Shown: positions 1-64,000 of the stretch, piece after piece
How positions within the stretch are numbered: position 1 is the first letter of the stretch
Layout: every line of letters starts with the position of its first letter
Source of the DNA: an uncultured Armatimonadia bacterium
GTDB lineage: Bacteria; Armatimonadota; Zipacnadia; CAVVLO01
NCBI GenBank assembly: GCA_963749155.1
Contig: CAVVLO010000002.1
Coordinates: 288,001-352,000 of the forward strand
Direction: 5' to 3'
DNA: 64,000 nt
Position numbers and translations under genes: made by a program
The notes under the pieces: model-generated
Seen by the model: the letters and a program-made list of their open reading frames with translations, nothing else
What the model was told of the DNA's origin: nothing
Database searches by the model: none

Positions 1-951
1 TGCGGTACGGGCCAGGGCAGCGGGTAGTGAAACACCCCAGGGCAGCCAACTTCATCTGGAAGTGCGGCAACGGGAAATATGTGTACTGGTTCCACAACCA
101 TGGGGGCGCAGGCGCCTTCGAGGGGCAACCGGACTATCGCGCCGTATGAGGGGCGCAATCCGGCCTGGGCCTGTGGCGGGGTGGAGCGAGACGGGACAAT
201 CCAGTGGTCCGAGCCCGAGGTGCTGATTTATGACCTGGATATCGGGGTGCGGATGAGCTATCCCTGCTGCTTTGGGGCGGCGGGAAAACAATTCATCACC
301 GAGACGCAGAAGACCATCGCGCGGGTGCACGAGATCGACCCCGGCCTGCTGGAGGGCATGTGGGAAAGCGCAGCCGGGCGGGGGAAGGCGCCGGCATCTA
401 GCGCAGAGGCGCCAGCGGGAGGGGCAAGGCTGGATATCCCAGAACTGGCCAATCTGACTGGCGGGGGCGGTTTCAGCCTTGAGCTGTGGCTGGATCCCGA
501 AAAACTGGCGCCCTGGCAAAGGCTTGTGGACTGCCGTGATGAGGCAGGGCAAGGATTGTTTGTACAGCTCACCGACAGGGGCAGCCTGAGGTTGCAGCTG
601 CTGGGAAGAGTAAGCGCCCCACCAGGCGGGATCAGGTCGGGTGGCCTCGCCGAAGTGGCCTGGGAATCCGACCCCGGCCTGTTAACTTTGGGCCAGGTGC
701 ATCAAGTCGTGTTCACAGTTGATGGCGGGCCGAAGCTTATAGCAGTGTGCGTCGATGGCAAGTTGAACGATGGTGGGGCGAGTCGCCAGTTTGGCTGGGG
801 ACGATTTTTGCCGCAGCTTGCCGATATAGCAGGCAGGCCAGCAGCCTGGCTGCATGAAACGCTGCTTGGAGTGGCTTTATATACTTGGCCCTTACGTTCC
901 TTTGAAGTGGTGGCAGCCTATCGCGCAAACTTTTTGAAGAAACAAAGGTAG
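1..951 (+). CDS. BNR/exo-alpha-sialidase-like protein with C-terminal LamG-like domain (5' end outside window; frameshift at ~110-145)
   Basis: Frame 3 reads KHPRAANFIWKCGNGKYVYWFHNHGG and continues in frame 1 as YEGRNPAWACGG...WSEPEVLIY...RMSYP. The C-terminus has LamG-type FSLELWL...HQVVFTVDGG...VCVDGKLNDGG. Confidence 0.6.
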
Positions 952-977
952 ACAAGCAGCGGATTGTCCTTTATAGT
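949..977 (+). promoter_or_regulatory. sigma70-type promoter for the ABC/paaK operon
   Basis: TAGACA(949-954)-17 nt-TATAGT(972-977). Confidence 0.55.
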
Positions 978-979
978 GC

Positions 980-1160
980 TGTAATCACGGTGAAGGGGGG
1001 AGCACTAGCCCGAGGCAACGGGGAGCCAAAGGCAGAAGTCTTCACCGGGAATCAAAATGAAGGAGCCGGAGCCTGCCGCGGGAAGCAGCTCCAGCCTTCC
1101 TGTATTCCTCTTGGCGGGCTTTGGGCTCGGATTACACGAGCTCGAGTGGGAGGAACAAGA
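980..1160 (+). promoter_or_regulatory. long structured 5' leader (candidate cis-regulatory RNA)
   Basis: ~180 nt between the promoter and the RBS/ATG 1161, with several complementary segments: TGTAATC/GATTACA, CGGTGAAG/CTTCACCG, GGAAT..GAAGG..GGAGC/GCTCC..CCTTC..ATTCC. Confidence 0.4.
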
Positions 1161-2378
1161 ATGCAGAGTATACGTCCGAAAGCGCTGCTGCTTGCAGTGC
1201 TAGTTGTGGTATGCGCCTCAGTTTTGATCCTGGCCGGCTGCGGTCGGCAGGCAGAAGAACCAATCCAGACTCCAATCCCTGACAAGGTAACAGCCCCTGT
1301 GCTTTCTGGCGAGCCAGTAAAAGTTGGGGCAATCTTTTCGGTGACCGGTCCCGGCGCGCCTTTGGGCGAGCCTGAACAGGCTTCTGCAAAGATGCTGGTA
1401 GAGCAGATCAACGCCGAGGGTGGCATTAACGGCCGTCCCCTGGAAATCATCATCGAGGACGACGCGACCGAGGAGTCCAAGGCCGCAAGCGCTGCCAAGA
1501 AACTCCTCGAGCAGGACAAGGTCTGCGCCATCATCGGCCCCACGATGAGCGGCACCAGCCTGGCCATCATCGATACGATGGAGAAAGCCGGCATACCTTT
1601 GTTCTCCTGCGCCGCATCCGCGAAGATCACCAACCCCGTTAAGAAGTGGGTCTTCTCAAGCGCGCAGACCGATGTGCTGGCTGTCAAGCGGATTGTGAAA
1701 TACCTTGAGGCCAATAGCATCAAGAACGTCGCCATAATCTACGACAGCAACGCTTTCGGAACCAGCGGCGCCGAGCAGCTCAAGGCTCAGCTCCCCGCAG
1801 CAGGCGTGAAGATCGTAGATGAGGAAAAGTTTGGGACCAAGGACACTGACATGACTGCCCAGCTAACCAAAATCAAGGCCAAGAAGCCTGAGGCTGTCAT
1901 CTGCTGGGGCACCAATCCTGGTCCTGCTGTCGTGGCCAAGAACATGAAGAGCCTGGGTATCGAAGCTCAGCTCATCCAGAGCCATGGCGTAGCCAACAGC
2001 AAGTTCATCGAACTGGCTGGGGACGCCGCAGAGGGTGTAGTGCTGCCGGCAGGCAAGCTGCTTGTTGCTGGCGAGTTGCCCGAGAGCGACCCGCAGAAGG
2101 CCGTGCTGATGAAGTTCTCTGCAGATTATGAAGCGGCAACTGGCAAGCCTGCCGACACTTTTGGTGGGCATGCCTATGACTCGCTTGCGATGCTGGTTGT
2201 TGCCTTGAAGTCAGCCGGCGAGGAGCCTGCTGCTCTGCGCGATGCGATTGAGGCAATCCAGGGGCATGCCGGTATCGGTGGCGTGTTCAACCTGTCGGCG
2301 ACCGACCACAATGGGCTTACCGAAGAGGCCTTCACTTTCGTGAAGATCACCGGTGGCAAGTGGACGATGGCTGAATAG
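1161..2378 (+). CDS. branched-chain amino acid/aromatic acid ABC transporter substrate-binding lipoprotein (LivJ/K family)
   Basis: GGGAGG RBS before ATG 1161; lipobox LAGC; VKVGAIFSVTG, INAEGGINGRPLE and IIGPTMSG motifs. Confidence 0.9.
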   Translation: MQSIRPKALLLAVLVVVCASVLILAGCGRQAEEPIQTPIPDKVTAPVLSGEPVKVGAIFSVTGPGAPLGEPEQASAKMLVEQINAEGGINGRPLEIIIEDDATEESKAASAAKKLLEQDKVCAIIGPTMSGTSLAIIDTMEKAGIPLFSCAASAKITNPVKKWVFSSAQTDVLAVKRIVKYLEANSIKNVAIIYDSNAFGTSGAEQLKAQLPAAGVKIVDEEKFGTKDTDMTAQLTKIKAKKPEAVICWGTNPGPAVVAKNMKSLGIEAQLIQSHGVANSKFIELAGDAAEGVVLPAGKLLVAGELPESDPQKAVLMKFSADYEAATGKPADTFGGHAYDSLAMLVVALKSAGEEPAALRDAIEAIQGHAGIGGVFNLSATDHNGLTEEAFTFVKITGGKWTMAE

Positions 2379-2454
2379 CTAGCAAGGAAACTGGTCAGTG
2401 GCGCTCCCGGATGATTCGGTCCGGGAGTGCCACCGGCTTTGATGGAGCCAAAAT

Positions 2455-3331
2455 TTGCTGCAGTATATTCTTACAGGTATTACAACCGGCAGCGTATATG
2501 CGCTGGTGGCTCTTGGGTTCACCGTAATCTTCAACTCTACAGGCATAATCAACTTCGCCCAGGGAGAGTTTCTGGTCTTCGGCGGCTTGTTGTTCTACAG
2601 CCTGCACGTAGGCGCTGGCCTGCCCCTGGCGCTGGCCTTGCTGCTTGCCGTTGGGCTTACGGCGATCCTCGGACTGTTTATGGAGCGGCTGGCTATACGG
2701 CCCCTGTTGCGAGCCCCTCTTGTCACCCTGATTATCGTGACCATCGGCTGTTCGATGGTGCTGCGAGGCATTGCGCATGTGGCCTGGGGTTCGGACGCCT
2801 TGCCGGTGCCAGCCTTCTCGGGTGAAGAATCTGTCTTTCGTGGCCGGGGCGGCAATCCATCCGCAATACCTCTGGGTGCTGGGGCTTGCAAGCCTGGCTT
2901 TCCTGGCCGTGTGGTTTTTCTTCGAGCATACTCTTGCAGGCAAAGCGATGAGGGCATGCGCAGTCAATCCCGAGGCTGCGAGGCTCCAGGGCATCAGTGT
3001 CGAGCGGATGGTACAAGCCTCCTTTGCGATCAGCGCGGGCCTCTCGGCACTAGCTGGCGCGGTCATTGCGCCTATCACCTTCGCTTCGTATGACGGCGGG
3101 ATGGTCCTCGGGCTCAAGGGCTTCGCAGGAGCGGTACTTGGGGGCCTGGGCAATGGCGCCGGAGCGGTTGTGGGCGGACTGGTGGTTGGGCTGCTTGAGA
3201 ATATCGCCGTTGGCATCGCGCCCGAGGGTTATGCAGGCTACAAGGACGCCTTCGCCTTTCTGATACTGCTGCTGGTGCTGTTCCTCCGGCCTGGCGGGCT
3301 GCTGGGCAAGCGCCGCACGGAGGGGGTGTAG
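2455..3331 (+). CDS. livH: branched-chain amino acid ABC permease LivH (frameshift at ~2820)
   Basis: GSVYALVALGFTVIF...INFAQGE in ORF 2455 continues in ORF 2771-3331 (GKAMRACAVNPEAARLQGI, KGFAGAVLGGLG, LFLRPGGLLG). Confidence 0.88.
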
Positions 3332-3334
3332 GCG

Positions 3335-4327
3335 ATGAGACGACTGGGCGAGTGGAAAGGTTTTCTGCTTTTGGCGATCCTGGTGGCCGCCCTGCCCCTT
3401 GTGACACGAAGCGCGTATTTCCTCAATATGGGCGTCTTTATTGGACTCTACGCGCTCATCGCAACGGGCCTTGGACTGCTGCTTGGTTATGCTGGCCAGG
3501 TGTCCCTGGGTCATGCGGCCTTCTACGGGCTTGGCGCCTACAGTTCCGCCATACTGACTTTGCACTACGGGATAAATCCCTGGCTAGCTCTGGTCGCTGC
3601 CGCTGCAATAACCGGCCTGGTGGCCTGGCTTATCGGTAAGCCCACGTTGAAGCTGCATGGCCATTATCTGGCAATGGCAACACTGGGTTTCGGCATTATT
3701 TGCAACATACTTTTTGGCGAGGGCGGGGCCTTTACCGGAGGTCCTTCAGGCCTTCCGGGTATCCCGCGACTCGCCATCGGCAGCTTTGAGTTCAACACCG
3801 ACCTCAGAATGTACTGCCTGGTGTGGCCTCTGGTCGCGTTGCAACTGGTGCTGATGCGCAACCTGCTCAAGTCACGCCTGGGGAGAGCTCTGAGGGCAAT
3901 CCACGACAGCGAACTGGCTGCCTCGAGTTGCGCAATCGACCCTGGCAAGACCAAACTTATGGTCTTCACGCTGAGCGCGGTGTGGGCCTCTCTTGCCGGC
4001 AGCCTGTATGCGCATACTTTAAGCTTCGTGAATCCCAATCCTTTCGGATTCGTCTTTTCGGTTACTCTGGTGGTAATGGTGGTAGTGGGTGGCTCCAGGA
4101 GCCTGTGGGGTCCCTTGCTTGGGGTCACGGCGTACAGCCTGCTGCATGAGGCGCTTACTTCAGGCACGATGGAGCAACTGCTGGGCGCTATGGGAATACC
4201 TGAAGACCGGTTGCAATCGCTTGTAGTGGTGCTGTTTGGCGTGCTGCTGATCCTGATGCTGCAGTTCAGGCCGAAGGGGCTGGCCAGCTTCACCAGGCAG
4301 AAGAGAGAGGTGCCCGATGCCGGCTGA
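3335..4327 (+). CDS. livM: branched-chain amino acid ABC permease LivM
   Basis: GYAGQVSLGHAAFYGLGAY, YLAMATLGFG, GRALRAIHDSE. Confidence 0.9.
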   Translation: MRRLGEWKGFLLLAILVAALPLVTRSAYFLNMGVFIGLYALIATGLGLLLGYAGQVSLGHAAFYGLGAYSSAILTLHYGINPWLALVAAAAITGLVAWLIGKPTLKLHGHYLAMATLGFGIICNILFGEGGAFTGGPSGLPGIPRLAIGSFEFNTDLRMYCLVWPLVALQLVLMRNLLKSRLGRALRAIHDSELAASSCAIDPGKTKLMVFTLSAVWASLAGSLYAHTLSFVNPNPFGFVFSVTLVVMVVVGGSRSLWGPLLGVTAYSLLHEALTSGTMEQLLGAMGIPEDRLQSLVVVLFGVLLILMLQFRPKGLASFTRQKREVPDAG

Positions 4328-5096
4328 GGGGCCCTTGCTGAGGCTTGAAGAGTTGCGCAAGACCTTCGATGGCGTGGTGGCCGTGGACGGGGTCAGCCTG
4401 AACATCGAGGCAGGCAGTATTTTCGGGCTCATTGGGCCAAACGGGGCGGGCAAGACCACTCTTTTCAACGTCGTGTCAGGGCTTTTCCCGGCGACGTCGG
4501 GGCAAGTGTTTCTGGAAAACACACTGCTGAGCGGGCTGGCGCAATATCAGATAGCCAGACTCGGAGTGGCGAGGACTTTCCAGAACCTGCAGCTTTTCGT
4601 TGGAATGACAGTGCTCGAGAACGTGCTGGCAGGCTGTCACAAGCATGGCCGGCAAGGGTTGCTGGCTTCGATGATGAGCCTGCCTGGGGTGCTTCGAGAA
4701 GAGCAAGCCCTGAGCGAGCGGGCCGCGGAGGCGCTCGAATTCGTAGGGCTTGCCCAGATGGCAGACTTGCAGGCCGCGCAGCTTCCTCCGGGGCAGCAGC
4801 GGCTTGTCGAGATAGCAAGAGCGCTGGCCGGAGAGCCTCGGCTGTTGCTGCTGGATGAACCTGCGGCAGGGCTTACTACGCGCGAGACCCGCGTACTTGG
4901 TGAACTGGTGGCGAAACTTGGAGAGCGCCATATAACTACGGTGCTGATAGAACATGATATGAGCCTGGTAATGAAGGTGTGCGAGACGGTCGCTGTGCTG
5001 GACCAGGGCAAGCTGCTGGCAATCGGGGCGCCGGAGCAGGTCCAGGCAGATAGCGCCGTAGTCGCTGCCTATCTGGGGGAGGAAGAGCCGGTATGA
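4317..5096 (+). CDS. livG: ABC ATP-binding protein LivG
   Basis: Walker A GPNGAGKTT, ARTFQN, LLLLDEPAAG, IEHDM. Confidence 0.92.
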   Translation: MPAEGPLLRLEELRKTFDGVVAVDGVSLNIEAGSIFGLIGPNGAGKTTLFNVVSGLFPATSGQVFLENTLLSGLAQYQIARLGVARTFQNLQLFVGMTVLENVLAGCHKHGRQGLLASMMSLPGVLREEQALSERAAEALEFVGLAQMADLQAAQLPPGQQRLVEIARALAGEPRLLLLDEPAAGLTTRETRVLGELVAKLGERHITTVLIEHDMSLVMKVCETVAVLDQGKLLAIGAPEQVQADSAVVAAYLGEEEPV

Positions 5097-5839
5097 GTGC
5101 TGGTTCGCTTCTTCTCACACTAGGCAGCGTAAACACTTTTTACGACCAGTTGCACGTACTCAAGGGAGTCTCGCTGCATGTGGACGAGGGCGAGTTGGTG
5201 GCCTTGCTTGGAGCAAATGGCGCCGGTAAAACGACCACTCTGAGAACAGTATGCGGTCTGGTGAAGCCTCGCAGCGGCAAGCTGGTCTTCGAGGGGACGG
5301 AACTGGCAGGCAAGAGCCCTGAGGCCTTGGTGCGACTTGGGATTGTGCAGGCGCCAGAGGGAAGGCAGTTGTTCGGGCCACTGACTGTGGAGGAGAACCT
5401 GTTGCTCGGGGCCTATTCCAGGTTAAAGATCGAAGGCAAAAAAGCCGTTAAGGAACACCTGGGGGAGCTATACGAACGCTTTCCTATACTTGCCGAACGG
5501 CGCAAGCAGCGCAGTGGAAGCTTGTCGGGAGGCCAGCAACAGTTGCTCGCTATCGGCAGGGCACTGATGGCCAGGCCCAAACTGTTGCTGCTGGATGAGC
5601 CTTGCCTGGGTCTTGCGCCCTTGATGGCCAGGCAGATAATGCAGGTCGTTGCGGAACTGCGCGATGCGGGAACAACCATCCTGCTGGTCGAGCAAAATGC
5701 GCGAGCGGCCCTGGCGATAGCTGACAGAGGTTATGTGCTGGAGACTGGCAAGCTGGTACTCGAAGGCAGCGCGGAAGAATTGCTTCGCAACCGCGATGTG
5801 CGTCGAGCTTATCTGGGCAAGGACTATGACGAGGTGTAG
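5093..5839 (+). CDS. livF: ABC ATP-binding protein LivF
   Basis: GANGAGKTT, PEGRQLF, LSGGQQQ, LLLLDEP, LVEQN. Confidence 0.92.
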   Translation: MSAGSLLLTLGSVNTFYDQLHVLKGVSLHVDEGELVALLGANGAGKTTTLRTVCGLVKPRSGKLVFEGTELAGKSPEALVRLGIVQAPEGRQLFGPLTVEENLLLGAYSRLKIEGKKAVKEHLGELYERFPILAERRKQRSGSLSGGQQQLLAIGRALMARPKLLLLDEPCLGLAPLMARQIMQVVAELRDAGTTILLVEQNARAALAIADRGYVLETGKLVLEGSAEELLRNRDVRRAYLGKDYDEV

Positions 5840-5843
5840 CAAG

Positions 5844-7139
5844 ATGAGCACTGAGCACATATGGAGTCCTCGCTATGAGACCCTGGGCAGGACAGAGCTT
5901 GCTCAATTGCAACTTGAACGGCTGCAGGCGACGATAAATCGAGCCTCCAGGCATGTGCCTTTCTACAACAGGCGACTCGAGGAGCTTGGCCTCGAGCCGG
6001 AGGATTTTCAGAGCCCGGCTGACCTTGGCCGACTACCCTTCACTACCAAGGAAGACCTGCGGGCAAGTTATCCCTATGACATGGTAGCTGTGCCACTGCG
6101 CGAGGTTGTAAGGTTTCATCTCTCCTCGGGGACTACCGGCGCGCCGACAGTTATCGCTTACACCGCCAACGATCTGGCCCATTGGACTGATCTGGTGGCA
6201 CGGAATCTGGCGGCGGCAGGAGTTGGCCGAGATGACGTGGTGCAGATATTTTTCGGGTATGGATTGTTTTCGGGAGGCTTCGGCCTGCACCAGGGGGCCG
6301 AGGCACTAGGGGCATCGGTCATTCCTGTGTCGAGTCTGGAGCTGCAACAGCAGCTTCAGATAATGCAGGACTTCCGCAGTACGGTGCTGGTGGGGCTGCC
6401 TTCTTACGCGCTAACCCTTGCCCAGGAGCTAGAACGTAGTGGGCTCGATCCAAAGGGATTGTCGCTGCGTGTAGGACTGTTCGGGGCAGAGCCCTGGAGC
6501 GAGAAGACACGCAAGGAGATAGAGGCGCGTTTATACCTGGAAGCTTTCGACATCTATGGGCTGAGCGAGATGGGCGGCCCAGGGGTCTCGGGCGAGTGTC
6601 AGTATCACTCGGGGCTTCATCTGGCAGAAGACCACTTTTTAATAGAACTTCTGGATCCTGTCACAGGAATACCGGTAGCTGAGGGCGAAGAAGGCGAGTT
6701 AGTGTTCACTTCACTGACCCGCGAGGCCTTGCCATTGATCAGATATCGCTCGGGCGATCTGTCACGCATCACCACGGAGCCCTGCAAATGCGGTCGCACA
6801 AGCGCCAGGATGGAACGGGTATCGCGCCGGATCGACGATATGCTGATAGTGCATGGCATCAACGTTTTCCCAGAGGATGTTGCGGCAGTATTGAAAGGAT
6901 TTGCGGAGCTTGGTAGTGACTATCAGCTGGTGGCCGAGCGGCAGGAAGGCCTTGATGTGCTGGAAGTACGTGCCGAACTGGTAGAATTGCCCTCGGATGT
7001 GCGCGCAATGCACCAGCTAGTAGGAGAACGGCTGGAGCAGGCGCTTGGATTTGAGGTGCGGATTGCTCTTGTGGAGCCTGGCAGCCTGGGAGCAGGCAGT
7101 GCAGGCTTCAAACGAGCTGTGGACAAACGAGATAACTAG
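5844..7139 (+). CDS. paaK: phenylacetate-CoA ligase family protein
   Basis: LPFTTKEDLR, HLSSGTTG, FGAEPWSE, IYGLSEMGGPG, LIRYRSGD; ATG at 5844 directly after livF. Confidence 0.88.
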   Translation: MSTEHIWSPRYETLGRTELAQLQLERLQATINRASRHVPFYNRRLEELGLEPEDFQSPADLGRLPFTTKEDLRASYPYDMVAVPLREVVRFHLSSGTTGAPTVIAYTANDLAHWTDLVARNLAAAGVGRDDVVQIFFGYGLFSGGFGLHQGAEALGASVIPVSSLELQQQLQIMQDFRSTVLVGLPSYALTLAQELERSGLDPKGLSLRVGLFGAEPWSEKTRKEIEARLYLEAFDIYGLSEMGGPGVSGECQYHSGLHLAEDHFLIELLDPVTGIPVAEGEEGELVFTSLTREALPLIRYRSGDLSRITTEPCKCGRTSARMERVSRRIDDMLIVHGINVFPEDVAAVLKGFAELGSDYQLVAERQEGLDVLEVRAELVELPSDVRAMHQLVGERLEQALGFEVRIALVEPGSLGAGSAGFKRAVDKRDN

Positions 7140-7208
7140 GTCAGGTGGTTCTGTGTCCGCGTAACCCTAAGGCAAGCGGGCGCAAATAATAGCAAGGGGG
7201 GAACCCAA

Positions 7209-8348
7209 GTGAAGTATGTATTAGTAGTAGCGCTGCTGGTTGCGATCGCAGTGCCAACCCTGGCGGCCGATACAGTCGAGTCGCTAAAAACGCAGGTCGA
7301 TCAACTCACCGCGACGCTGAATGCTGTCTCGGCACAACTGGCTGAAGTAACTGCGCGTCTGGCCGAGGTAGAGGCCTGCGTACCGCCGCCAGTCGTAACC
7401 GGCGAGGGCTCTGTGAAGGCCGCGCCCAAGTGCTGGTACGACAGTCTAACCATCAATGGTTATTGGCAGGGCAGGTATGAGGCGAGAGAGGACAGCTCAG
7501 ATGACTGGATTATGAGGCAGGCCTATCTTAACTTCATCGCCAAACCCAACGACCGGACCCTGGGTGTCTTCACGCTGACACGTGTTGGTCCAGGTGAGCC
7601 CCAGATCGACCTGTGCAACGCTTTCGTTCAGTACAAGCTGGATGATATGTGGACAATCAGCGCGGGGCAGCTACTTACCGACTTCGGTTACGAAGTAAAT
7701 CAGGGCAGCAGCGCGCGGCTCCCGCTCGAGCGCTGGGTTGCTGCAGAAGGCATCCCGACTCGGCCTGATCGCGGCGGATTGCCTGGCATGTATTTCAAGG
7801 GCCCATGGGACCGCGGTTTTGGGATTTCTCGCGCCCAGGACGGAGATGCGCCAGCGATTAGTCTGGCCATCATCAACGGTAACTTCCGCGATGCTGACAA
7901 CAATACCGCCAAGACGGTAGAAGCCAGCATGAAGTGGAAGAAGTCCTGGGGTCAGTTTGGCGCCAGTTATGTCAACGGCAAGCTGAACGATCCTGCAACA
8001 GGCCTCATCGAGCAGGACCGCGAAGCGATCTGCTTGTTCGTCCATACCGATCCGACCCCTTGGGGTTTCCAGGCCGAGTGGCTGGAAGGCCGGCTCTTCG
8101 ATCAGGATATCGAGGGCTGGTATGGGATGGTATCGAACAAGACTGGTCCGAAGACGACTTCTTTCGTACGCTATGAAGAGTACGATCCGAACAAGGGCAG
8201 TGCAGGCAATACCTTCAATGCCTGGCATATCGGTCTGGCGTATCAGTTGGACGCCAACAACGAGCTTACCGTGCAGTACACTGACGCTGGTGGCAACACC
8301 TGCTGGGACTATGACATGTTCGGCCTGCAGTGGCAGAACGGCTTCTAG
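7209..8348 (+). CDS. outer-membrane porin-like beta-barrel (phosphate-selective porin O/P-like)
   Basis: Signal peptide, short coiled coil, amphipathic beta strands (INGYWQGRY, SAGQ..DFGYE, WDRG), terminal Phe (GLQWQNGF). Confidence 0.65.
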   Translation: MKYVLVVALLVAIAVPTLAADTVESLKTQVDQLTATLNAVSAQLAEVTARLAEVEACVPPPVVTGEGSVKAAPKCWYDSLTINGYWQGRYEAREDSSDDWIMRQAYLNFIAKPNDRTLGVFTLTRVGPGEPQIDLCNAFVQYKLDDMWTISAGQLLTDFGYEVNQGSSARLPLERWVAAEGIPTRPDRGGLPGMYFKGPWDRGFGISRAQDGDAPAISLAIINGNFRDADNNTAKTVEASMKWKKSWGQFGASYVNGKLNDPATGLIEQDREAICLFVHTDPTPWGFQAEWLEGRLFDQDIEGWYGMVSNKTGPKTTSFVRYEEYDPNKGSAGNTFNAWHIGLAYQLDANNELTVQYTDAGGNTCWDYDMFGLQWQNGF

Positions 8349-8373
8349 CCCGACTGTAAGCAAGTCAATGTGG

Positions 8374-8404
8374 AAGGGCCGCCTTCGGGCGGCCCTTTTA
8401 TTTT
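8374..8404 (+). terminator. intrinsic terminator
   Basis: AAGGGCCGCC-TTCG-GGCGGCCCTT followed by TTATTTT. Confidence 0.85.
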
Positions 8405-8465
8405 GGGCAGGGATTAGCCATCAGGTGGCGCAACTAGGGCCAGTTAACCTCTGGAGGCGAGGAAG

Positions 8466-11400
8466 ATGAGCATCCTCAAAGGGCTAGTCTGTATTCTGGC
8501 AGTCTTCACCTTGGTCTGGCCTGCCTATGCCGAGGGGTGGCTGCTTTTCGATGATATGGAAGGAAGCAAAGCCAGTTGGACGGCAGAAAGGGGCACTGCG
8601 GCTAACATACGCACAACGACCGAGCAAGCGCATTTGGGCAAACGAAGTCTTGCAGTGACACTGCTGCCCCAGCAAGAGGGCCGTATGGTCAGGGCGGACT
8701 GGATGGCCGAACTTGGCGACGTGGCGTTGACATCCGACTCACGCGTTCGCTTCTGGATGAAGGGCAGTCCTCTGGCAAAGGCCCCTCATGGCGGCATCCT
8801 CCTGGTTGAGAGAGGGGGTAAAGTCGGAGGTGGAGATTCTCACTGGATGCTGGAGCTGCCTGGGGAGCTCTACTCGAGCAAAAACTGGACCAGGTTTCAA
8901 ACCAAGCCAGTGGCGCAGGCAAATAATCCCGAATGGGCGCCTGATGCCAATGGTACGCCTGACCTGGATGCCATCGTGGCGTTGTTGTTCGTTGCCCAGG
9001 AAGATGGGCCGGGCGAACACCTGCAATATACGGTCTTCTTCGATGAGGTGGAACTGAGTGAGACAGGGGTAGTCGAACCGCATTACACCGAGGCCACGGT
9101 CCAGCCTCAGCCTGACCGCATAACACCCATCTGGCGAGGTTTTCAGGGACGCGAAGAGAGAGTATCCAGTAGCCATTGATTTTACTGATATCACGGGCTG
9201 GCGGGCTGCAACCTGGGGCGAGGCGGGTATCACGATGCAACGCTCCGAGGAGGAGCCCTGCTATGAGGATTTACGCTATCAGGCGAAGCTGACCTATTGG
9301 TGCAAGCGCGGACCGGCGCGGTATGCGCTCATCCCGCCCCAGCCAGTCAAGGTAGAAGGCCCGGCTCAATGCAGTTGTCGCGTGGGTCTGGGGCAACAAC
9401 TGGGACTGGATGCCTCACGCCGACACGCCCTCGGTCTATATCTGGGTCAGCCTGGTAGACAGCACCGGGCAGCATCACAGGTTGAACCTGGGCATCGTAA
9501 ACTTTAGATTTTATGGGATGCTGCACAAGCGGGTACGAGACAATCCCTTTGGTGATCCGGGTCACAGGTTTTGGGGAGGGGCGGGAGATGGCAAGCTGCA
9601 CGCGCCCTTTTCCGTTGAGCGTATCGAGATCGAGAACGGCAGCAATCCCGAGCCTCGGACTATCTATCTGGAGTCGGTAGCCTTCTTCCAGGACGATATG
9701 GAATTGCCCGAGTTTCGTCCGGAGCTGATTGAGAAGCTGCCCTTCCCGACAACAACAAAGACTATCACCCCTAATGTGAGGCAGGTTGCCAACCCCAGCG
9801 TGAGGCAGGACGGAGCGGCCTGGGTGCTGACATCAGAAGGCGATGAGAGGCTCACCTGGCGTTATGAGCCAGCGACGGGCACCTTGTCCGACCTGGGTGT
9901 GAAGGTAGGCGAGAAGGCCAGCTTCATCCCCTGCGCCGGTGGCGGACCGACCGTGCTACTGGCAGGACAAGAATATGTGGCAGGATCATCTCAGCTTGGG
10001 CGTGAACTGCTCTCGGCCATAAAGGAAGGCAACGGCGTCAGGGCAAACTGGCGAGTAAGCGCAGGCGGGGAGAGCACCGAGTATAGCTTGCGACTGACAG
10101 TAAGTGGCAAGTCACTTATTGTGGACTGGTCGTCGCCAGAGGCGAAGGTCACGAATCTCTCACTTGGCCGGGCCGAAGGGCTCAAAGCGCCACAGCTCTT
10201 CCGGGTGCCCTATCTGGTCGTGATGCGCGACATCCCGCAGGTGTTACTGGACCAGGAGGTCTTCTGCCTGACTTTGCTGGACTGGTACAACACCGAGAGC
10301 TCAGGATTGAACTGGATTGAGTGTGGAGTAAGGAGCGATGGCACGGCGGTGATGAACGGGGGCAGTTATTATATGCCCCTCACCGATGGCACTCGCAATC
10401 GGCTGGGAGAGAGGCAGTTCATCAATGTGTCGAGTGACTTCCTCGAGGTGCTGCCGAATATCCCCAATCCCCCCTCGGACCAGCGCGAAGTGCTGAAGAC
10501 CCATCTTTATTGCCATGTGGGCGGGGTGTCGGTGAGCAGGTTCCAGGAGTGGTTGAAGCTTTGGCAGGGCTACAAACGGCGCGGTATCGACAACGTGCTG
10601 ATGACCCACCACGAGGATGCCTGGAGTAATGGCAACGATGTTGGGCAAGGCCAGCAGGAATATACCTTCACTACCGAGGCAGCGCCGGAGATCGGTGATG
10701 AGCAGCTGATCGAGTATTGCAGCGCAGTAAAAGAGCTGGGCTGGCATGTAGGGCTATACGAAAACTTCACCGACTACAATCCTCTGGGCAAGTCGTGGGA
10801 CATCCGCAACGCGTCCCGGCAGTCGACAGGAGAGTTGCTACGCGTTTGGCCACCGACATATGCCCCCAATCCGTTAAAAGCCTTGGAGGGAGCGCTCTAT
10901 TACCCGAGGGCAATCAGGGAGAAGTTCGGCTGCAATACAGCCTACCGCGATTGCCATACAGCTTTTGTGCCCTGGGGAGAGGTCGACTTCCGCGCAGGCA
11001 CGCCTGGAGCGGGCAAGTTTAGTACCAACTTCCGGGCCTGGGGAGCCTTGCTGGACGATGGGAGCGCCGCCTATGAGGGGCCGGTGGTGAGTGAAGGGCT
11101 GCATCAATGCTACCTTGCCGGGCTGGTCGATAGCAGTTATGGACAAATCAACTTGAGCGGAGCTGAGAAGTTATCCGTTGCTGGTGGACTTCGGCGTGCG
11201 CAAGCTGAACAAGCTCGGGGCCGATGTGGCGATGTCTCCCAGTTGGGTATGGGGGCGGGGACTGTACAACTCGATGGCGGCGTCCATCGCCTACGGGCAT
11301 ATCGGCTACCTGCCGCCCACCGGTAACACCGAGGCTGGTATCTATTATTACCTGATGCAGCAGTTGCAGAATCGCTATGTGATGGAACCTGTGGAGAGCA

Positions 11401-11942
11401 TCCTGTATCACCAGGCTGGCCGGCTGGAAGACGCTTCTCAGGCCCTTAAGTCGGGCGCGTGGGAGAACAGTCAGGTGCTAATCAGCTATGAGAACGGCCT
11501 CGAAGATCGCGTTAACTGCAACCCGGAGCAGGTTTGGGAGGTCGAACTTGGAGGCAGGCCTTATAGCCTGGCGCCGGATTCCTGGGCGGCTGTGCAGGGC
11601 GACGGATTCGAGACTTGTTGCACGGTAGAGGAGGGGCACAGGGTTGGCTGGCTGGTGGCGCCCGAGTATCGTTTCTACTGGTCTGAGGGTGTCCTGCGTG
11701 ATTTTGGCGAAGTCGAGACGGACGGCGGGGTAGTATTTCGTCTGCAGCCGGACAGAAGTGAGGAGCTGATTGTCATCAGGCCTTTCAGCAGCCTGAAGCT
11801 AGGCGGCCAGGTAGTAGTGACCGAAGCGCTGGGTGAGCAGAGAGAAGCACTAGGGCCGGTAGCGACTCAGCAGGATGGAGATAGAGTGCTGGTGACACCG
11901 GTTGCAGGCGCTGTGTCGTACCTCCTGAAAGAGCAGGATTAG
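8466..11942 (+). CDS. large secreted multidomain protein with N-terminal CBM-like jelly roll and C-terminal glycosidase-like TIM barrel (frameshifts at ~9165, ~9365, ~11170)
   Basis: Signal peptide (AYA-E); ORFs 8466-9179, 9235-9507 (part), 9410-11326 and 11178-11942 abut in shifted frames to give one ~1150 aa protein. Trp-rich motifs WVWGNNW, YENFTDY, YRDCHTA, VSEG. Confidence 0.6.
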
Positions 11943-11954
11943 GAGCGAGCCGAT

Positions 11955-14026
11955 ATGAGGCTAGTTTGCGCGCTACTGGTGATGTTTGCTCTGGCAGGGG
12001 CTTTCGCCGCAGACCCAGTCGAAGTGCCAGTACCCCGGCCGGAGCCGCTACTGGCGATGGACCTGGGCGGGGGGCTTTCGAGCTACATCATCAGTTCTCA
12101 CCTGTGGACGGGTTGGGCGCGGTATCTGGAGACCGTGCCAGCGAAGCGTCTGCTTGAAGGTATCGGGAGCTGGACAGCTATCCAGAATCTTCAGAATCCC
12201 GAGGAGGCTGAAACCCGCCTGCCAGTGATGCACGATTATGGCATCGGTGTATTCCGTTACGAGATCGGCTGGGGCAATGTCGCCTTCAACGAGGACGAGG
12301 GCCAGCCCGCGCGGCTGAGATCCGGACGTCGAGGTTCGCTATCGAGCGGTGCTGCAGTCGGCAAAACGCCATGGCTTCAGGCTGATAATGCTGCTGAACG
12401 CCCATCAGGGGGCGGGTTGCCCGCTGGCTTTCTTTGGCAGCAGGTTGATGGAAGCCGCGCCCAAGGGCGCCACGGAGCTGACACTGCTAGTAGACCGGCC
12501 CGAACTGCTAAAAGTGGGCTACAGCGGCATCAACGGGCTGACCGACTACTGCGCCGCCGAAGGGCTGTTCACCAGTATACAGCACCTGCCAGCCGCCGAT
12601 GCGAACGCTTATCGAGTGACCCTTTCCAAGGCCCTGCCGCGCGACTATGCGGTCGACGAGCAGGTCGGGCTGGCGCGGCTTCAGTATCGGCCTTTCGGTG
12701 ATCCGGACATCGGATGAAGCGACCTATGCAGGTTGGGGCAAATACGCCGACCTGCTGGCGCGCATCGCCTCGGAGGAAGGCCTAACGGACGGGCAGGTGG
12801 ACTTTGAGCTTTGGAATGAACTCACTTTCGGGACGATGTTTCTGTCTATCCACAACTACGATGCGACGCTTGAGGGCGGAGCGGACATCAACCGGATGAT
12901 GCAGCTTGGGGCAGAGGTGATCCGTAAATATTACCCAGATAAAACTACCGTCATCAATGGGTTCGCCAATACGAGCTTCTTCTTCAACGGCTTCTGGGGG
13001 AGCGCAAGGCCAGCAGGAGTGGACGGGGAGAGCTATCATCCCTACGGCAACACGTGGCGGCAATTCCCTGACTACGCGGTGAGCAAAGACAACCACCTGG
13101 TGGAAGGCTTCCGCAACCCCGAGGGCTTTGTACCGGCATATGGCACTCTCTACCCAGAATATAAAGGCACCTACATCGCCTCCCACTCGCCCCTCTGTCT
13201 GATGCAGCCGGAGCTGCGCGAAGCGCTGGTGGCAACGGGCCATGCGCCAGAGGGCTGGAAACGTGGCTTTACGGAGGATGGCATATTTCTGCCCGAGGTG
13301 AACGCGCCCGAGCCCTATGCAAACAAGCTGCGGGAAAGGCCAGAATACTACGTCTCCAAATGGCTGCTGCGGCTGTATCCCTTCTTCCTGAACAAAGGGC
13401 TGAGCTATGTCTGCGATGGGTCTCTGCGTAATCCTGGCGACTGGGCCGAAGGGTGGGAGGCAAAGTTCTGGGAGAGTGGAGATGAGCAGTATCTGGCAGC
13501 GCTGCTTCCGGTCAGACGCCTGACCAAGCTGCTGGCTGGGGCTGAGGATATACAGGACGATCGGCTGATCCAACTGCATCCGAAGGTGACTCAATTGACG
13601 GGCCAGGAGAAGGTTGTCTTTGGTACCGAGGGGGCCTACCTCATCCAGCGCGGGGCGGAGGGCAGGTCCTGGGATCCGACAAAGATTGACGTCAAGCCTC
13701 TCTCATATGCCGACAGCTTCTGCATGCTGCCCTTCCAGCTCGATGATGATTCACTGGCGGTGGGGCTGTACATCCAGACGCGCAATGTGCTGGAGGACGT
13801 CGAAGAGGCCGGCAGGTACCGTATCACTTTCGCCGACCTGCTGGGCGAGGAGAGCGCAGTGCGTTGCTTGGACCCGTTGAAGGACCAGGAAGTGCCACTC
13901 GAGCTCGAGTGGAAGTCAGAAGAACTGAACGTGACCCTTACACTGACCGATTATCCCGTCTTCCTGCTGCTAGATGGGGTAGATGGCCCGCGTGGCCTGG
14001 GGCCGCTGACGGCAACCTTGAGGTGA
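11955..14026 (+). CDS. secreted clan GH-A-like glycoside hydrolase (frameshifts at ~12320 and ~12710)
   Basis: Signal peptide (AFA-A); FRYEIGW, DFELWNE (acid/base-like), SYHPYG, FTEDG (nucleophile-like); three overlapping ORFs join. Confidence 0.55.
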
Positions 14027-14031
14027 GCTAG

Positions 14032-16458
14032 ATGAAAACAGTTTTACTGCTTATGGTTTTAGTGCTTTGCGTGGCTGGAGCTTGCTTGGCTGAACCTATT
14101 CAGCCGAGTGAAACCTGTCCCGGACTTTTCGTATTCCAGGGCAAGGACGCGGTCAAGCTGATTGGCTACGACTATTATGACCTGTTCGCCTCTCCCAAGG
14201 TGCCAGCCGGTCTGGATTGGCGGCGCGGCGAGAAGGCTTACTATGAGGAATTCCTCGATATGCTGGCCGAGAACGGCTGCAACTTCACGCGGATATTCGC
14301 CATTACGGGATGGACCAATGACAGGATGCCCTGGCGGCGTATATCGGGCCCCGGCGACCTCATCAAGCAGACCATTGACCATCCTGAGGGAGAGCGTTAT
14401 GCGCTGCTGGATTTGTCCAGGTGGGATGGCGTTTACTGGCAGCGGGTGAGGCGGACGCTGGAGTATGCAAGCAAGCTGGGGATTGTCTTCGAGATATGCC
14501 TGGTGGATGAGTGTGGGCTGGAATCAGGGCCTGGAGACAGGCGCTGGCCGCTGCATCCCTTCAATCCAGAAAATAATCTGCCGGGCACCCTCGGCAGGGC
14601 GATGATTGAAGGGGGCCATAAAGATGGCCTGCCTCAAGCTTATGACCTGGAGAACAAAGCGCTGGTGGGGATGTATGAAAGGTATCTGGCCAAGTGGATT
14701 GAGGAGACTCGCGGGCTGGACAATGTCATCTTCGAGCTGGGCAATGAGACGACCTCGGGGATTGCCTTCCAGCAGTGGATGGCGCGGAAACTACGCGAGC
14801 TAGGGTGTCAGTTCCCAATCGCGGCCAATGTGTTCGTGGATGAGGAACAGGTCTACAACCTGCCCGAGGTGGATTTGATTGCGACCCATGGGAAGAAGAC
14901 CCCCGATGAGGTGCGCAGGTGGGCGGTCGACTGGCGGACCAGATTTCCTGGCAAAGCTCTTATGCTGGACAGTGACGGCTGGTACGACTCGGAAGAGACC
15001 TGGCCCAACACCATCGCGGCGGCGCAGACGGCGCTGGACCTGGATTGCCACTTCAACCATAAGGCGCGGGGCCGGCAGCAAGTGGGGCCGAACGGCGAGC
15101 TATTTATCCAGTTGATGAAGGGGCTTAGACCAGATGCAATAGCCCTGGGTTTATTCCTCGAGGAGATGCCCACCACCCTGCCGCCGGGAGTGCGCGAACG
15201 CCAGTTTGAACTGGCCCAGCCAGTGCCGGAAACGGGTGGTGGGCTGTTCGCGCACGAGCTGAACGGTGATGGGAAACTCGACCTGGTCATCACCAGCGAG
15301 GGCCATGTCGGCGCTTATGACCACTCGGGCAAGCTGCTGTGGGTTAAGGAGATTCCTCTTTACCTGTTTGAATATACGCACCATCCAAGCGCGGTCGCCG
15401 GCGACCTGGATGGCGATGGACAGCAGGAAGTAGCCCTTCTCACCACTGCCAAGGAATTGGTAGTGCTGGACGGGCGGACCGGAGAACTGGAGAAGACGCT
15501 GAAAGGCCTGGGTGAACCCATCGCCTTCGCTGTGGCGAACCTGCGCGGCCTGGGCGACCGAGACATCATACTGCAGTATGACCTTACGCACCTGCGGGCA
15601 ATCAAGGCCGAGGACGGCGGCACGCTGTGGGAGACAAACGAATATCGGGCGATAGAGCATAGCCCGCTGCGGCAGGCGGATCTGGATGGAGACGGACTTG
15701 ACGAGGTAGCGGGAGCGACGCTGATAGACCACGATGGCAAGCGGATGCACGAGTGGGAACTCGAGACGCGCCACGATTCGATGGACTCGATCGTTATAGC
15801 GGATGTCATCCCGGGTGGGCCGCTGGAGGTGGCGATGGCCGAGCAGCGGGGCGCAAACTCGCGCACTGTCGTTATCAACCAGGAGGAGATCCTCTGGTGC
15901 CAGCTCAATCCGTGGAACTGGGAAGATCCCGACAAGCTGGCGATCGGCGACTTCGATCCGGGCCGGCCGGGGCTCGAGGTGTTCAACCGGTCCTCGGGCG
16001 GGGACGGGGTCGCTCCGCGCGGCAGAGAAGAGCCATATCGGTATGAAGAGGCGCCGTGGGTGTTCGACTCGGCGGGGCAGCTACTCGCCAGGTACTACAT
16101 CAACGACAGCAAGCCAGCCTGGTGGACGGGGCATGGGATCGAGGAGATTTCCAGGATCGACTGGGACGGTGATGAGCGAGACGAGTTGGCGGCGCAGGAG
16201 CGCCACAAGGCGGGCGCGGGAGCCATACTCGATGCGCTGACGGGTAGATTCGAGGTCATCTTCCCTGCGAAGTCGGTACGCCTCTACGCGGTGGACTTCG
16301 AGGGCGATAGCCGCGAGGAGGTTATTATCCTGGACGAGGCGGGAGTGGTCCGGATCCTTTCCAACGCCAATCACAACCCGCACCCAGCCAAACCGAGCCC
16401 GTGGACTCGTAGCGAGTATCGGCGCCAGAAGCAAAACTGGAACTACTACTCGCCGTAG
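14032..16458 (+). CDS. secreted fusion of a GH5-like TIM barrel and an FG-GAP/VCBS beta-propeller (PL11 rhamnogalacturonan-lyase-like)
   Basis: Signal peptide; NFTRIF, HPFNPENN, VIFELGNE; C-terminal half with repeats ELNGDGKLD, DLDGDGQQE, DLDGDGLDE, GDFDPGRPGLE, DFEGDSREE. Confidence 0.65.
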   Translation: MKTVLLLMVLVLCVAGACLAEPIQPSETCPGLFVFQGKDAVKLIGYDYYDLFASPKVPAGLDWRRGEKAYYEEFLDMLAENGCNFTRIFAITGWTNDRMPWRRISGPGDLIKQTIDHPEGERYALLDLSRWDGVYWQRVRRTLEYASKLGIVFEICLVDECGLESGPGDRRWPLHPFNPENNLPGTLGRAMIEGGHKDGLPQAYDLENKALVGMYERYLAKWIEETRGLDNVIFELGNETTSGIAFQQWMARKLRELGCQFPIAANVFVDEEQVYNLPEVDLIATHGKKTPDEVRRWAVDWRTRFPGKALMLDSDGWYDSEETWPNTIAAAQTALDLDCHFNHKARGRQQVGPNGELFIQLMKGLRPDAIALGLFLEEMPTTLPPGVRERQFELAQPVPETGGGLFAHELNGDGKLDLVITSEGHVGAYDHSGKLLWVKEIPLYLFEYTHHPSAVAGDLDGDGQQEVALLTTAKELVVLDGRTGELEKTLKGLGEPIAFAVANLRGLGDRDIILQYDLTHLRAIKAEDGGTLWETNEYRAIEHSPLRQADLDGDGLDEVAGATLIDHDGKRMHEWELETRHDSMDSIVIADVIPGGPLEVAMAEQRGANSRTVVINQEEILWCQLNPWNWEDPDKLAIGDFDPGRPGLEVFNRSSGGDGVAPRGREEPYRYEEAPWVFDSAGQLLARYYINDSKPAWWTGHGIEEISRIDWDGDERDELAAQERHKAGAGAILDALTGRFEVIFPAKSVRLYAVDFEGDSREEVIILDEAGVVRILSNANHNPHPAKPSPWTRSEYRRQKQNWNYYSP

Positions 16459-16524
16459 GGGGCCGGCCAGGATACCAAACGCGAAGCCAATTGGGGGCCT
16501 GCCCGCCGCGCCCCCCTAATCACG

Positions 16525-16554
16525 TGTTTCGGGAGCTTGCTCCCGAAACCAACC
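16525..16554 (-). repeat. REP-like palindrome, copy 1
   Basis: GTTTCGGGAG-CTTG-CTCCCGAAAC + CAACC (GTTG tetranucleotide on the minus strand). Confidence 0.7.
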
Positions 16555-16578
16555 CTTGCCTTTGCCCTTTCTCGCTGG

Positions 16579-16608
16579 TGTTTCGGTACTTCAGTGCCGA
16601 AACCAACC
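16579..16608 (-). repeat. REP-like palindrome, copy 2
   Basis: GTTTCGGTAC-TTCA-GTGCCGAAAC + CAACC. Confidence 0.7.
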
Positions 16609-16668
16609 TGCCGGACTGCAAATAAAAGCTTAAGCAGATTACACAAATCGAAATACCACATTAAGCAC

Positions 16669-16697
16669 TTGACACCTGGATTGTTACGCGATAAGAT
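16669..16697 (+). promoter_or_regulatory. sigma70-type promoter
   Basis: TTGACA-17 nt-TAAGAT, followed by an AGAGGAG RBS and ATG 16791. Confidence 0.55.
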
Positions 16698-16812
16698 AAA
16701 TCTGGACTTCCAACAACATGCCCTTTGGCCGGGGCGAAGCGACACTCGAAGCAGCAAAGATGCATATCTTTGACTCAAGAGGAGTTGCCAATGAAACAAA
16801 GGCTCCAAGTAG

Positions 16813-16830
16813 CCCCCCCCCCCCCCCCCC
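16813..16830. repeat. C18 homopolymer
   Basis: 18 consecutive C starting 22 nt after ATG 16791. Confidence 0.95.
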
Positions 16831-16986
16831 GCGGCTAGTGGCTGCCCGTCGCACGGCCCACCCTTGCCTGTAGCCTTTTCCTTACGTTGGTTCAGGAGTG
16901 CAAGGCTCTGAATACCTTATCTCGCTTGAATTGATATGCCCCACCGAACTACCCGAAGCCAAGTGCTTCGCGGAGGTGTGAACCAG

Positions 16987-17926
16987 ATGAAGACTGTAAT
17001 GATTCCAGTTCCTCTGCTGGCTCATCTGCTTGATCTTCACTGCAGTGGCCATCTGTGCAGATGCTGACACTGCGGCCCACGTGTCCTTAACTGACGATGT
17101 CTTCGCGCGCCTCGCAGCAGTGTACTGGCAGCTATGGCCACGCGAGGCGAGGCTCGCACGCAGTACCGGAGCATGGCACGCCAGTCGGACGGCAGGTCGC
17201 TTGGCGACAGGCTACTGCTAGATACGCGCGTCAGATGCCGCGACTGTCCAAGGTGCTACGCTGGGCCAGAGTGATCAGGGCCAATCTGCCTTCAGAAGGT
17301 TGCAACAGGAGACGCCAATACCGGCAGGCGTGCTTCAAAGCCGTTAATGCGACTGGCTCCACGGCGCGGAGCCAGCTGCCGATACAGATGTCGCGAGCGA
17401 TCTGCCAGCCGTAACAGTGCTCCGTGCACTCTGCTCGAGTACCAGACGAGGCTTGTCGACAGGCGATTCTGCGGATCGAAGCATGTTATTGAGGCGCCGC
17501 AGAGCACGGCTCGGAGTGCCGAGAGGGAGCCAGTCTGGGCTAGCTCGATTGCTCGCAAGCGCTTGTCGCACTGGCGGTGCAACCAGCGCCAGCGTCGCCC
17601 CAGTAGCCTGTCTCGCGGAGCAGCTATCTGGCCCAGCTGCTTCGCAGTTACGACGGGCTAGCGCAGTGGCTTGGCGGCAAGCCTGACCTGGGACAAGGCC
17701 GCAGAGACGGGACGACTAAAGCTCGAAGGCGACACCTGGGCCTTCAAGCTCGGTTCGCGTGACGGTCGCGAGTAGTTCTGGCAAGCGAATCGAACTGCCT
17801 GCGACTGTAAAAATGTATGACGGCCGCCTGCGAGTTCCGCTGGAGGCGCTGAGGATCGCGGGCACGGTGAAATGGGATTCCACCACCCGCATCGCCTGGT
17901 TCACGCCGCAAGCAAGGCTAAACTGA
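16987..17926 (+). pseudogene. multiply frameshifted secreted protein ending in a copper-amine-oxidase N-terminal-like (stalk) domain
   Basis: GGAGG RBS and ATG 16987; signal-peptide-like CLIFTAVAICA; 3' end reads IELPATVKMYDGRLRVPLEALRIAGTVKWDSTTRIAWF...TGA(17924-17926). Confidence 0.5.
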
Positions 17927-17955
17927 AAGCTGAAGGGTGCAGGGGTAGAACCCCT

Positions 17956-18016
17956 GCACCATCGATTTTTTTATCGGCGCCATCGATTTTCTTATGTGCA
18001 CCATCGATTCCTTACC
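17956..18016 (+). repeat. three 21-bp tandem direct repeats, GCRCCATCGATTYYTTA
   Basis: GCACCATCGAT at 17956, GCGCCATCGAT at 17977, GCACCATCGAT at 17998; exact 21-nt period. Confidence 0.8.
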
Positions 18017-18017
18017 A

Positions 18018-18048
18018 AAAGCCCCGGAGCTTCGCGCTCCGGGGCTTT
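18018..18048. terminator. bidirectional intrinsic terminator
   Basis: AAAGCCCCGGAGC-TTCGC-GCTCCGGGGCTTT between convergent genes. Confidence 0.8.
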
Positions 18049-18077
18049 GTCGGTTTCGGGAACGAGTTCCCGAAACA
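18049..18077 (+). repeat. REP-like palindrome, copy 3 (inverted relative to copies 1 and 2)
   Basis: GTCG + GTTTCGGGAA-CGAG-TTCCCGAAAC + A. Confidence 0.7.
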
Positions 18078-18107
18078 CATGAGTAGGAGGGCAGGGCTTT
18101 CTGTTTT

Positions 18108-20342
18108 TCAGTCCGTCTTCACCAGGTAGCAGGCCACCTCGGGGCCGAAGGTCGCAGGCGGGGTGAGGGCAGATCCGCCGCTGGAGAGTTCCAGACCGCG
18201 CTGGACGGTCGCTTTACCGCTCTCACAGTCGAACCAGAGGGCATCATAGTGGCCCACTGAGAGGCCTGAAAGCCCCAGAGCGCCCTCTCCGCCCTCGCTG
18301 TAGAGCACCCAACTGGCCGGTCCCGCCAGAACATAATGCGTCCGACCCGCCGCCAACTCGTCCTGCGGAGCCATACTGTCCAAATCCACCCAGGAGAAGA
18401 ACCGCGCGAGCCTGCCCATATCCGCCAGGTCGCCCGGAGGCGTCGTCGCAATGTCCATATCAATCGCCATCACGTGCGCGCCCGCCATTGCCGAGGCCCA
18501 GGCCTTGTGGCGAGAGGCCGCCCCAGTGCCCCAGTCGGCGGCTTCGGACATATTCAGGTTGTAACGGCCTTTCGCCTCGCGGAAAGCTTGCACGAGGCCC
18601 GCGTGCAACTCCTCGGCGGTCGGCAGGTTGTACTGGACCGCGAACTGGTCGAGGTTGGGGTCGCCCGCAAATTCGCTGAAGTCCAGCCCGTCGTTCTTGT
18701 GGACAGCGATTGGGTGGCCCATCGTATCGGCCTCGCGGATTATCGCCGCCAGCTTGCTCACCCGCGCTGGTGGCAACACCTCGGCGTATTCCTCCGCGAT
18801 GCACCAGATGAGGTGACGCAGAGGGCTGAACCGCTGCACCAGCGCAGTTACGAAGCGGCGCTCAGCCGCGCTTACGTCCTGGCCTCTGCCGTAGACATTG
18901 GCGCTGTCGTCGTAGATGAAAAACAGCGTCGCAACACCTGCCTTATCTAGCGCCGAGAGCCATCCATCCCACTGAGCAAGAACCGCCTCGTTGAGCGGTT
19001 TGGCAGGATCGTTATCAACAAAGGGATTCTGAGTGGCGTCGCCGTCTCCCCCGTGAGAGCGTACCGCCATCAGATAGAGGCAGTTGGCGCCGCTTGCCGC
19101 GAGCTTCTGGATCAGCTCCTCCTGGTCGCCTGAACGCGTGCCGTCAGGATTGAGCGTGCCACGGAACAGGAAGCCCTCCGGGTCGCCCGGCCCTGCCATC
19201 AGGAAGGTGCCATCGCCGACCGTCTTTAGCCACTGGGGCTTCTCCGCATCGGGGACGACAGCGCCGAGGTTGGCGGGGGCGTCAGTAACCGCGCCAACGA
19301 GTCGCCCCAGGGCCTCGTTGATCATCTCCCAGGTATTCATCCGGCAGTCGTTGTAGCTGAAGATGAGGTCGAGGCTTGGGATGACGACCATCGCGCGCGG
19401 TCCGCCATGGCCAAAAGCGCCATAAGTGTCATAAGGGGCGTCGGGCCAGTTGCGTTTGCCCTGGGCCTTGACCCCGTTGGTCCACCAAAGCCAACTGTAG
19501 CTGCCCTCGTGCTCGCACTGGTTGTCGGGAATGGAAAGTGACCCCATCGAGCGCTGGCCCTTCAGCATCGGCGTGACGGTCATCCCGGCTCTTGGCAGCG
19601 TTGCTGGCAGAGGATCGCTGGTGGCCAGCTTTGCCCAGAGAGGAGAGAGTAGCTGCTGGTCACCCCACTTCCCCCCGTGCAGGTACAGCAGTCCAAGGCG
19701 GGCGAAGTCGCGTGGCGAGATACCAAGTCGGCCTGGCCGGTCGCCCTTGCCGAAGGCCATCAACGTCGGGTTGTCCTCGCAGCCGATAAGGTCTGTCAGT
19801 TGCGGATGGAAGACCTCGGCATCCACGTGGTCATAGTCAGTACCGTAGACCTTGAAGAAAAGCGTGTCCCAGAAAAGTGCCATCGCCCAGTCGTTGTAGT
19901 CATACGCCGTGCCTGGCAGCTCGGAGAGACCATAGCAGACCGTCTGGTTGCCGAAGTCGCGCCAGGTGATGGTGGTGCCCTGCTCGCCAAGCTCCGTTAA
20001 GCGCGACTCCCACTGGACGACAGGCTGATCCACCGAAGGGATGCGCCCGGTGTCGAGGGCATGCTGCAGGAAGTAGCTATAGACGACCTTGGCCGCGGAA
20101 GCGACGTCGCCGCGGGCCGTGATGTCTCCCCAGGAATAGACCAGCTTGCCGTGCCGGATTACACAGCCACGCCCGCCAGCATAAGAGGCAAGCGAATCAA
20201 GGATCTCCTGGTTCATTCCGACCTCGGCCGGGCTGGCGGTATGCCAGGTCTTGCCGGGAAGGGTCGGAGCAGCGGCAGTGCAGCCTGCAGCTGCCATCAG
20301 CAGAACAGCTAGCGCTATAAGAAGAACGAGCTTCTCCATCAC
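18108..20342 (-). CDS. lipoprotein: beta-lactamase-fold serine hydrolase fused to a glycosidase-like TIM barrel (DUF4038-like) and a putative collagen-binding-type C-terminal domain
   Basis: Lipobox AAGC; SxxK (SAAK), YDYND, ISPRDFARLGLLYLHGGKW, YSWLWW, AFGHGG; second half ANCLYLM...WCIAEEY...HPIAVH; C-terminal YDALWFDCESG. Confidence 0.7.
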   Translation of the reverse strand: MMEKLVLLIALAVLLMAAAGCTAAAPTLPGKTWHTASPAEVGMNQEILDSLASYAGGRGCVIRHGKLVYSWGDITARGDVASAAKVVYSYFLQHALDTGRIPSVDQPVVQWESRLTELGEQGTTITWRDFGNQTVCYGLSELPGTAYDYNDWAMALFWDTLFFKVYGTDYDHVDAEVFHPQLTDLIGCEDNPTLMAFGKGDRPGRLGISPRDFARLGLLYLHGGKWGDQQLLSPLWAKLATSDPLPATLPRAGMTVTPMLKGQRSMGSLSIPDNQCEHEGSYSWLWWTNGVKAQGKRNWPDAPYDTYGAFGHGGPRAMVVIPSLDLIFSYNDCRMNTWEMINEALGRLVGAVTDAPANLGAVVPDAEKPQWLKTVGDGTFLMAGPGDPEGFLFRGTLNPDGTRSGDQEELIQKLAASGANCLYLMAVRSHGGDGDATQNPFVDNDPAKPLNEAVLAQWDGWLSALDKAGVATLFFIYDDSANVYGRGQDVSAAERRFVTALVQRFSPLRHLIWCIAEEYAEVLPPARVSKLAAIIREADTMGHPIAVHKNDGLDFSEFAGDPNLDQFAVQYNLPTAEELHAGLVQAFREAKGRYNLNMSEAADWGTGAASRHKAWASAMAGAHVMAIDMDIATTPPGDLADMGRLARFFSWVDLDSMAPQDELAAGRTHYVLAGPASWVLYSEGGEGALGLSGLSVGHYDALWFDCESGKATVQRGLELSSGGSALTPPATFGPEVACYLVKTD

Positions 20343-20429
20343 TTGGCCTCCTCGCCGGCAGGGAGAACGAGCCGGTGGGTGTATTCTAGAACGCCCTTAG
20401 TCTTTTTCGCCTTACAGGAGGAATTACCT

Positions 20430-23055
20430 ATGTCCGGAAAACTTTCGCTTGCAGGAGTCTGGGGCCTGACCTGGGCCGAAGGCTCGCCTTTTATCAACTC
20501 CGGTTATTATGCGACCCCGCGTTTTGAGTGCGGCAAGCTGCTGGAAGCTGAAGTGCCAGCGCCCGTCCACAAGGTCTTAGAGCGTCACGGCCTGCTCGAA
20601 GATGCAAACTTTGGCTTGAATAGTCTGCGCGCGCGCTGGGTCGAAGAGATGTTCTGGGTTTACCGGCGTACTTTCGAGGCTCCCGCGGAGGCTGCAAGCC
20701 AGCCGGCGTCGCTCTGTTTCGGCCGGCTGGAATTCGAGGCGGATGTCTGGCTGAACGGTGAGCTTGTTGGCCATCACGAGAACGCCCACCGGCCCGCCGA
20801 GTTCGACGTTACAGGCAAAGTGAAGGCCGGGGAGAACCTGATTGTGGTGCGAGTTTCAACCGGGATGCATTCAGTTGCCGACAAGTCAGCTCTCGAATAC
20901 GGCACCGATGACATCTCTCGCCTGACGAAACGCCATTGGCATCGGCATCCGCAGTATCAGCATGGCTGGGACTGGAATGCCCGCCTGGTAAATGTGGGCA
21001 TCCTCGGCGAGGTGGCGCTCGAGTGGGGCGCTGCGCCCAGACTGCGCGAAGTGTCCGTCTACGCCCAGCCAAACGCTGACTATTCCAAGGCGACCTTCCA
21101 TGCACGGGCCAGCCTGATGAACTCCGATGCGGAAGCCAAGAAAGTCACTATGAAGGCGCGCCTGGTGGAGACAGGGCAAGAAGTTTCTCTCGACATTGAA
21201 GCCACGCCTGGCGAGTCGCGCCACGAGCTGAAGCTCGAGCTCTCTTCGCCGAAGCTGTGGTGGCCAATCGGGCACGGAGAGCAGGCGCTTTATACCGTCG
21301 AGGTGTCGGCTGAGGCCGCAGGTGAAGTCCAGCAAGTGGCCCGCCGGACGGGCGTGCGGAAGATCGATGTGGATCAGTCGGCCCATCCAGTCGAGGGGCA
21401 ATACTTCACCCTCAAGGTGAACGACCGGCCCATCTTCTGCAAGGGCGGCAACTGGGTCCCGCCCGATATGCTTTATACGTCCGTCGAACCGGAGCGCTAC
21501 CAGCGGCTGGTCGACCTCGCGGTAGAAGCCAACTTCACGATGCTGCGCGTCTGGGGCGGCGGGCTCTTCCTCGATGAGGGCGTCTGCAGTGCCTGCGATG
21601 AGGCGGGCCTGCTGATCTGGCATGACCTGCTGTTCGCCTGCAGCAAGTATCCGGGTGACGATCCTGCCTTTGTCCTCGAAGTCCGCCGCGAGGTTACGCA
21701 CAACCTGCGCGAGCTCGCTCACCACCCTTCAATGGCAGTCTGGTGCGGCAATAACGAGATCGAGTGGGGCGACTGGGGCTGGGGCTACGATAACTGGAAG
21801 TCCACCCATCCCCACTATGCGATGTTCCACCGCGACTTGCCCGCTATCGCTCAAGACGAAGCACCGCATGTGTTTTACTGGAGAAGCTCGCCTTATTCGC
21901 CGAATTTCGAATATCCCAACGACCCCACCGTGGGCGACCAGCACCCCTGGACTGTAACGCTCCAGACGCCTGGTGGTTCAGAGTGGTGGGATTATCGCAA
22001 GTTTGTGGATCGCTTCCCCAATGAGGGCGGCGTGCTGGGCAGTTCGCCCATCACCACGTTGAAGCAGTTCCTCCCCGAGGCCGAGCGCAGTCTCTACAGT
22101 CCGAGCTGGGTGCATCACGACAACCCGCTACGCGACGATGGACAGCGTCCCAGGCGCGCCGGGCCATGCTTATCAGACGGTCACCCTGTGGACTGGCCGC
22201 GATCCACGCGATATGACAATCGAGGATTATGCTTTCACCAGCGGGCTCTTGCAGGCCGACGGGCTGCGCGAGTATATCTCAAACTTCCGCAGGCGGATGT
22301 TCAGCAGCGCCTCGGCCATCTTCTGGATGTACAATGACTCCTGGCCCGTGACCAACGGGTGGACGATCGTGGACTATTACCTGAGGAAGAAGCTCGCTTT
22401 CCATCCTGTGCAGAAGGCTTTCCAGCCTGTGACTGTGGTGGTAGCCGAGGAGAGCGAGGGCGTGAAGGTCTTCGGTGTGAATGATTCGCCAGAGGACTGG
22501 TTCGGCGACCTGCAGTATGGTTTCTTCACGCTGGAGGGGGAGCTACTGATCCAGGGAGAGCTAAACGCGAAGCTCCCGGCCCTCTCCTCGACCGTACTTG
22601 GCGAACTGTCTCGCGCCGAGTGGGAGGAGCTAGGCACATCTCGTAGCGGGGCCTTCGCCGTGCTGATGGACGAGGGGCGCATCGTGGCGCAGCACCGGCT
22701 GTTCGTCGAGCGGTTCAAAGACCTGGAGTTCTCCGAGCCGCAGGTTACGGTCATCTACGCCGGCGGCGTTGCGACCTTCAGCTCGCCGCATTTCGTCTGG
22801 GGCGTGTGCCTCGATGACACGGGCGAGCTTGCGGTGCCTGATAACTGCTTCGATCTGCTGCCAGGCATCCCGTATACACTCGACTGGCCCGCGGAGCTCG
22901 GTGAGCCGACCATCGTGGCAATCGGGAGCCGAGATGCGGTGAAGCTGGCACTAGTGCGACCAACTGGTGGGGGTGCGGGGGCACTGCCCCCGCGCCTTCC
23001 CATAACTCGCGTTCTTAGTCAGTCCTGGATACTGGCGGCCGCCTCATTGAGATAG
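20430..23055 (+). CDS. glycoside hydrolase family 2, beta-mannosidase-like (frameshift at ~22130; 3' end uncertain)
   Basis: AGGAG RBS; HGWDW, LWWPIGHGEQALY, FCKGGNWVP, MLRVWGGG, HHPSMAVWCGNNE, GDQH, NEGG; continuation IFWMYNDSWP...WTIVDYY. Confidence 0.9.
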
Positions 23056-25553
23056 CCTCTCAGCAGTTTCAGCTCTCGTTTCTGCGTCTCTGTGGCAAAG
23101 CCATCGCACCCGTAGTCCGACCAGAGGATGCCTGGCGCGCCACCTTCTTCATAAGTGGCCTTCCACCAGGGATAAGCCGCCATCAGGCAGTGGATCATCA
23201 TCCCCTTGCGCGGCTCCTCCAGGTTATAAACAGACTGATAATCTCGGCCATAATAATCATTCAAGACGATGTCACGCATATGATCGAACTGAGGCAGGAA
23301 AAGTGGCACCACACCCGCCTTGACCATCTCGCGCATCCCCTGGCGCCACTCGGTCTCGGTATAGGGCAGCGTCGTATAGTCATTATAGAAGTGCAGCACG
23401 TCGGCCTGCTTCACTACCTCGAAGACCATCGCATTGCGGCGCTGCGAGTAGTACACATGCCGCCAGTGAGAGTTGTCTCCATCGGGTTTGCCTTCGCAGA
23501 CCAGGTTGGCGCCTTCGGTCCGGACAGACAGCTCGCCCCCTGGGAGGAACTGCTGGATCAGGCTGTTGGCCTTTCGCAGGATATCCATCCGGAGTTCGGT
23601 GCGGAAGACATCCCAGTCCTCGGTAGCTTTGCTCCAGTCGTGGAAGGGGTGCTCAGGCTTGTTGTAGACTGGCCCGTGATGCAGCACCTCGAAGTTTTCA
23701 TCACCCTGATTGGCCTCCGGATCAATCGCCTCGAAGCTCTCGTAATCGCTGCCCCAGGCCTGATTAACGGCTTTCAACGTGCCATACTTTACTTGAAGCC
23801 AGTCCCGGAAGCGTTCCTTGGCCAGGGGCCCGAGGTAGTAGCGCACATTGATGTCATCGCGCATCCAGCCCCAGGTGTCTTCCATCTCGATGGGCACCCG
23901 ACCGGTCTTCGAGCGGAACCAGAGATCGCCCCACCTGGCCCAGTTGTATTCTGTCCAGGCGGCGATTACCTCGGGCACAGCCGGATCGCCCATATCCACC
24001 GATGGAGCGCCTGCATTATAGCCAGGCTCGGTCAGTGAAGGCTTAACCTGGCGCCCCAGCACCGGCTCGGCATTGGTGTACCAGGAAAGGCCCGAGGGTG
24101 GATAGACGCTCCACCCCAGCACCTTCATATCAAGCTTGCGCATCAGGACATCGTAGAAATACTTGTAGCAGGCGCTGTGCAACTCGACGCCCTTGCGACC
24201 TGTCACTTCCGGCACCCACCAGTTGCCCGCAGTGCTGGAGATAAGGTTCACGCCCAGCGCCTTCAGCTCGGCGAGTTCCCGGTACAGATGGTCTTCGGGA
24301 TACGGCCCAAGCTGGATGCCGGTGCGCATCCCGGGCATTGCCATGGCCAGGATTGCCGGCTCCTCGAAGCCGTCTTCGCGCCTGACTACCATCTCGTTGT
24401 TCGGATTTGGCTTGATGCGGAGCGTCTCATCAGAGACCTTCACCGGTATCTTGGCAACCATGAGCTTCTTGGGATTCTCGGTCATCAGCTTCAACACAAC
24501 GCGCTTTGTCCAGGGTGCGACCTGAAGATAGAGAGTGGCTTCGATGGTCTGCTTGCGGGTTGCTGGCTGGTGGATGACGAAACTGGTCATAAACTCTTCG
24601 AACCGCTCGAGGAAGCCCGGCCACTGGGCGTTCTGGGGTGTCTGAAGGAAGGTTAGCTCGGGCTCCTCCTGACCGCCCTGGGGGGTCACGGTCAGCGGCA
24701 TGGTCAGTTTGGTGAAGTCCACACCGGCCCAGATATTCACCCACCAGTTGAACTCCTTGTAGTAGCGGCAGGCCATCCGGAAATCTATCTGATACCGCCC
24801 AGGCTTAAGCCCCCGTACATACTCGGCGCCGAGTCTCGGGCAGTAGAAATTAACCCATTGCTCGACTGACTCGCCCGGGTACAGATACTCGAGTTGCCGC
24901 TCGAAGGCGTTGAGCGAGTTGGCGACCCACTCGACTTCGCCGGCCTCGCTATACCGAGTAAGGGTCGGGATGGCCATACTCCCGCCAAACCCGTCAGGAT
25001 CGAGGATCGTGTCTCCCGTGTTGGTTATACGGAACTTGAACCACAGCGCGTTGGCTGGCTGGATAACTGCCGACCGGACGAAGGGCTGCCTGTCAAAAGG
25101 CGGGAAGGGGCTGGTCGGCCCCTCGGGATCGGGGCCAAGTGGCACGTATTTCGACTCGTTATAGTCCGCGCCCAGACTGCCCAGATACTCGATCGAGACG
25201 CTGGCCGTGCCCGGAAGCGCCAGGTCAAAGAACGCTGTCTCTTTGGCTTTGAGGTCATGTTCGAAAGCTACCGCTTCGACCGCGAGCCGGCTTGTCCCAG
25301 CGGGTCTGGTCAACTTGTAGTGGACAGGTATGACATCATAAGCTCGCGCAAGCTCTGGCAAGGTGTACTCCAGAGTGGCTTCATCCAGCTTCAAGACACC
25401 GGTTTGCACACTCGCCTGTTCATATCGAACAAGCTGGCCAGACTTGCGAGCCGCATCAGACAGTGCAGTGTAGCTGACCTGAGGTTGTGAGGTTTGGGAC
25501 AGTGCCGGTCGTAATGCCAGAAGGAGCAAACTCGCGATTAGCAGACCACGCAT
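23019..25553 (-). CDS. secreted protein with a GH42-like (beta-galactosidase-type) domain
   Basis: Signal peptide (ALS-Q); FRDWLQVKYGTLKAVNQAWGSDYESFEAI and DWDVFR are typical of GH42-related folds. Confidence 0.55.
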   Translation of the reverse strand: MRGLLIASLLLLALRPALSQTSQPQVSYTALSDAARKSGQLVRYEQASVQTGVLKLDEATLEYTLPELARAYDVIPVHYKLTRPAGTSRLAVEAVAFEHDLKAKETAFFDLALPGTASVSIEYLGSLGADYNESKYVPLGPDPEGPTSPFPPFDRQPFVRSAVIQPANALWFKFRITNTGDTILDPDGFGGSMAIPTLTRYSEAGEVEWVANSLNAFERQLEYLYPGESVEQWVNFYCPRLGAEYVRGLKPGRYQIDFRMACRYYKEFNWWVNIWAGVDFTKLTMPLTVTPQGGQEEPELTFLQTPQNAQWPGFLERFEEFMTSFVIHQPATRKQTIEATLYLQVAPWTKRVVLKLMTENPKKLMVAKIPVKVSDETLRIKPNPNNEMVVRREDGFEEPAILAMAMPGMRTGIQLGPYPEDHLYRELAELKALGVNLISSTAGNWWVPEVTGRKGVELHSACYKYFYDVLMRKLDMKVLGWSVYPPSGLSWYTNAEPVLGRQVKPSLTEPGYNAGAPSVDMGDPAVPEVIAAWTEYNWARWGDLWFRSKTGRVPIEMEDTWGWMRDDINVRYYLGPLAKERFRDWLQVKYGTLKAVNQAWGSDYESFEAIDPEANQGDENFEVLHHGPVYNKPEHPFHDWSKATEDWDVFRTELRMDILRKANSLIQQFLPGGELSVRTEGANLVCEGKPDGDNSHWRHVYYSQRRNAMVFEVVKQADVLHFYNDYTTLPYTETEWRQGMREMVKAGVVPLFLPQFDHMRDIVLNDYYGRDYQSVYNLEEPRKGMMIHCLMAAYPWWKATYEEGGAPGILWSDYGCDGFATETQKRELKLLRGYLNEAAASIQD

Positions 25554-25748
25554 CTCATCCGCCTCCAAAGCGCGTCAGTCAGGCGCTGGCCCTTAGCTTC
25601 TCTGGCCTCTCGGATTTCCCTGCGTAAAAGCCAGGCGCGCTTGGGGCTGGTAAGAGCTTTGATTCCGGGCTTCCGGCATGGAGCGTAGCTCGGGGTACTT
25701 CCAGAAGGTGCGATATTGAGCGCCATATAAAATATATCCTAAGGGGGA

Positions 25749-25776
25749 TTGCCAATATACAATTTTCACTTATAAT
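25749..25776 (+). promoter_or_regulatory. promoter of DUF1559 paralogue 1
   Basis: TTGCCA-16 nt-TATAAT; same layout as the paralogue 2 promoter. Confidence 0.65.
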
Positions 25777-25855
25777 GAATTTAGGATGTCACAGGATGAA
25801 TCACCGCCATATGCTCTACAGAGCAAACACTATGTGCCCGGGGGGTTCCAAAACT

Positions 25856-26575
25856 GTGAAGAAGCAAGGTTTCACCCTCATCGAGTTGCTGGTCGTAATA
25901 GCCATCATTGCGATTCTGGCAGCTATCCTGTTCCCAGTCTTTGCGCGCGCCAGGGAGAAAGCCAGGCAATCCGCCTGCCTTTCCAACTGCAAGCAGCTAG
26001 GCCTTGCGGTAATGCAATATGTCCAGGATTATGACGGCTCTTTCCCTGACCATGCCTCACTAGGGGTCCACGTCTATACGGAGGGGTATCTGGGTGGTGT
26101 CCACATAAATGACTACGCCATCCGTATCTGGACCGATCCCACACAAACTACCGTAGGCGGTATGGCCAAGGTCCTGGGGCCGTATGTCAAGAACCAGCAG
26201 ATGTTCGTCTGTCCCTCCGATCCGAAGGTGGATCGCTGGATCAGTGGTAGAGAACGCGGGTCCTACTATATGCGCCATGCCATAGACGCTTATGCCTTCA
26301 GTGTGCGTATGCCCGCAAACGAATCAGTTGTCAAGCGGCCATCGCAATTGATGCTTAGCGTCGAGGAAGCCTGGCACTGGGGCGGTGCCGAGCCCTGGTG
26401 CTGGACTACCAACAACATTGGCTCAAACAAGGATATCAACGCCGTGTTCTTTGATGGCCATGCCAAAGTATCCAAAACCTACTGGGATGCCGGCAACCAG
26501 CACATCCCTTACTATGATACCAACTGGTTCTACAACAACCATGGCTGGTATTTCCTGAACGATCCTTACGATTAA
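25856..26575 (+). CDS. prepilin-type N-methylation / DUF1559 protein, paralogue 1
   Basis: GTG start after a GGGGG RBS; G^[40 protein letters not shown]. Confidence 0.9.
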
Positions 26576-26612
26576 TCCTAACCTGTATCGCATGCAATAC
26601 CTGTGACGTCGC

Positions 26613-26647
26613 AGCCCTCGGCTCCTCGGAGTCGAGGGCTCTTCTTT
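26613..26647 (+). terminator. intrinsic terminator of paralogue 1
   Basis: AGCCCTCGGCTCC..GGAGTCGAGGGCT + CTTCTTT. Confidence 0.7.
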
Positions 26648-26718
26648 ACTGCCACAACCCTCGTCCCCAGGGCCTTTGTTCGATATGAACATAAGGTAAA
26701 AAAAATCCTAAGAGGGTC

Positions 26719-26746
26719 TTGTCAATATTTCGTATTTCGTTATAAT
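26719..26746 (+). promoter_or_regulatory. promoter of DUF1559 paralogue 2
   Basis: TTGTCA-16 nt-TATAAT, preceded by ATCCTAAG as in paralogue 1. Confidence 0.65.
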
Positions 26747-26840
26747 ACATATAGGACATTGCGGAGCTTCACTCGCTCGGAGTCTCACCGCCTTATGCTC
26801 AATGGAGCAATCACAATAAGTTCGGGGGGGTCCCACCACT

Positions 26841-27557
26841 GTGAAGAAGCAAGGTTTTACCCTTATCGAGCTGCTGGTTGTAATCGCCATCATCGCGATT
26901 CTGGCAGCTATCCTGTTCCCGGTCTTCGCGCGCGCGCGTGAGAAGGCTCGTCAGTCAGCGTGTCTTTCCAACTGCAAGCAGCTTGGTCTTGCCGTAATGC
27001 AGTATGTCCAGGACTATGATGGTTGCTACCCAGACTCAAGCGCCGCTGGCCTGCTCTACTCCAACGGCTACCAGGGCGCAGCCCACATCAACGACTGGGC
27101 TATCCGCATCTGGTCAGATGGTACTCAGACCACCGCAGCCGGTATGGCCAGGACTCTTGGGCCCTACATCAAGAACCAGCAGATGTTCGTCTGCCCGTCC
27201 GATCCAAAGGTCGACCGCTGGATCGCTGGCAACCAGCGTGGCTCCTACTATATGCGCCACGCCAACGATGGCTACGCCTTCTCTGTGGGTATGCCCATCG
27301 CCGAGTCAGTCGTAAAGCGTCCCTCCCAGTTGATTATGGCCCTGGAAGAGGCCTGGCACTGGGGCGGCGCCGAACCCTGGTTCTGGACCTGGACTAACAC
27401 TGGCCCATCCAAGGACGCCAATGGCGTGTTCTTCGATGGCCACGCCAAAGTCACCAAGTGCCCGTTCACCAGCGGCCTGGGCGTGCAGCCCTATGACGCC
27501 AACTGGTTCTACAATGGCCATCACTGGTACTTCCTCAACGATCCATGGGATATGTAG
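26841..27557 (+). CDS. prepilin-type N-methylation / DUF1559 protein, paralogue 2
   Basis: Same pilin N-terminus; [16 protein letters not shown]. Confidence 0.9.
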
Positions 27558-27596
27558 TTTCGTAGTGTGAACCGCCAAGCCTCACCGCAACGTCCT

Positions 27597-27631
27597 CGCC
27601 CTCGGCTCTCAGGAGCCGAGGGTGTTTTTTT
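27597..27631 (+). terminator. intrinsic terminator of paralogue 2
   Basis: CGCCCTCGGCTC-TCAG-GAGCCGAGGGTG + T7. Confidence 0.85.
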
Positions 27632-27854
27632 GCCTGCCTGCGCCTGACACAGCAAGCCAGGTCAGCTCTCCCCCTCGGCAGCGTATTTTACATCGCAGTT
27701 GTGAAAATATATATGAAAGTTATATGAAAATCCGGGTTTTGGCCCAAAACCGACTTACAATAGCAAATGGGGACGTTACCCAGGCTGCGCTTATATTGTG
27801 AAGTCCAGATTCAGGCTCTGTAGAGCCAACCTATTATGCAGGAGGTTTCAGGTT

Positions 27855-28574
27855 ATGAAGAGGCATGGTTTTACTCTCATCGAGCTGCTGGTTGTTATCG
27901 CCATCATTGCGATTCTGGCAGCCATCCTGTTCCCTGTTTTCGCACGGGCTCGTGAAAAGGCCAGGCAGTCCGCCTGTCTTTCCAACTGCAAGCAACTGGG
28001 ACTGGCAGTAATGCAATATATCCAGGACTACGATGGCTGCTATCCCGACGCCTCGAGCGTAGGCTTCTTGTACAGCGGAGGCTACGTTGGCGGACCTTTC
28101 ATAGAGAACTACGCCGTCCGCATCTGGTCCGACGCCACTCAGACTGTTTCGGCTGGCATGGGCAAGACGCTTGGGCCATACATCAAGAACCAGCAGATGT
28201 TCCTGTGCCCCTCTGACCCGAAGGTAGATCGGTGGATCGCCGGCAACCAGCGTGGTTCCTACTATATGCGCCATGCAATCGACGCCTATGCTTTCACCTA
28301 TCAGTACCCAGTTAACGAAGCTGTCATCAAGCGACCGGCTCAATTGATGATTGCTGTTGAAGAAGCCTGGCATTGGGGCGGTGCTGAACCCTGGTGCTGG
28401 ACGACCAATAATGTCGGGCCTGACAAGGACATCAATGCTGTGTTCTTCGATGGCCATGCCAAGGTAAGCAAGACTTACTGGACCACGACAGGCACAGCTG
28501 TACCCTACTACGACACCAACTGGTTCTACAATGGCGACAACTGGAACTTCCTGAACGACCCCTGGGATATCTAG
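27855..28574 (+). CDS. prepilin-type N-methylation / DUF1559 protein, paralogue 3
   Basis: AGGAGG RBS; MKRHG^[23 protein letters not shown]. Confidence 0.9.
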
Positions 28575-28610
28575 TTAGCCACTAGTCAAAGAGCGTGGCC
28601 AGGACGTCCT

Positions 28611-28643
28611 CACCCCCGGCTCTCCGGAGTCGGGGGTGGTTTT
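28611..28643 (+). terminator. intrinsic terminator of paralogue 3
   Basis: CACCCCCGGCTC-TCCG-GAGTCGGGGGTG + GTTTT. Confidence 0.75.
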
Positions 28644-28861
28644 CCTCGAATTATTTTGGTGAATCCGAGCGAATTTCTCAATAAGCAAGTAGGAACTCCC
28701 ATATTAGGGTATAATTAAACATCCGAACGGCAGGCAGTCAGGACGGGCAGCGCCGTCAAAAGCCACACGAAGGCTGGCACTTTTTGATGTTATGCAAGGC
28801 GCTGACTTCCTGGGTAGCCTGCCGCGGTTATTGTATACCTGATTACTAGGGAGGACCCATC

Positions 28862-29581
28862 TTGTCACGCAAGCAAGGCTTCACACTTATCGAGTTGCTC
28901 GTCGTTATCGCCATCATTGCGATTCTGGCAGCAATCCTTTTCCCGGTCTTCGCGCGCGCTCGCGAGAAGGCCCGCCAGTCCGCTTGCCTTTCCAACTGCA
29001 AGCAGCTTGGTCTTGCCGTAATGCAGTATGTGCAGGATTACGACGGGATGTACCCCGACTCAAGCAGCACCGGGTTGAACTACGCCAGTGGTTATCTTGG
29101 CGGAACCCACATCAACGATTATGCCATCCGCATTTGGTCGGATGACAGCCAGACCAACGTGGCCGGTATGGCCAAGACCCTCGGGCCCTACGTCAAAAAC
29201 CAGCAGATGTTCGTCTGCCCTTCGGACCCGAAAGTAGATCGCTGGATCGGCGGCAAGCAGCGTGGTTCTTACTATATGCGTCACGCGCTCGATGCTTACG
29301 CCTTCAGCTTCCAGCACTCACTGAACGAAGCCGCCCTGAAGCGCCCCTCCCAGCTGATCCTGGCTGGCGAGGAAGCCTGGCACTGGGGTGGCAGTTCTCC
29401 GTGGTTCTGGGACACAGCCGATGCTGGCTCGCCCAAGGACTTCAACGGGCTGTATATGGATGGTCATGCCAAAGTCAGCAAGCAGCCTTACATCACCCCA
29501 CTGGGCACTGCCAGCTACGACTTCAACTGGGTATTCCAGGGTCACCAGTGGCAGTATGAGTGGGACATCTACGACATGTAA
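28862..29581 (+). CDS. prepilin-type N-methylation / DUF1559 protein, paralogue 4
   Basis: GGGAGG RBS, TTG start; same N-terminus; [16 protein letters not shown]. Confidence 0.9.
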
Positions 29582-29607
29582 GTTGGCAAGCCAGCCAGCC
29601 TTCAATC

Positions 29608-29640
29608 AGAAACCCCCGGCCTTGGTCGGGGGTTTTCTCT
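29608..29640 (+). terminator. intrinsic terminator of paralogue 4
   Basis: GAAACCCCCGGCC..GGTCGGGGGTTTTC. Confidence 0.8.
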
Positions 29641-29837
29641 TGGATGAACAGACCCAAAATTCCAGAATTTTGCCTCTTGTGCAGGAAAAGGCCAAAAAGG
29701 GTACAATAATACTGGAGAGAGGGAGATGGCTTCCTTACAGATCAGTGGGTGCCCGCTGGATTTGTGTCATCTAGAAAGCTGTCTTGGGGAGTTCATATCT
29801 CGCCTCTACCTAATCGATTACTGGGGGTAATCAATTA

Positions 29838-30566
29838 ATGCGCACCAGGAAGCAAGGTTTCACCCTTATTGAGCTGCTTGTCGTTATCGCTATCATTGCG
29901 ATCTTGGCAGCCATCCTGTTCCCGGTCTTCGCGCGCGCTCGCGAGAAGGCCCGTCAGTCCGCCTGCTTGTCCAACTGCAAGCAGCTGGGCTTGCCGTTAT
30001 GCAGTACGTCCAGGATTATGACGGCTGCTATCCCGACGCCTCGAGCGTGGGCTACTTGTACAGCGGTGGCTATATCGGCGGCCCCTTCATCACCGAGTAC
30101 AGCGTCCGCATCTGGGCCGACGCCACACAGACCACACCGGCTGGTATGGCCAAGGTTCTTGGGCCCTATGTAAAGAACCAGCAGATCTTCGTCTGCCCTT
30201 CCGATCCCAAGGTCGAGCGTTGGATCCCGGGCAACCATCAGAGGTTCCTATTACATGCGTCACGCCATCGACGGTTATGCCTTCTCGATTCGGTATGCCA
30301 GTTGCCGAGTCCGTAATCAAGCGCCCTTCGCAGCTCGTGATTTCGCTTGAGGAAGCCTGGCACTGGGGCGGCGCCGAGCCCTGGCTCTGGAGCGGCAACA
30401 ACATCGGCCCGAAGGACTGTAATGCTTGCTACTTCGATGGTCACGCCAAAGTCATGAAGTTCCCCTTCTCGGGTAGCTCGGGCGTAACCAACTACGACGC
30501 CAACTGGTTCCTGCAGCGTACCATGGTTGGGACTTCAACGCCGATCCGACCGACGACCCGTTCTAG
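29838..30566 (+). CDS. prepilin-type N-methylation / DUF1559 protein, paralogue 5 (about 4 frameshifts; sequencing error or pseudogene)
   Basis: Pieces in ORFs 29838, 29999 and 30220 align with the paralogues; the final frame reads [17 protein letters not shown](30564-30566). Confidence 0.8.
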
Positions 30567-30592
30567 CCACTCTGAATTACAGCGGGCATAAG

Positions 30593-30621
30593 AAAGCCCC
30601 CGGCTTCGGCCGGGGGCTTTT
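30593..30621. terminator. bidirectional intrinsic terminator
   Basis: AAAGCCCCCGGC-TTCG-GCCGGGGGCTTTT between convergent genes. Confidence 0.85.
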
Positions 30622-30640
30622 ACTTGGGCAGAAATACAGG

Positions 30641-32101
30641 CTAGCTGCGCCTGAGGCGCACCGCCAGATCGTGCCGAAACTCTGGTAGCTCGAGACTCAG
30701 CTTCCCATCGGAGACCAGCACAAGCTCCGGCGAATAAACTCCAGTGGTCGGCGAAAAGCAGGCCACACGCCATTTGCCTGCGGCAAGAGCGAGTTCCACA
30801 CCCGTCCGGATAGCCTCCCCGCAGCCTGGCTCTTCCTGTTCTCGTTCATCGGCCAGATACAGGGCGACTTCTTCATCCGGCGCGCCAAAGGCGACAGGCA
30901 GCAGCGGCGTCGGGCAGTACGCGATTATCTCCGGCAGCGGCTTGCACTTCGCAAGGGGCAGGGAGTGCACAAATTGAGAAAGGTATCCGAACCAGCTCCG
31001 GATGGTTTTTTGAGAATCCGGCGTGCCGGTTTCGCGCCAGGGGTGGATGGAGAAGTCGATATAATCGTAGTGCGCGGCTGAAAGCAGGGTCACCCAGGCG
31101 CGCTTGCGGTGGATAGTCCACCCGACCGGGTCCATGAACCTGCTGGCGACATTGTCCTCGTCCAGGTTGAGAGGCTTGCCCGCCTTCCAGGTCGCCAGGC
31201 AATAATCGCGCACTGCGCGCAGTTTAAGTTCACCCGACATAAAGGTGCCCATATCCCAGGAGGCGCCCTGGTAGGTCGTGTTGGGCAGCGGGTGCATATT
31301 TACGACATCCAGTGGGAACTCACCGAAAGAGAGGGTCGAGGGCTGCTCCCAGGGCGTGTAAGTGAAGGCCTCCTGGCCAAAGATGAGATGCCTGTTTGGC
31401 AGGTCTGCTTCAGTTTCACAGATAGCCTGGGCGACCGCTTTCAGCCACTCGTTGGTCTCAGCCGGGGTGGGATGCTCAGGCCCGCCCAGCCCCCCGCCCG
31501 GTTCGTTGCAGAGCTCGAAGACCACATTGTCGTAAGCGTTGAGTTCGGCTACTGCCTTTCGCACATGGGCCAGTTGAACAGCGACGCGTTGCTCATCACG
31601 CAAGGTGTTGTATTCCCACCAGGGGATATCTTTCAGCTCGCTCAGGTTGTTGGCCGCGTGAAGGGGATTTAGCCCCCACACCTCGGGCGCATAGGTGTTG
31701 CTGAGCAGCACAACCTCTACGATGATGCCGTATTCATTGGCAAGTGACACGAAGCTGTGAAGGCGCTCGAAGAACTCCGGGTTCCACTTGTCGAGGTCAT
31801 ACCTCGGCAGTCCATCAGCGGCCCGACCAGGCCCCGTGCGCGGGAAAGGACTTATGTAATCGGTGGACTCGGGCTTGCAGGTCGAATAAGGGTTGACGGC
31901 ACTCTGCAGTTCGCGGAAGAGCAGGAAGAGCCGCGTCAAGGTCATCCCCTTCTCCGAAGCATCTGCCAGATACTTGCAGTAATCAAAGGGCCGATTCATC
32001 ACAGCGCCGTAATGCTCGGTTGCGGTCAGCAGCATCAAGGGCTTGCCTCGGAACTCGAACAGTTTCGGATTGTCCGGGTGGATCCTGATCGGTTGCGCCA
32101 T
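30641..32101 (-). CDS. cytoplasmic GH5-like (cellulase-family fold) glycoside hydrolase
   Basis: HPDNPKLFEFRGKP, DLDKWNPEFFERL, VVFELCNEP, VVNMH, NLDED; no signal peptide. Confidence 0.65.
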   Translation of the reverse strand: MAQPIRIHPDNPKLFEFRGKPLMLLTATEHYGAVMNRPFDYCKYLADASEKGMTLTRLFLLFRELQSAVNPYSTCKPESTDYISPFPRTGPGRAADGLPRYDLDKWNPEFFERLHSFVSLANEYGIIVEVVLLSNTYAPEVWGLNPLHAANNLSELKDIPWWEYNTLRDEQRVAVQLAHVRKAVAELNAYDNVVFELCNEPGGGLGGPEHPTPAETNEWLKAVAQAICETEADLPNRHLIFGQEAFTYTPWEQPSTLSFGEFPLDVVNMHPLPNTTYQGASWDMGTFMSGELKLRAVRDYCLATWKAGKPLNLDEDNVASRFMDPVGWTIHRKRAWVTLLSAAHYDYIDFSIHPWRETGTPDSQKTIRSWFGYLSQFVHSLPLAKCKPLPEIIAYCPTPLLPVAFGAPDEEVALYLADEREQEEPGCGEAIRTGVELALAAGKWRVACFSPTTGVYSPELVLVSDGKLSLELPEFRHDLAVRLRRS

Positions 32102-32110
32102 CTTCTTCTC

Positions 32111-33817
32111 CTATCTGGTAGTCAAGGTATGATGCCCGCGCTCAAGCACTGTCACTTCGGTTGGTACGAGATATCGCTGAATAAAGGTTACTGGGTCGGC
32201 GGCATACAGCCGCTGCATCTCGACGACGCGGCCTTCCCCGCGCTGGTTAGCAACATCACGCGCGAGGAGGTCGGCAAGCTCGGCGGCCAGATCCTCGCGC
32301 CAGGGCTTGCCAGCAGCCAGGTCCTCGCGCAGCAACTGGGCAACATTGGTCTCTCTCAGATGCAAGGCATAGCTCACGGCAACGCGCCGGAAGCGGTCCA
32401 GATGGTCCACAAGCTGTGCGAAGCTCTCTCGATCGACTTCTTCAGGCGCCGAAGTCGCGAGTGCATCAGCCAAAGGAAGCGCCTGCTCGAGAGCGCTGGC
32501 GCACGCTTCGCACCGCAGTTGAACGTCCTCCAACATAAAAGGATGGGGCTGCTGGTCGGTGGTCATCATGAAGTGGCTGTACCGCGTAGAACGCCAGGAA
32601 GGCGTCTCGACCATCTGGCCGCGCACCGTGGCGCCGCTCCAGCCATGGTCAGTTGAGGCGACACCGACCTCGCGCGCAAACCAGGAGGCATCCCAGGGAT
32701 AGAGGCGTATGGCTTCGGTTGTCGTCTCTATCAGAGCCAGCACCCAGCCCTGCGCCTCGCCAAAGCGCTCGGTGATGGCGTTCAGCAGTTGATCAGTGGT
32801 CCAGTCAGGATGAGCGAGTCGCGTGGAGAGGGCATCCAGATTAAGATCAGGCGTATCAGTCGCCGCGCCAAAATACTCTTTCAAGCCCACGACACCCGGG
32901 ACGCTACGGATGGCCTGGACTTCCTCGTCTACCAGCCGTGGACAGGGGATGGAGAGCGGTTCCAGCTCCTCGGTCATCTGGGTGAAGAAGGCTTCTACCA
33001 CAACGGGCATCCCGAGTTTGGCGCCCTGCCAGGCCGTGTTGCGTAGCCAGACATCCACTGGCCTCGCAACCTGAACCTCGGCGATATTGCTGTGCAGCAT
33101 CAGTCCGAAACCTTTTGTCGGCAGGTGCGGCAGGCAGGCGTAGATTTGCCCAGCCGAAAGCTCCCAGGGCTCCCACCACAGCAGATGGTTCCCCTCGCGC
33201 CCCTCACCCCAGACCTGCTGCAGCATGGAGAGAAATCCTGGCAGTCGCTTGTGTAGAGGGATGCCACGTGACCACTTGCTGCTCCCGAATTCGTTAGCCT
33301 GCCAGGCGTCCTGATCATAGGTGTAGACCAGCAGATCATCTACCTCGGAGAACTCCTCACGGAAGCGCGCGAGCAAGCGCGTCTCATAATCAACGATCTC
33401 CGGCCGCAGCACATCATACCAGGGCTCATCGGTCTCGAGTTGGCCGCGCCCCTCGGCATCGAGCCAGGCGCGATCTTCTTCGCCGGTCAAAGGATTACGC
33501 CACATAAAGGGCGAACCAAAGTGAAAGAAGGTGCGCAGTCCCGCCGCCTTTGCGAGTTCGAAACGATAGAGCAACTCGGCGCGGCGCTCTGCCACACGAG
33601 GAGGTTCTTGTTCCTCTGGCAGGCTGACCACATCGCGCAGGTTAAGGGCCTCATCATAAGGCCGGCAAAGCCAGGCGATATTAAGCTGCACGGCGTTGAA
33701 GCCCAGCTCTACCAGACGCTGGACGCCAGCCTCTGTCCACTCGGGCCTCACGCGCGGGTTGCCGTATAAGGCAATTTTCAGTTGGAGCGGCCCTTCAACC
33801 GAGCAGAACAAACTCAT
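32111..33817 (-). CDS. hypothetical protein, possibly a TIM-barrel carbohydrate-active enzyme
   Basis: GGAGG RBS before ATG 33817 (MSLFCSV); ELGFNAVQLNIAW, YTYDQDAW, WWEPWEL. The upstream extension of the ORF overlaps the divergent gene and is spurious. Confidence 0.55.
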   Translation of the reverse strand: MSLFCSVEGPLQLKIALYGNPRVRPEWTEAGVQRLVELGFNAVQLNIAWLCRPYDEALNLRDVVSLPEEQEPPRVAERRAELLYRFELAKAAGLRTFFHFGSPFMWRNPLTGEEDRAWLDAEGRGQLETDEPWYDVLRPEIVDYETRLLARFREEFSEVDDLLVYTYDQDAWQANEFGSSKWSRGIPLHKRLPGFLSMLQQVWGEGREGNHLLWWEPWELSAGQIYACLPHLPTKGFGLMLHSNIAEVQVARPVDVWLRNTAWQGAKLGMPVVVEAFFTQMTEELEPLSIPCPRLVDEEVQAIRSVPGVVGLKEYFGAATDTPDLNLDALSTRLAHPDWTTDQLLNAITERFGEAQGWVLALIETTTEAIRLYPWDASWFAREVGVASTDHGWSGATVRGQMVETPSWRSTRYSHFMMTTDQQPHPFMLEDVQLRCEACASALEQALPLADALATSAPEEVDRESFAQLVDHLDRFRRVAVSYALHLRETNVAQLLREDLAAGKPWREDLAAELADLLARDVANQRGEGRVVEMQRLYAADPVTFIQRYLVPTEVTVLERGHHTLTTR

Positions 33818-33952
33818 ATTTATGCCTCCAAAACTGTGTGCTGGCGATTTCGCCCAGGAAGAGGGTTCTCCTTCCCGTTGACAGCGACCTTCCCCTCGTG
33901 CAATATGCCCGTGCCCGTACAAGAAGGCAAGCCCTAAGGAGGGACTCTCGTA

Positions 33953-35074
33953 ATGAACTGCCTCGAACGCTTCCTTGCCGTGATGGAATATGAACCTGTA
34001 GACCATTGCCCCAACCATGAACTTGGCGCCTGGCCTCAGACTGTAGCGCGTTGGACCAAAGAGGGGATGCCCCCTGGCACTTACACCTTCAACTGGTTCG
34101 TAGCCGATGAGGCCCTTGGGCTGGATCCACGTGAATTCATTCCGGTCAACTACAGTATGGTGCCACCCTTCGACTTCGAGCTGATCGAGAAGACGGAACG
34201 CTACGAGATCTATCGTGACGGGATTGGCGTCGTCCACAAAGCGCTAATCGACGGCTCAGTGGGCGGCGGCAGGATGTGCATGGATCAGTATCTTGACTTC
34301 CCGGTCAAGAATCTTGAGGACTTCCGGGCTGTGAAGAAACGTTATATAGCAGGCATCCCGGAGCGTTATCCAGCCAACCTGGCAGAGGAACTCATCCCCC
34401 GGTGGAAGCAGCGCGATTATCCGCTGCAGCTTGGCTACAACTGCTCTGCCACCGGTTTCTACTGGCGCGCGCGCGAATGGATGGGTACCGAGGAGCTATC
34501 TCTGGCCTGGTACGACCAGCCGGAGCTGATGCACGAGATGATGGAGTTCTTTGCGGATTTCACCATCGAGAACAGCCGGCCAGTGCTGGAGCAGATCAAC
34601 GTCGAGACTTTCACCCTCAACGAGGACCTGGCGATGAAAGGCGGCTCGCTGCTTTCGCCGGCTACCTACAGAGAGTTCATCTTCCCGCATCTCAAGAGAT
34701 TGATTGAGTTCCTCAAGTCGCACGGAGTACGTTATGTTGTGCTTGATTCTGACGGCTATTCGGTGCCGCTGATTGACCAGTTTATGGATGCCGGCGTGGA
34801 TGTCCACTGGCCGCTGGAGCGGGCTTCGGATATGGATCCGGCGATGCTCCGCGCCAAGTTCGGCAAGACCTTGCGCCTTTGGGGCGGCGTGGACAAACGC
34901 GAGTTGGCCAAGGACCGTGCGGCAATCGACGCGCATCTGAAGTCGCTCCAACCGCTGGTTGAAGAAGGCGGCTTCATCCCGCACGTGGACCACACGGTGG
35001 ACCCGGAGATAAGCTACGACAACTTCCAATACTATATCGAACAGAAGCACAAGCTGCTCAGGTGCGAGCTGTAG
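33953..35074 (+). CDS. uroporphyrinogen decarboxylase (UroD/MtaA-CmuA) family protein
   Basis: ERFLAVM, WMGTEEL..AWYDQPELMHEM, EDLAMKGGSLLSP, DSDG, LWGGVDK, GGFIPHVDH. Confidence 0.8.
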   Translation: MNCLERFLAVMEYEPVDHCPNHELGAWPQTVARWTKEGMPPGTYTFNWFVADEALGLDPREFIPVNYSMVPPFDFELIEKTERYEIYRDGIGVVHKALIDGSVGGGRMCMDQYLDFPVKNLEDFRAVKKRYIAGIPERYPANLAEELIPRWKQRDYPLQLGYNCSATGFYWRAREWMGTEELSLAWYDQPELMHEMMEFFADFTIENSRPVLEQINVETFTLNEDLAMKGGSLLSPATYREFIFPHLKRLIEFLKSHGVRYVVLDSDGYSVPLIDQFMDAGVDVHWPLERASDMDPAMLRAKFGKTLRLWGGVDKRELAKDRAAIDAHLKSLQPLVEEGGFIPHVDHTVDPEISYDNFQYYIEQKHKLLRCEL

Positions 35075-35098
35075 CACCCGTAAACAACTTGCTCACTC

Positions 35099-35135
35099 GG
35101 CGCCGTCGGACTTCGGTTCGGCGGCGTCTTCGTTT
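35099..35135 (+). terminator. probable intrinsic terminator
   Basis: GGCGCCGTCGGAC-TTCG-GTTCGGCGGCGTC + TTCGTTT. Confidence 0.6.
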
Positions 35136-35175
35136 GGTATACTGGCACTAGTCCAACTCGCCGAGGAGGCGTCTT

Positions 35176-38094
35176 ATGACTGGTCTGCGTATTCTGTTCA
35201 CCCTCGCGCTGCTTGGCCTTGCCCTTTCTTTTGCCTGGAGCCAGGAGGAGCCTGCCGTGTATCCGGATGAAGCTTTTTCCCGGCCTGCTGTTGATAAGCT
35301 CAGCGTCTTCCAGACGCAGGAGCGCCTAAGTATCGCTTACGGCGTCGAAGCGCGCGCCCAGCACTACGCGACTAATGAGATGCAATTGGTCGAAGAGGCC
35401 GGTCAACCAGTCACCCAATGGAGAATTACCCCGAAAGACCTTGATGTGGCGGCACTTGGGATTGGCGGGAAGATCAGACAGTTGCCCGAGAGCATCGCCT
35501 TCACGGTGCGTAACGACTCCGCGACGGCGGTAGGTTTCCTGATGACGGCTGACGAGATGAACTGGCTGCCCGTCAGAGAGACTACCTATCGCAGTTGGCT
35601 GCTGGGGGATGCACAGATGGTGGAGCCGGGCGAGACTCGCCAGCTTGTATACAGCCTTGCCAGTGCGACCAGTGCAAGTGAGGACAAATCGCCGCCCCGG
35701 CTGCCCTTTGGCTCACTCAGCATCCATCTGCGTTTCCTCGTGCCAGGGCAAGCCCACATCCTCACCTTGAGCGACTTTGAAGTCCGTTATCCAGAGGGAC
35801 AGGTGACACCGACCAGCCGGCTGAGCCTCGAACTATGCCGGGCTGACTGGGTCTACTGGCGCAAGTTCCTCTCACCAGAAGAAGCCACCGACCCGCAAGC
35901 AGTGCTGGCAAAGGTGAAGGCCACCGACCTGCCCTGGTGGATTCCCGGCGGCGACTATGAGCTAGGACTGGTCTCCGACGGTTATCGGGTGCCAGGTTCA
36001 GCAAGTGCGATTACGGTTCCAACTCGCCCAGGCGCCGAGTTGCCGCTTGCCGAGAGACGCCTTTATGGCGGCAGGCCGAGTTTTTTTGTTGAGGGCAAGC
36101 CCTTCAGCTGGAACGGTTATTCAAGCTATGACTATCAGCCAGGCAACGTGACAGAATTTGGTGAGCACGGCGCGACAGTGCTCTGCGTGCCTGCCTCTGC
36201 AGGCGCCCATGTGCACGGCATATCGGCTCAGAACTGGCTCGCGCCTGACGTGTTCGATTTCGGCGAACTGGATCAACAAGTAGCCTTCTCGCTGCAGGCA
36301 AATCCCGATGCGATACTTTTCTTGCGCCTGTCGCTCAACCTGCCCCCCTGGTGGAGTCAAGCGCATCCTGACGACCTCGTCCGGGTGCGCACTGCGCAGG
36401 GCGACCTCTTCTGGGAGGAGACCGGCTTCTTCAAGGGCGCCTCACTTGCCTCCAAGGCCTGGCTTGCCGATCAGGAGAGCGCTTTGCGTGCGCTACTCTC
36501 ATATTGCAAGCGCCAGCCCTGGGCCTCACGGCTGGCGGGTATCTGGCTCACCGGCGAGGTGACTGAAGAATGGTTTGCCTGGGGCTCGAACGATGGTTAC
36601 TACAGCGATTATAGTGGGCCCAGCCAGCAGGCCTTCGCGGATTGGCTCGCACAGCAACCTTATAGCGCGACTCTCCCAACCCAGAGCCTTCCCAATCCTG
36701 ACCAACGCAAGGCATCCGGATATGATGTTTATCCTGCAACCGAGTCTGGCCGCCAGGCTGCTTCATATCATCGTTATCTCTCCGAACTGACCGCTGCGAC
36801 CATCAGTCATTTTGCGCGTATCGTGAAGGATGAGACGGCTGGAAAGCCCCTGGTAGGTGTCTTCTACGGGTATGTGATCCAGCTTGCAGGTGAACCTCGT
36901 CAGGCAATCAGTGGGCATTTCGGCCTGCGCGAGCTGCTGGACAATCCGGACATCGATTTCCTCGGCAGCGTGCCTTTGCTCAACTGGCGCGACCTGTCCT
37001 GGGGCTACAATCCCTATTGCTCGGCCACCGACAGCATCCAGGCGGCGGGCAAGCTTTTCTGCAGTGAGAACGACCTGTTCAGTTGGCTGCACCCAATCCT
37101 CTGGCACAGCCTCTATGACCCCGCCGATCCGCGCGGAGGGGCTATCTCGATGCACCGCCGAGAGTGCGCCGGTGATGCCGTGCGAGGCGTGATGTCACAA
37201 AAGTTCTCGTTGATGACCAGTTGGCACCACGATGCCGCACTGCAGCAGGATTTCGCCTTCCAGCAGAAGGTACTGGCCAGCACACTCGACCTCGACAAGA
37301 CCGGCGTTGAGGAGATTGCCTTCGTTGTAGATGACACCACCTTCGGTTGGACACCTCCCGAAAGCACACTGTTGCGTTTTACTAATGCAGAACTGCTGCG
37401 AGCTTTCGGTCGGACGGGCGCGCCGGTGGGTGTGTGGCTTCTGTCCGACCTCGACAAGCTGCCTGACCGTATCAAGCTGGTAGTTATCGCAAGTGCCACG
37501 GCAGCGAAGGAAGCCGACCTCGCCAAGCTCTCGGCGCTGCTTGAGGCGGGGGGCCGCACCGTGCTGGTCGTCGGCCTGCCTGGCCTGGTCAACACCGAGA
37601 CGCAGCAGTGGGAGGTCCAGCGCCCTGGCCAGCTGCTCGGGCTGCCAATCACCGTCCGCGATGAGGCGCTGCCGGGCACGCTGACGACTGTGGAGGGCCT
37701 GGTCGTCGTTCTTCCGAACCTGCGCCCGCGGGGGGAGACCTCCGAGCCGGGCAAGTTTGCGTATGCTGATGGCGCAAGCGCCTGGGCCGAACGCGCTTTG
37801 CCTAACGGCGGCAAGTTACTGTGGTGTGGCGCTCCGCCTGCCAGTTGGGATTTCGCCCGACCTCTCGTCGAAGCCGCCGGGGTGCACTGTTATGCTCCGG
37901 TTGGGTGCTTTGTCCACGCAAGCCGCGAACTTGTCGCTGTGACCAGCAATATCGGGCAGACGGTAGAACTGGTCTTCCCCAGCCCGGTTAGCGTGACCGA
38001 CCTGTTTGATGGCTGGAAGGGAGAAGGTCAGGCCATCACCTCACCTTTCGTCCTCGGCCAGACGCGGTTGCTGAAGGTTGAACCTGTCGAGTAA
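35176..38094 (+). CDS. secreted GH42-like beta-galactosidase-type protein
   Basis: Signal peptide; FDFGELD, PPWW..AHPDD, SLASKAW, GEVTEEWFAW, SDYS...AFADWL, SEND, C-terminal trimerisation-like domain. Confidence 0.6.
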   Translation: MTGLRILFTLALLGLALSFAWSQEEPAVYPDEAFSRPAVDKLSVFQTQERLSIAYGVEARAQHYATNEMQLVEEAGQPVTQWRITPKDLDVAALGIGGKIRQLPESIAFTVRNDSATAVGFLMTADEMNWLPVRETTYRSWLLGDAQMVEPGETRQLVYSLASATSASEDKSPPRLPFGSLSIHLRFLVPGQAHILTLSDFEVRYPEGQVTPTSRLSLELCRADWVYWRKFLSPEEATDPQAVLAKVKATDLPWWIPGGDYELGLVSDGYRVPGSASAITVPTRPGAELPLAERRLYGGRPSFFVEGKPFSWNGYSSYDYQPGNVTEFGEHGATVLCVPASAGAHVHGISAQNWLAPDVFDFGELDQQVAFSLQANPDAILFLRLSLNLPPWWSQAHPDDLVRVRTAQGDLFWEETGFFKGASLASKAWLADQESALRALLSYCKRQPWASRLAGIWLTGEVTEEWFAWGSNDGYYSDYSGPSQQAFADWLAQQPYSATLPTQSLPNPDQRKASGYDVYPATESGRQAASYHRYLSELTAATISHFARIVKDETAGKPLVGVFYGYVIQLAGEPRQAISGHFGLRELLDNPDIDFLGSVPLLNWRDLSWGYNPYCSATDSIQAAGKLFCSENDLFSWLHPILWHSLYDPADPRGGAISMHRRECAGDAVRGVMSQKFSLMTSWHHDAALQQDFAFQQKVLASTLDLDKTGVEEIAFVVDDTTFGWTPPESTLLRFTNAELLRAFGRTGAPVGVWLLSDLDKLPDRIKLVVIASATAAKEADLAKLSALLEAGGRTVLVVGLPGLVNTETQQWEVQRPGQLLGLPITVRDEALPGTLTTVEGLVVVLPNLRPRGETSEPGKFAYADGASAWAERALPNGGKLLWCGAPPASWDFARPLVEAAGVHCYAPVGCFVHASRELVAVTSNIGQTVELVFPSPVSVTDLFDGWKGEGQAITSPFVLGQTRLLKVEPVE

Positions 38095-38096
38095 CG

Positions 38097-38129
38097 AGAA
38101 AGCCCGGCCAACCAGGCCGGGCCTTCTTT
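38097..38129. terminator. bidirectional terminator
   Basis: AGAAAGCCCGGCC-AACCA-GGCCGGGCCTTCT between convergent genes. Confidence 0.7.
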
Positions 38130-38150
38130 ACCTTATACTGGGCACGCAGT

Positions 38151-39890
38151 CTACTCACTTACGCTGCGCTTGATGGCAAGCAGCTCTTTCATTACAGTGT
38201 AGAGGTCGTCCACGCCTTGCGTGCCGAAGGCATCGTGCAGCCGCTTATATAACGCGTAGAGCTTGTCGTAGACGGCAACACTGCCCGGCACAGGCTCGAA
38301 GACGTGTTCTTTAAGGCCGCCCATCTTGGCCTGAGCCTCTATGATATCCGTGTAATAGCCAGCAGCGACTGCGCCGAACATCGCCGAGCCCAGCGCGCAA
38401 GTCTGGCCCGACTTCGAGACCTTAATCGGCCTGCCTGTGATATCCGCGTAGACTTGCATTATCAGCGGGTTCTTCTCCGCGAGCCCGCCACACGCGACGA
38501 TCTGCTCGACCTTGACGCCATACTCCTCGAAGCGCTCGATGATGACGCGCGCCCCGTAAGCGGTCGCCTCGACGAGAGCGAGGAAGAGCTCCTCAGGCTT
38601 CGTCCCGAGCGTCAGCCCGACAACAAGCCCCGTGAGATTGGGGTCCACCAGGACGGTGCGGTTGCCGTTGAGCCAGTCCAACGCCAGCAGGCCGCTCTCG
38701 CCCGCCTTCAGCTTGCTTGCGCCCTGGGTCATCACGGCGTAGAAAAGGTCTTTGGCCTCCTCCATCAACTCCGGCACTTGCCCTGCAAGGCTGGCACCGA
38801 CCGCGGTACGCGGAAGGAGATTCTCCAAAGGCCATCTCATCTGGTCGCGCCACCAGGCAAAGATGTCGCCAACCGCCGACTGGCCCGCCTCAAGGCCTTC
38901 CATACCAGGCACAACGCTGCCATCTACCTGACCGCAGATGCCTTCGACTCGCTCGGTAAGGTCGGGCGCGACCATTACATCACAGGTGGAAGTACCCATT
39001 ATCTTGACCAGCGTGCCTGGGGCGATGGTTGCCCCAACTCCGCCAAAATGAGCATCGAAGGCCCCGCCTGCGACAGCGATGCCTTCCTGAAGGCCCAACC
39101 GTCCGGCCCACTCCTTTGACAGCCCACCGATCTTCACATCCGCGGTGTAGGTATCGTTATAAAGCTTCGCTCGCAGGCCTTTGAGGCGGGGCGACAGTGC
39201 CACGAGGAACTCTTCCGAGGGAAGCCCGTCCCATTCAGCATTCCACATCGCCTTGTGGCCGGCCGCGCACCGGCTGCGCTTGAGCCTGGCGGGATCAGTC
39301 TCCCCCACCAGCAGCGCGGGCATCCAGTCACAGTGCTCAACGAAGCTGGCAGCAGCCTCGAAGACCTCTGGGTCGACCCTGGAAAGCACCAGGATCTTGC
39401 TGAAGTACCACTCGGAGGAGTAGATGCCACCGGAGTACTTCGTAAAGTCCGGATCCCACTTGTGGGCCAGCTCGTTGATCTGACCTGCCTCGGCATGGCT
39501 GGTATGGTCTTTCCAAAGCCATACCATCGCATTGGGATTGTCTTTGAAACGTGGATCAAAGGAGAGTGGCATCCCATCGGCGCCGACAGGCATCGGCGAA
39601 CTGCCCGTCGTGTCTATACCGATCCCAATGATGGCCTTCGGCGAGAAGCCCGGCACGCCGGCTGCATCAGCCAGAGCCCCTTTCACAGAGGCCTCGAGCC
39701 CCTCGATGTAGTCCTGGGGATTCTGCCGCGCGAAATGAGGGTCGCGCTCGTCGAGGATTACGCCGTCCTTACCGCTCGGGAAGTTGAATACGCTGGTGCC
39801 AACCTCTTCACCAGTCTCGACATCCACAATCAGGGCGCGCACCGAGTTGGTACCGTAATCCAGGCCCAGGGCGAACTTGCGCTCAGCCAT
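38151..39890 (-). CDS. araB: L-ribulokinase
   Basis: GLDYGTNSVRA, IDTTGSS, LWKDHT, YSSEW, RSRCAAGHK, FDAH, LEAGQSAVGD, LDWLNGNRT. Confidence 0.93.
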   Translation of the reverse strand: MAERKFALGLDYGTNSVRALIVDVETGEEVGTSVFNFPSGKDGVILDERDPHFARQNPQDYIEGLEASVKGALADAAGVPGFSPKAIIGIGIDTTGSSPMPVGADGMPLSFDPRFKDNPNAMVWLWKDHTSHAEAGQINELAHKWDPDFTKYSGGIYSSEWYFSKILVLSRVDPEVFEAAASFVEHCDWMPALLVGETDPARLKRSRCAAGHKAMWNAEWDGLPSEEFLVALSPRLKGLRAKLYNDTYTADVKIGGLSKEWAGRLGLQEGIAVAGGAFDAHFGGVGATIAPGTLVKIMGTSTCDVMVAPDLTERVEGICGQVDGSVVPGMEGLEAGQSAVGDIFAWWRDQMRWPLENLLPRTAVGASLAGQVPELMEEAKDLFYAVMTQGASKLKAGESGLLALDWLNGNRTVLVDPNLTGLVVGLTLGTKPEELFLALVEATAYGARVIIERFEEYGVKVEQIVACGGLAEKNPLIMQVYADITGRPIKVSKSGQTCALGSAMFGAVAAGYYTDIIEAQAKMGGLKEHVFEPVPGSVAVYDKLYALYKRLHDAFGTQGVDDLYTVMKELLAIKRSVSE

Positions 39891-39947
39891 ATCTGCCTCC
39901 TGCTTGCTACCCGCCTGGCAGGCGGGGGGGTATTGTCTCAGCCTTCA

Positions 39948-40592
39948 CTACTGCTGGCCGTATTTTTCCATATACTGCTTATGCGCGCGAGTTACTTCTT
40001 CAGCCGGAATCTCATCCGGCTGACCGAGCTGCAACGCCAGATGCACCGTCTTGGCGGTATCCTCAATCATCACGGCCGCTTTGAAGGCTGCCACAACCGT
40101 TGGGCCCACTGCGAAAACTCCGTGATTCTTCATCAGAAGCACTGGACTGGTGCCAATCTTGGCAACGATCTCCTGACCGATCTCCTCGCCGCCTATCCTG
40201 GCATAGGCTGAAACCGGAATCGGTCCGCCAAACTCGTCCGCCATCGCGGTCAGATAGACAGGGATAGGCTTCCCGAGCGCCGCGAAGGCTGTCGCATAAT
40301 TGGAATGGGTGTGGATAACGCTGTTTACCTGCGACATATGACGGTATACATAGAGGTGCGTTGCTGTATCTACGGAGGCCTTATATGGACCTTCTACCAG
40401 GTTGCCCTCCATATCGACAACCGCCATATCCTCAGGCTGAAGGGCATCGAAATCTACCCCTGAGGGTTTGATTACCACGAGACCGCTCTCGGCGTCGCGT
40501 CCGCTGACATTGCCGCTTGTCATCGTCACGAGCCCTTCTGCGGGCAGCAGCTTGTTGTACTTGCAGACAGTCGCTTTCAATTCTTCAAGCAT
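39948..40592 (-). CDS. araD: L-ribulose-5-phosphate 4-epimerase (class II aldolase family)
   Basis: TSGNVS, IKPSGV, SVDTATH, HTHS, NHGVF; adjacent to araB. Confidence 0.88.
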   Translation of the reverse strand: MLEELKATVCKYNKLLPAEGLVTMTSGNVSGRDAESGLVVIKPSGVDFDALQPEDMAVVDMEGNLVEGPYKASVDTATHLYVYRHMSQVNSVIHTHSNYATAFAALGKPIPVYLTAMADEFGGPIPVSAYARIGGEEIGQEIVAKIGTSPVLLMKNHGVFAVGPTVVAAFKAAVMIEDTAKTVHLALQLGQPDEIPAEEVTRAHKQYMEKYGQQ

Positions 40593-40656
40593 CTTCTTGC
40601 TCCCTTTTGCAGCCTGTCAATTCGCCTTAGGTCCGCTCGCTCCTGCGAGGGTCTGG

Positions 40657-43600
40657 TCAATCCTGGACCAGCACAACCTGCGGCCTTACCCAGTTGGCCC
40701 AGTCATAAGTTCCATCGCCAAGAGCATCCACGCGCAGTCGCAGTTCAATCTCGCGGCCTGCCCAGGGGGCCAGATTCACCTCATGAGTAGTGCCAGGCCC
40801 TGCCAGTTGGGTATGGTGCCAGACTTCCTTGCCCTCGACGAGAAGCGAATAGCCGACTCCGTTAGAACTGTCGCCCGACAGTAGGGTGCCGAACCGCAGC
40901 AGGAGTCGCTGGCCTGAGGCAAGCTCAGGTAGCGTGAGGTGGAATATGCCATCCGAGACACCTTCTTCAGGGGGATGGTGGAACAGGCTTAGCTGAGTCT
41001 TCCCGTCCAGCTCGACCTGCTCGGGTCGCCAGCCTGGTGTGTTGACCCACTCAGCCTGGTTGCGCAGTTTGTAGAGATCCCAAACCACTTCGCTGGGCAA
41101 CGCGGTATAAAGGGCTTCGAGTTCGGCAATCCAGGAACCAAAGCTTTCGCCACCTTCCCGGATATGAGTGATGTGACACTCTTCGCCGAGTCGTTTAACG
41201 CGTTGAACTACCTCAGCCGCCTGCTCGGGATCCGTCAGCCCGTAGCTCTCGGGCCACGTCAGTTGCAGATACCAGAAGGGCAGCATCAACTTCTCGATGC
41301 GGATTTCCAGCTCGCGCGAATCGGCTTCCACCCAGGCTTTCTCAAGCAAGGCCAGCGATTCGGCACAGAAAGTGTCTGGGTTGGTCCAGCGTGGATCCCA
41401 GGCGCCAAAGCCATGCGCATCGGGACGCTCAGCCAGCTTGTCCATCAAAGCCAGGAAGTCCCAAACCGCTGGCCAGACCTTGCCATAGTAGCCTTTGCAA
41501 AACTCGAGCCTGATTTGCATCGGGTCGCGGCTGGGATCCCACATCAACTGACTTGCGAGATACTGGCGCAGTTCTGCCAGCTCTCCCCCTGGACTCTGGT
41601 AGTTGCCCTGCACCATCACCCCGTTGACACCGCTCTTGCCATAGTATTTGAGGTCGGCCGCAAGCCCCGCCAGATTGGGGTTCGGCGCCAGGTAGTGGGC
41701 AAAATTGGTCGCGTAATGCCAGATAAATACTCGCTTGCACCGAGTCGTCCACTCGTCCAGCCAGGTTGAGAAGTTCGCGCCCAGCCCACATTTTTCAAAG
41801 CCGTGGAAATAACAACCCGCATGGCACAGCCTGATGATGACGTTGTCCCGGGGCGGGGTCGTACCCGGCTTCACAGAGTAAGCATAGGCCAGCGTCTCGA
41901 CCCACTTGTCGGGGTAGCGCTCTTTCATCACATCTGCGATAGCATTCACGAAACGCATAATCGGCTCATGCTGACTACCGCTCTCGTTCACCAGCGCCAT
42001 ACAGTGCTCGCACTCGCAAGCGCCTTCCCCATCGTTTTGGGAAACGTCGATAATCGGCACGTCAGGATGTTCTTCAGCCCACTTCAGTACACGCTCGGTG
42101 GCAATCCGAAGCACGTCAGGATTGGTCCAGCACAGTTGCCCATGGATGGTCTGATCGGTGCGCTTGCCTCCCACCAGGCTGAAATATTCGGGATGTTCGG
42201 CATAGAACTCCGATGGGGGCACTAACTGGCATGCGCTATGCACATAAGGGAAGAAGTCAATTTTGCCTCCCACCTCGGCATCAAGGGCTTGCTTGGGGCC
42301 ATTCAATCGCTGGCGGGTGGCGATCTCCTTCGGGAAACTGTCGAAGTAGAGCGTCTCCCGATACATTAGCGGAGGCGCATAACTGTAATCGAGAGCCGGC
42401 AGGCTCAGCGTGGTTTGCTCTGGAATTACCGTGCAGTCGCCAGCCAGGAAACGCACGCCCAGGTAACGCTCAAGCAAGACGTAGACACTGTAGAGCTGGC
42501 CCCTGTCGTTCTGGCCAAGCAACACGATATCGCGCCCAACCGACTTGAGTAAGACACCATCCTCGGCCAGAGCCGCTGCGCGAGCCTGCAATCTGTCAGC
42601 GCCAGAACGCTTCACTGGCCCAAGTATAAACGCAGGTTTTGCTCCAGCCTCGCTCTCGCTTACGATGGGCAACTCCGCCCCAGAGCATTGTTTTAGGAAA
42701 TACTGCAGTTCCTTCGCGGCATAAAGCTGGGTGGGAGTGGCCTCATCAGGCGTCAAGATGACGTAGTTCGAGGCGCCCTCCTGGGCGATGAGAAGCTCCG
42801 AGGTAGATTCTGCCGCCCCTTCGAACTGGGTGGCAGGAAGTAACTCATCCCAGCTTTCGATGCCCAGGATCGGCTTTGCAAACTCGACGGTCTGCTCCCA
42901 GGCGGGAGTGCCCGCGTCGTGCCAGACCTGCCAGGAGAGCTTCTTCCTGTCCGGTATATGCGGCAGTGGATCGTCCAGCTTGCGCGTCCAAAGTCCAAGG
43001 TTCAACCCGCCTTCCTGCCCGTGGTCCACATGCCGGTGAAGGATGAAAGCTTCGATGCCCGGCATGCTGTCGATTTTGTGCCAGGCAGCTGCAAGTGCCG
43101 CAGCTTGGAGTTGTTCGCCGGCCTCACCCGGCTCAGTGTGGAAACCTTGCTCTGAGAGGATGATGTGGCGTGGCTGGCCCTTGTAGAGCAGTCTCGATTG
43201 CGCCATATACGCCGGCAGCACTTCGATATTCTTGAAGGTTATCTTCGGAGTCTGGAAGCTGAGGGTAGCCTCTCTGTCGTCCCAGAAACGCGGATTGAAG
43301 AGATTTTCAGGATAAGGATGAAAGGCCACCTGCCAGGGGAAGTCTCCTCCCTGTTTACCCCAAACGGCCAGCTTGTCGATGAAGTCCTTGCCAGGAAAGC
43401 CTTTCAGCGGGTCGTTGTAGTAGTTCTCTGTCCAGCTCTGGGTCATCGAAACATAAGTCCGAAGCTCTGGATGGGTGCTGCGCGCAATCAGGTCGGTCAC
43501 GCGCAAGGTCCGACCGTAATCCTCGATTAGCTCATCAAGGGTCGCCTTGCCCATATTGTGCCAGTCCCAGTGGGCCTGGACCTCGTTGCCCACGACGAAG

Positions 43601-44409
43601 CCAGAAATCCAGCCATATCTGCAATCGGGTTGTGTATACCGGTCCGCAAGAAACTCGATAACAGCTCGATAATGCAGCAGGCCGCGTTCATCGGTCAGGT
43701 TGAAGGCGCCCAGATGGTTGGGGGCGCCGGCCAGGTCTGTCCGGGGATGGATGAAAGGATTCTCGGGATGCGGCTCGGATGGCACGCCGTTTATGGGGAT
43801 GAGGGTACAGTTGATGCCCGCCTCGGTAAGAGTCTTGAGCGTGGCATCAAAGCCTCGGATATAGGCCATATTGATTGGTATGGACTCGCCATCCACTTCC
43901 CAGGTGGCTTCGGGAGGATTGCCAGAGAAGTCGACGACCGCAGAGACCAGGAGTCCGAAGGCGGCATAGCCAAGCCCCAGATCAACAGCATCCTCAGGAA
44001 GCTGCACCTGCAAGCCTTTCTTGTTTTTTGGCCAGGGTAATTCGAAGCGGCGGTCTGGGAGGGGTTCTACCTCGGTTATATAATGAGGCGCGCCCAAGGC
44101 GTGGCCGGTTGCCTTCCTCACCAGCAGGAACTTGCTGAACAACCTGTCGCGCTGGCCCTCGAACCGGGGCAGGTGGACCGGCTGGCTGGTTGCCTCGCCT
44201 TCCCACAGAGGCGTCCGGTCGTGCCAGTCGGTTGGCTCCTCCCAAAGGCGATACTCGAAGAGCTGCAATTGCTCTCCAGCGGGCGCCCCCAGTTCGAAGA
44301 GAAGCTCTGTCTGGCTTGCAGTGACACTTCGTATACCCGACACCGCCGAGTAGCCTGAACTCGCCAGGAATACAAGCACTAATAGAAGAGGCCAGCAATA
44401 TCCAAACAC
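40657..44409 (-). CDS. secreted fusion of DUF5722-like and DUF4838-like glycosidase-fold domains plus a C-terminal CBM-like domain
   Basis: Signal peptide; KKGLQVQ, VVGNEV, AFHPYP, ILSEQGF (domain 1); YAAKELQYFL, GQLCWTNP, SQNDG...CEC..C, TLAYAY (domain 2). Confidence 0.7.
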   Translation of the reverse strand: MFGYCWPLLLVLVFLASSGYSAVSGIRSVTASQTELLFELGAPAGEQLQLFEYRLWEEPTDWHDRTPLWEGEATSQPVHLPRFEGQRDRLFSKFLLVRKATGHALGAPHYITEVEPLPDRRFELPWPKNKKGLQVQLPEDAVDLGLGYAAFGLLVSAVVDFSGNPPEATWEVDGESIPINMAYIRGFDATLKTLTEAGINCTLIPINGVPSEPHPENPFIHPRTDLAGAPNHLGAFNLTDERGLLHYRAVIEFLADRYTQPDCRYGWISGFVVGNEVQAHWDWHNMGKATLDELIEDYGRTLRVTDLIARSTHPELRTYVSMTQSWTENYYNDPLKGFPGKDFIDKLAVWGKQGGDFPWQVAFHPYPENLFNPRFWDDREATLSFQTPKITFKNIEVLPAYMAQSRLLYKGQPRHIILSEQGFHTEPGEAGEQLQAAALAAAWHKIDSMPGIEAFILHRHVDHGQEGGLNLGLWTRKLDDPLPHIPDRKKLSWQVWHDAGTPAWEQTVEFAKPILGIESWDELLPATQFEGAAESTSELLIAQEGASNYVILTPDEATPTQLYAAKELQYFLKQCSGAELPIVSESEAGAKPAFILGPVKRSGADRLQARAAALAEDGVLLKSVGRDIVLLGQNDRGQLYSVYVLLERYLGVRFLAGDCTVIPEQTTLSLPALDYSYAPPLMYRETLYFDSFPKEIATRQRLNGPKQALDAEVGGKIDFFPYVHSACQLVPPSEFYAEHPEYFSLVGGKRTDQTIHGQLCWTNPDVLRIATERVLKWAEEHPDVPIIDVSQNDGEGACECEHCMALVNESGSQHEPIMRFVNAIADVMKERYPDKWVETLAYAYSVKPGTTPPRDNVIIRLCHAGCYFHGFEKCGLGANFSTWLDEWTTRCKRVFIWHYATNFAHYLAPNPNLAGLAADLKYYGKSGVNGVMVQGNYQSPGGELAELRQYLASQLMWDPSRDPMQIRLEFCKGYYGKVWPAVWDFLALMDKLAERPDAHGFGAWDPRWTNPDTFCAESLALLEKAWVEADSRELEIRIEKLMLPFWYLQLTWPESYGLTDPEQAAEVVQRVKRLGEECHITHIREGGESFGSWIAELEALYTALPSEVVWDLYKLRNQAEWVNTPGWRPEQVELDGKTQLSLFHHPPEEGVSDGIFHLTLPELASGQRLLLRFGTLLSGDSSNGVGYSLLVEGKEVWHHTQLAGPGTTHEVNLAPWAGREIELRLRVDALGDGTYDWANWVRPQVVLVQD

Positions 44410-44527
44410 GACGCTCCCTCCAGCAGGGGCTTCAAATCAACTAGCTGGCATTGTAGCAGCTTGGGGCCAAAGTGACTCCAGGCAAAGGGCGCGAATTGCG
44501 CCTGCTTCCAGTGGCTGGTAATATGCT

Positions 44528-46018
44528 GTGGCGCTCGAATCTCGTTCTTATGCGATAAGGAGCGATATGGCCTCAGGGCTTTCCCGCAGAGACGCCAAAG
44601 GCAGCGCTGTAACCCTTGGCACGAAGGCGACGGCCACGCTCATCTCTCTGGGCGGAACCGCTGTATTCGCGCGGCTACTAACTCCAGGCGACTTTGGCCT
44701 GGTCGATATGCTCGGTACGGGCCTTGCCCTGATGGGCACTTTCGGCAACTTCGGTCTTAGCCAGGCGACCGTCCAGAAATATGACCTCAAACGAGGCGAA
44801 GTTAACAACCTTTTCTGGCTTAACTGCCTCTTCGGGCTGACGCTTTGGGGTGTCTGCTCGCTGCTTGCTCCACTGATTGCCCTCTTCTATGGGGTGCCAG
44901 AACTAACCGCCGTGGCGCGTGTCGGCAGTTTTGTGTTCGTCTGGGCTGCGTTGAAAGCCCAACCAGAGGCCTTATTGCAGCGGCGGGGGCATTTTCTCGA
45001 ACTCGGAGCGGCCCAGATTGGTGGCCAGGCTATTGGCCTTGCAGCGGGCATCTGGGTTGCTACTCACGGCGGCACCTACTGGGCGCTCATAACAAACAGT
45101 ATAACCTCCACCTTTGCCACGGCCCTCTTTGGATTATGGTTTGCGCGCTTTGTGCCTGGCAGCTGGGATCGCACCGCGGACATCCGTCCCATGCTGAAAT
45201 TCGGCGCCAATCTCGTCCTGTCTGCCTTGATTGCCTTCAGTTCGCGCAACCTCGACCGCATCGTCATAGGTAAGGTGTGGGGAGAGGCGCCTCTGGGTGA
45301 ATATACTCGCGCCTATCGGCTCTATACCTTGCCTGTGCAGCTCGCAAGTGGGCCCCTGGCGACTGTGATGTTACCTTCACTTGCCCGACGTCAGCTTTCT
45401 CCCAGGCGGCTTGGGGTCATTTGGTTCAGGTCGGTCGCTTTCCTCATAATGACAGGCAGTGCAATCAGTCTTATCCTCTCACTGGAGGCCAAAGGCTTTG
45501 TAGGGCTGGTGCTTGGTTCTCAATGGACTGCCATCATCCCCTACGTGCAGGTACTGTGCGGCTTTGGCGTCATCCAGCCGATTTTGAATAGCTCAGGCTG
45601 GGTGTTCATATCAAGTGGAAACACGAAATATATGGTCATAACCGGCCTTATCAACACAGCGGTATTTGCTGCCGCCTTCCTTCTTTTCGTAAAACTTGGA
45701 GTATTGAAACTGATCTGGGCTTATTCACTTGCCCAGCTGCTTGTGGGATTGCCTGTAAATGTAGGCTATATACTGAAGGTGACTGGCCTCGGGCCCAGGG
45801 CCATATTCAGACTGTGGGGGCCAGCTTTTGGCCTGATTGCGTTATGGGGCGCGGCTGAAGCAGGTTTCCACTGGCTGCTTGCCCAGTATACTTCGCTGGG
45901 AGACGTACCAGTCTTTTTCCTGAGTCTGGCCTTCGCGACAGCAACCTGGTTTATACTGGCCTGGTGGGGCCCCTTCGAGGTCATCCAGGGATTTAACAGC
46001 AGGAGGAAAGCAACTTGA
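44528..46018 (+). CDS. Wzx-type polysaccharide flippase
   Basis: ARLLTPGDFGLV, FGLSQATVQ, RNLDRIVIGKVWG...LGEYTRAY; many transmembrane helices. Confidence 0.85.
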   Translation: MALESRSYAIRSDMASGLSRRDAKGSAVTLGTKATATLISLGGTAVFARLLTPGDFGLVDMLGTGLALMGTFGNFGLSQATVQKYDLKRGEVNNLFWLNCLFGLTLWGVCSLLAPLIALFYGVPELTAVARVGSFVFVWAALKAQPEALLQRRGHFLELGAAQIGGQAIGLAAGIWVATHGGTYWALITNSITSTFATALFGLWFARFVPGSWDRTADIRPMLKFGANLVLSALIAFSSRNLDRIVIGKVWGEAPLGEYTRAYRLYTLPVQLASGPLATVMLPSLARRQLSPRRLGVIWFRSVAFLIMTGSAISLILSLEAKGFVGLVLGSQWTAIIPYVQVLCGFGVIQPILNSSGWVFISSGNTKYMVITGLINTAVFAAAFLLFVKLGVLKLIWAYSLAQLLVGLPVNVGYILKVTGLGPRAIFRLWGPAFGLIALWGAAEAGFHWLLAQYTSLGDVPVFFLSLAFATATWFILAWWGPFEVIQGFNSRRKAT

Positions 46019-47151
46019 GCAAGCCCACAGTAGCTATACTTGCTGGCTATGTGTCGAGCAATATGCTGGGACGCGCGCATGTCCTGTGGGAGTTGCTGCG
46101 GGAGGATTTTGACGCCTTCCTGGTCGGGCCAGAATATGGGCTTGGCATATGGGAACCGCTGGCTTCGGCCAACCTGCCCTTGCGTATTATTGAAGCCACT
46201 CATCTGAGCAACCCAGTGAAACTGCTCAGGCTGATCTCGGAAGCCGCCAAAGCAGACCTGGTAATCGCCTCCAAGCCTTTCGCTACGAGCTTCGGCGCAG
46301 GTTTGCTGGCGCGCCAGAGATTCGGCTCTCCTTTGATACTCGATATGGATGACGCCGATCTGCCCAGGTTGCCTCATTCGGTCTTTGAATGGGCCAAATC
46401 GGTGCGTGACATCCGCCGCCATCATTGGTGGTGGAGTATGGCCGCGCTGCAGCCTCTTATCCGCACAGCAGATGCCCGGACCGCGGCCACGCGCGTGCTT
46501 GAACGTTTCTACAAAGCCGATGAATATATCCCCCATGCCCGCGATGCTGCGCTCTTCAGGCCGGCTGAGTGGCCCCTTGAAGAGGCCAAAGCAGCCCTGG
46601 GACTCACTGGCAAGCGAGTGGTGATGTTCCTGGGCACCCCGCGTGAGCATAAGGGCCTGGCCGAACTCGCCCAGGCTGTCGGCGCGCTGCCTGATGAAGA
46701 TGTCCGGCTGGTATACATCGGCACTACAAAAGATGCAGCCTTCCTGACCAGGGTTGAAGACCTTACACGCGGGCGTGGCATCGCCCTTGCGCCTTTCCCC
46801 TTTGCCCAACTTCCGAGTCGCCTTGCAGCCGCCGATATTGTAGCCATCCCCCAGCAGCCAGGCGCCTTTGCCGCTGCCCAGCTCCCTGCCAAGGTGCTTG
46901 ACGCGATGGCTATGGCAAAGCCAGTGCTGGCGACCCAGGTGGGAGACTTGCCTGAAGTGCTCGAGGGGTGTGGCCTGCTGGCCAAAACGCCAACTGCAGA
47001 GGGCCTGTCAGCAGGTTTGGTAGCGTTATTAGCTGATGAGAAGCTTCGTATCCAGCTTGGGCAGGCGGGCAGAGAGAAGTTCCTTTCCACATATAGCCTG
47101 GAAGCCGTGCGCCCGCGCTTTGTAGCACTGGCGCGCAGACTGCTTGGCTGA
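46015..47151 (+). CDS. glycosyltransferase family 4
   Basis: FLGTPREHKG, ADIVAIP, PAKVLDAMAMAKPVLATQVGDLPEVL. Confidence 0.88.
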   Translation: MSKPTVAILAGYVSSNMLGRAHVLWELLREDFDAFLVGPEYGLGIWEPLASANLPLRIIEATHLSNPVKLLRLISEAAKADLVIASKPFATSFGAGLLARQRFGSPLILDMDDADLPRLPHSVFEWAKSVRDIRRHHWWWSMAALQPLIRTADARTAATRVLERFYKADEYIPHARDAALFRPAEWPLEEAKAALGLTGKRVVMFLGTPREHKGLAELAQAVGALPDEDVRLVYIGTTKDAAFLTRVEDLTRGRGIALAPFPFAQLPSRLAAADIVAIPQQPGAFAAAQLPAKVLDAMAMAKPVLATQVGDLPEVLEGCGLLAKTPTAEGLSAGLVALLADEKLRIQLGQAGREKFLSTYSLEAVRPRFVALARRLLG

Positions 47152-47160
47152 CGGATTGAC

Positions 47161-47940
47161 CTAACCAGGCAACTCAAAATGCGCCATAAGGCCGCGATGG
47201 TCGGTACCCATAAGTCCCCCAGGGCCTGCCTTCGTGACCAGTTGAGTCACCTCGCACCTCGTGCCCGCAGGCAGCTCCCTCAACGCCGGCCTGCAGAAAA
47301 TATAATCTATGCGCTCTACGGGGTCGTCGCTAGGCCAGGTACCACCTTCTGCCTCGCCCTGCGTGGCTACCCACAGGTCCTCAAAGCCACCCTCTCCAGT
47401 AAGCAGCGCGTAAGTGACGCTCTCAGGCGAGTCGTTGAAATCCCCCGCAACGATGGTGAGATCGCCCTTGGCCGTCCGGCCAACGTATTCCAGCACCTCC
47501 TGGGCCTGCAACTTGCGGCTGACCGAGCTGAGAGAGAAGTGGGTTACATAGAAGTCCACCACGCAGCCTGGGCCTTCGAGTTCGGCATGAAGTAAAACGC
47601 GCTGGTGATGGTCGTCGTAGTCGTCGGTCCGAGAGAGTTTCGTATAGTCATGCGAGCGGACAGGCAACCGCGAGAAGATGGCCACTCCCTCGCAACTTGG
47701 GTGCTCGGAGGGGTAGTGCATTGCCGGCTGGAAGATGTAGTCATAGCCTTCGAGTAGCTGAGCAAACTGGGCAGCCTGATCCAGGCCGTCCACGTTCTGC
47801 TCCTGGTCGTCGCGTATCTCCTGGAAGCCAATCACGTCAGGACTGAGTTCGATCAGCTCTTTGGCAAGCAACTCGCGGCGATCAAGCCACGGCTCATTAT
47901 AGTTCCAGATATTGAGGGTCACGACTTTCAGCGATGCCAT
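47161..47940 (-). CDS. endonuclease/exonuclease/phosphatase (EEP) family protein
   Basis: VTLNIWN, DVIGFQE, VTHF, AGDFN, RIDYIF, TDHRG. Confidence 0.9.
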   Translation of the reverse strand: MASLKVVTLNIWNYNEPWLDRRELLAKELIELSPDVIGFQEIRDDQEQNVDGLDQAAQFAQLLEGYDYIFQPAMHYPSEHPSCEGVAIFSRLPVRSHDYTKLSRTDDYDDHHQRVLLHAELEGPGCVVDFYVTHFSLSSVSRKLQAQEVLEYVGRTAKGDLTIVAGDFNDSPESVTYALLTGEGGFEDLWVATQGEAEGGTWPSDDPVERIDYIFCRPALRELPAGTRCEVTQLVTKAGPGGLMGTDHRGLMAHFELPG

Positions 47941-48008
47941 TGGAGTGCCTCCCGCCTCGTTTAGATGCGATTATAACACCGCTTCGTGAACAAACTGTTA
48001 AGGTTTCG

Positions 48009-48950
48009 CTAGTCTTCCGGATACGGTAAATCCGCAAGGGCTTTACGAGCCCGTTCGCAATCATGCTGAACCGCTTCGACCAGGGCACTCTCACTTGGAA
48101 AGGGCAGCTCGGGGCGGAGGAAAGTCGCGAACTCAAAACGCAACTTCTGATGATAGAGATCGCCTTCGAAATCGAGCAGATGCACTTCCGCCGATTCGAT
48201 CCCGTTATGCTGATTGACAGTGGGCCGAGTGCCGATATTACATAAGGCTGGTTGAGGCTCTCGCCCGCTGACGGTTGCCCAGCCTGCATAGACGCCATGC
48301 CTGGGCAGCAACTTGTCAGGATCAATTGTCAGGTTAGCGGTCGGGAATCCTAGCTCTTTGCCTCTCCCAAGTTCCTCGACGACCTGCCCGGTCAGTGAAT
48401 AGGGACGCCCGAGCAATCTGGCGGCCTTCTCCATCTGCCCGTGTCGCACTACTTCGCGAGTTCGACTGCTGGAGACAACCTCGCCCTCCAGCTTCACCCT
48501 GTCTACCACCAGAGCCTCGGCGCCAAGTCGCTGAGCGAGGTCGGTCAGCATCAACACATCGCCAGCAGAGCGATAACCGAATCTGAAGTTGGCTCCCGCT
48601 GCGACCAGCCTGGCATTGAGTTGGCCAATCAACACTTCCTTGAAGAAGCTCTCCGCGTTCATCCTGGCGAACTCGCGATCGAAGCGAAGGACCAGTACAT
48701 CGATCTGCCAATGCCCAAGCAGCTCGAGTTTCTCTTCCAGCAGAGAAAGCGCAAGGGTGTCTTCTTCGAGCACAATACGCGGGATCGGCCAGAAGGTTAC
48801 AACCAGAGGGCGGAGACCAAGCTCTTCGGCGCGCGCAAGCGTGCGCCTGATGAGGTGTTGATGGCCAACATGCACCCCATCAAAGCTGCCGACGGTGACG
48901 GCGCGCTCCGTCGTGGTCGAGTTATCCTGACGCAAATCGCGCAGGATCAT
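48009..48950 (-). CDS. ribF: bifunctional riboflavin kinase / FAD synthetase
   Basis: GSFDGVHVGHQ, NFRFG, VSSSR, LGFPTAN, NIGTRPT, EVHLLDF. Confidence 0.95.
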   Translation of the reverse strand: MILRDLRQDNSTTTERAVTVGSFDGVHVGHQHLIRRTLARAEELGLRPLVVTFWPIPRIVLEEDTLALSLLEEKLELLGHWQIDVLVLRFDREFARMNAESFFKEVLIGQLNARLVAAGANFRFGYRSAGDVLMLTDLAQRLGAEALVVDRVKLEGEVVSSSRTREVVRHGQMEKAARLLGRPYSLTGQVVEELGRGKELGFPTANLTIDPDKLLPRHGVYAGWATVSGREPQPALCNIGTRPTVNQHNGIESAEVHLLDFEGDLYHQKLRFEFATFLRPELPFPSESALVEAVQHDCERARKALADLPYPED

Positions 48951-49910
48951 CTCTCTGTCTCCTCCTGAGAAAGCATCACTTTTATCGGCGCTATGCCCGG
49001 GCCAGCTTCGGTTGCGGCAGCCCTGCCCAGCGCAATCAGTCGTCCATCGGCGGTCTCTACCCGCACCAGCTGACCGAATTTACCCGGCAAGGGCGACCTG
49101 GTCTGACGGGCGGTTATCGGCTGCCCGTGAGCGAGCACGCCTGCCGTTTCTGGCTCAATCTCCACCACAGGCAAATGAGCAACCAGCGTGCTGGGTGGGA
49201 GTAGCGCTCTGGCCAGTTCGCCAGCCTCCAGCAAGGCCTCGAACTCTTCCAGAGTAAGTGATTCTTCGAGTCTGAAAGGGCCAACTCGAGTGCGCAGAAG
49301 GCCCTTCAGATAACCGCCAACCCCGAGCGCTTCACCCAGCATCCGGGCCAGCGAACGAATATAAGTCCCCTTGCCACAGTCTATATCCGATAAAAAAGTG
49401 GCTTCCTCGCCCGGAAGGAAGCTGAGCTGCCTCAAACAGGAAAACTTCGACATCTTTGACCTTGGGAGTGACTTCCTGACCCGCTCGGACCTTTCGGTAC
49501 AGGGGTTGGCCATCCTGCTTCTGGGCACTGTAGATTGGCGAGGTCATCCTGAGAGGGCCTCGCAGAGCAGGCAAGGCTGCTTCAATATCGTCCAAAGTCA
49601 GGTGGCTGGCCGAGGTCTGGCTTAGCACCTGGCCTTCCTGATCGTCAGTATCAGTGGTGCGTCCAAGCCCAAACTCGGCCCGGTACGATTTGGTATCATC
49701 CTTGAGGAAATCGATGAGTCGGGTGGCAGGGCCGAAGCAGAGCACCAACACCCCTGCGGCGGCCGGATCAAGCGTCCCCGTGTGACCAGTTTTCACTTTG
49801 CCAAGCAACCTGCGGCAATAGGCGACGACATCGTGAGAGGTCATCCCTGCAGGTTTGAGCAGATTGGCTACGGCGCCCCCCGCCGCACGCGCTTGCGCGT
49901 CAGCCCTCAG
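48947..49910 (-). CDS. truB: tRNA pseudouridine(55) synthase (frameshift at ~49430; start approximate)
   Basis: KPAGMTSHDVV, GHTGTLDP, TDTDD, PIYSA in one frame; CGKGTYIRSLA and LLRTRVGPF in the next. Confidence 0.92.
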
Positions 49911-50898
49911 CGCTCTGCGCCCCCTTGGCTTGTCCTGCGATGGACTCAAGCAAGATACTGAAGGCTTCGCCTTTACCTCCAGGCACCGCACAACCTGCCG
50001 CTACCGCGTGGCCCCCGCCACCAAGTTCACGGCAGATAAGCCCAACGTTGCAGCACCCATTGGAACGCAGGCTTACTCTGGTATCACCTTCCGGTTGCTC
50101 AACCAGTAAGGCAGCGATAGAGCAGTTGGTGCTGCGCAACTCATCAATGATACCTTCGGTCTGGCCCATATCGGCGCCTGTCTCATCGAAGTCTCTCTGA
50201 TCGAGCCAGCTCCATACCAGGTCAAATTCTTCCATCCGTGAAGCCCGGGAGAGCGCCCTGCCGGGAAGAGCGAGCGAGGTTAACGGCACGCGATAGTAGA
50301 GTTCGTTGACAAGCAGTGTATGGTCAGCGCCAAGGCGCAACAGCTCGGAGGCGACAGCAAGGGCCTTGGAGGTCGTATTACTGAAGCAGAAGTTGCCTGT
50401 GTCGGTCATAATCGCCGCAAGAAGCAAGGTAGCGGCTTCTGGACTGATATTGGCGCCCATCAATTGAGCCAGGTCAAATACTATTTCCCCCACCGCGGAG
50501 GCTTTGGGATCAACATAACAGTGGTCACAGAAGCGTCTGTGGCTGGGGTGATGATCAAGTGAGGCAGTGTAGGTGGCCAGATTGAGCAAGCCCGAAGCTT
50601 TACCCAGTCGGTTTGAATTATCAGAATCCAGGAAAAGCGACAGTTCGACGGGTTCTTCAGGAAGCTCGGATTCGAACTGGCTGAGGTCTCTCAACAATCG
50701 ATATTTGGCGGGAGGCTCTTCCAGCAGCACTGGGTGTACCTGCTTGCCCAGCTCGGTCATTATCAGTCCGAGTCCACCTGCAGAACCCAGTGAATCACCA
50801 TCAGTGTGAATATGCCCGGCCAGCGCCAGAGACTTGACGCTGGTCAGCAGTTCGGCGATTTGCCGCAGCAAAATGGGGCTTGCAGATGGTTGGGACAT
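49900..50898 (-). CDS. nrnA: DHH/DHHA1 family oligoribonuclease / PAP phosphatase
   Basis: HIHTDGDSLGS, DHH, TDTGNF, VSLRS, GGGGH. Confidence 0.9.
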   Translation of the reverse strand: MSQPSASPILLRQIAELLTSVKSLALAGHIHTDGDSLGSAGGLGLIMTELGKQVHPVLLEEPPAKYRLLRDLSQFESELPEEPVELSLFLDSDNSNRLGKASGLLNLATYTASLDHHPSHRRFCDHCYVDPKASAVGEIVFDLAQLMGANISPEAATLLLAAIMTDTGNFCFSNTTSKALAVASELLRLGADHTLLVNELYYRVPLTSLALPGRALSRASRMEEFDLVWSWLDQRDFDETGADMGQTEGIIDELRSTNCSIAALLVEQPEGDTRVSLRSNGCCNVGLICRELGGGGHAVAAGCAVPGGKGEAFSILLESIAGQAKGAQSAEG

Positions 50899-50907
50899 CA
50901 GGCTGCC

Positions 50908-51297
50908 TTATTCTGGCACGTCATCTGCAGGCTGCGGGGCAGGCTCTGTTGAGTCTTCCTCTTTCACCTGTTTGATGAGTTGCTCTATATATTGCGCGTG
51001 GTCGAAACTGGGATCCAGCTCGAAACGCACCTGGGGCACGTGTTTCATATCGAGCCTGCGAATTAGCTGCCCCAGAATCCAGCCTTGCGCGCTACGCAGA
51101 CCTTCAAGCATCTTCAAGGCTTCTTCAGGCCCGCGCACGGTACTAACGTATACCTTCGCTTCGCGTAAATCGGCGGTCACTTTGACCTCGGTAACCGTCG
51201 CGAAGCTGACTCGTGGGTCCTTCAGCTCTTTGCGGATCATACCGCTTATCTCATCGCGCAGCAGGCGCTCTACTTTTATTTGTCTTCCAGAAGGCAT
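50908..51297 (-). CDS. rbfA: 30S ribosome-binding factor A
   Basis: LKDPRV, VTEVKVTADLREAKVYVS, HVPQVRFELD; ATG at 51297. Confidence 0.93.
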   Translation of the reverse strand: MPSGRQIKVERLLRDEISGMIRKELKDPRVSFATVTEVKVTADLREAKVYVSTVRGPEEALKMLEGLRSAQGWILGQLIRRLDMKHVPQVRFELDPSFDHAQYIEQLIKQVKEEDSTEPAPQPADDVPE

Positions 51298-51305
51298 ATT
51301 GGTCT

Positions 51306-51587
51306 CTACAGTAATTCTATTTGGGCTTTCGCCACGAAAACGGCGGGGTTGGCTTCGACTTCGTCGAGTATCGAGTTCAACATCTGACCGACCACTACCG
51401 AATCGGTTCCGATACAACAGAAACTGAGTTCGGCAGCTCGCCAAAAGTCATGCCGGCCGCTTTCTATTGCGGACACATTGTGCCGGTTTCGGATCCGATC
51501 GAGCTGGCTCTTAAGGATGCGCCGCTTGTCTTTCAGCGAGTTGGCATCGGTCAAGCGTAACTCAAGTGTGAGCAACCCGATAACCAT
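51306..51587 (-). CDS. ylxP: DUF503 (YlxP) protein
   Basis: SLKDKRRILKS, NVSAIE...HDFW; conserved position between infB and rbfA. Confidence 0.88.
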   Translation of the reverse strand: MVIGLLTLELRLTDANSLKDKRRILKSQLDRIRNRHNVSAIESGRHDFWRAAELSFCCIGTDSVVVGQMLNSILDEVEANPAVFVAKAQIELL

Positions 51588-51615
51588 CCAACCCGCTCAC
51601 CCTCGCAGCCAGTGC

Positions 51616-54426
51616 TTACAGGCGCCTTGCCGACTCCTGCAACTCAAAGCACTCTATGATATCGCCAACCTCGAAGTTATCGAAGTTACGCATCGTAATA
51701 CCGCACTCGAAGCCAGCGCGGATCTCGGTCCTGTCTTCCTGGATATGCTTGAGTGTTGTGACATCGCCTTCGGCAACAATTGTATCCTTGCGCTTTACGC
51801 GTACCTTGTTGTTGCGCCGGATGACGCCATCATTGACATAGCAACCTGCGATGGTGCCTACGCGCGAGAAGGAGAACAAAGCTCTCACTTCAGCATGACC
51901 AAGGATAATCTCCTTGACCTCTGGAGTGAGCATACCTTCCATAGCCAGACGCAAGTCTTCGACCAGATGGTAGATAATGTCATAAGTGCGTATCTGGACG
52001 CCTTCAGTCTCGGCCAGTTTGGTAGCTGTGCCATCTATACGCACTCCAAACCCAAGCACGATGGCATCGGAGGCGGCAGCCAGATGCACATCGCTGTCTG
52101 CGATGTTGCCAACGCCCAGATGAAGCATCTCGACCCGGATATCCTGACGCGGCAGGTTGCTGAGTGCGTTTTCGAGAGCATCGAGCATACCCTTGTCGCG
52201 AGCCTTCAACACCAGTGGCAGGGCCTTTACGACGCCTTCTTCCACTTTGCTGCGCAGTTCTTCCAGCGTGATGTGCCTGGCCGAACGAGCCTGTTTCTCG
52301 ACTTCCGTCCGGGCTTCGACCAGTATCCTGGCCTCTTTGGGAGAGGCCACAACTTCGACGAGTTCGCCAGCTGCGGGCACATCGTTAAGTCCACTGACCT
52401 GCACCGCGGTCGAGGGGCCAGCTTTGTCCAGTTTGCGTCCGCTGGCTGAGACCATAGCTCTCACGCGGCCATATGCGGTACCAGAAACAAGCATATCGCC
52501 CGCCGAAAGGGTGCCCTGCTTCACTATGATAGTAGCCAGAGCGCCTTGACTGGTGTCTATACCGGCTTCGATAACAACGCCCCGGGCCAGCCCGGTCGGA
52601 TTGCCTTTCAGCTCTTCCATCTCGGCGGTAATCCGGATGATATCGAGCAGATCGCTTACATGCTCACCGGTCTTGGCTGACAGCGACACCATAGGCACAG
52701 TGCCACCCCAGTCCTCTGCATTGAGTCCATATTCAGCCAGCTCGGACTTCACTCGATCGGGATTCGCGCCAGCCGAGTCGATTTTGTTGATGGCCACGAT
52801 GATTGGCACTTTGGCCGCTTTCGCGTGATCTATGGCCTCGATGGTCTGAGGACGTACTCCGTCATCTGCGGCTACTACCAGGATGACGATATCTGTAACC
52901 ATCGCCCCACGAGCGCGCATCTGAGTGAAAGCCTCATGGCCGGGAGTGTCGATAAAGACGATGCGTTCGCCCTCTACCTCGATCTCGGAAGCGCCGATGC
53001 TCTGCGTGATACCGCCGGCTTCCCCTTCCGCCACTTTTGTGTTGCGGATGGAATCGAGCAAGGTCGTCTTGCCATGGTCGACGTGCCCCATAACTGTCAC
53101 GACGGGTGAACGCTTCTCGAGGTCTTCTTCGTTTACCTGGCTGACATCGCCAGTCTGCTGGGCCTCGGTAATCTGGTTGCGCTGGGTATCCTCGTCAGTC
53201 TTCACGACGACGGTTATCTCGAACTGACGACCAATCTCCTCGGCGAGAGTGGCATCGATAGTTGCGGTAACAGGCATCGGATTGCCGATTTCCATCAGCA
53301 TAAGCACCAGGTCAGAAGCTGGCTTCTTTATGAGCTGAGCGAACTCCTGAACGGTGATCTCCTCCGGCACTTCTACGAGCTCCGGCGAGATCTCGACAAT
53401 CTGTTGCTTGGGCACCTTGTAACTGCGGCGACTGCGCCTGGGGCGAGGCGCCCTGCCCGTAAATCCCTCGTGCGATGTATCTTGCTGGGGCTTGCGCGGA
53501 GCGCCAGCTTTATCCCTTGCGGCTACTCCACCGGCTTTAGACTTATCGCCAGGTTTCGCAGTGCGTTTGGTAGGTGGTTTGGTAGCGGGCTTGGCCGCAG
53601 CCGCAGCATCAGGACGCGCCGGGCGGTCGGAAGAAGGCCTGCCACCGGGCCCTGCCGGACGTGCCGGACGGTCGCCTGGACGGCCAGCGCCTGGGGGGCC
53701 ACCGGGACGACCTGCGCCTGTGGGCCTGTCACCAGGACGACCTGCGCCTGGGGGGCCACTGGGACGACCCGCGCCTGTTGGGCGCTCACCAGGGCGACCA
53801 GGAGGACGCTCGCCAGGACGGCTTGGGCCAGTTGGACGATCTCCAGGTCTTGTTGGCCTGTCGGTTGGCCGACTTGCCCCTGCAGGCCGGTCACTTGGGC
53901 GTCCAGGGGGACGTTCGCCAGGGCGTGTCGGCCTGTCACCTGGGCGACCTGCCCCAGAGGGGCGCTCGCCTGGGCGTCCAGGGGGACGTTCGCCAGTGGT
54001 TGGCCTGTCAGTGACAGGCGGCTTTTCGCTAGTTGCTGGTTTGTCAGCGACAGGAGGCCGAGGCTCACTGCTAGTCGGCCCGGCTTCGCTTACAGGCTGA
54101 GCAGGCTGCGCGGGAGGAGCTTGTTCAACTGTGGGAGTTTCAGCTTTCTCGGCCACAGGAGCCTGGGGAGCTGGCGCCTCTTTTACCGGCGGAGCTTCCT
54201 GGACCTTGGGCTCTGCCACTTGAGGTTTGCTTTCCACAGGAGGAGCCTCTGCCGCAGCGCTTGCATGCAAGGCTACCGCCTTTCTGGCCGCCTCGAGATG
54301 CTCCATATCAACCGCTATGCTATGGGTAGCTGCCTTTACGCCAAGCGCTTTGAGTTCGTCCATTAGCGCCTTCGTAGAGATGCCCCATTGTTTCGCTGCT
54401 TTGTAGATGCGTTCTTGTTCCGCCAT
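51616..54426 (-). CDS. infB: translation initiation factor IF-2
   Basis: [29 protein letters not shown]. Confidence 0.97.
53620..54010 (-). repeat. Arg/Pro/Gly-rich tandem repeats in the IF-2 N-terminal linker
   Basis: Repeated RPG(E/D)RP, GAGRPG and PPGRP units. Confidence 0.85.
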
Positions 54427-54441
54427 AAACTGCCCCAGGGA

Positions 54442-54730
54442 CTAGCCCTGCTGGCCCTCCTTAAGGCCGATCTCGGCCCTTAGATCCTTAATCAGTTCGG
54501 GCGTGATTCTGCCGCCCAGCTTGCCTGCGGCGCGCCCCTTCTCGAGCAACACAAGACACTCTTCCCGCGGGCACACATAAGCCCCGCGCCCGGGCAGCCT
54601 TGCCGCTTGGGTCATAGCGAAGCGGCTGGCCCTCTGCTCCCTGGACCAGCTTAAGCAAGGCGTGCTTTGCCGTCCGCTCTCTGCAGACTACGCAGGAGCG
54701 CACCGGCGTATGCTTCTTGCGTGACCCCAT
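54442..54730 (-). CDS. ylxR: YlxR/RnpM (DUF448) RNA-binding protein (frameshift at ~54600)
   Basis: PVRSCVVCRER...DPSGK, then a shifted frame LPGRGAYVCPREEC...TAG at 54442. Confidence 0.85.
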
Positions 54731-54766
54731 AATACTCGCTTGACGCTCGAATGGCTACCCAGTGAC

Positions 54767-55903
54767 TTATTCTTCTGCCTGTTCGGCTGCTTCCGGTATT
54801 TCCGGCTCGACCGAAGACTGCTCGCCTTCTTCAGTTGGTTCGTCCTTATCCTCGAGTTCTGCCTCGGGCTGGGGCGTTGTGCTTCGGATATCTATACGCC
54901 ACCCGGTGACTTTGGCCGCCAGTCTTACATTTTGCCCCTGGCGTCCGATGGCAAGCGAAAGCTGCGAGTCATCAGCCAGCACCAACGCTGCATGATTCTC
55001 TTCGTCGATTATTACGCGTTTGACATCGGCAGGCTTGAGCGATTCGCGCACAAACTCGGCTGGATCTTCGCTCCACCGCACTATGTCAAGCTTCTCATTA
55101 CCAAGTTCATCGGTTACAGCCTGCACACGGGAGCCTCTGGCCCCAACGCAGGCGCCAACCGCATCCACATGGCTATCGTTGGAATACACTGCGACCTTGG
55201 AACGCTGACCAGCTTCCCGGGCGATGGCCTTTAGTTCGACCAGGCCTTCTTCGACTTCGGGAGCTTCCAGCTCAAACAAACGCCGTATAAGGTTGGGATG
55301 CGAACGCGACAGCACCATCTCGGGCCCTTTGCTGGTCTTGCGCACGTGAAGGACATAAAACTTCATCCTGTCACCAGCGCGATACCGCTCGCCCACCGGC
55401 TGCTCGTTGGGAGGGAGGATGGCCTCGATGCGCCCCACGTCTACGTAGACATTGCGCCCTTCGGCTCGCTGCACCTGCCCGTTGACGATTTCGCCTTCCT
55501 TGTCCGCCAACTCATCGTAGATGGCGTCCCGCTCGGCTTCGCGGATACGCTGTAACACCACCTGCTTGGCGGTCTGGGCGGCGATACGACCAAAGTCTTT
55601 TGGCGTGACTTCAAAACGTACCGTCTGGCCTACTTCAACAGTGGGATCAATCTCACGAGCAGGCTCAAGGGCAAGCTCCATCGAAGGATCTGTAACCCGA
55701 GCCACCACTTGTTTCTCGGCGAATACTCGGAACTGGGCGTTAGCGGGATTGTATTCGACATCAACTTCAGCGCCCAGGCCAAGCTGCTTTTTGCAGGCAA
55801 GGGCCAACGCGCCAGTAATAGCCTCGAGCAAGGCAGCTTCCGATATGCCCTTCTCGCGCTCCAGCTCTTTCAGCACATAGAGTAGATTCTGATTCTGATT
55901 CAT
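54767..55903 (-). CDS. nusA: transcription termination/antitermination factor NusA
   Basis: FGRIAAQTAKQV, LSRSHP, AREAGQRSK, ACVGARGSR, SLAIGRQGQNVRLA. Confidence 0.97.
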   Translation of the reverse strand: MNQNQNLLYVLKELEREKGISEAALLEAITGALALACKKQLGLGAEVDVEYNPANAQFRVFAEKQVVARVTDPSMELALEPAREIDPTVEVGQTVRFEVTPKDFGRIAAQTAKQVVLQRIREAERDAIYDELADKEGEIVNGQVQRAEGRNVYVDVGRIEAILPPNEQPVGERYRAGDRMKFYVLHVRKTSKGPEMVLSRSHPNLIRRLFELEAPEVEEGLVELKAIAREAGQRSKVAVYSNDSHVDAVGACVGARGSRVQAVTDELGNEKLDIVRWSEDPAEFVRESLKPADVKRVIIDEENHAALVLADDSQLSLAIGRQGQNVRLAAKVTGWRIDIRSTTPQPEAELEDKDEPTEEGEQSSVEPEIPEAAEQAEE

Positions 55904-55939
55904 ATGCTCATCCCCACTCTCCAGAGACTGCGCCAGGCC

Positions 55940-56407
55940 TTAGTCGTCCCACTCATACTTGACATTGGCCTTGGCGATATCCGCAAACGGAAGCAGCCAT
56001 TCTTTGCCACTGCCGTCTTCGGCTTCCAGTCTCGCCATATTGTCTTCGAAAGCCATCAATCGCCCGTTAAAGTGTTTCTGTCCCTGTAAGGGCGTCTTCA
56101 GGCTGAGCTTCACCAGGCAGCCTACCGCCGCTGCAAAGTGAGCTGGTTTTACCAGGGGCCGGTCAAGGCCAGGCGATGAGACGCGCAGAGAATACCCTCC
56201 GGCAAACACCCTTGCGGTGTCGAGAAAGCCTCCAGCGCGTTCTGCCACCAGTTCGCAGTCATCCGAAGAAATGCCCCCTGGCTTGTCGATTACAAGCTCC
56301 AGGCGCACTCCATCTCGTTGCATACTTAGCTGATGCAACACCAACTCGAAGCCGAAATCGGAGCAGATAGCTTCGACCTCGCGCAACTCCTCGGGACGCA
56401 GCTCCAC
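55940..56407 (-). CDS. rimP: ribosome maturation factor RimP
   Basis: IDKPGGIS.DDC, YSLRVSSPGLDRPL. Confidence 0.93.
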   Translation of the reverse strand: MELRPEELREVEAICSDFGFELVLHQLSMQRDGVRLELVIDKPGGISSDDCELVAERAGGFLDTARVFAGGYSLRVSSPGLDRPLVKPAHFAAAVGCLVKLSLKTPLQGQKHFNGRLMAFEDNMARLEAEDGSGKEWLLPFADIAKANVKYEWDD

Positions 56408-56443
56408 TCTCTATTCGCCTCCGAACTGGGCCAAGGCTAATTG

Positions 56444-56475
56444 CAAAAGCAAAGAGTGGGTAGGCACCCACTCTT
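56444..56475 (-). promoter_or_regulatory. rimP leader hairpin / attenuator
   Basis: Stem AAGAGTGGGT/ACCCACTCTT with a 4-nt loop, followed by TGCTTTT on the minus strand; an AGAGTGGG/CCCACTCT hairpin is commonly seen upstream of rimP. Confidence 0.7.
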
Positions 56476-56505
56476 CGGCCCTTCCTCCCATACCCTGTTG
56501 TTTGA

Positions 56506-56534
56506 ATTATAGCATACCTCCAGGGGCCTGCAAA
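56506..56534 (-). promoter_or_regulatory. promoter of the rimP-nusA-infB operon
   Basis: Minus strand TTTGCA...TGcTATAAT (extended -10). Confidence 0.65.
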
Positions 56535-56546
56535 GGAGAAACGCCC

Positions 56547-57704
56547 CTACGGGGCAAGCTTCCGCCAGGCCTCGCGCAGCTTTTCCTTAGTCCATAACTT
56601 GTAATAACAGCGCTGGTTGCAAAGCCCACAACTATTACACTCAGCAGGGGTTGGACTGAGCTGGCTGGCCTTGTGCCTGGCTACTTCTCTTTGCCCAAAC
56701 CAGTCCTTGTGGGCGGCTACCTCGGCCGGATCCAGTTCGGCTTCTGTAGCTGGATTGTCAAGTTGCCTGTCGTACCAGCCCTCCAGCTCGAACACTTTGG
56801 GGATATCTATGCCGACCGGACACGGCAGGCAGCGTCCGCATTGGCGACATACAGCATTGCCAAGTTCAGGTGACCGCTTGATTAATCCAGCGAATTCGCG
56901 AGTGCTAACCGGCACCAGGTCTCGCACAACGGCCAGGTCGGCCTCAAGCTGAGCGAGTGACTCAACCCCGCAAGTGACACAGGAGGTCGGCAAGGAGAGG
57001 GAATATCTGAGCGCTTCAGTCGCCGATGCCTTCAGAAGCCCGTCTCCAAAGGCCTTCATTCCGATAAGTGCAATCCCCTTTTCGACACAGTAAGGGATCA
57101 GCTTCTCCCAGATAATCGGGAAGTTGAACCTGTCCAGATAATTGAGGATTACAAGCGTGGAATCCCAGTCATAGCGCTGCATTGCCTCATACTGGATATC
57201 CGGATTATGGCTCGACAGGCTAAGATAACGCACTTTACCTTCCCGCCGTGCCTTTTCCGCATACTCCATTGCCCCGCCCGGGGCAAATATCGTAGCCAGT
57301 TCAGCGGGCGTCGAGATGTTATGCATACGCCACTCATCGAGGTGGTCAATGCCCAGATTGGCCAGGGTGCCTTCCAGCAACCGTTCGGACCCTGCAGCCG
57401 TTCTGTCATGCGTCTTGGAGACCACCCAGGCTTCACTTCGACGAGCCTTCACGACAGGGCCGGCCTTCTGTTCCACAGTAGGATAGCTGGGGGCGAAGTC
57501 GAGATAGGTCATCCCTTCATCCAGGGCTCGATTGAGGATGGTCTCAACTTCGCCTTGGGGCAAATCGCGTAAGGCGAAACCACCGATACCGATACTTGAG
57601 ACATACTCCTTGCTGCGACCGAATTTTCTGAGTGGAACAGGCCCGGGGCTTGATAACTCTCCAATCTGAGTCCTGGTCAGCAAGCGCTCCTGGTTAAGTA
57701 GCAT
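56547..57704 (-). CDS. aldo/keto reductase with C-terminal 4Fe-4S dicluster domain
   Basis: IGIGG, YLDFAPSY, VSKT, GMKAFG; CRQCGRCLPC and CNSCGLCNQRC. Confidence 0.85.
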   Translation of the reverse strand: MLLNQERLLTRTQIGELSSPGPVPLRKFGRSKEYVSSIGIGGFALRDLPQGEVETILNRALDEGMTYLDFAPSYPTVEQKAGPVVKARRSEAWVVSKTHDRTAAGSERLLEGTLANLGIDHLDEWRMHNISTPAELATIFAPGGAMEYAEKARREGKVRYLSLSSHNPDIQYEAMQRYDWDSTLVILNYLDRFNFPIIWEKLIPYCVEKGIALIGMKAFGDGLLKASATEALRYSLSLPTSCVTCGVESLAQLEADLAVVRDLVPVSTREFAGLIKRSPELGNAVCRQCGRCLPCPVGIDIPKVFELEGWYDRQLDNPATEAELDPAEVAAHKDWFGQREVARHKASQLSPTPAECNSCGLCNQRCYYKLWTKEKLREAWRKLAP

Positions 57705-57919
57705 CTCCGACCTCCATATTTGTATTTGCCCTTATTCTACAGCACCACCGGCTGCCGGCAAGGGACGGCAATTGTACGGCCATTTGCCGTAAAAAATCGT
57801 TAGGTATAGCGAAGGGCTTTGCAGCACTTGCGTCAGTGACGCCATCCTGGGCCTTCCTGTTATAAGTAATACGTTGCCGCCCACGGGCGGTTTATCTTTT
57901 TTAAAGGAGCGTGATTTCA

Positions 57920-59287
57920 ATGGATATTGCTCTTATGGTACAGCGCTTTCGTCTACCGCTAGCGCTGGGCTTACTAGCGACAGTGGGCAATACAGCGCTG
58001 GCGCAAGATGCAGAGGCCCCCACCACCGCTGAACTAAGCTATGCTCTGGATACGGTCTGGGTGCTGGTGACAGCCTTCCTGGTGTTCTGGATGCAAGCCG
58101 GCTTCGCACTGGTCGAGTCGGGTTTCGTCCGGGCCAAGAACACGGTAAACATCCTGATGAAGAACTTCTTCGACTTTGCCGCGGCTACCTTGACGTATTG
58201 GTTGATTGGCTTCGGAATAATGTTCGGAGGAGGCGCTTCGGTCGCGATTGTCGGATGGGCGGGTTTCGGTGTCGCCTTAAGCGACGCAGCACTTTATCCC
58301 GGACTAGAGTGGGCCAATGTGCCAGTGGCTGCCAAGTTCATTTTTCAACTGGTATTCGCAGGCACAACCGCGACCATCATCTCGGGCGCAGCAGCCGAAC
58401 GCACCAAGTTCAGCGCTTATGTGCTTTATAGCGCAATCGTATCCGCCCTGGTCTACCCGATCTCGGGTCACTGGATTTGGGGTGGCGGCTGGCTGCAGAA
58501 CCTCGGCTTCCTCGACTTTGCCGGCTCGACCGCGGTTCATTCGATGGGAGGCTGGCTGGCGCTGGTAATGGCCTTCCTTCTCGGGCCACGCCTTGGCAAG
58601 TACACCAAGGATGGCAAGGTTCACCCGATCCCGGGCCACAGCATGCCTCTGGCCGCGCTTGGTACCTTCATCCTGTGGCTGGGCTGGTTCGGTTTCAATC
58701 CAGGCAGCACGATGGCGGCCACTGCGGACGCAATCGCCCATATCGCCGTAACGACCAACGCCGCAGCTGCAGCCGGATTCATCGCTGCGATGCTTGCCTC
58801 CTGGATCGTCCTGCGCAAGCCTGATGCGGGCCTGGGTATGAACGGAGCTCTGGCAGGACTCGTCGCTATCACTGCAGGCTGTGCTTTCGTGACCCCTGGC
58901 GCGGCGTTGCTAATCGGTGCACTCGGTGGCTTGCTTATGTTCGCCTCGGTGTTGTTCTTCGACCGGATCCACCTGGACGATCCAGTTGGTGCGGTTTCGG
59001 TCCACGGCGTCTGTGGAGCCTTCGGCACCCTGGCTGTCGGCCTTTGGGCTGTCTCGGATCTGACTGGGGGCGCGGCTGGTCTGTTCTACGGCGGTGGCCT
59101 GAATCTGCTTGGCATACAAGCATTAGGCGTAGCCTCCATATTTGGATGGGCCATCCTGACTGGATTCATCGTTTTCGGTCTCATCAACAAGACCGTAGGA
59201 TTGCGTGTCACGCCTGCTGAGGAAGTCGAAGGTCTTGACGTCCTCGAGCATGGCGCGGAAGCGTATCCTTACTTCGCCCGCTGGTAG
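57920..59287 (+). CDS. amtB: ammonium transporter
   Basis: FWMQAGFALVESG, FQLVFA, HWIWGGGWL, DFAGSTAVH, WLGWFGFNPGS, DDPVGAVSVHG. Confidence 0.97.
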   Translation: MDIALMVQRFRLPLALGLLATVGNTALAQDAEAPTTAELSYALDTVWVLVTAFLVFWMQAGFALVESGFVRAKNTVNILMKNFFDFAAATLTYWLIGFGIMFGGGASVAIVGWAGFGVALSDAALYPGLEWANVPVAAKFIFQLVFAGTTATIISGAAAERTKFSAYVLYSAIVSALVYPISGHWIWGGGWLQNLGFLDFAGSTAVHSMGGWLALVMAFLLGPRLGKYTKDGKVHPIPGHSMPLAALGTFILWLGWFGFNPGSTMAATADAIAHIAVTTNAAAAAGFIAAMLASWIVLRKPDAGLGMNGALAGLVAITAGCAFVTPGAALLIGALGGLLMFASVLFFDRIHLDDPVGAVSVHGVCGAFGTLAVGLWAVSDLTGGAAGLFYGGGLNLLGIQALGVASIFGWAILTGFIVFGLINKTVGLRVTPAEEVEGLDVLEHGAEAYPYFARW

Positions 59288-59304
59288 AAAGGAGGTAGAG
59301 CCAG

Positions 59305-59643
59305 ATGAAGATGATTGTCTGTGTGACTCGTTCCGAGATGCTCGAACCACTTCGCGCGGCCCTTGTAGCCGCTGGAGTAACTGGGATGACCGTAAGCGAT
59401 GTGCGTGGCTTCGGCGCCCAGGGAGGCCGTACCGAGGTCTTCCGTGGTCAGGAATACACAGTGGAGTTTATGCACAAGATCAAGCTTGAGATCGTAGTGC
59501 CGGCCGAACTGACCGACCAGGTAGTGAAGATCATCACCGAGACCGCCCGCACTGGCGAGGTAGGCGATGGGAAGCTCTTCATACTCAACGTTGAGGAAAC
59601 CGTCCGGATCCGGACTGGTGAAGTAGGCAGAACCTGCTGCTAA
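59305..59643 (+). CDS. glnK: P-II nitrogen regulatory protein
   Basis: GMTVSDVRGFGAQGG, FRGQEY, ARTGEVGDGKLF, RIRTGE; linked to amtB. Confidence 0.93.
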   Translation: MKMIVCVTRSEMLEPLRAALVAAGVTGMTVSDVRGFGAQGGRTEVFRGQEYTVEFMHKIKLEIVVPAELTDQVVKIITETARTGEVGDGKLFILNVEETVRIRTGEVGRTCC

Positions 59644-59664
59644 AGCAGTTTCCCGCGAGCCGGG

Positions 59665-60726
59665 TCACGTCCCCCCGTGGCCCGGCTCTTCCCCTAGAGC
59701 CCGCTTCAGACGGAAAAGTACTGGCGAAAGACCGCCTACTTTGAGGCGCCAGGAGTTATACAGTTCGAGTCCTGTCTGGTTGCGGAGCGTCTCCTTTACC
59801 AGCGCGATTTCAGTAGTCAGCAAGAGAAGCTGGCCCCCAGGGCGTACCACTCTGGCCAGTTCAGTGAAGAAAGCTGGATAGAGCTTCTGATTGTCGGCGT
59901 GAGAGCCAACTCGAAGGCCGAAGGGCAGGTTGCTCAGCACGATATCAACGCTTGCTTCCTCAAGAGGTAAAGCCTGCGCCTTCCATACTGCGAGGGTTGC
60001 AGTCAGCCCCTGGGCCTCAAGATTACTCCTGGCAAGCAGGAGCATCTTCGGATCCAGATCTCCTCCTGTCAGTTGAGCGGTCGGGCAGGCAAGTCCTGCT
60101 GCCACTAGCAACGTGCCGGCGCCGCACATTGGATCAAGTATTACATCGGCCTGCTGGGGATTCGCCACTCTTACCATTGCTCTTGCGACCTGGCAGTTCA
60201 GCGAAGCGGGCGCGTGAACAATCCTTAGCCTGGGATTTATCCCGCCGGGGGTTACGAGAAAGGCCAGATGACAGACAGAGTCCTCAACGATTGCCAGGAC
60301 TTCAAGTTCGTAGTTTTCGAGGTCTACTGGCCAGCCTTCGCGCTCATAAAGCACTTCGCCAAGAGCGGCTGCGATTTGCTGAGAGTTATAGGAATGCTCC
60401 CCCGAGCGCGTCGCGGTGACCCGGAAGATTGGCTTTTCGGAAAGACCAAGTTTACCGGTCACGAGAGCAAGTGGCGCTGACAAATCCAGACCGGCGAAAA
60501 GACCAGCCAACTCTGCAAGCCCTTCAGGTCCTTTGGAGAAGCCCCCAACCGAACCCAGCCATACTCCCAGATTGTTGGCTACTGAATTTTCGGGATTGAG
60601 ACCTTTAGCTGCCGCGAAAACCAGTCGTCCGCTCTCTTGGCAGTGCACTCGCCCTTTGATTTGTTTGACCTCATCTGCGACGAAGCTTTCGAGCCCCTCC
60701 TCACAGACCGCAAGCCAGTAAGCCAT
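59665..60726 (-). CDS. THUMP-domain SAM-dependent RNA (m2G) methyltransferase, Trm14/TrmN/RlmL-like
   Basis: THUMP-like FRVTATRSGEH..SQQIAAALG, DPMCGAGT, NLPFG. Confidence 0.8.
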   Translation of the reverse strand: MAYWLAVCEEGLESFVADEVKQIKGRVHCQESGRLVFAAAKGLNPENSVANNLGVWLGSVGGFSKGPEGLAELAGLFAGLDLSAPLALVTGKLGLSEKPIFRVTATRSGEHSYNSQQIAAALGEVLYEREGWPVDLENYELEVLAIVEDSVCHLAFLVTPGGINPRLRIVHAPASLNCQVARAMVRVANPQQADVILDPMCGAGTLLVAAGLACPTAQLTGGDLDPKMLLLARSNLEAQGLTATLAVWKAQALPLEEASVDIVLSNLPFGLRVGSHADNQKLYPAFFTELARVVRPGGQLLLLTTEIALVKETLRNQTGLELYNSWRLKVGGLSPVLFRLKRALGEEPGHGGT

Positions 60727-60729
60727 TCG

Positions 60730-63700
60730 TCAGTCGCTCTCCTGGACTGGTATCAGGGTGAACTGCAGAGCTTCTCCAAATCCACCCAGCCCTTCGACTT
60801 CAAGGCGCAGCCTGACCTGGGTGTTCTGCGCAAGTCCAGAACCCAGTGCGAACTCGCCGAAGTCGTAATCTTCAAACCGGGCGACTTCTCGAACCAGATG
60901 CGCACTGAAAGGCAAGCCAGAACCTTCCGCCGCTTGCAGACTGACGCGTCTTGCCCCAGTCGCAAGCCAGGTCGCCTCGCCCGTGTTGCCGACCGAACAG
61001 CGAAGCCGGACGGGTTGGCCACTCTTCACCTGGACTTCGGCGCCTGAAACGAGCCGCACCCAGGTGCCTTCGGCGTTCTGCACCTCAAGCCAGTTGAACT
61101 CGGCGTTGACATATTTCAGAGGATTATGACCAGTGAAAGGCACATTGCCCACGGCGATAACAGGCATAGTCGCGGTGGTCGTGCCAGTGCCATCGGTCAA
61201 AATCTCAACCCACTTGCCCGCCTCGCGAGCGGCCAGATATTCGGCATCATGCTGCTGCCAGAGGGCCGGATTGCCTGCTGCCGTGGCATCGCGGTCATAA
61301 TTTATGAATACCTCCGGTGCAGGCGCCGGCTGCATCTCATATAACTCCTCTGCGTAATCAAGCACAAGCTGGGCCGAAGGCCTGATCTCCATATCGGGCG
61401 AGATAATCCCAAAGTCGCTATTTTCGCCTATCCGGTGACCACCGACCCACCACCAGCCTGCATCCCCATCGGCGTAAGAATCCAGGCAGACTTTGAACAT
61501 ATTTTCCCAGATAGCCCGCTGGAGTTCGATCTTCTGCAGATAGTCTTCCCGGCCTGAGTTGGGATCAGACCGGATGCCCGAACTCGGCCCAGAAGACCGG
61601 CTTGCCGTTGCCAGCCCAGCGCGCGTAGGCGGATACGAAACCTTTGCGGCGGGCGTTTTCCCATTCTGCGGCCATCCCGTAAGCCTCTGGCGAGGTGAAA
61701 TCGAGATTCTTGGCACCTGCTCGCAGGTCGAAGGGCAGCGCGTGTTCGGGCCAGACTTCCATAGTACCGCCCCAGCCGGACCGAGCTCCCATAAGCTGGA
61801 CGCCACCGAGGCTTTCGAGATATTGCTTCACATTGCGGTAACCGTGACTGATAAAGTCATCGGCAAAGCGCCTGTAGGCCGCAGCCATTACCCGCCAGGG
61901 GCCATCTGTGGTGAACTGCTCGTCCGGCGGATTGGTGAGCCTGCCCTGGTCATCACGCGGCGCCTCGAAGCCCCAATCAGCTTCCGCTGCCTCCACCGAA
62001 CCATACTGCTCAGCTACCCATAAACGCCAGGCCACATCGTGAGCCCTCCTGGCATCCTGAGCGCCGAGGTGAGGTTCCCAGGCTACGTCATAGCACCAGA
62101 TGTTGTCGAAATCAGCCAGGTCTGCGCCTTCAAAGAGTTGCCGCACGGTCTTCCGGTCCAGCCCGCGAGGATCTGCCCCGCCGAGATAGACATTGACCTG
62201 GATGTCCAACTCCTTGCAGCGCCAGAGGAAGTCCCGTGTCGCATCGGCGAATTCTGGACTGGTGTACTGGATGCTGACCGAATTCATCCCAAGCTCTTTG
62301 GCCAACTCGAGGTCGCGCTGGATAAACTCGGGCTGGTAGTTGATTGGCTTGGTCCAGTGGCCCCAATAGTCGCTTGCCTCCTGGCCTGCGACCATCAGAG
62401 GCCAGTAGTTAATCCCATGCGCATACCAGCGCTTGCCGTCTTTACGGAACTCGCTACCTTCCACACTGACCAGCCTGGCTGGATCCAGCTTAAGGTCTTG
62501 GATGACGAGGAACTCGCTCCTCAGTTCGTCCAGCAGGTTATCGCCCTTGTAGAGGCGCGTAGTAAGGATGAAGTGCCCTTCGGGCATGTCACTTAGCGAC
62601 AGGTCGAAGCTAACGCTGGCGCTGCCAAGGGGATCCAACAGCACCTGTCGGATCCTGTGCTTGTGCCAGGCAACTTCCTTGCTGTGACCAAGTTCGAAAT
62701 CAACGCGTAAAGCTACGTCCTCTGCGCTCTCATTAACCAGAGTTGCCCCGCAAGTTACCGTCTCGTCTTCCCCCAGGCGCCAGGTGTATTTACTGGCACC
62801 CGCTCCTGTCAGTTGCACCGGCGCAAGGAGTCCTTTCGCCATAGAGGTGACAAGCTCTCGAGCGCGCCCACTGGAGAGGTCGATAAGTTTGGCGGCAGGC
62901 AATCCCGCGAGGCCCCAGGCCCCGCCCTCAAGCCAGCCACTGTATCTAAAATAGAGCGATGCGAAGTAAGCCCGGAACCGGCCCGTCTCATCTTTGCACT
63001 CGACAAGGGGCACGAACCTGGCCTGGAACTCGCTACCGAACAAGGTAGCCATCGGACGCAGCATGGGCAGGCGGAACTTGCTGCACTTGAGCTGCCAGTC
63101 CGAAGCCAGTAGCGTCTGGTTAACGCACGCTGTCCCAGCGAAGCTCTCCTGGGTCTGCCATTGCTTGTACCAGGGATATAGCAACTCCATCGTCGGAGGT
63201 TGCTGGGTGTGCGCCGTCAAGGTATTCGGAGCCAGCCCCATCCCAGCGATGCGCCAGGTCATTGGCCCTGCCTTGAAGGAACCAAAGCCTGCTGCTGGCC
63301 CAACTGTGAGCGCCATCGCCTTGGTGAAGGTCGGTTTGGTGCTCTCCCTTGCCACAGGTGATCCATCGGGCCAAAATTTGAAATCCTCCGGCCGCAGCAC
63401 ATAGTGTTGCCAACCATCTGCAAGCTCGATAGTTGCTATCCAGCGAGTGTTGTCAGTTTCCTTCCATTCGACGGTCAGGCTGCGGCCCTTTTCACCCTTC
63501 GCCCAAAGACAGGTAAGCCAGTCGTCGCCTGGGACAGGGCTTGTCTCAAATTTGAGTAAAGTAATATTGTCCCAGTTGGTGAGGTTTTCTATCTCCACTT
63601 TGAGCGAGTTCGGCAGGCCTTCTGGCGCATCAACGTCCACTTGCAGCGAATAGTCGCTTTCTGGATTGCCCGAGGCGCGAGTTACAGCAGCTAGTTGAAG

Positions 63701-64000
63701 CTCGTTCATGTCACGCAGAATCCATTGGGCTGGCTGGGTCTGAGCAAGCGCCTCCTGTAAGGCGACCCATCCCTCCGGGGTATCCAGCAGCAGGTTCTCG
63801 AAGGTCGGCCCGCCCAGGGCAAGCAGTCTTCCGCCTTGCGAAAGGAAGGTCTCCAGTTCTGCTATTGCAAGCAAGGGGAAGCTACTCGAGTCGGCCAGTA
63901 CTAATAATTCGCACTTGTCGCGCAGGCCTTCGTCCCCGAGGCTGCGCCCATCTATCAACTCGGTTTGATATCCAGCTGCCCTGAGCCACTCAACCAGGGT
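60730..64000 (-). CDS. large glycosidase-like protein, CBM-like plus GH5/GH42-type TIM barrel (5' end outside window; frameshift at ~61570)
   Basis: Open frame to 64000; GINYWP, DLELAKELGMNSV, YDVAWEP, WVAEQYGSVEAAEADW, PVFWAEFG; continues in ORF 60730 (WWWVGG.RIGENSDFGI). Confidence 0.65.

Follow-up and report, generated by a model that had tools for sequence, protein, structure and literature searches.

RESULTS

Organization of the array

Five DUF1559 prepilin genes, spaced about 1 kb apart, occupy positions 25730 to 30621 of the window (the whole 64-kb stretch of DNA that was analyzed). The copies and their neighbors are listed below, with the basis of each assignment in parentheses.

20343..23055, + strand, GH2 mannosidase-like gene, split into two ORFs (Pfam)
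23019..25568, - strand, 849-aa secreted-type protein with a weak GH42-like match, divergent neighbor (Pfam, homologue comparison)
25856..26575, + strand, copy 1, DUF1559 prepilin, 239 aa, GTG start (ORF list, profile matches)
26841..27557, + strand, copy 2, DUF1559 prepilin, 238 aa, used for the structure model (ORF, profiles, model)
27855..28574, + strand, copy 3, DUF1559 prepilin, 239 aa (ORF list, profile matches)
28862..29581, + strand, copy 4, DUF1559 prepilin, 239 aa (ORF list, profile matches)
29838..30566, + strand, copy 5, frameshifted in the present assembly (ORF list, sequence comparison)
30641..32101, - strand, DUF6298/GH5-like protein, convergent neighbor (Pfam, homologue comparison)
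38151..40592, - strand, araB and araD, context (profile matches)

The intact copies 1 to 4 encode 238 to 239 aa and are 72 to 77% identical in an alignment with copy 1 as the reference. For copy 1, a longer product starting at ATG 25775 is unlikely because this codon falls within a promoter-like site. Copy 5 carries indels near 29989, 30237, and 30292 and at about 30520; three of them are absent in related populations, and P0002 is an intact orthologue of this copy. The initial annotation, which described five genes of about 240 aa at 1-kb spacing, thus holds for the number, the spacing, and copies 1 to 4 but not for copy 5 as assembled. Its conserved [18 protein letters not shown] and DGHAK blocks were borne out, both being invariant across the four intact copies in the alignment.

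The five copies fall in one clade and are under purifying selection, and their assembly helix is nearly invariant (dN 0.015 to 0.06). The first loop of copy 4 (29078 to 29119) differs sharply in a related population, with 14 of the 24 listed differences lying within 42 bp (expected, 5.0). Relatives often carry DUF1559 genes in tandem, with independent expansions in genome G056 and elsewhere, and an array of this kind is unexceptional for the class.

Promoter-like and terminator-like sites and transcripts

The following signals were located around the copies.

25749..25776, + strand, sigma-70-type promoter-like site of copy 1, 11/12 match (promoter scan)
26613..26640, + strand, terminator-like hairpin behind copy 1 (terminator scan)
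26719..26746, + strand, sigma-70-type promoter-like site of copy 2, 11/12 match (promoter scan)
27597..27624, + strand, terminator-like hairpin behind copy 2 (terminator scan)
27756..27761, + strand, -10-like hexamer ahead of copy 3, without a good -35 (by eye, absent from the scan list)
28610..28639, + strand, terminator-like hairpin behind copy 3 (terminator scan)
28710..28715, + strand, -10-like hexamer ahead of copy 4, without a good -35 (by eye, absent from the scan list)
29610..29636, + strand, terminator-like hairpin behind copy 4 (by eye, absent from the scan list)
29702..29707, + strand, -10-like hexamer ahead of copy 5, without a good -35 (by eye, absent from the scan list)
30594..30619, + strand, terminator-like hairpin behind copy 5 (terminator scan, core 30602 to 30618)

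Terminator-like sites numbered 17, compared with 4.3 ± 1.9 in shuffled sequences. A hairpin of this kind follows every copy, as had been proposed; those of copies 1, 2, 3, and 5 are in the scan list, and that of copy 4 was read by eye only. The number of promoter-like sites was at chance level (5 versus 3.4 ± 2.0). The suggestion that each gene has its own promoter-like element applies to copies 1 and 2, which have near-consensus sites and a common upstream element, whereas copies 3 to 5 have the -10 hexamer alone. The upstream regions differ among all five copies. The two halves of a 7-bp inverted repeat (at about 25736 and at 25781 to 25787) flank the site of copy 1.

Transcripts of the array locus are evident in sediment RNA libraries, in contig-level data that cannot rank the genes. 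Library contigs start at 25794, upstream of copy 1, and at 26764, upstream of copy 2, and contigs from three studies stop at 27579 to 27591, a weak hint placed near the terminator-like hairpin of copy 2.

In the pilE/pilS system of Neisseria, silent cassettes without a promoter or N-terminal helix share long tracts with the expressed gene. Antigenic variation of this type was rejected for the array: the five copies have a full helix and a terminator-like hairpin, and the longest identical tract shared between copies is 44 nt.

Family membership and invariant residues

PF07963 matched all five copies in the Pfam search, and TIGR02532 matched copies 1 to 4. PF07596 matched copies 1 to 4 at 34.8 to 35.7 bits, above the gathering cutoff of 23.3, with matches limited to the initial 36-112 of the 268 positions in the profile; the 111-aa ORF that opens copy 5 gave no PF07596 match. 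TIGR04294, which describes the H-X9-DG motif, matched none of copies 1 to 4 at an E value of ≤0.01, and at ≤0.1 it matched 14 other places in the genome, none within the array. Three of the profiles named for checking the family assignment therefore recognize the intact copies, but TIGR04294 does not. Profiles and alignment showed an intact class III signal peptide, in which a short basic leader ends with Gly and is followed by Phe at +1, Glu at +5, and a hydrophobic tract.

The copies belong to an Armatimonadota DUF1559 subfamily of 89 clusters that lacks the H-X9-DG histidine of the family (motif present in 11/89, compared with EExWH in 87/89 and YxxRH in 89/89). Most genomes with this subfamily have a single match. 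An R/H/E/E/H/D/H/D set is invariant across the 89 clusters; the invariant residues are R139, H140, E169, E170, H173, D199, H201, N221, and D237 in copy 2 numbering.

The variable loops had been described as rich in aromatic residues. Over the five copies, however, the fraction of F, W, Y, and H was higher in invariant columns (0.235) than in variable columns (0.158; proteome, 0.108), and the C-terminal tail (218 to 238) was the sole variable segment rich in aromatics. Judged from these sequences, a single site common to the copies is more probable than five pockets that are each specific to a glycan, because the aromatics are richer in the invariant columns. The candidate residues are invariant over 89 clusters with very different neighbors, which argues for one ligand class rather than a repertoire matched to hydrolases.

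Predicted fold and pilus machinery

Copy 2 was modeled with high confidence (pLDDT 96) as a type IV pilin fold, in which a long alpha-1 helix of about 50 residues carries an alpha/beta head, and its structural matches cover residues 2 to 223 as a single pilin-like head. The products are thus predicted from the model to be type IV pilins with large insertions. The mature subunit (233 residues) is larger than the listed solved full-length major pilins (up to 208 aa). The genome encodes PilD, PilB, PilT, a platform protein, and secretins (six secretin matches), so that the earlier description of pilin-like subunits agrees with both the predicted fold and the processing and display machinery. The C2 pilus cluster has no short canonical major pilin among its called genes.

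The absence of such a pilin is one point in favor of an alternative that we consider unlikely, a heteropolymeric type IV pilus in which the copies serve as interchangeable structural major pilins. The head would then be stabilized by the invariant residues, possibly with a metal, loop variation would alter the exposed surface as a defense against phages or predators, and the sugar neighborhood would be incidental in a glycosidase-rich genome. The monocistronic layout with strong promoters, the nearly invariant helix, the clustered differences in copy 4, and the independent tandem expansions all fit, as does a reported precedent (PMC10628169), and a carbohydrate gene was also present at 8 of 14 round-number control loci. 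Strict Arg/His/Glu/Asp conservation in insertions beyond the pilin core, however, probably exceeds the usual structural need, and the single match in most subfamily-bearing genomes, the short longest tract between copies, and the sugar genes enriched around orthologues (see below) also speak against it.

The same His/Glu/Asp-rich set would fit metal binding, as in a second, improbable alternative: proteins anchored in the inner membrane, or short pseudopilus subunits, that bind a noncarbohydrate solute in the periplasm, for example, a metal or cofactor. The family has been described as solute binding (PMC2754498, PMC4807772), DUF1559-type proteins of Tuwongella were reported in membrane fractions, which is not proof of filament assembly (PMC8567305), and only 3 SBP_bac_1 matches were found genome-wide. 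Against this stand the predicted pilin fold, the retention of Glu at +5 and the full assembly helix, the absence of a transporter gene consistently beside the orthologues, and the absence of any Rfam element from the 64-kb window.

Association with sugar genes

Pfam matches support seven carbohydrate-type genes in the window, including one with a LamG lectin-like domain, and several of the matches are weak; one further lead is a weak ESM match. The presence of araB and araD was confirmed. The array had been described as flanked on both sides by about 10 glycosidase-like genes and araBD, but a count of 10 requires the inclusion of orphans, and araBD lies on the right side only, 7.5 kb from the array. 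The lack of SusC and SusD genes noted for the window is correct and extends to the whole genome, rated 100% complete, in which neither PF00593 nor PF07980 had a match.

Around orthologues of the copies, sugar-use genes were enriched about 2.5-fold (23/113 versus 8/98), with a P value of 0.018 that is overstated because the test takes in congeneric loci. CAZymes proper were not significantly enriched there (13/113 versus 6/98; P = 0.23), nor were they enriched near the other DUF1559 loci of this genome (8/69 versus 13/83; P = 0.49), where a noncircular permutation gave 5 observed versus 5.1 expected (P = 0.57). The DUF1559-CAZyme enrichment that the initial annotation named as its refutation test was thus absent near the other loci of this genome and fell short of significance around orthologues. 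At 8 of 20 orthologue loci, no sugar-linked gene was among the nearest neighbors under a strict rule, and only 2 of 26 GH42-like loci had a DUF1559 gene within 1.5 kb. The link of the copies to neighboring sugar-cleaving genes is loose.

These data bear on the proposal that the array is a polysaccharide utilization locus (PUL) without SusD, in which the individual copies would bind or sense distinct glycan variants on behalf of the adjacent hydrolases, with control that depends on the substrate. The predicted pilins, their machinery, the absence of SusC/SusD matches, the small number of SBP_bac_1 matches (3), and the modest sugar-gene enrichment agree with part of it, as do the local clustering of glycosidase-like genes with araBD and the five differing upstream regions. 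Some of the neighborhood also recurs: a homologue of the GH42-like neighbor adjoins the orthologue in one distant genome (G062), a 29% homologue of the DUF6298-like protein is convergent to the orthologue in G099, and araBD homologues lie within about 5 to 8 kb in G172. However, CAZymes proper are not significantly enriched, the core is invariant across unrelated neighborhoods, and aromatics are commoner in the invariant columns. Moreover, the array neighbors are divergent or convergent, not cotranscribed with the copies, no regulator gene was among the 46 window ORFs scanned, and six GH42-like loci of other genomes share none of the remaining hydrolases of the window. We consider the proposal improbable in this form.

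DISCUSSION

The explanation that we prefer, held tentatively and at slightly under even probability, is that one DUF1559 subfamily gene underwent an old fivefold duplication specific to its lineage, giving a set of predicted type IV pilins that likely grip one carbohydrate class through an invariant site common to all of them and that vary in their outer loops. Their coupling would be to sugar use in general and not to a dedicated PUL with adjacent hydrolases. PilD likely cleaves the prepilins, and the mature products are likely incorporated into a retractile pilus, either by stochastic coassembly or by swapping of copies under different promoters. The invariant residues may form a single ligand site or metal-assisted sugar site, in which H173 would replace the missing H-X9-DG histidine, and loop variation would tune affinity or alter the exposed surface. 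Binding by the pilus may keep the cell on particulate polysaccharide, and its retraction may deliver substrate to secreted hydrolases.

The copies share N_methyl and PF07596 matches, CP and DGH motifs, and membership in large paralogue sets with the DUF1559/PF07596 (SBP_bac_10) N-methyl proteins of Planctomycetota, Verrucomicrobiota, and Armatimonadota. Unlike the general family, this subfamily fails TIGR04294, and unlike many orthologue loci, the array has no small partner gene. In Bacteroidota, a Sus-type PUL combines a SusC/SusD pair and a surface binding protein beside glycosidases with coregulation by the substrate; the array would resemble it locally in placing a surface binding protein next to glycosidases but differs in having no TonB-dependent barrel or SusD match, no regulator found in the window, and no conserved synteny.

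Pili with reported or proposed glycan binding offer further parallels. The type 4 pili of Streptococcus sanguinis contain several related pilins per filament, two of them major, and a glycan-binding pilin (PMC10628169, PMC9934059). Its PilC is described as a modular protein onto which a lectin module has been grafted, whereas the structural matches of copy 2 span one enlarged pilin head. Adjacent pilin genes also occur in the polysaccharide degraders Ruminococcus albus and Ruminococcus flavefaciens (CbpC, GP25, and Pil3), where Pil3 was reported to bind cellulose and to be induced by Avicel (PMC3672088); those pilins are smaller, lie within a biogenesis cluster, and belong to a monoderm host. 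The MUL2 type IV-like pilus of Akkermansiaceae, a PVC lineage, has been proposed to mediate attachment to glycans but is described as having an archaeal-type pilin and as encoded by four genes in one conserved locus rather than by dispersed paralogues (PMC13174399).

A broader proposal, which is unlikely at present, is that DUF1559 proteins constitute a third nutrient-capture route, in addition to SusD and to the binding proteins of ABC systems. One retractile type IV pilus would carry a library of pilins that bind different ligands and would pull polysaccharide to or through secretin pores. The His-substituted subfamily would be the member that binds sugar, possibly with the help of a metal, and would have undergone fivefold amplification and diversification through exchange of loops among the copies. 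The genome considered for such a library has 34 DUF1559 matches and the six secretin matches, and it lacks any match to a TonB-dependent transporter.

DUF1559 is among the largest unexplained expansions in the glycosidase-rich Planctomycetota, Verrucomicrobiota, and Armatimonadota, with reports of 91 DUF1559-type proteins in Tuwongella (PMC8567305), 74 members of the PF07596 family in Rhodopirellula (PMC2754498), and 79 PulG-like genes, with a suggested role in attachment, in Fimbriimonas (PMC4072686). For some Planctomycetota, the uptake route has been called unknown (PMC11131199). The locus provides a tractable test set: one predicted pilin head occurs in five natural versions, the invariant residues that are candidates for the site are few, a candidate cluster for assembly is defined, and sediment libraries give evidence of transcripts. 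If the heads do bind glycans, pilus-displayed capture would offer a testable explanation for the way in which these bacteria feed in the absence of SusC/SusD.

Array structure and transcription

In the genome (4.17 Mb; 7 contigs; completeness, 100%; contamination, 5.87%), five related genes start in the window at the following positions:

25856, + strand, copy 1
26841, + strand, copy 2
27855, + strand, copy 3
28862, + strand, copy 4
29838, + strand, copy 5

The products of copies 1 to 4 comprise 238 to 239 amino acids, with 72 to 77% aligned identity to copy 1. Of the five ~240-residue genes at ~1-kb spacing described in the initial annotation, all were present and four were intact, but copy 5 is frameshifted in the assembly by indels near 29989, 30237, 30292, and ~30520. 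Among the matches listed, the first three indels are absent from contigs of sequencing runs X1 and X12, and the homologous protein P0002 is an intact copy 5 orthologue (93% identity over residues 153 to 226). Assembly error is likelier than strain-specific decay, because other genes are likewise split, in the window truB and one GH2 gene (48947-49991 and 20343-23055) and in control loci GH95, GH106 (loci L086 and L094), and GH2 genes, which points to genome-wide assembly indels.

A promoter and a terminator had been proposed for each gene. A hairpin lies 3' of all five copies (that of copy 4 identified by eye), and the window contains 17 terminator-like sites versus 4.3 ± 1.9 by chance. Near-consensus promoters were restricted to copies 1 and 2 (11/12 matches, in register, with a common upstream element); copies 3 to 5 have only a -10 hexamer, and promoter-like sites (5 versus 3.4 ± 2.0 by chance) were not in excess. 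A 7-bp inverted repeat at 25736-25787, unique within the genome, flanks the copy 1 promoter as a possible operator; its left arm recurs before copy 2.

Copies 1 and 2 are covered by contigs assembled from RNA libraries of three studies, with identity reaching 100%; for copy 5-like sequence the identity is lower. Two contigs start 18 nt past -10 boxes (25794 and 26764), and three stop at 27579-27591, ahead of the hairpin at 27597. These positions hint weakly at transcripts of single genes, because the true ends of an RNA cannot be read from contigs. Near-consensus sigma-70 promoters precede 8/22 orthologues versus 15/166, which would be more in keeping with a product made in quantity than with tight induction as part of a polysaccharide utilization locus (PUL).

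A distinct DUF1559 subfamily

The copies fall within 89 protein clusters at E < 1e-74 with a gap beyond, indicating a distinct group. In a sample of 400 genomes from the phylum, taken to be Armatimonadota on the strength of the initial annotation and a source label on the homologue P0008, at least 25 have matches, mostly one per genome. Among the profiles suggested initially, PF07963, PF07596, and TIGR02532 all matched copies 1 to 4, but TIGR04294 did not match the subfamily copies, versus matches at 14 other places in the genome. The H-X9-DG motif occurs in 11/89 clusters, EExWH in 87/89, and YxxRH in 89/89. The predicted structure is a pilin fold. E169 (copy 2 numbering) ends a strand and the position of the canonical histidine comes before the next one, so H173 may be its spatial replacement.

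Invariant in all 89 clusters are G101, Y109, P119, D121, Y136, R139, H140, P161, E169, E170, H173, D199, H201, N221, and D237; D65, Y77, R89, R126, W127, W172, W182, N194, D219, and W222 are kept in at least 94%. With P0002 substituted for copy 5, the five copies vary in segments 66-100, 142-158, 177-193, 205-217, and 218-238, and less in 101-141 (8/41 columns) and 159-176 (5/18 columns). The aromatic-rich variable loops reported earlier were not borne out, the aromatic share being 0.235 in invariant and 0.158 in variable columns. That the copies are simply variable structural major pilins, a reading which the variable segments would fit and to which the shared invariant residues lend less, is rather unlikely.

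History of the array

A quick maximum-likelihood tree with 110 rows placed the copies in one clade with the homologues P0001 and P0004 (SH-aLRT, 98) and the three copies of another genome, G056, in a separate one (support, 99). The duplication is old and under constraint, because the head domains differ by dS of at least 1.3 and dN of 0.22 to 0.33, helix dN is 0.015 to 0.06, and the longest shared tract is 44 nt. Run X1 contains a near-identical population (2.4- to 3.5-kb contigs at ~99%) and a 1,199-bp contig spanning copies 4 and 5 with 59 differences; in its copy 4, 14 of 24 listed differences fall inside 42 bp (expected, 5.0), which suggests loop exchange or selection.

A five-copy array as such is ordinary. 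PF07596 matches 34 times in the genome, with several arrays among these, and kilobase-spaced DUF1559 runs are common among class relatives (e.g., five on G149:C332 and three on G372:C358). Arrays at C1:702-709 kb and C2:1517-1524 kb (L042 and L043) belong to another, Cys-rich DUF1559-type subfamily with broken copies; that at C3:399-404 kb (L040) has four canonical H-X9-DG copies, a GH99-like gene inside, and a beta-helix gene nearby.

Many orthologues are followed 3' by an 80- to 125-residue gene whose product has a lipoprotein-like signal or a single hydrophobic stretch at its N terminus; the window array has no such partner, and a Pfam search of four gave no match. The small downstream genes are:

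L049:9485-9733
L050:8296-8541
L051:9487-9759
L052:9517-9762
L061:9395-9673
L045:10466-10774

Pilus and uptake genes

The genome encodes two ATPases of PilB type, several of PilT type, and a single prepilin peptidase, and secretin matches number six. It also has two type IV filament clusters (L099 to L101):

C2:887-917 kb, pilB, pilT, pilC, pilD, pilM, and secretin; a PF07596-passing pilin adjoins pilD
C5:578-590 kb, second cluster

The C2 cluster is the likely assembly system of the array pilins, because it has these pilus genes with a DUF1559-type pilin beside pilD. Outside these clusters, three tandem secretin genes followed by a pectate-lyase-like gene (C2:1257430-1262382; L102:5430-10382) are candidate extra pores. 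The secretins at C1:606542 and C2:887351 have equal length and domain coordinates, suggesting duplication or bin contamination. The noted absence of SusC/SusD extends to the whole genome, with zero TonB-barrel or SusD matches; SBP_bac_1 gave three.

Association with glycan genes

About ten glycosidase-like genes plus araBD had been said to flank the array; araB and araD were confirmed, but Pfam supported seven carbohydrate-type genes, not ten. The gene at 32111-34237 gave a weak GH TIM-barrel lead (0.87). It is one of the large open reading frames lacking a confident Pfam or NCBIfam family, with 9410-14026 (possibly one or two split genes), 35176-38094, and 61565-63958.

Under a scoring rule set before neighbour scans were viewed, 23/113 neighbours at 20 orthologue loci were sugar linked versus 8/98 in same-genome controls (P = 0.018; lenient rule, 26 versus 12, P = 0.049), P values that overstate because five genera were sampled more than once. 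The proposed co-localization with CAZymes proper did not reach significance, either near orthologues (13 versus 6, P = 0.23) or near 11 other DUF1559 loci of the genome (8 versus 13, P = 0.49). At those 11 loci, sugar-linked neighbours numbered 18/69 versus 15/83 (P = 0.24), and 7/11 loci versus 8/14 controls had at least one. A noncircular permutation of the CAZyme association within the genome gave 5 observed and 5.1 expected.

Several observations speak for a specific link. G062, which belongs to another class, has a 61% homologue of the GH42-like gene next to an orthologue; in G099, the orthologue faces a convergent homologue of the DUF6298-like gene; araBD homologues lie near the orthologue in G172; and 5/15 other genomes with the GH42-like family also have the subfamily. 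Against it, a DUF1559 gene lies no more than 1.5 kb away at only 2/26 GH42-like loci, the window locus included. The initial proposal that each copy binds or senses another glycan variant for adjacent hydrolases in a SusD-free PUL-like system seems improbable.

At L054:8251-9429, a gene for a GntR plus LacI-type sugar-binding regulator lies directly upstream of an orthologue, followed by FGGY kinase and acetylesterase genes; L051 and L053 resemble this layout. Gfo/Idh/MocA, AP_endonuc_2, and ThuA genes cluster by several DUF1559 loci (L032, L034, L036, and L037; post hoc P ~ 0.03), an arrangement which resembles oxidative glycoside-breakdown pathways.

Proposed role

Passages in the literature describe expansion of the DUF1559 family (PMC8567305, PMC2754498, PMC4072686), a solute-binding label (PMC2754498, PMC4807772), occurrence in membrane fractions (PMC8567305), and proposed attachment (PMC4072686). 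Others concern pili of other lineages that bind glycans or are heteropolymeric (PMC9934059, PMC10628169, PMC3672088, PMC13174399) and call the uptake route of some Planctomycetota unknown (PMC11131199). Passages of PMC11685898 do not mention pilins, and a term search of PMC13526803 gave no matches. The family and its expansion are known; within the literature searched, neither a published account of the subfamily nor a test of DUF1559 glycan binding was found.

The copies could instead stay anchored in the membrane and bind a metal or cofactor, a reading to which the solute-binding label and membrane fractions would correspond; we regard this as improbable too. Our preferred reading, held tentatively at somewhat below even chance, is a retractile pilus of PilD-processed pilins. 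The array's anatomy, its selection and conservation, the machinery genes, and transcripts are observed and the fold is predicted, while processing, assembly, site, and ligand are inferred. All copies would share one polar, possibly metal-assisted site for one carbohydrate class, with outer loops varying around it. Binding by such a pilus would keep the cell on particulate polysaccharide, serving secreted hydrolases in general.
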